Positions 1 to 16,602 of a stretch of 16,602 bases of DNA are shown in pieces; the stretch's first letter is position 1; every line of letters starts with the position of its first letter. Source of the DNA: Promethearchaeota archaeon (lineage in GTDB: Archaea > Asgardarchaeota > Lokiarchaeia > Sigyniarchaeales > SOKP01); the NCBI GenBank assembly GCA_019058015.1, contig JAHLWH010000018.1, forward strand, positions 1-16,602. The letters are read 5' to 3'. The translations under genes were made by a program, and so were the position numbers. The notes beneath the pieces were generated by a model that made no database searches, was not told the DNA's origin, and saw only the letters and a list, made by a program, of their open reading frames with translations.

Positions 1-704
1 ATCATAACATCTGATTCCCACCCAACACATCCATAATTAGCAGCTAATTCTGCAGCTTCAATTGTATTTTCCGGGGCAAGATGAGACGCCCCTCGATGAG
101 CAACAATACCAGGTTTAGGAGGTAAAGGACCTTCAATAACATTTGCAGGTACATATAAAAAAGGCAGACTAAAGATAAATCCATAAGCCGTGATAAAACA
201 AATTAAAATCAAAATGGATTTAGGTTGTCTTATTGATGTCTTTATTATTGAAATAATTGGGTCTAGAATAATTATTACACCAATAGCAACTCCAATAAAA
301 ATTAATATATTTATAGTCTCAAAAAGATGAGATACTATTGCAGCTTCCTCGCCGAATAGATTTAACATTATAAATAAAAGTGCATTAAAAATAACAATAA
401 GAATTATTGCAATAATTTTATGAACTATATGAGGATCAATTCTATTTATTGTAAATATATTTTTAAGATTGATTATTAATAAAACAGCAGAATATACTAG
501 TGGAATTCCAATGATAATCAAAAAAATTAGAACATAATTTGCTTTGAATCCTATGAAATCTCCAAGATATTCATTAAATTCTGCCCAAAGCGGTTCTATC
601 GCAATAAGAATCATTTCAAAAATAAATAGACTAACAAAAGCTATTATGAAAACTAAAAGCCATTTTTTACCTTGTTTTCTATAAAATGATTCATACCAAG
701 GCAT
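1..704 (-). CDS. Glycerophosphodiester phosphodiesterase (GDPD) family protein with N-terminal multi-pass membrane region; runs off the left window edge
   Basis: Not in the ORF track. Manual translation from ATG at 704 (MPWYESFYRKQGKKWLLVF...) gives ~185 mostly hydrophobic residues. The same frame later reads GIVAHRGASHLAPENTIEAAELAANYGCVGWESDVM, which contains the GDPD HRG...PENT...E-x-DV signature. Confidence 0.88.
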   Translation of the reverse strand, partial: MPWYESFYRKQGKKWLLVFIIAFVSLFIFEMILIAIEPLWAEFNEYLGDFIGFKANYVLIFLIIIGIPLVYSAVLLIINLKNIFTINRIDPHIVHKIIAIILIVIFNALLFIMLNLFGEEAAIVSHLFETINILIFIGVAIGVIIILDPIISIIKTSIRQPKSILILICFITAYGFIFSLPFLYVPANVIEGPLPPKPGIVAHRGASHLAPENTIEAAELAANYGCVGWESDVM

Positions 705-740
705 AATAACTAAATATTCACTTCAATAATTAATAAAAAT

Positions 741-2402
741 TTAGTTATGATTATTCGATTTTCTTATTTTTTTATGTTTTAAAATTTGACCATTTAAAAC
801 GCCTAAATGCTCTCCTTTTGCAACAGTGATTTTACCGTTTACAATGACATAATCAATACCCTCGGGATATTGACGACCATTTTCATATGTCGAATTATCT
901 CTAATTGTTTGAGGGTCAAAAATAACTAAATCGGCTTTATAATTTTTTTTGACTATTCCTCTATCTCTAAGTCCCAAAATGCCTGCGGGTAAAGAAGTCA
1001 TTTTCCGAATAGACTCTTCTAAAGATACAATTTGCTTCTCTCTAACATATCTTGATAAGATTCTAGGAAAGGTACCATAAGAACGGGGATGGGTATTTCC
1101 TTCAATAACTAAAAATCCATCAGAACCTACACAAACAAAATCTTGTTTAAATAATGATAAAATACTTTTCTCCTCACTCATCTGCCTCATGGAGATCATT
1201 ATGGAGCCTTCTTCATCTCTAATGAAATCTAATACAGCATCATAAAATGATCTTTTTGGATAAAGAATTTTTAGTCCTTCGCCTAAATATTTTCCTTCAA
1301 TATGATGGTTTTTTAAAACACTAATAATTCTTATGTCTTTCTTGAAAGAGGAAAAAATTAGTTTTTTCATTAAGAGTTTTGGAATAATCCGAATAATGAA
1401 AGGAAGATCTGATAAAAAAGTCGAGAATATCATATTTAGGATTTCTGTAACAATTTTTTTCCTTGACTCTGAATTGGTTAAATTTTGTACAAAATCATCA
1501 TAAACCCAAGGGTTAAGTAGAATGCCTGATAAGCTGGTTGAAGATTCTTCATAAGGATATAAATCTGCATGAAGAAAAATTCCTTATTCTTTAGCATTTT
1601 TAATCAGTTTTATGATATCAGAAGTTAATTTCCATGCATATTTACCTATAGTTTTTAAATGAGAAATATGGGCACGAATATTCGAATTTTTGGCAATCTC
1701 TATAACCTCTCTAATTCCTAGTTCCATTATCCTTGTTCCTTCATTTCTCATATGTGTATCATATAAACCTCCATAATTATTTACAACCTTACAAAGTTCA
1801 ATAATTTCATATGTTGGTGTGATTGAACCCGGAGGATAAACCAATCCCGTAGATAAACCAAAGGCGCCCATTTCCATTTCCTTTTTTACTATTTTTTTCA
1901 TTTCCTCCAGTTCTTCTGATGTAGCTGGATGATCTTCCAATCCTAAAATGCAAACTCTTACATTTCCGTGGGGTATAAAAAAAACAAGATTCGTTGAAAC
2001 GCCTTTTTTCTTGAGTGCTTCCATATAATCTTGAAGGGAATCATATAATTGTGATGCTGATGAACCAAAAGCCTTAGATATAAAGTTAGAATAATATTTT
2101 CGAACTTTTTCATTTGCGGGTGCTCGCCCAATTCCACACATCCCTACTACAAGTGTTGTAACACCCTGCATTATGGAGGCTTCTGCTTTATTTACTTCTA
2201 ATATAGTTAAATCAGCATGAGAATGCATGTCAATAAACCCGGGTGCAATTATTTTATTTGAAACATCAATTATATCATATCCATCTCCCTCTAAATTTGA
2301 ACCAATCTTTAGAATTTTATTATCTTTTATTGCAATATCGGATTTATACCTTGAAGAACCAGTTCCGTCAATTATCCATCCATTTTTTAGTAGAATTTCC
2401 AT
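741..2402 (-). pseudogene. N-acyl-D-amino-acid deacylase (D-aminoacylase, amidohydrolase_3 family) interrupted by a single in-frame TAA at 1584-1586
   Basis: ORFs 1584..2402 and 741..1433 are in the same frame. The gap translates without further stops as AKE*GIFLHADLYPYEESSTSLSGILLNPWVYDD... Family motifs present: IIDGTG, APGFIDMHSH, QGVTT..GMCG, GLSTGLVYPPG, HMRNE, HISHLK, DxYPY, GSDG, HPRSYGTFPR, ADLVIFDP. Restored length is 553 codons. Confidence 0.85.
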
Positions 2403-2545
2403 TAATTCTTTACCTTAATACTCTTATCATCAATAAAAACGGTTGATTATATTTTGAATTAATTAAACGATCTTAATTTTTATTAATTATTTTCGATATC
2501 TTAAGATTTTTTTAGGTAAGAATTAATATTTATGTTAGTAAATTG

Positions 2546-3241
2546 ATGTTTGAAAGATATGAATCCCGTTTTGAAGCGGGAATTATTTTAACGAAATTCA
2601 TAGAAAAGTTAAATCCAGAATTAAACGATTCAATTAGAGAAAATTCCAAGAATTATTTTTGTTTTTGTATTCCAAATGGCGGAGTACCGGTTGCTGAAGG
2701 GTTTTGTAGTGAATTCAATATATCATATGATTTATTAATTGTAAGAAAAGTTAAGATACCGTATAATCCAGAGGCAGGATTTGGTTCAGTTACAACAGAT
2801 GGAACTGTCCTATTAAACGATTATCTGTTATCTCATTTAGGATTAAATAAGGCAGAAATAAGTAAATCAATAGAAATAACTAAACAAGAGATCCAAAACA
2901 GGTTAGAGTTTTATAATATTTCTTTAGATTTAGAAAATAGATATTCTCATATTAAAAATAAAACACTTTTTGTCATTGATGATGGATTAGCTTCTGGTTT
3001 TACGATGTTAGCTGCTATAAAAATGTTGAAGAAGTATAATCCAGCGTCTATTTATGTTCCCGTACCAACAGCATCGAAAAGTGCAGAGAAATTAATAATA
3101 AATGAGGTTGATGGTCTGTTTTGTCCTAATATACCAAATACATGGCATTTTGCCGTTGCAAATGCATATAAATATTGGTATGATGTACCTGAGAAAGAAG
3201 TGAAAGAGATCCTTTCTAGATCTAAATTTTACCTAAAGTAA
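2546..3241 (+). CDS. Type I phosphoribosyltransferase family protein
   Basis: PRPP-binding loop VIDDGLASGFTM, plus PNGGVPVA, IVRKVKIPYNPEAGFGSV and VPVPTAS motifs of the uncharacterised PRT subfamily. ATG at 2546 is preferred over TTG at 2543. Confidence 0.9.
   Translation: MFERYESRFEAGIILTKFIEKLNPELNDSIRENSKNYFCFCIPNGGVPVAEGFCSEFNISYDLLIVRKVKIPYNPEAGFGSVTTDGTVLLNDYLLSHLGLNKAEISKSIEITKQEIQNRLEFYNISLDLENRYSHIKNKTLFVIDDGLASGFTMLAAIKMLKKYNPASIYVPVPTASKSAEKLIINEVDGLFCPNIPNTWHFAVANAYKYWYDVPEKEVKEILSRSKFYLK
3197..3241 (+). repeat. Direct repeat copy 1: 3' end of the PRT gene (EVKEILSRSKFYLK*), candidate attL
   Basis: 37/45 nt identical to 7769-7813; 13/14 residues and the TAA stop are conserved. 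Confidence 0.85.
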
Positions 3242-3362
3242 TTTATAAAAAAAATCGGGTATAACCATAAATTAATTTTTTTTGAATTTTAATAATTTAT
3301 GTATTAAATATAGAAATTTATCAATTTTCTTTAAAGTGCATTTGCTTTAAATATTAATATTT

Positions 3363-3390
3363 ACTTATCATAATGTGAATTATGACGAAA
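3363..3390. other. dif/Xer-like 11-6-11 inverted-arm site (alternatively a transcription-factor operator), copy 1
   Basis: ACTTATCATAA-TGTGAA-TTATGACGAAA. CATAA-N6-TTATG core as in known dif sites. Arms match 16320-16347 at 17/22 positions, while the spacer differs. Confidence 0.45.
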
Positions 3391-3645
3391 TGGTAAGGTT
3401 TCTAAAAAATTCGTTTAAAGGATTTCCCCATTTAATACAAACTACTAAAAAAATAAAGAATATATATTATAAAATAAAAGTTAAAAAATCATTTAACCCA
3501 CAAGATATTTAAATTTATATAAGTCATTAACCTCCAATTTAATTAAAAAAGAAACTTCAAGAATGATATATTTAAATAGTTAAATATAGAAAATTTTCAT
3601 TAATAGATAAGACAAAACGCGAATTTCAATTGGATATTTTTTATT

Positions 3646-6600
3646 ATGAAAGAATTTAAGGTTAATAAGTACATCACTCTAAAATTGGAAAATGGCCAGA
3701 CAGTAATCTATGTTAATGGTGAGTGGTTTTATCAATGCAAATTTTTATTACTAAATATTCCCGTTGATGAAATTAAATCATTTGACGAAATTGAGTCAAT
3801 TGACGAGGCTGTAGAAAAATTAGACAAATCTTTGGAGGGAACGTGCGATAGTATTATAATTCCTCCAGAAGTTGAATTTTGGGGACATTGTTCAAATTTA
3901 CAAGTATGGTATGAAAATGGTTACAACACAAGATTGTTGCATAGAAACATAGCTTTTCCGTTATTAAGAAAGCTAGCAAAAGCCAATGATCCTGTTGCAA
4001 AGAAAGTATTTAATGAAGAGGTTGCTAAAAGGCTAAAGAGCGGTTACCCTTCAGTAGTGGAATATTTGGTATCAAACGGATATATTGAGTACGAGATCAA
4101 CGAGTACATAACTCTAAGTTTGGAAAGTGAAGAATATGAGGATGAAACCCTTTACTCCAGTTATAAAGAATCCGAATATTACAAAGAAGATTACGAAGAA
4201 AGAATATATAGTCTATGGTATGTTGTAGTTCATATTAAAGAAAAAAGGTATATTAAATTTGAATTGTGGCTTTTCGAATATTTTTTCGAAGAACCCGAAT
4301 TTCTCGAAAGGTGTGACGAATGTATCTGGTGGGATGACAGAGAGAAGATTTATTATATTGGTGAAGATAGAGAAAAATACTATGAAACGGATGTGAAAGC
4401 TCTATTAAATCAATTTTTTAAATGCTGTTCAAAAGTAAAATTCTGGGCTAAAAGCAATTACGATTCCAAATTAATAAATCCGATTTTAGGATTTTCTATA
4501 CTCAAAAAATTAACTGAAATAGGAGAGCCAATATCTAATAGAGTTTTCAAAAAGGAAATCATAAAAAACCTTCGAAATTTCCAAACATATTTTTTATCAT
4601 TTTTTCTAGAAGAGGATTACCTGTCTTATTTAAATAAAAATGATTTCGAATCAATCAAACTAAATCCCGAAATACCGAGCTATATATTAGATGTTTTAGA
4701 AAACCTATTTTCTGAATACTTTGAGAAACTTTGCGAAATAGCACCGAGTTTATTCGAAGGAGTTTTTCTCGAAGTGTTAAAGAAGAACGATTTTAATTTA
4801 ACTAAAGATCTAATCAGAAATGGTTTTCTTATATATCTGAAAGAAGATGAATTAAAATCAAGGTTAGCGGAACTATATTCAGAAAGATTAATTCCGTTCT
4901 ATACTGTTTTTAAAAGTAAAGAGATTAAATTTATAGATGAAAAAAGCGAATTAGGTTTAAGAGTAGAAACGATTGAGGAAATTTCAAATCTCGAATCCAT
5001 AGGGAATCCTAAAAAAATAAAAAAATTAATATTAGATAGCAGGAAGGATATTTCTAATATTCAAGGACTTGAAAAATTTACAAATTTAGAAGAATTATGT
5101 CTCCATGGTAATGAGATTTCAGAAATTAGAGGTCTTGAATCTCTTCTTAATTTGAAAAAATTAGACCTTTCGAGAAATCATATTTCTGAAATCAAAGGAC
5201 TTGAAAATCTTACTAAATTAGAAGAGTTAAATCTTAATTCCAATGAAATTTCTGATATTTGTGGTCTTGAGAAATTAACAAATTTAAGAAATTTGAATCT
5301 TTCCCAAAATAAAATACATGAAATTAAGGGACTTAAAAATCTCGTAAATTTAAGAAAATTATACTTAGGTAATAAGATTTCAGAAATTAATGGACTTGAG
5401 AGACTTAAAAATTTGGAGGAATTATGGCTTGCAGGAAATATTACAGAATTAAAAAATCTGGAAAATCTCAAGAATTTACGGTATTTAAACCTTAAAGAGA
5501 ATAAGATCTCTGAGATTAAAGGCCTTGAAAATCTTAGAAGATTAGAGAAATTATTACTTAATAAAAATCAAATCATGGAGATAAAAGGTATTAAAACGTT
5601 AAAAAATCTAAAACACTTGGGACTTTGTGATAATCAGATCTTCGAAATTAAAGAAATTGAAAATCTTCCTAATTTAGAAGAATTAGAAATAAAAGGAAAT
5701 AAGGTACCATCTCAAATTATTAACCAATTAGGTGGATATGATTGTCAATACGCCAAAGATATCCAAAATTTTATCGAATATTCCCGCTTAAAAAAAGAAG
5801 GTTCTATTGATTATGTTACATTTAAAAGTATAAAATACAACGTTTTCAATAATAAGCTCGAATTAAGGCATTTAGAGATAGAAGACATCTCAGAAATAGT
5901 TGGTTTGAATAGATTAATTAAATTAAATGAGCTGAATCTCGAGGGAAACCGAATTTCTGAAATAAAACATCTCGAAAAACTCATCAATTTAGAGATTTTA
6001 AACCTTAATGAAAATCAGATTACCAAAATAAATGGTCTCGAAAAGCTCATTAATTTGGAAGTGTTAAACCTCAACAAAAATCATATTTCAGAGATTAAAG
6101 GGTTAGAAAAGCTTGTAAATTTAAAATATTTAGATCTTGATGGGAATAAGATCTCTGAGGTTAAAGGACTTGAATATCTTACTAAGTTAGAAAATCTAGA
6201 ATTAAGAGAGAATAAGATACCTAAACAACTTTTAGATGAATGGGGGTGGGGGTGGAGACCTCAAAAATTAGTAGAATATTGTCGGTTGAAGAAAAAAAAG
6301 CCGTTCGAATTTGTACTTTATAAAGGTAATAAGTATGAAATCTATAATGATAAATTAAATTTAAATAGTTTAGATATAAACAACATTTCTGAAATCATTG
6401 GTTTGGATAAATTTATAAATTTAAAAGAGTTAGACTTAGAACATAATCAAATTTCCAAGATTAGTTGTCTCGAAAAACTCACAAATTTAAAGGTTTTAAA
6501 TCTAGGGTGTAATAATATAAATAGAATAGAATCTCTTAACAATTTAATTAATTTGGAAAAATTATATCTGTGTAGCAATCAAATTCATAAAATTGAAGGT

Positions 6601-7389
6601 CTTAATAATCATATTAATTTGGAGAAATTAGATCTGGGAGGTAATCAAATTCGAGTAATTAATAATCTTGATAAACTTAGAAATCTAAAACAGTTAGATA
6701 TTGAATCAAATCAAATAACTGTAATCGATGGACTCGAAAAGCTTGTAAATTTAGAATCTCTAAATTTAAACAATAATCAAATCTTAGAAATAAAGGGACT
6801 TGATAATCTTACAAACCTAAATATATTAAAAATATATCATAATAAGATTACGAAAATACAAGGGCTTGAAACTCCCGTTAATTTAGAGAAATTAGATCTT
6901 TTTAATAATCGAATCACTGAAATCAAGGGAGTGGATAATCTTATAAATTTAAGGGAACTTAATTTAGGGGATAATAGTATTAGCGAGATAAAAGGACTTC
7001 AAAATCTGAAGAATTTACAAGATCTACGACTATTTAATAATCATATTTTTGAAATCAAGGGAGTGGATAATCTTAAAAATTTAAGGGAACTTGATTTAGG
7101 GGATAATAATATCAGCGAGATAAAAGGACTTCAAAATCTGAAGATTTTACAAGATCTACGGCTATTTAATAATCATATTTTTAAAATCAAGGGCTTAGAA
7201 AATCTTAAAAATTTAAAAAAGTTAAAGATTGAAAAAAACTTGATTTCTCGGAAAATAATAGATTCTTTAGGAGGATATCAAAGGTATCATACTGGAACTG
7301 GAATGAAAGCTCCCACAAATGGTGTAGAGGTCCCTCAAAATTTCGTTAAATATTGTCAACAACAAAAAAATTTAGAGAAAAAGATCTAA
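3646..7389 (+). CDS. Large leucine-rich repeat protein (SDS22-like 22-aa LRRs) with duplicated Lokiarchaeia-type N-terminal domain
   Basis: About 30 LxxLxxLxLxxNxIxxIxGLxx repeats in three blocks. The N-terminus FKVNKYITLKLE...EFWGHCSNLQVW.E..Y.TRLLHRNIAFPLL.KL is a domain I recognise from Loki LRR proteins. A degenerate second copy starts at YEINEYITLSLE. Confidence 0.92.
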   Translation: MKEFKVNKYITLKLENGQTVIYVNGEWFYQCKFLLLNIPVDEIKSFDEIESIDEAVEKLDKSLEGTCDSIIIPPEVEFWGHCSNLQVWYENGYNTRLLHRNIAFPLLRKLAKANDPVAKKVFNEEVAKRLKSGYPSVVEYLVSNGYIEYEINEYITLSLESEEYEDETLYSSYKESEYYKEDYEERIYSLWYVVVHIKEKRYIKFELWLFEYFFEEPEFLERCDECIWWDDREKIYYIGEDREKYYETDVKALLNQFFKCCSKVKFWAKSNYDSKLINPILGFSILKKLTEIGEPISNRVFKKEIIKNLRNFQTYFLSFFLEEDYLSYLNKNDFESIKLNPEIPSYILDVLENLFSEYFEKLCEIAPSLFEGVFLEVLKKNDFNLTKDLIRNGFLIYLKEDELKSRLAELYSERLIPFYTVFKSKEIKFIDEKSELGLRVETIEEISNLESIGNPKKIKKLILDSRKDISNIQGLEKFTNLEELCLHGNEISEIRGLESLLNLKKLDLSRNHISEIKGLENLTKLEELNLNSNEISDICGLEKLTNLRNLNLSQNKIHEIKGLKNLVNLRKLYLGNKISEINGLERLKNLEELWLAGNITELKNLENLKNLRYLNLKENKISEIKGLENLRRLEKLLLNKNQIMEIKGIKTLKNLKHLGLCDNQIFEIKEIENLPNLEELEIKGNKVPSQIINQLGGYDCQYAKDIQNFIEYSRLKKEGSIDYVTFKSIKYNVFNNKLELRHLEIEDISEIVGLNRLIKLNELNLEGNRISEIKHLEKLINLEILNLNENQITKINGLEKLINLEVLNLNKNHISEIKGLEKLVNLKYLDLDGNKISEVKGLEYLTKLENLELRENKIPKQLLDEWGWGWRPQKLVEYCRLKKKKPFEFVLYKGNKYEIYNDKLNLNSLDINNISEIIGLDKFINLKELDLEHNQISKISCLEKLTNLKVLNLGCNNINRIESLNNLINLEKLYLCSNQIHKIEGLNNHINLEKLDLGGNQIRVINNLDKLRNLKQLDIESNQITVIDGLEKLVNLESLNLNNNQILEIKGLDNLTNLNILKIYHNKITKIQGLETPVNLEKLDLFNNRITEIKGVDNLINLRELNLGDNSISEIKGLQNLKNLQDLRLFNNHIFEIKGVDNLKNLRELDLGDNNISEIKGLQNLKILQDLRLFNNHIFKIKGLENLKNLKKLKIEKNLISRKIIDSLGGYQRYHTGTGMKAPTNGVEVPQNFVKYCQQQKNLEKKI
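6919..7182 (+). repeat. Tandem 132-bp duplication (two LRR units) inside the LRR gene
   Basis: 6919-7050 and 7051-7182 differ at 6 of 132 positions. A partial third copy begins at 7183. Confidence 0.95.
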
Positions 7390-7451
7390 AGGCTCACATG
7401 GTTAAAAACTTATTTAAAGTATTTCATAGGTTTTTCTTTAAGAAATGTGTG

Positions 7452-7557
7452 AGGGGCTTGACCAATTCAGTGACCCCCCAAAGTAATACAGGATTAGAGT
7501 ATTAATTTGAATGTCTTGGGGATTGCTGACCGGCGAATGGTTTACATTCTGACCCCT
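7452..7557. ncRNA. Candidate structured ncRNA or foldable ssDNA element, family unknown
   Basis: About 46% GC (51/110 over 7451-7560) in much more AT-rich flanks. Nested complementary segments: AGGGG/CCCCT, TCAG/CTGA, CCCCAA/TTGGGG, TAATAC/GTATTA, plus side hairpin GAATG-N5-CATTC. Confidence 0.45.
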
Positions 7558-7768
7558 GTGTGTTAATTAATAATAGAACAATTATTAATTTAAATTTAAG
7601 GCAAAAATATAAAAAATTTTAATCAGGTTACAATTTTAATAAATCTATTAAATTGTTCCATTTTTGGCAAGAGTTAACTTCGATCAAATATACCTCATTT
7701 ATTTGCCCCATTTCAAGAATAGACCGAAGCTTATGGTAATAATTTACATAATTACTGAAGAATTGTTA

Positions 7769-7813
7769 GAGGTAAAAGAAATCCTTTCAAAGTCTAAATT
7801 TTATTTAAAGTAA
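7769..7813 (+). repeat. Direct repeat copy 2: displaced 3' fragment of a PRT gene (EVKEILSKSKFYLK*), candidate attR
   Basis: gag gta aaa gaa atc ctt tca aag tct aaa ttt tat tta aag taa versus 3197-3241. Six synonymous third/first-position changes and one R>K codon change. Confidence 0.85.
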
Positions 7814-7851
7814 TAATTAGAAAAATTAATAAAAATTTGGACTCCTAAATC

Positions 7852-7886
7852 TTTATATATAATTGATACTGTGAGTGTCATAGTAT
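7852..7886 (+). promoter_or_regulatory. TATA box plus palindromic operator upstream of padR (probable autoregulatory site)
   Basis: TTTATATA at 7852-7859, followed by ATACTGTGA-GTG-TCATAGTAT (7866-7886, 8/9 inverted match) covering the expected transcription start region. Confidence 0.65.
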
Positions 7887-7945
7887 ATAATTAACAATAT
7901 AAAAATAAATACTATAATAAAATAAAAAATAAAAAACACACAGAG

Positions 7946-8491
7946 ATGAGAAAAATTATAAGACGAGTAAAAGAATTAGGGCCAACAGCTTTAATTGCAT
8001 CAAAAGAATTCAGAAGTTTCGTTGAAAAATTTGAATCTGAAATAAATCGCGGCATTAGTACACTATGCATATTATCCATTATTAATCAAGCAGGAGATAA
8101 AGGAATGTATGGCTACAAAATTCTTAAAGAATTAGAAGAACAAACAAATAATATGTTAGTTATTGAGGAGGGTACCCTTTATCCTCTTCTGAGAAAACTT
8201 GAACGAGATAAACTGATTAAATCGGAACGGAGAGAATTTAGTGGAAGACCAAGAAATTATTATTTCATGACTGAAAATGGTCTTAAGATCTACAATCATA
8301 TTAATGGCTTTTTCACCAAACTAACTGAATCTATTTCACCATTGATGGATATGAATGTTAATTTAAAAGAGGATTATATTTATTGCCCAAATTGTGCGAA
8401 TAAAATTGATATTTCTAAAGAAGATTTGTATTTTTGCGAGATCTGTGGTTTAAATATTAGAGACTTAAAAGAAAGGAGGTTAAAAAAATGA
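7946..8491 (+). CDS. PadR-family transcriptional regulator with C-terminal zinc ribbon
   Basis: RG...LCILSII, MYGYKILKEL, EEGTLYPLLRKLE and GRPRNYYFMTENG PadR motifs; C-terminal CPNC-x12-CEIC. Confidence 0.92.
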   Translation: MRKIIRRVKELGPTALIASKEFRSFVEKFESEINRGISTLCILSIINQAGDKGMYGYKILKELEEQTNNMLVIEEGTLYPLLRKLERDKLIKSERREFSGRPRNYYFMTENGLKIYNHINGFFTKLTESISPLMDMNVNLKEDYIYCPNCANKIDISKEDLYFCEICGLNIRDLKERRLKK

Positions 8492-9540
8492 GTCAAGATA
8501 TGGAAGCAATGGTAAAAAAATACTTAAAAAATGTGAAGGAAAAATTACCTGAATGGTTAAAAGACAAAAAGAAGGAAGCCAAAGATATTTTGGCTGAACT
8601 TGAGGGACATATTTGGGAAAAAGCTGAAGAATTATCAGATATTAATCAACCTACTGAGGATTCGGTACGATTAGCAATAGCCCATATGGGAACACCAGAA
8701 AGTATAGCAAGGGAGTACAAGCGTCGAGGAACACCTAAATATTACATAACAGAGGAACTTTGGCCACTTTATACGAAAGTTTTGAAAATAATACTTGTGG
8801 TAATAATTGCAATTGCTATTTTTTCTACAGTATTAAATGTAATGACAGGTAACTTAGAAGAGGCTTTAAGTTTTTTCGGTTATTTCAATTATTTCATGGG
8901 ATTTTTTTCAGCATTTACAATAGTGTCAATAATTTTTGTTGTTTTATCAATGGAAGGTTATTTTCCTGAAGATTTCAAATCAGAAAGAGAACTTAAGAAG
9001 GAGGCTCGTCGGCTTGAAATCGCTCGAGAAAAGGGATTACCTATATCTCCCAGGACTGGGAAACCTTTAAAACCTTTTATAAGTCCCATTGGTGAAATTA
9101 TTGGAGGAATCATTGTGGTTAGTATTGGTATATTTCTTATAACACTTCCTATTCCAGGTTTATTTAATTTAATGAATCCGGAATTTCTATTAATACTTCG
9201 TATTTTTGGAATGTTTACATTAATAGAAGGAGTATTGGATACAACTCGTGGTGTTATTGGAAATTATCAAGTAAAGACCCATCAGGTAATTCATATAATA
9301 ACGATTGGAGTTAAATTAGCTGTAATACCATTAGCTGTTATTCTTTGGAGTCGCCCTGATATAATTCCTTTTCTAAATTGGGATGATTCAACAAATACTT
9401 TGGTTTATATAGGAGTATCACCAGAATTTTATGATTTTTGTAGAAATTTAATGGCTGTAGTAATAGTAATAATGATAGTTGTTCCAATAGAAGACATATA
9501 CAAAATCATAAAGTTGGAAAAATATAAAGTAAAAAATTAA
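8488..9540 (+). CDS. Membrane protein with N-terminal HAAS-type (PadR-associated) helical domain
   Basis: YLKNVKEKLP...DILAELEGHIWE...AIAHMGTPESIAREY matches the HAAS/DUF1700-like pattern. About six hydrophobic segments follow. ATGA overlap with padR implies translational coupling. Confidence 0.8.
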   Translation: MSQDMEAMVKKYLKNVKEKLPEWLKDKKKEAKDILAELEGHIWEKAEELSDINQPTEDSVRLAIAHMGTPESIAREYKRRGTPKYYITEELWPLYTKVLKIILVVIIAIAIFSTVLNVMTGNLEEALSFFGYFNYFMGFFSAFTIVSIIFVVLSMEGYFPEDFKSERELKKEARRLEIAREKGLPISPRTGKPLKPFISPIGEIIGGIIVVSIGIFLITLPIPGLFNLMNPEFLLILRIFGMFTLIEGVLDTTRGVIGNYQVKTHQVIHIITIGVKLAVIPLAVILWSRPDIIPFLNWDDSTNTLVYIGVSPEFYDFCRNLMAVVIVIMIVVPIEDIYKIIKLEKYKVKN

Positions 9541-9547
9541 AAATCTA

Positions 9548-9564
9548 TTTTTTTTTTCTTTTTT
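9548..9564 (+). terminator. Oligo-T archaeal-type terminator after the padR operon
   Basis: T10-C-T6 tract starting 8 nt after the stop codon at 9540. Confidence 0.5.
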
Positions 9565-9566
9565 AA

Positions 9567-9959
9567 TTAAAGTTTTAATTCTGCTTTAATGTAATTCTCA
9601 TTTTTCTCTTGAATGGTTACGTTTTTATCATTTATGAGAATTGATGTAATTTCTAATATGGTTGGTATTAAAACCAGAATTTTAGAAACTTTTTTGCTAA
9701 TTTCTATCTTTATTGATTTGTCCTTCAGTTCTGCTTTAATATCAATGATTTCTTCATCATCTATGATTTTATATTCAATTTTATCTGTTTCTTTTCGAGG
9801 CGCTATATATAAGGTTAAAGTATCCAAATGTATTTCATCCACATATTGTATCACCGGTCCAAGCGGTAGGATCGTCCCCCCTTTAATAAAGAATGGATGT
9901 TTCAATCGTTCTTTAAGATAAAAAAGAAAGAGTTTTAAAATATTAATTTGTAATGCCAA
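9567..9959 (-). pseudogene. Probable C-terminal remnant of a GH31 glycoside hydrolase (distal beta domain, DUF5110-like)
   Basis: PFFIKGGTILPLGPVIQYVDE resembles the GH31 P(L/V)F(V/I)(R/K)xGxI(I/L)PxGPxxQY junction motif. No catalytic domain is present upstream, the start is TTG, and the first ~20 residues look unrelated. Confidence 0.6.
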
Positions 9960-10079
9960 TTTCTTTTACCTCAATTATTTTATTGAATTCAATTATTCTT
10001 TACTTAATTATAATTATTACATTTAAATTTAGTAGAAATTGTAATTATAATAAGAAAGATTCGATTATTAAAATGTATT

Positions 10080-11042
10080 ATGATGATTCAGACTAATCAA
10101 GAGATACAAGAGAGCCAAAAGTTAATATTAAATCTTAAAAAAGAGAAAGATGTTACAATTCTTGCTCATTATTATCAAACCTTGGAAATTCAAGAGATCG
10201 CAGATTTTGTAGGAGGTTCTTTAGGACTTTCAAAAATTGCTAGAGATCATATCAATACAAAAAATATCATTTTTGCTGGAGTTCTTTTTATGGCAGAAAC
10301 GGCTTCCATTTTAAATCCCGCAAAAAGAGTGCTAATGCCAGATAAACAAGCCGGTTGTCCTTTAGCTTCATTTCTTGATGGAAATACGGTGAATACGTAT
10401 AAGGAAAAATATCCGAGGGTGCCAACAGTTGTTTATATTAATTCTACGGCTGAAACAAAAGCAGAAACCGATGTTGTATGTACATCTTCAAATGCAATTA
10501 AGGTAGTACAAGGAATACAAAATGAATTTAAATCTAAGAAAGTTTTATTTGGACCAGATGAGAATCTTGCTGATTATGTGAAACAAAAAACAGGGATAAA
10601 TATCATCAATTTGCCAGATGAAGGATTTTGCTATGTTCATAATGTCATTAAAGATTTGGATGTTATTAAAGTTAAAAAGGAACATCCAAATGCATTAATC
10701 ACTGTACATCCAGAATGTAAAAGGGAGGTAAGAGAGCTTGCTGATCATATAGGTTCCACTAAGGGAATGTATGATTACGTTAAAAAAAATGCTTCAAAGG
10801 GAAATGAATTTATAATTGGTACTGAGCTTGGATTCGTCCAACGAGTTCAAAAAGATTTTCCAAATAATAAAATTTATCCCATAAACGAAAATTTTATTTG
10901 TAGAAATATGAAACTATCCACTTTAGAAAAAATATTTAATTTGCTAAATAATTTGAATAATGATAAACATAAAGTCACAGTACCAGACAATACTGCAAAT
11001 AAAGCAAGAATTAGTCTTGAAAAAATGTTAAAATATTCCTAA
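10080..11042 (+). CDS. nadA: Quinolinate synthase
   Basis: ILAHYYQ, FAGVLFMAETA, AGCPLA, YINS, CTSSNA, PDENL, CYVH, HPEC, GST, GTE, CRNMK. All three [4Fe-4S] cysteines are present. Confidence 0.96.
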   Translation: MMIQTNQEIQESQKLILNLKKEKDVTILAHYYQTLEIQEIADFVGGSLGLSKIARDHINTKNIIFAGVLFMAETASILNPAKRVLMPDKQAGCPLASFLDGNTVNTYKEKYPRVPTVVYINSTAETKAETDVVCTSSNAIKVVQGIQNEFKSKKVLFGPDENLADYVKQKTGINIINLPDEGFCYVHNVIKDLDVIKVKKEHPNALITVHPECKREVRELADHIGSTKGMYDYVKKNASKGNEFIIGTELGFVQRVQKDFPNNKIYPINENFICRNMKLSTLEKIFNLLNNLNNDKHKVTVPDNTANKARISLEKMLKYS

Positions 11043-11210
11043 ATTTCTACTTGATTAATCTGGAAAATTTAAATTAGTAAATTATTAAATAAAATATAGC
11101 AAAAATATTTTAAACAAAATTAAGATATTAGAATTATAAAAATATTGAAAAGAAAAATCAAATTAACAACAATATATAATAATACAAATCAAAAATCACT
11201 TAAAACTTAA

Positions 11211-11603
11211 TTGAGGTTGAAGAAGATTCCGATAGGTATAATTATCATTAGATGGGATAACGATCTCGGCCCAATCAGCGAAGCTTTTTATCCAGAGAAT
11301 CTAAAAATCACAAATAATCTATTAACTCAAGTTTACAGCTCCCACAGATATCAATCATTGAACCCTGGGTTTGCCTCTATTTCACTAAAGAACAATAAAG
11401 TAGTATCCTTTTTCTCTGGCGTTGGCGATAATTTTGTGGAGATTGAGAATTACGTTGTAGCATTAGTATTACGTAGAGATGAACAAACCCATAAGTATAG
11501 AGAAATTCTTAAAAAAATTGCCGCTGAGATTTTAGGAAAAGTAAGGGATGGTGATTACAAAAAAGCGCTCCCATCGTTATATAAAGAACTTGCAAAAATT
11601 TAA
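11211..11603 (+). CDS. Stand-alone uDENN/longin-like domain protein (C9orf72/NPRL2-type N-terminal motif)
   Basis: Hydrophobic strand + WDNDLGP + FYP, then helix, three strands and two helices, consistent with longin topology. Start uncertain: TTG 11211, TTG 11217 or ATT 11226. Confidence 0.72.
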   Translation: MRLKKIPIGIIIIRWDNDLGPISEAFYPENLKITNNLLTQVYSSHRYQSLNPGFASISLKNNKVVSFFSGVGDNFVEIENYVVALVLRRDEQTHKYREILKKIAAEILGKVRDGDYKKALPSLYKELAKI

Positions 11604-11621
11604 GATTGGAGGAAAAAAAAT

Positions 11622-12629
11622 TTATTCTTCCAAAAAATCCATTTTTAATACTACTTCTCCAAGATCGTTATATTCAAAAATATTTGCGTCAATTAATTTT
11701 TCTACGTATTTTTGAATAGTTACAGTAGGTATCCCCAATGCATTCTTCAAATCAGATAAAGATATGTGTTTTATTTGTCTGACAATTACAAATGCCTTGA
11801 ATAGCGGTTCTTCTTCAAAAAGAGGTTGTAGTCGATTAAAAAATTCAATAACTTCAATATTCTTATTTTTAAAATCAGTCAGTTCTGTTATTTGGTTGGT
11901 CAGGCGTTTTACTTCCTCCTGCATCTCTTTGTTTTCTTGATCTCGTTTATCATATTTAGTAATCAAATCATCATATCTCTTGACCATATCCTCGTGTAAT
12001 TTTTGAGCAGTTTCTTTTGCTGATATGGACTCTTTTGTTGTGAGTTTATCTTCTAAAATCTGCGACTCTAACGATTTAACCTTATCTTCCAACTCCATCT
12101 TCTCTGTTAAAGCCTTTTCCCGTATAGTTTTAATCTGCTCTTCATATCCTTCTTTAATATTTTTCTCTACAGTTTCTAATTCCTTGATTCGAATTTTTAA
12201 ATTATTTATTTCTTCGGTTTTAAATCTAAATTTTGTGTCGATCTCTGCAATTGTAGTTTTTAGATCTCCAACAGTTTCAGATTTAACTTCCATCATCTCT
12301 TGTAAAGGTTTAAATTGTTCTTTAAGCAATTCCATTTCTTTTTGTACTTCTGCAACTGTTGCGTTAGCAAGTTCAAGTTGAATGGACTTCTCAGATATTT
12401 CAGCTCTTTGTTCACCAATCAATGTTTTCAGTTCAATTACATCTGCTGGGACATCATACATTGAATCAATTTTCTGTTTTTGCTGTTCAATAACTGCATT
12501 CTGATCTGCAATTATATTTTTTTGTTTTTCAACTATTTCAGTCAGCCGGTCAATTTTTGCTTGAGCACGTGCACTTTCTTTTTCTTGACCTTCTATTGAG
12601 TCAATTAAATTTTTAATATCTTTAGACAT
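11622..12629 (-). CDS. Long coiled-coil protein with C-terminal winged helix-turn-helix
   Basis: About 265 aa of E/K/Q-rich heptad sequence, then FKAFVIVRQIKHISLSDLKNALGIPTVTIQKYVEKLIDANIFEYNDLGEVVL (HTH plus beta wing). Confidence 0.8.
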   Translation of the reverse strand: MSKDIKNLIDSIEGQEKESARAQAKIDRLTEIVEKQKNIIADQNAVIEQQKQKIDSMYDVPADVIELKTLIGEQRAEISEKSIQLELANATVAEVQKEMELLKEQFKPLQEMMEVKSETVGDLKTTIAEIDTKFRFKTEEINNLKIRIKELETVEKNIKEGYEEQIKTIREKALTEKMELEDKVKSLESQILEDKLTTKESISAKETAQKLHEDMVKRYDDLITKYDKRDQENKEMQEEVKRLTNQITELTDFKNKNIEVIEFFNRLQPLFEEEPLFKAFVIVRQIKHISLSDLKNALGIPTVTIQKYVEKLIDANIFEYNDLGEVVLKMDFLEE

Positions 12630-12710
12630 TTTTAAAAATCATTCCGACTTGAGTTATTAATTATTAAAGCTAGTGAGAATTAAATCTTATATTTATTTAT
12701 ATTTATTTAT

Positions 12711-13280
12711 ATGCTGACCAAATGTTTTTACTTTTATTCTTCAGAGTTAGAAAAAAACATTATTATTTTATATCGTTTAAAAAGTTCTAAAGTTTTTCTT
12801 GAAAGTGTGAATTTGATAGATAGTAGAAATCTCTCCAATTTTATTTCAGAGAATGATTTTATTGTTGAAAAATTTCAAAGTGTTAATAATATCTCGTTAA
12901 TAAATATGATTAAAATTATTAATTCATGTCTTAAAGGGGAAAGAGTTAATCTATATGACAGAATTTGTAAATTAGGAATAATTATTGATTATAAAAAAAC
13001 TTTTAAAACAGATTTTGCTTCAAGTGTAATAAGAGAATTATTAAAGGTGAAATATGGCGAAACCATTTCCTATTCAGAATTGGCTTCTAAATTAAACTCA
13101 AAGGCATATAGAGCTGTTGGGAGTATAATACATAAAAATCCGTACCCAATAATAATTCCTTGCCACCGTGTGATTAACAAAAATGGGACGATCGGTGGAT
13201 TTATGGGATCAAATAATGATGAATCATCAATAAATATTAAAAGAAAATTAATTAAACTTGAAAAAAATAGTAGAAGCTGA
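12711..13280 (+). CDS. ogt: Methylated-DNA--protein-cysteine methyltransferase (MGMT)
   Basis: YGETISYSELA, AYRAVG, and NPYPIIIPCHRV active-site motif. Confidence 0.93.
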   Translation: MLTKCFYFYSSELEKNIIILYRLKSSKVFLESVNLIDSRNLSNFISENDFIVEKFQSVNNISLINMIKIINSCLKGERVNLYDRICKLGIIIDYKKTFKTDFASSVIRELLKVKYGETISYSELASKLNSKAYRAVGSIIHKNPYPIIIPCHRVINKNGTIGGFMGSNNDESSINIKRKLIKLEKNSRS

Positions 13281-13296
13281 AAAAATAATCATAAAT

Positions 13297-13629
13297 TTAT
13301 TCAGTATTTTTTAAATCGGGTAATCTCTCAAAAACTAATTCTAAACCTTTTTTACTTAAAGCAACAATATCTTTATTTTTATTTTCTACATGATTCTGGA
13401 AAAAAGGTATCAACTGTTTAGCAAAATTCCTATAATTAGTTATGTTATCTCTTTTTATATGCTTTGCCATATTATTAAATTGAATATCCAATTCCGTCAA
13501 AAGCCATAAAAGAGATTCATTTTGAGATTTTCTTAATTCCAACGTCAATTTATTTGGGTCTGCGACTTTTTGTAAATCAAGATATTTAGATGTGTATTCA
13601 CCTTTTTTATTATTTTCCCAAGCACTCAT
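13297..13629 (-). CDS. Hypothetical helical protein (110 aa)
   Basis: ATG-initiated ORF with normal composition filling the gap between genes; no motif recognised. Confidence 0.65.
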   Translation of the reverse strand: MSAWENNKKGEYTSKYLDLQKVADPNKLTLELRKSQNESLLWLLTELDIQFNNMAKHIKRDNITNYRNFAKQLIPFFQNHVENKNKDIVALSKKGLELVFERLPDLKNTE

Positions 13630-13906
13630 TCTTTTATACCAGATTTTAAGTAATTTTAAGTCGTTGTTTATTATCTGAACTTACTACCAAACTTCAATTA
13701 ATGTAAAGTAAAATGACTATTAAAAGTTTATAAATTTTAAATAAGAACGTGCTATGCGTTAAAATTATAAAAATTCATGAGATATTTAAAAATAAATATT
13801 ACCGTAATATGATAAAAAAATAGTTTCTTAATAATTAGAAAAAAAAGAAAATGTTAAAAAAAAACATTCAATTTAAATTTTGAAATAAAATTATGAAGGA
13901 AGATCT

Positions 13907-14140
13907 TTACTTCAATTCTTTCATATCTTCTTTCATGATCGTCTTTCTTTTTAATTCTCCTTTTGATTTTCCTTTCGATTTCTTTGGTAATATATCAATA
14001 ATTTGTTGAATGTTGGCCTCAACTTGTCGATCGAGCCATTTAATCACATCATCTTTGACATCTCCAGCCCTTCTTATCCCTAATTTACTAAAATACTCAT
14101 CTATGCGGCTTTTCATTAAAAATTTACTTTTATATGCCAT
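13907..14140 (-). CDS. Atypical histone-fold protein with lysine-rich insertion and short alpha3
   Basis: C-terminal RKTIMKED matches the histone L2/alpha3 RKTIxxED motif with the usual R-x6-D spacing. alpha1 LMKSRIDEYFSKLG, L1 IRRAGD, amphipathic alpha2. Confidence 0.72.
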   Translation of the reverse strand: MAYKSKFLMKSRIDEYFSKLGIRRAGDVKDDVIKWLDRQVEANIQQIIDILPKKSKGKSKGELKRKTIMKEDMKELK

Positions 14141-14541
14141 TTTTTTTTTCCCTCTTTTTTTCTAGGTTAAAATTAATAAAATGAAGAAAATCATTCTTCT
14201 ATTGATATAATTATTTTCTTTCTTAGTTTTTAAATGTTTTATTTTTACCTTATCTAGATATTGATATTTTTGATTTTTTTTAATAAAAATTTAAATGTTT
14301 TTAACAGGATTATAGAAAAATTTAAGAGAATTTTGTTCTTTTTATTGGCAATATTTTTATCTAATCAGTTTTTTAAGGGATTTGTAGAGAATCTGGCATT
14401 TTTAAACATCCGTTGAGAAATTTACTTAAATTATGACTATTAGTTCATTATATTTGAAGAAATTAACTATTTCAGAAATAATATTTAAATTAAAAATGTT
14501 ATACATTATTTATCAATTAGAATAAAAAATGGTTATGAGTA

Positions 14542-16254
14542 ATGTCTTTAAAGGAGATTAAACCAAAAACTTCTGTTGCGTATTTCAGCATGGAAATTGC
14601 ACTTGACTCAAATATACCTACATATAGCGGTGGTCTTGGTGTTCTATCAGGAGATACTCTTCGGTCTGCAGCAGATTTAGAAATTCCAATGGTTGCTGTG
14701 TGTTTATGCTACTCATCCGGATATTTTTTTCAATTGTTCGATTCAGATGGTCGACAACAAGAAAAGGATATAAAGTGGAATTTTTATTATGAATTCGAAA
14801 AAATTCTTCATCCCATTAAGATACAAATTCAAGGGAAGGAAATTGTAATCTCTGCTTGGAAATATAACGTAGTAGGACAGAGTGGTCACATAATTCCGGT
14901 TTATTTATTGGAGACAGATGTAGAAGAGAACGAGCCGTGGCAGAGAGATCTTACACATGTTTTATATGATTCGACCAGTAGATTTCATAGAATTGTTCAA
15001 GAGATGATTTTAGGAATTGGAGGTATTCGATTACTTAAATCGCTTCATTATGATAACCTTCAAGTATATCATATGAATGAAGGGCATGCCGCTTTCATCA
15101 CTTTAGAATTATTGAAAGAATTTAATGGCAATTTGGATAAAGTAAAAGAAAAATGCGTTTTTACAACTCATACACCTGTTCCTGCAGGACATGATAAATT
15201 TGACTATAATTTAGTAAATGATGTATTTAGGAATAATTTACCAAGTAATTTAAGGGAATTGGGAGGGAAAAAAGAATTGAACATGACCATTCTTGCAGCA
15301 AATTGTTCGAGATACATTAATGGAGTTTCTAAAAAGCATGGTCAAGTAGCACAAGAGATGATGCCACAATATAAAATTGATTATATTACAAATGGCATTC
15401 ATTTGCCTTATTGGGTTTCAGAACCATTTGACGACATTTTCACAGAAAAGTGGCCTAGATGGAAGATGAGGCCAGATTTTCTACAAAATGCAATAGAACT
15501 TGAAGATCTAGACTTATTTGATGCACATAATGAAAACAAGTTTAAATTGATATCTTATCAAAAAGCGCATTCCTGGAATTTATTAGACGAAGAATTAATA
15601 ACAATTGGATTTGCTCGTCGTTTTGCAACTTACAAGAGAGCCACTTTACCATTTTATGATATCGATCGATTAGGAAAAATCTGTAAGGATAAAGTTCAAT
15701 TTATTTTTGCTGGGAAAGCTCATCCAAAGGATCAAATGGGTAAGGATTTTATTAAAAAGATATACGACAACAGTATTTATTTGTTTGATAATTATAGAGT
15801 AAAAGTTGTTTTAATGGAAAACTATAATATGGATTTATCCCATTTAATAACGGCGGGAGTTGATGTTTGGCTAAATTGTCCTGATAGATATAGAGAGGCT
15901 TCAGGTACTAGTGGAATGAAAGCAGCCTTAAATGGCGTGTTAAATTTTAGTGTTCTTGATGGGTGGTGGCTTGAAGGATACAAAAAGAATCGGTTGGCTG
16001 GATGGGCAATCGGTCCAGATGATTCGGATCCCGACGCGATAAAAAATGATTGGAATAAAGATGCTGAATCACTTTACACGGTATTAGAAAATGAGATTAT
16101 TCCCACTTACATGGACCAGGATGAGTGGCTTTGGCGGATGAAAAATGCCATTGCACTTTCTGCGTATTTCAATACTCACAGAATGATAAATGATTACGCA
16201 GAAAAATCCTGGAATTTAATTAGACAGGATCCTTGGAAATATGTCCCAATTTAA
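14542..16254 (+). CDS. glgP: Alpha-glucan (glycogen/maltodextrin) phosphorylase, GT35
   Basis: AYFSME, YSGGLGVLSGD, HMNEGH, FTTHTPVPAGHD, GFARRFATYKRA, AGKAHP, and the PLP-lysine motif EASGTSGMK. Confidence 0.96.
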   Translation: MSLKEIKPKTSVAYFSMEIALDSNIPTYSGGLGVLSGDTLRSAADLEIPMVAVCLCYSSGYFFQLFDSDGRQQEKDIKWNFYYEFEKILHPIKIQIQGKEIVISAWKYNVVGQSGHIIPVYLLETDVEENEPWQRDLTHVLYDSTSRFHRIVQEMILGIGGIRLLKSLHYDNLQVYHMNEGHAAFITLELLKEFNGNLDKVKEKCVFTTHTPVPAGHDKFDYNLVNDVFRNNLPSNLRELGGKKELNMTILAANCSRYINGVSKKHGQVAQEMMPQYKIDYITNGIHLPYWVSEPFDDIFTEKWPRWKMRPDFLQNAIELEDLDLFDAHNENKFKLISYQKAHSWNLLDEELITIGFARRFATYKRATLPFYDIDRLGKICKDKVQFIFAGKAHPKDQMGKDFIKKIYDNSIYLFDNYRVKVVLMENYNMDLSHLITAGVDVWLNCPDRYREASGTSGMKAALNGVLNFSVLDGWWLEGYKKNRLAGWAIGPDDSDPDAIKNDWNKDAESLYTVLENEIIPTYMDQDEWLWRMKNAIALSAYFNTHRMINDYAEKSWNLIRQDPWKYVPI

Positions 16255-16270
16255 AATATTGACTCTCTAG

Positions 16271-16284
16271 TTTTTTTTCCTTTT
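16271..16284 (+). terminator. Oligo-T terminator after glgP
   Basis: T8-CC-T4 tract 17 nt after the stop codon. Confidence 0.45.
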
Positions 16285-16319
16285 AAATTTAACGGCAATC
16301 GATTTAAAGTATTGATAAT

Positions 16320-16347
16320 ACTTCTCATAATATAGTTTATGGCATAT
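16320..16347. other. dif/Xer-like 11-6-11 inverted-arm site (alternatively a transcription-factor operator), copy 2
   Basis: ACTTCTCATAA-TATAGT-TTATGGCATAT. Left arm is 10/11 identical to 3363-3373. Confidence 0.45.
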
Positions 16348-16466
16348 TCTATAAATAATCGATTAATTATGAAAAAGTTTATAAATATGATATAGCGTAT
16401 GTTTTAAATGACTAATTAGAAATGAATTGCATATTAACAAATGGAAAAAAAAGAGTTGATATAATT

Positions 16467-16602
16467 ATGGCTGAGTCTGATATTTTATTGGAAATAAAAA
16501 AAGCAGTACTCGAAGGTGAGGATGATTTGGCCTATGATTTAACCCAAAAAGCGCTCAAAGAAGAGATTGAATCTTTACGAATAGTGAATGAAGGTGTTGT
16601 AC
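16467..16602 (+). CDS. Corrinoid (cobalamin-binding) protein, N-terminal cap domain; runs off the right window edge
   Basis: Not in the ORF track. MAESDILLEIKKAVLEGEDDLAYDLTQKALKEEIESLRIVNEGVV fits the B12-binding cap pattern (AV.EG....A..L...AL...I....I.NEG) of methyltransferase corrinoid proteins. Confidence 0.8.
   Translation, partial: MAESDILLEIKKAVLEGEDDLAYDLTQKALKEEIESLRIVNEGVV

Follow-up and report, generated by a model that had tools for sequence, protein, structure and literature searches.

A single-gene LRR islet behind a phosphoribosyltransferase gene of a Loki-type archaeon, most likely recombined from a related lineage

Loki-type Asgard archaea hold large, fast-changing families of leucine-rich repeat (LRR) proteins. 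How does such a gene enter a chromosome? We address this question at one locus of a Promethearchaeota archaeon (GenBank assembly GCA_019058015.1, contig JAHLWH010000018.1, positions 1 to 16,602; this stretch of 16,602 nucleotides is called the window), where an LRR gene lies between a phosphoribosyltransferase (PRT) gene and an orphan copy of the 3' end of that gene (Table 1). An earlier note, made from the letters of the window, had read the DNA between the two copies as a cassette integrated in the manner of e14 and phage 21 in Escherichia coli. The segment from 3242 to about 7823 (4.5 kb) is most likely a strain-variable islet with a single LRR-family gene, recombined from a related lineage, and not a site-specific element.

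Table 1. Features of the PRT locus, in window coordinates
Feature	Position	Strand	Support
PRT gene (type-I phosphoribosyltransferase fold, 232 aa, TTG start)	2543..3241	+	Pfam PF00156, 7.2e-14
Repeat copy 1: functional last 14 codons and TAA of PRT	3197..3241	+	
Left non-coding part of the islet, GC 17.6%	3242..3645	.	
Unique palindrome ("dif-like") in the left non-coding part	3367-3386		
LRR gene, 1247 aa	3646..7389	+	Pfam LRR_4 at 1.2e-93, 15 stretches
Right non-coding part of the islet	7390..7768	.	
Repeat copy 2: orphan, silently diverged PRT tail, with no PRT homology 5' of it	7769..7813	+	
Ten bases 3' of the orphan tail (TAATTAGAAA)	7814..7823	.	
padR-family regulator	7946..8491	+	Pfam PF03551, 2e-18

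The duplicated tail is real. The last 14 codons of PRT (a protein for which no specific NCBIfam family reaches its cut-off) and their TAA stop recur behind the LRR gene with 37 of 45 nucleotides and 13 of 14 amino acids identical, and independent repeat-family detection returns the same pair (D11: 3196-3253 against 7768-7825, 58 nt, 79%). The copies translate to EVKEILSRSKFYLK and EVKEILSKSKFYLK, respectively, each closed by TAA; six codons carry silent changes, one a replacement (AGA to AAG, R to K), and identical cores of 8 nt (ATCCTTTC) and 11 nt (TCTAAATTTTA) lie within the repeat. Across the 3.84-Mb genome (7,657,648 positions, both strands, all 283 contigs), just these two sites reach at least 31 of 45 matches; the next best site inside the window scores 27 of 45. 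The further copies that the earlier note proposed to seek are thus absent from the genome in this score scan. A degenerate pattern for the 14 residues plus TAA has 0 matches in a species-representative collection, a limited scan given that records of this genome and very near ones may be missing from it and that the tails of close relatives differ by a residue. Similarity stops upstream of 7769, as first described: an ungapped codon comparison of PRT with the orphan side collapses immediately 5' of this position, and the whole PRT protein, searched against 7390-7945 with tblastn, finds the 14-residue tail alone (E 5.8e-6; next match E 0.12, opposite strand). Degenerate PRT homology farther upstream, which would have spoken for duplication and decay of the whole gene, was looked for by tblastn and blastn and not found. 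Logan contigs of runs X1 and X3 cross the left junction (3187-7011 or 3187-6947) and the right junction (7115-8597 or 7115-7901), so the occupied form cannot be put down to chimeric assembly in this record alone; both runs are possible source samples, and their support is hence non-independent.

Empty alleles in relatives show that the DNA between the copies is inserted. These comprise five related loci (G001, G004, L046, L047 and L048), with four different sequences among them, and a contig of run X5, which belongs to an independent study. In all five loci padR comes directly after PRT, at a distance of ~135 nt, the arrangement that the earlier note proposed to look for. Window positions 764-3241 and 7768-9588 align to adjoining DNA of G001, where the same 46 bases cover both repeat copies; the other four loci align to the window in the same way, with both flanks on adjoining DNA. 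The X5 contig joins 3241 to 7824 with AAAACTAAAT between; cover of the islet in that run is low and patchy, and solely this joint is used, the uncovered parts not being evidence. Common sequence restarts at 7824, and the ten bases after the orphan tail differ from the AAAACTAAAT or AAAACTAAAA found in all empty sites. Within the tail itself, the empty sites carry the 3197-type base at positions 3, 6, 12, 36 and 37 of the repeat (G004 has the 7769-type base at 37), are mixed at positions 21, 23 and 24, and have T39/A42, save for G004, which is divergent over its last codons. The expectation that an empty-site tail would match the 7769 copy is therefore contradicted: the empties are mostly of the 3197 type, and the 7769 copy matches no sampled allele. 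Given these tail bases and the ten nucleotides of their own after the stop, no crossover between the window copies yields the empty sites, and we reject their origin by deletion through recombination between the two tails.

Alternative cargo at the same spot, which the earlier note also proposed to look for, is found in the sister species G002, whose PRT is the closest in protein identity to that of the window (96%). Two LRR-family genes lie there directly 3' of the PRT stop, in opposite orientation, with an N-domain only about 68% identical in nucleotides to that of the islet LRR gene; no orphan tail is present on the padR side. In the same neighbourhood, a deletion between short repeats and other indels also occur.

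What relation do the two tails bear to each other? Third codon positions account for 6 of their 8 differing bases (binomial P = 0.020 against 1/3), and this silent bias fits two alleles both selected as protein, as had been proposed. It is highly improbable that the insertion made a 45-nt target duplication in this lineage, whose downstream copy then decayed. Decay would suit the predominance of transitions (7 of the 8 differences) and the state of the intergenic DNA adjoining the orphan tail, itself just 83-88% identical to relatives. But the five changes specific to the orphan tail (positions 3, 6, 12, 36 and 37) are all silent, the third-position bias stands against it, and the bracket of another LRR-family locus, L153, is silent in 25 of 25 changed codons, beyond what decay can produce. 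The transposase-type target duplications that are known are, moreover, far shorter than 45 nt.

The ancestry of the flanks carries the argument further. Judged by the sites that distinguish G001 from G004, the window resembles G004 over 773-2434, apart from one G001-like patch near 1092-1500, and again over 7823-9546; it is G001-like over 2441-3228, that is, over the whole of PRT. This tract of G001/G002 type reaches ~750 nt past the repeat, inside a background of G004 type: identity over PRT 2891-3196 is 97.1% with G001, 96.7% with G002 and 91.8% with G004, and the right flank reaches 97-100% with G004. The nearest relative changes at the islet border. Donor-type sequence over all of PRT argues for import by homologous recombination, and not for a crossover inside a 45-nt attachment site.

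The same tract tells against the mechanism taken from icd. When e14 or phage 21 integrates in E. coli icd, the 3' end of a protein gene is duplicated with mostly silent differences, and the element comes to lie between the intact gene and an orphan end. The islet is like these elements in the direct repeat of the target gene's 3' end at both borders, with intact gene and orphan end; it is unlike them in having no integrase or phage gene, in its cargo of one cellular-type gene, and in the donor-type sequence that spans the whole target gene between G004-like flanks. Of the integrated-cassette reading, the insertion, the empty sites and the missing recombinase are supported, and the mechanism of the e14/icd type is not.

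We give about an even chance to a joint import, in which homologous recombination brought in the 3' part of PRT along with the LRR islet, one of the joints perhaps being illegitimate, and the second tail is a leftover of the displaced allele. The imported stretch would have comprised a G001/G002-type PRT, in full or only in its 3' part, and the LRR gene situated downstream of PRT in the donor. Its left end may have been resolved by homologous recombination within or before PRT; its right end may have been resolved by an illegitimate joint 45 nt short of the resident PRT's stop codon or, as a second option, by a homologous crossover just past a remnant already present in the donor. The orphan tail would be what remains of a displaced, more divergent PRT allele, and its differences would be silent because both alleles were functional genes until juxtaposed. 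We infer the order of events, the identity of the donor and, because that donor is unsampled, the kind of joint at 7768/7769. In favour of joint import are the empty sites, the mosaic ancestry, the cargo of G002, the missing signature of mobility described below and the local indels. Several observations count against it. The orphan tail, which scores 35-37 of 45 against every sampled PRT allele, matches neither the G004-like background nor the G001-like PRT, so that a third, unsampled lineage must be assumed. Its third positions differ at 6 of 14 codons, which is unusual if neighbours differ at 12% (P = 0.004) and not at 26%, the rate seen for nadA against G001 (P = 0.13). The patch of G001-like sequence in PRT could stem from an unrelated recombination event and abut the islet by chance. 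Two other LRR-family loci with the same bracket, L153 and L138, could point to a dedicated mechanism, and attachment sites of tyrosine recombinases in gene 3' ends likewise give a repeat of ~45 nt that ends exactly at the stop codon.

Does the islet bear the marks of a mobile element? Between the repeat copies, ORFs of at least 60 aa are limited to the LRR gene and, within it, one antisense ORF of 97 aa; as the earlier note held, neither encodes a recombinase, and Pfam gives LRR families alone. The islet has no tRNA and no Rfam match at E <= 1. At its ends, inverted repeats and further direct repeats are at shuffle level (181 and 69 of 300 shuffles, respectively, reach the observed score). The lack of terminal inverted repeats beyond shuffles, and of a Y1 transposase in the genome, speaks against a transposon or MITE. 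The palindrome that had been taken for a dif-like site sits ~125 nt inside the islet, off either border, and a relaxed dif-like pattern has 9 matches in the genome against 0-18 (mean 6.8) for permuted half-sites; at chance frequency and away from a border, it gives no footing for an element that exploits Xer/dif (IMEX). The "structured element" of the earlier note is likewise not supported, with only z = -2.0 on the plus strand, z = -3.0 on the minus strand and no match in Rfam.

A search of the genome for tyrosine recombinases, also suggested earlier, returns one full enzyme and one fragment, along with three serine-recombinase matches. These could act in trans on a site-specific integrative cassette without an integrase of its own, or on a cargo satellite like those of tycheposons: a circle with a PRT-tail attP, inserted by a host or helper recombinase. 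We consider this origin unlikely. It would accommodate a 45-nt direct repeat that ends at the stop codon and holds identical 8-nt and 11-nt cores, the empty sites in relatives, and the recurrence of the bracket at L153 and L138. Yet donor-type sequence covers the whole PRT gene, beyond the repeat; PRT break points differ between genera; and the G002 cargo sits at the same spot with no orphan tail on the padR side. The genome and the species-representative collection (where near records may be left out) add no copy of the repeat or match to its pattern, the viral contigs gave no match, and the Logan contigs of X1 and X3, which cannot show rare forms, contain no circular or excision junction. 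Tycheposons of marine cyanobacteria target tRNA genes, and full elements carry dedicated tyrosine recombinases. The islet is like their cargo islands as a strain-variable, cargo-only segment with partial copies of a target gene's 3' end around it; it is unlike them in that the target is PRT, not a tRNA gene, and no full element was found. Small circularising elements without an integrase are nevertheless reported in other Asgard archaea, a point for the cassette: the Atabeyarchaeia study (PMC11529989) describes chromosomes with small inserts (from 1.3 kb) in only some cells, among them one 2.6-kb element without an obvious integrase, with excision and circularisation shown by reads and an 11-nt att in one case. 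As a small integrase-less insert in an Asgard chromosome the PRT islet resembles these elements; unlike them, with their read-shown excision, it is known here from contigs alone.

A Campbell-type single crossover dispenses with a recombinase: a circularised chromosome fragment of a diverged relative, with a PRT tail and the LRR gene downstream of it, would have been integrated by homologous recombination in the 45-nt tail. We find this quite improbable. It explains direct repeats that vary in length and end at the stop codon (45 nt in the window, 77 nt at L138, 110 nt at L153), the silent divergence, and the LRR genes directly behind PRT in the relative G002. However, the attached tail is of the common type through position 37, the orphan tail is foreign through 37, and the 10 nt that follow its stop likewise differ from those of the empty sites, so no single crossover point in the repeat reproduces both junctions. 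The crossover leaves the G001-type PRT tract unexplained as well, and the perfect identity on offer for recombination is 8-11 nt only.

The cargo itself belongs to a widespread family. The LRR protein consists of a conserved N-terminal domain of ~160 aa, a second, weaker copy of that domain, and ~800 aa of 22-residue (66-nt) internalin-type leucine-rich repeats, the 66-nt repeat families D1-D3. The N-domain occurs in 57 of 61 family genomes, with up to 23 matches per genome. Neither 60 family genomes nor a scan of the species-representative collection held an ortholog or donor of the islet gene; the best non-self identity of the N-domain there is 66-68%, which counts against joint import. The N-domain has no PDB sequence match, and in the Atlas it matches solely hypothetical Promethearchaeota clusters. 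Its AlphaFold model (mean pLDDT 77.3) has four strands and a helical repeat, with no Foldseek PDB match at E <= 0.001. Sequence and structure searches thus give no evidence for a nuclease or recombinase, and the N-domain is set aside as a candidate mobility enzyme, an absent match in itself proving nothing. Viral contigs contain no relative of the N-domain. They also lack any exact match to a 23-mer from a stretch of the right non-coding part (7430-7560) that is richer in GC, at 43% against 29% for the genome. Overall islet GC equals host GC. The non-coding flanks measure 404 nt to the left and 379 nt to the right of the LRR gene; the left one includes an AT-rich, promoter-like module at 3422-3545, which shares 85% identity with intergenic DNA of G002 contig C503. 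Apart from this module, the flanks have short AT-rich matches alone in 134 other family genomes (E about 1e-4 to 1e-8), which we treat as noise.

Homology-facilitated illegitimate recombination, or flank-mediated exchange of islets at a conserved hot spot, is described for naturally transformable bacteria. The PRT locus shares with it foreign DNA beside a conserved anchor gene, mosaic ancestry, a lack of mobility genes, cargo that varies between sister species at a single spot, and leftovers of displaced alleles. It differs in its host, a Loki-type Asgard archaeon, in the form of the leftover, a neat in-frame tail of 14 codons, and in having a joint whose type we infer. The covered literature on Asgard mobile elements and LRR genomic islands yielded no description of LRR cassettes or gene-tail remnants in Lokiarchaeia. 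The locus offers a clean before-and-after example of an LRR gene entering a chromosome, with exact borders, empty alleles and other cargo in a sister species, and with evidence for co-import of the adjoining housekeeping gene. The example suggests that the turnover of LRR genes can be explained by recombination among related lineages, without dedicated mobile elements. In-frame, silently diverged gene-tail remnants would be easily searchable scars of such imports.

Similar brackets occur elsewhere. Two LRR-family loci in other Promethearchaeota share the architecture: L153 is bracketed by 42 codons of a Roadblock-type gene, with 25 silent and 0 replacement changes, and L138 by the tail of an Fe-S protein gene. 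In the empty-site check of these brackets, the relatives of G151 and G152 are 66-77% identical and non-syntenic on the cassette side. Together with PRT, the two loci might be three instances of one system, in which LRR-family genes travel through Promethearchaeota as integrase-less cassettes, a captured, silently diverged housekeeping 3' end is the recombination handle, and the target stays intact. This generalisation seems to us distinctly unlikely; if true, cassettes with gene tails as handles would amount to a novel type of gene-cassette system among the archaeal relatives of eukaryotes, and one exchange mechanism would shape the large LRR repertoires of Loki-type archaea.

Other remnants favour joint import. 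This genome holds ten further brackets made of a full gene, 0.5-5.4 kb of DNA and a diverged 3'-end remnant, with ordinary metabolic cargo. PRT remnants recur in other genera, with varying break points: in G006, PRT codons 1-75 sit 3.8 kb upstream of the full copy (70% nucleotide identity), and in G019 a disrupted PRT adjoins an LRR-family gene; in both, the intervening ORFs include no recombinase. An apparent PRT fragment in G009 was discarded, as two contigs merely overlap there with identical sequence. Flanking repeats of at least 40 bits accompany 6 of 32 LRR-family loci against 14 of 300 random ORFs (P = 0.007), a count that mixes tandem paralogs with remnants.

The 3' end of the phosphoribosyltransferase-fold (PRT) gene occurs twice in the window, once in place and once as an orphan tail beyond an LRR gene. 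The two copies agree at 37/45 bases and 13/14 residues, and TAA ends both; six codon differences are silent and one is AGA/AAG, and third codon positions account for six of the eight differing bases (P = 0.020). A repeat search of the window recovers the pair independently, and no third site matches the 45-mer at 31/45 or better among all 7.66 million genome positions on both strands. By these numbers and its uniqueness in the genome, the duplicated, silently diverged PRT 3' end described in the earlier note is real. We consider an origin of the tail by local duplication followed by decay very improbable. Similarity to PRT ends abruptly before 7769, and the full PRT protein compared with 7390-7945 by tblastn finds the tail only. 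The stretch between the PRT stop and the resumption of shared sequence (3242 to about 7823) is called the islet here.

Genes and tail copies in the window, with brackets (full gene, cargo, diverged 3'-end remnant) elsewhere in the same genome
Feature	Position	Strand	Remark
GDPD-like gene			first in gene order
Amidohydrolase	741-2402	-	between GDPD-like gene and PRT
PRT	2543-3241	+	
PRT tail in place	3197-3241		last 14 codons and TAA
LRR gene	3646-7389	+	1247 aa
Orphan tail	7769-7813		
padR	7946-8491		3' of LRR gene
HAAS/permease-prefix gene, short ORF, then nadA and others			in this order after padR
Bracket on contig C264	608-6502		
Bracket on contig C240	25653-30452		
Bracket on contig C195	11750-15276		
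Bracket on contig C84	913-2622		
Six other brackets			

Empty alleles of the site exist. In two genomes of the same genus (G001 and G004) and three metagenome contigs (L046, L047, L048), padR follows PRT after about 135 nt, and in a contig of run X5, which belongs to an unrelated study, 3241 and 7824 are linked by AAAACTAAAT; together they uphold the proposal that the tail copies mark an inserted cassette. The five loci are not all distinct, as the tail of L047 equals that of G001. AAAACTAAAT is the spacer in four of the five, and G004 instead has AAAACTAAAA. By blastn, the left block of homology runs to 3241 and the right one starts at 7768, and the same 46 bases of a relative align to both copies. 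The occupied form is also seen in Logan contigs: those of X1 and X3, which may be the source samples, span its two junctions. Deletion of the islet from the occupied form is ruled out as the origin of the empty alleles, because these carry the base of the in-place tail at repeat positions 3, 6, 12 and 36 (and at 37, except in G004), bases of their own at 39 and 42 (G004 is divergent over the last codons), and bases of their own in the 10 nt past the stop. In the more distant G003 and L049, nadA follows PRT.

The flanks are mosaic. Scored at sites where G001 differs from G004, the window is G004-like over 773-2434 (bar one patch) and 7823-9546, and G001-like over 2441-3228, that is, over the entire PRT gene to the islet edge; the apparent switch in ancestry coincides with the islet. 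Over PRT 2891-3196, identity is 97.1% to G001, 96.7% to a sister species, G002, and 91.8% to G004; from about 8260, the right flank is 97-100% identical to G004. Import of the islet by recombination from a related lineage is the best explanation, and we hold it with about even confidence. On the simplest reading, PRT of the G001/G002 type would have entered a G004-type background in a single tract with the islet that follows it, in agreement with the LRR genes found behind PRT in G002. The earlier note had proposed an integrated cassette, either decayed or mobilized in trans. We think an att-type cassette mobilized in trans unlikely, since G001/G002-type sequence covers all of PRT, and that tract sits poorly with a crossover taking place within a 45-nt att site alone. 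A Campbell-type crossover with a circularized chromosomal fragment is a further reading of these junctions, and a distinctly improbable one.

The orphan tail is equally distant from every sampled allele (35-37/45). All five orphan-specific changes (positions 3, 6, 12, 36, and 37) are silent, and its third-position divergence of 6/14 exceeds that of neighboring genes against sampled relatives (2-26%, mostly 6-14%); the chance of six such changes in 14 is P = 0.004 at 12% divergence and P = 0.13 at 26%. Taken together, these features suggest that the tail once ended a functional PRT allele, in an unsampled lineage that is more divergent than the sampled ones; the silent changes and third-position bias bear out the view that two alleles were selected separately. 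Under import by recombination, the tail could be what is left of the recipient's own PRT allele after an illegitimate joint severed it 45 nt ahead of the stop, or a remnant that the donor already had and that entered through a second homologous crossover immediately past the remnant. That it is an att mimic carried by an element retains a residual probability.

One intact LRR gene lies in the islet, flanked by 404 nt on its 5' side and 379 nt on its 3' side. The islet resembles the host in base composition. It has no further ORF of at least 60 aa save an antisense ORF within the LRR gene, no tRNA, no Rfam match at E <= 1, and no terminal inverted or extra direct repeats above shuffles. The 20-mer of the dif-like palindrome (3367-3386) has no other copy; relaxed to CATAA-N6-TTATG, it hits the genome 9 times, and permuted half-sites give 0-18 hits. 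With a palindrome at chance level and a donor tract spanning PRT, the mechanism put forward earlier (an e14-like element with a replacement 3' end, dif-like site, and mobilization in trans) is unsupported by the tests run here. The GC-richer stretch at 7430-7560, tested over 7440-7565 (43% GC; genome, 29%), is no more stable than its shuffles when folded as the plus strand (z = -0.6); the minus strand gives a moderate multi-stem fold (-34.6 kcal/mol, z = -3.0). Rfam gives no match to this stretch, and 134 family genomes gave no homolog; an X5 contig variant with 5 changes is compatible with the minus-strand fold at three pairs and breaks one. Upstream, 3422-3545 (124 nt, with promoter-like AT-rich boxes) is 85% identical to a G002 intergenic stretch (contig C503, L098 1501-1624) adjoining an unrelated 186-aa gene, and has no second copy in the window's genome; candidate identities are a shuffled promoter module and a small RNA.

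The LRR gene is a member of a family that is large and fluid. Over its N-domain (the first 150-165 residues), it finds up to 23 matches per genome in 57/61 family genomes at 50-66% identity, and 50 further loci in a species-representative collection (best, 68%); neither set yielded an ortholog or donor of the gene. The window's genome has four additional copies of the N-domain (C201, C240, C189, and C269); G004 yields a single match and G001 a single weak one. The N-domain has no solved or named relative and nothing pointing to a mobility enzyme; its model predicts a four-stranded unit and a helical repeat. Other cargo occupies the locus in G002, where a convergent 391-aa LRR-family gene ends 15 nt past the PRT stop, and a second gene, of 392 aa, lies farther on. 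On the padR side, a repeat protein with KYDSSG motifs comes before padR, and no orphan PRT tail is present; the two sides lie on separate, unbridged contigs, and the cargo seen may be partial.

Similar scars occur elsewhere. In G006 (another genus), PRT codons 1-75 recur at 70% identity 3.8 kb upstream of the full gene (L035 4971-5207; 8972-9688), with two membrane proteins and a winged-helix regulator between. PRT in G019, from a different genus again, is disrupted, lacks about residues 137-166, and is split over two contigs (L037 5002-5463; L038 1191-1415), with an LRR-family gene directly behind its N-terminal part. Neither scar has a recombinase; a PRT fragment in G009 proved merely a contig overlap. 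We also screened the window and the 31 of 50 LRR-family loci with enough flank for direct repeats, 3 kb on each side, and eight loci scored above 33.4 bits, the highest value among 150 mismatched pairs. Two have window-like architecture. At L153 (a chromosome record from Promethearchaeota), a 125-aa gene, whose relatives look like Roadblock-type paralogs, has its last 41 codons repeated 2.6 kb away (7794-7903 and 10410-10519). The copies differ at 28 bases, with 25 codons changed silently and none replacing, and encode identical protein; the two enclose a cassette, and one of its genes is a truncated LRR-family N-domain gene. The L138 repeat spans 27 codons with nine silent and four replacing changes. 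Of the remaining positives, L108 has tandem paralogs, L144 a pair of cold-shock-like ORFs, and L154 the 5' ends of two ORFs, and L141 and L140 are short AT-rich matches. Flanking repeats of at least 40 bits occur at 6/32 family loci and 14/300 random ORFs (P = 0.007); since this count mixes kinds of repeat, we make no claim of an excess specific to LRR genes. Self-comparison of the window's genome yields ten further brackets, in which a full gene and a diverged 3'-end remnant (repeats of 41-394 nt, 81-93% identity) enclose 0.5-5.4 kb. Intervening ORFs were scanned in six, and the cargo is ordinary metabolic and transport genes: a glycyl-radical enzyme with activase and transporter; a transporter with a GH2 glycosidase; a GT87-like glycosyltransferase with a helix-turn-helix protein; esterases; and an oxidoreductase. 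Allele replacement or segmental duplication may have left the ten as scars.

The window is one complete contig (C219, 16,602 nt). Its genome comprises 3.84 Mb in 283 contigs, and titles of related-locus records (Promethearchaeota/Promethearchaeia) place the group among Loki-type Asgard archaea. Two neighboring genes show lesions of their own. The amidohydrolase is a single 554-codon frame interrupted by one in-frame TAA (1584-1586), either a fresh nonsense mutation creating a pseudogene or a sequencing error; the position is a sense codon in six relatives (AAA in G001 and L047; GAG in G004, L046, and L048; GAA in L049). A 130-aa ORF (9567-9959, minus strand) is the internal-deletion remnant of an 843-aa gene intact in G004 (L033 6749-9280), from which about 2.1 kb bounded by two short similar repeats was lost. 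Before nadA, G004 has about 1.4 kb, with two further ORFs in it, that is absent from the window.

Follow-up and report, generated by a model that had tools for sequence, protein, structure and literature searches.

Few cultured lineages are as closely related to eukaryotes as the Lokiarchaeia, whose set of histones informs reasoning about the origin of chromatin. In the window analysed here (the whole stretch of 16,602 nucleotides), a short open reading frame on the minus strand encodes a small lysine-rich protein that a first-pass annotation took for a histone variant with an internal, tail-like lysine-rich insert. The locus thus raises the question of whether this protein is a histone, which kind of histone it would be, and what its basic stretch does.

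Here, we identify the gene as a new member of a histone family named in 2026, HLoC, with membership very likely, and propose from sequence and structure prediction how its product might hold DNA.

The frame occupies 13907-14140 on the minus strand and consists of 77 amino acid codons, with an ATG start and a TAA stop at 13907-13909. Comparison with two same-genus orthologues gave dN/dS values of 0.069 (19 differences over 231 nt) and 0.078 (24 differences over 231 nt), while a third pair (with L011) was saturated in dS and gave no usable value. An orthologue is present in all four other genomes of the genus. The frame is a real gene under purifying selection and not a chance reading frame of AT-rich DNA (the G+C content of the window is 28%). 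The gene, its upstream elements and the parts of its product are as follows.

14199..14218, minus strand: A/T-rich block about 60-75 nt upstream of the ATG, alignable even in the most divergent member of the genus (L028)
14150..14154, minus strand: putative Shine-Dalgarno-like element GAGGG, 9 nt upstream of the ATG, present in the sequence of 4 of 5 loci of the genus
13907..14140, minus strand: coding sequence of the HLoC-type histone-fold protein, 77 amino acids, stop codon included in the coordinates (open reading frame listing, purifying selection, homologues)
14114..14128, minus strand: conserved N-terminal segment, residues 5-9, which pairs with itself at the centre of the modelled dimer (contacts 9:9, 8:8 and 8:7)
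14084..14113, minus strand: predicted helix alpha1, residues 10-19 (AlphaFold2 with the 41-sequence alignment, block pLDDT 90)
14066..14083, minus strand: loop L1, residues 20-25, with the nearly invariant Arg23 (alignment and model), predicted to contact partner residues 66-70
13991..14065, minus strand: predicted long central helix alpha2, residues 26-50 (model), crossing its own copy antiparallel at 39/40 in the dimer
13949..13990, minus strand: basic loop, residues 51-64, L-P-x-K-S-K-G-x-x-K-G-x-L-K, net charge +5 (conservation, spacing and charge)
13925..13948, minus strand: L2 histone signature R-K-T-I ... E-D, residues 65-72, with an R-D clamp of spacing 7 (sequence; R65, T67 and D72 nearly invariant)
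13910..13924, minus strand: end of the truncated alpha3 stub, residues 73-77 (in the model, helix only at H70-74)

The A/T-rich block may represent an archaeal TATA/BRE promoter element. A sigma-70 scan returned 10 sites (7.2 +/- 2.6 expected) and 0 terminators, a result that is uninformative for an archaeon.

The histone hallmarks named in the first-pass annotation are borne out by the translation: Arg23 sits in the first loop, R65-K66-T67-I68 is followed by E71-D72 with an R-to-D spacing of 7, R23 and R65 lie 42 residues apart, five residues follow D72, and the protein contains no His at all. HMfB has about 33 residues between its L1 Arg and RKT (a figure carried over from that annotation), and the claim that the protein is longer in this region also stands, as hhalign against the six canonical histones of its own genome places an 8-residue insertion (residues 55-62) in L2. 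The whole protein has a pI of 9.9 and a net charge of +9, of which the loop contributes +5. At the N-terminus, a K/aromatic/aliphatic pattern at residues 5-9 is conserved across the 41 aligned sequences, and in the model this segment would correspond to the alpha1-alpha1 site of histone dimers. The universal histone signature, described as an L1 Arg, an R-D clamp and R-K-T followed by a hydrophobic residue (PMC13260811), is kept in the protein.

Pfam and NCBIfam scans of the protein detected no family at E <= 10. We then relied on an exhaustive search of 1.84 billion cluster representatives, which recovered 43 at E <= 1e-3; one of these (P0022, a 1182-aa protein rich in Glu/Lys/Thr repeats that matched in 17 stretches at 19% identity) was dropped from the counts as a low-complexity match. 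The family alignment (A1, 41 sequences) comprises the query, 15 orthologues read from genomes and 25 of the 43 representatives, every one a single-domain protein no longer than 121 aa. The 18 representatives it omits are P0004, P0022 and 16 proteins with doublets or fusions; it also omits L008, which is identical to L009, and L020, whose start codon is doubtful. Related loci were searched with a 16-row alignment (A3). Loci in Promethearchaeota/Promethearchaeia are 86-95% identical over residues 1-77 in their best segment, and homologues at 45-47% identity occur in the cultured strains Ca. Lokiarchaeum ossiferum B35 and Promethearchaeum syntrophicum MK-D1, where public records annotate them as 'hypothetical protein'. 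A literature search for the locus tags and accession of these cultured-strain homologues found no paper. Scanning viral contigs gave 75 pattern matches and no relative. In a protein atlas, viral and Promethearchaeota clusters without names appeared at 0.90-0.91 and histone clusters at 0.86-0.87, which we record as leads only.

Profile comparison connects the family to histones. Using hhalign, alignment A1 matched the genome's six canonical PF00808 histones with a probability of 79% and a score of 32.3 over 63 columns spanning the whole fold, and nine histones of the face-to-face (FtF) type from sister lineages with a probability of 67% and a score of 29.4. None of 100 column shuffles reached the score in either comparison (canonical: mean 10.0, sd 2.5, maximum 22.1; FtF-type: mean 9.9, maximum 16.0), and the reversed alignments scored 12.0 and 10.5, respectively. 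A direct match of the canonical to the FtF-type alignment stood at 76%, and the three groups are, by this rough measure, about equally distant. The idea of a variant of the nucleosomal histone was therefore not sustained by hhalign: the protein belongs to a separate family that is about as far from canonical as from FtF-type histones. It has no match to PF00808 and is absent from the six PF00808 matches of its genome; a single member of the 41 touches that model, at E 0.12, and the family profile matches only one other protein of the genome, a canonical tailed histone (E 0.13).

Structure prediction agrees with this assignment. The AlphaFold2 model built with the alignment (pLDDT 77.2) has helices at H10-19, H26-50 and H70-74, and displays the histone-fold topology of short helix, loop, long helix, loop and short helix; the single-sequence model is poor (pLDDT 68.6), with three roughly equal helices. 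Foldseek against the PDB found no match at E <= 0.001, all E-values lying above 1. In a wide VIA-align search, about 44 of the best 50 chains were histone or histone-fold entries, judged by title, with Z from 6.1 down to 3.7 and rmsd of 2-3 A over 58-70 residues; bacterial HBb reached Z 4.4 and archaeal HPhA Z 4.3, and the top matches were TAF and CENP chains rather than nucleosomal histones. Z values of 4-6 are common for small helical models, and the weight of this search lies in the consistency of the match list. A profile search of the PDB gave nothing below E 0.03; its top three matches, AlkD-like HEAT repeats aligned to alpha2 only, were taken as chance, as was the sole phmmer match in the PDB, a phage integrase at E 1.4. 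The family profile also matched the FtF histone HLp (9qt0), at E 0.3.

Two copies of the protein are also predicted to pair. The homodimer scored 0.68 against 0.00 for the best of three controls, a mark reached by 20 of 30 solved homo-pairs and by 1 of 23 solved single chains, and the runs agreed in at least 98% of contacts with a partner pLDDT of at least 84. The predicted contacts are of the handshake type whose absence the first-pass annotation had named as a refutation: the two alpha2 helices cross at 39/40, each alpha1 packs against alpha2 of the other chain, and L1 (20-25) meets L2 (66-70) of that chain. Part of this good score may stem from resemblance to solved histone dimers or from the model's memory of them. 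From profile comparison, structure prediction, structural searches and dimer prediction, we conclude that the protein is a divergent histone-fold homologue.

The annotation had described the K/S/G-rich stretch as a tail-like segment inserted before L2, and the alignment supports neither a tail nor a lineage-specific insert. Across A1 (n=41), little or no variation is seen at R23, P52, K56, G57, K60, G61, L63, K64, R65, T67 and D72, with R23, R65, T67 and D72 each conserved in at least 90% of members. Eight of these positions fall in the loop region from P52 to R65, which makes the supposed insert the best-conserved part of the protein; its stretch P52-L63 lies among the family's most conserved columns. 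The length is constrained as well: of 75 domain copies aligned to the family profile, 65 have a P52-to-R65 spacing of exactly 12 residues, among them every one of the 45 single-domain proteins. The other ten copies (8, 9, 16 or 17 residues, or truncated) all belong to multi-domain proteins, nine to tandem doublets and one to the TIR-doublet fusion P0031. Since the 8-residue form has one K-x-x-G turn and the 12-residue form has two, the longer loop resembles a four-residue duplication that may have become fixed.

Charge is concentrated in the same place: the family median is +5 for the loop, +1 for the rest of the core and +5 for the whole core. Some members are acidic overall, with a pI down to 4.4, owing to acidic tails. 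The loop was modelled at low confidence (block pLDDT 54-66 in the AlphaFold2 monomer), and residues 49-65 lie outside the predicted homodimer interface; in the model, the basic stretch adjoins the L1-L2 DNA-contact site, where the annotation had placed it. On the evidence of the alignment and of its charge, the K/S/G stretch is a fixed-length, family-defining loop, probably structured, and not a disordered tail. Extra DNA contacts by the loop, or modification of its lysines, both suggested earlier, would be plausible.

Comparison with characterized histones indicates which kind of histone this would be. Nucleosomal archaeal histones (PF00808; the genome's six copies, of HLoA/HLoB types) share the fold and the L1/L2 signature, but the protein differs from them in its 8-residue L2 insertion and in lacking the His and a full alpha3. 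Without these two elements of the four-helix-bundle tetramer, no hypernucleosome is expected. In the account of Schwab et al. 2024 (PMC11390915), as far as its accessible text goes, alpha3-truncated histones have an alpha3 of 3-4 residues and an alpha2 that is 4-5 residues shorter than in nucleosomal histones; the model fits this definition, with a stub at H70-74 and an alpha2 of 25 residues. The claim of a non-nucleosomal Asgard histone is accordingly upheld: near-identical loci occur in Promethearchaeota, the fold is that of a histone, His is absent and alpha3 is truncated.

Among alpha3-truncated histones, the FtF proteins HTkC (PDB 9F2C) and HLp (PDB 9QT0-2) share with the protein the truncated alpha3 and shortened alpha2 (PMC11390915, PMC12701072), a conserved Ser-Lys/Arg at the start of alpha1, the R-x-T-x4-D pattern in L2, a size of about 65-80 aa and homodimerisation (here predicted), so far as the accessible portions of these papers describe them. 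The first pass also proposed that the alpha1 start resembles that of alpha3-truncated histones, for which the FtF-type hhalign match (67%) and the HLp match at E 0.3 give weak support. The differences from FtF histones are a 12-residue basic loop before the L2 Arg, the lack of Arg(-6)/Asn(-2) and a profile match of only 67%. Counted from the L2 Arg, FtF histones are described as having Arg at position -6 and Asn at -2; these residues form the tetramer interface of HTkC and HLp, together with the end of alpha2, L2 and alpha3 (PMC11390915, PMC12701072). FtF-type reading frames of sister genera carry this Arg(-6)/Asn(-2) motif. In the HLoC-type family it is absent: at least 90% of members have a Leu (Leu63 here) at position -2, -6 is variable, and the loop occupies that surface.

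The bacterial dimer histone HBb/Bd0055 (PDB 8CMP, 9EZZ) is likewise an alpha3-truncated dimer that lacks a tetramer interface and has R-K-T, and it matches the model structurally with Z 4.4 and rmsd 2.5 A over 55 residues. It is bacterial and has no enlarged L2 loop, and no significant sequence match to it was found here; it nonetheless offers the best functional analogy for a DNA-bending or DNA-coating dimer. An identity with the pseudodimeric DUF1931 histones (PF09123) was rejected, as the protein has no match to that model; among 61 genomes of the order, 0 exceed its cut-off. The DUF1931 class is described in the accessible text of two papers as lacking DNA-contact residues (PMC11390915, PMC12701072).

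A preprint of July 2026 (bioRxiv 10.64898/2026.07.02.735847), the only relevant paper found in a literature search on HLoC histones, introduces HLoC, a divergent histone family that had gone unnoticed before, is confined to Loki and its relatives, lies at the periphery of the histone sequence network and was set aside from further analysis. Copy numbers point to the same family. In L. ossiferum B35 our profile detects 2 copies, in P. syntrophicum MK-D1 a single one (1), and PF00808 detects 9 and 7, in line with the 'nine and seven histone paralogs' of PMC10919886; the sums, 9+2 = 11 for B35 and 7+1 = 8 for MK-D1, fit the published totals of '11' and '8-11' histones (bioRxiv 10.64898/2026.07.02.735847 / PMC10919886, in the portions accessible). 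HLoC and the present family share a divergent histone fold, the restriction to Loki and related lineages and fitting copy numbers, with no difference apparent from what is accessible of the preprint. By this indirect route of copy-number arithmetic and distribution, the family is very likely HLoC; it adds one or two histone-fold genes per genome. Because HLoC was excluded from its analysis, the accessible text of the preprint does not treat the loop, its charge, doublets, fusions or the distribution relative to FtF histones; the complementary distribution with FtF histones, the tandem doublets and the TIR/SAP/LRR/WD40 fusions may be new.

In the phylum, 30 of 400 genomes match the family at E <= 1e-5, and 29 of them belong to its own class, Lokiarchaeia (families f1 to f7). 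The family is found in the genome studied and in the other 4/4 of its genus, in 0/130 genomes of other genera of its own family, in 14/14 of the sister family f2 (which holds Promethearchaeum and Lokiarchaeum), in 1/1 of f3, 2/4 of f4 and 7/7 of three other families of the class; the rest of the phylum yields 1/239, a weak partial match. We compared this with an FtF-type profile built from the 64-65-aa histones of sister genera. That profile matches 94/98 genomes of other genera of the own family, 0/5 of the own genus (four other genomes plus the one studied), 0/10 of f2, 0/3 of f5, 0/2 of f6, 2/2 of f7 and 1/1 of f4. The two families thus largely alternate across lineages, and they coexist at separate loci in three genomes. 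FtF-profile matches in f4 and f7 were considered as intermediates between the two and rejected, since they lie at different loci from the HLoC matches. As related genomes do not count as independent cases, few real switches between HLoC and FtF lie behind this pattern, and functional replacement of FtF by HLoC is a lead only.

The domain also occurs in larger architectures. Tandem doublets make up 8 short proteins and appear in several fusions, behind TIR_2 domains in three proteins and behind SAP and Rho_N motifs in one (P0006; SAP is a DNA-binding domain). Single copies are fused to LRR (one protein) and to a WD40-like propeller (one protein), and proteins of 206-282 aa in two other families of the class combine the domain with a helical N-domain and a short C-domain. 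A Promethearchaeum sp. contig carries the gene for one of the TIR-doublets at its start. Tandem doublets are what a dimerising fold would be expected to produce, and they support dimerisation here; they also bear on the statement, in the accessible text of a 2024 review, that histone doublets are not seen in Lokiarchaeia (PMC10919886). Rab GTPase histones of Lokiarchaeota, in which an alpha3-type histone domain is joined to a eukaryote-like signalling domain (PMC11390915, accessible part), parallel the TIR, LRR and WD40 fusions; no GTPase fusion was found among the family matches examined.

The L1-L2 pair contacts the DNA backbone in all histones. Starting from the observed homology, signature, loop conservation and charge, and from the predicted fold and dimer, we consider the best explanation, one that probably holds, to be a stand-alone divergent HLoC histone-fold protein that acts as a DNA-binding homodimer with rigid basic loops and bends or coats DNA. 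Two copies would form a handshake homodimer that keeps the DNA-contact signature (L1 Arg, R-K-T in L2, R-D clamp), and both known routes to higher assembly are missing, with neither a nucleosomal four-helix-bundle end nor the FtF residues at -6/-2. Between alpha2 and R-K-T, the fixed 12-residue loop P-x-K-S-K-G-x-x-K-G-x-L-K-R, which looks like two K-G turns, carries essentially all the net positive charge of the fold. We infer that the protein works, and binds DNA, as a dimer, and that one rigid basic loop at each end of this dimer widens the L1-L2 contact site, which may compensate for the missing oligomerisation surface. DNA would then be bent or coated and not wrapped into nucleosome-like particles.

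The fusions bear on another reading, in which the protein is a protein-protein or signalling adaptor (as are TAF, NF-Y and CENP) or an RNA binder, the loop engages some other ligand, and the role lies outside chromatin. TIR_2 (3), LRR (1) and WD40-like propellers (1) are typical signalling and defence modules, the 206-282-aa proteins with a helical N-domain and a C-domain fit the same picture, the top structural matches are TAF/CENP chains, and some prokaryotic 'histones' may not organise genomes (PMC11390915, accessible part). We nevertheless regard this reading as unlikely: hardly any member departs from the DNA-contact signature (L1 Arg, R-x-T, R-D clamp), whereas the DUF1931 class is described as lacking such residues, the pI is high with the charge placed beside the L1-L2 site, and one of the fusion partners is itself a DNA-binding domain, SAP.

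Alternatively, the protein could be an FtF-type alpha3 histone in which two dimers close into a torus-shaped tetramer wrapping about 60 bp of DNA, an assembly solved for HLp and HTkC (PMC11390915, PMC12701072, in the text accessible), the loop being mere decoration. A figure legend in bioRxiv 10.64898/2026.07.02.735847 equates HLoC with 'face-to-face histone', which, as far as that legend goes, would imply a tetramer rather than a dimer. The truncated alpha3 is that of alpha3 histones (PMC11390915, accessible sections), HLp (9qt0, E 0.3) is the best sequence match among solved structures, and HLoC occurs mostly where FtF-type histones are not found, as a replacement would. Yet the tetramer residues Arg(-6)/Asn(-2), as the accessible text defines them, are missing and the 12-residue loop sits on exactly that surface, hhalign matches FtF-type histones (67%) no better than canonical ones (79%), and three genomes hold HLoC and FtF genes at separate loci, so that we judge this version quite improbable.

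That there is no histone fold, the motif matches and three-helix model being chance in a small lysine-rich protein of an AT-rich genome, is very improbable, for although no curated family matches, Foldseek E-values all exceed 1 and the single-sequence model is poor (pLDDT 68.6), the hhalign scores lie far beyond shuffle and reversal controls for two independent histone alignments, the alignment covers the whole fold, the top structural matches are almost all histone-fold chains, and handshake-type contacts are predicted.

Returning to the DNA-bending or DNA-coating homodimer, a bolder extension can be drawn, which we hold to be doubtful: HLoC might represent a third, loop-driven mode of holding DNA, replace FtF histones where these are missing, and have been reused as a DNA-sensing head in the TIR, LRR and WD40 proteins. 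If this loop-driven reading were true, the family would consist of dimers that lack an oligomerisation surface and carry two rigid lysine loops as built-in, possibly modifiable 'internal tails'.

The HLoC-type gene itself is solitary: the gap to a divergent glucan phosphorylase gene measures about 400 bp, and its downstream neighbour, a conserved 110-aa open reading frame with no assigned family, lies 277 bp away. A functional link to DNA repair was considered and rejected, as neighbours vary by lineage, gaps measure 270-860 bp and orientations are divergent or convergent. Synteny is kept within the genus and is different in other lineages. Two genes downstream, the genus has a 6-O-methylguanine DNA methyltransferase gene, and at 7 of 15 loci of other genera UvrA/UvrB lie upstream.

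Across other genera of the window's family, face-to-face (FtF)-type alpha3 histones are present in 94 of the 98 sampled genomes, and none was found in five genomes of the window's own genus or in ten sampled genomes of the sister family f2. The genus and f2 have histones of the HLoC type, the Lokiarchaeia histone-fold family, in place of the FtF type. The Arg(-6)/Asn(-2) motif, counted from the L2 Arg, is borne by FtF-type alpha3 histones of 64–65 aa (genomes G005–G024 and others). Loci referred to here include:

L059:1501-1692, example of an FtF-type alpha3 histone
L080:1-537, TIR_2 protein with tandem HLoC-type domains, at the start of a Promethearchaeum sp. contig
L004 and L005, tailed canonical histones of the window's own genome, on contigs C197 and C125

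The HLoC-type fold also occurs within larger proteins. Two tandem copies form the C-terminus of TIR_2 domain proteins of ~400–420 aa (cluster representatives P0007, P0015 and P0031), the second copy being truncated in P0031. These could be defence or signalling proteins with a DNA-binding pseudodimer head. According to a 2024 review (PMC10919886), Lokiarchaeia do not show histone doublets. In proteins of 206–282 aa from families f4 and f5 of the class (L075–L079), a basic linker joins a helical domain at the N-terminus to a single HLoC-type domain, and a conserved module of ~40 aa makes up the C-terminus; Pfam has no name for this architecture.

Two of the six canonical histones of the window's own genome (L004 and L005) carry lysine-rich N-terminal tails of ~10–13 residues and are of the HLoB-like type treated in a 2026 preprint (bioRxiv 10.64898/2026.07.02.735847).

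Other genes of the window include:

13297-13629, minus strand, ORF of 110 aa lying a short way downstream of the histone gene
741-2402, minus strand, Amidohydro_3-type gene in two ORFs
3646-7389, plus strand, leucine-rich repeat protein of 1247 aa (LRR_4, E 1e-93)
7946-9540, plus strand, PadR-family regulator gene and HAAS-domain protein gene

The 110-aa ORF is kept in all five loci of the genus and has no match in Pfam. A single in-frame TAA (1584-1586) divides the Amidohydro_3-type gene, whose halves share a frame and jointly span the whole Pfam profile; the gene is a pseudogene, or else the stop codon is an error of sequencing. Leucine-rich repeats make up nearly all of the 1247-aa protein. 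The PadR-family gene overlaps by 4 nt the gene for the HAAS-domain protein (350 aa), and the two are a typical PadR/anti-sigma-like sensor pair.
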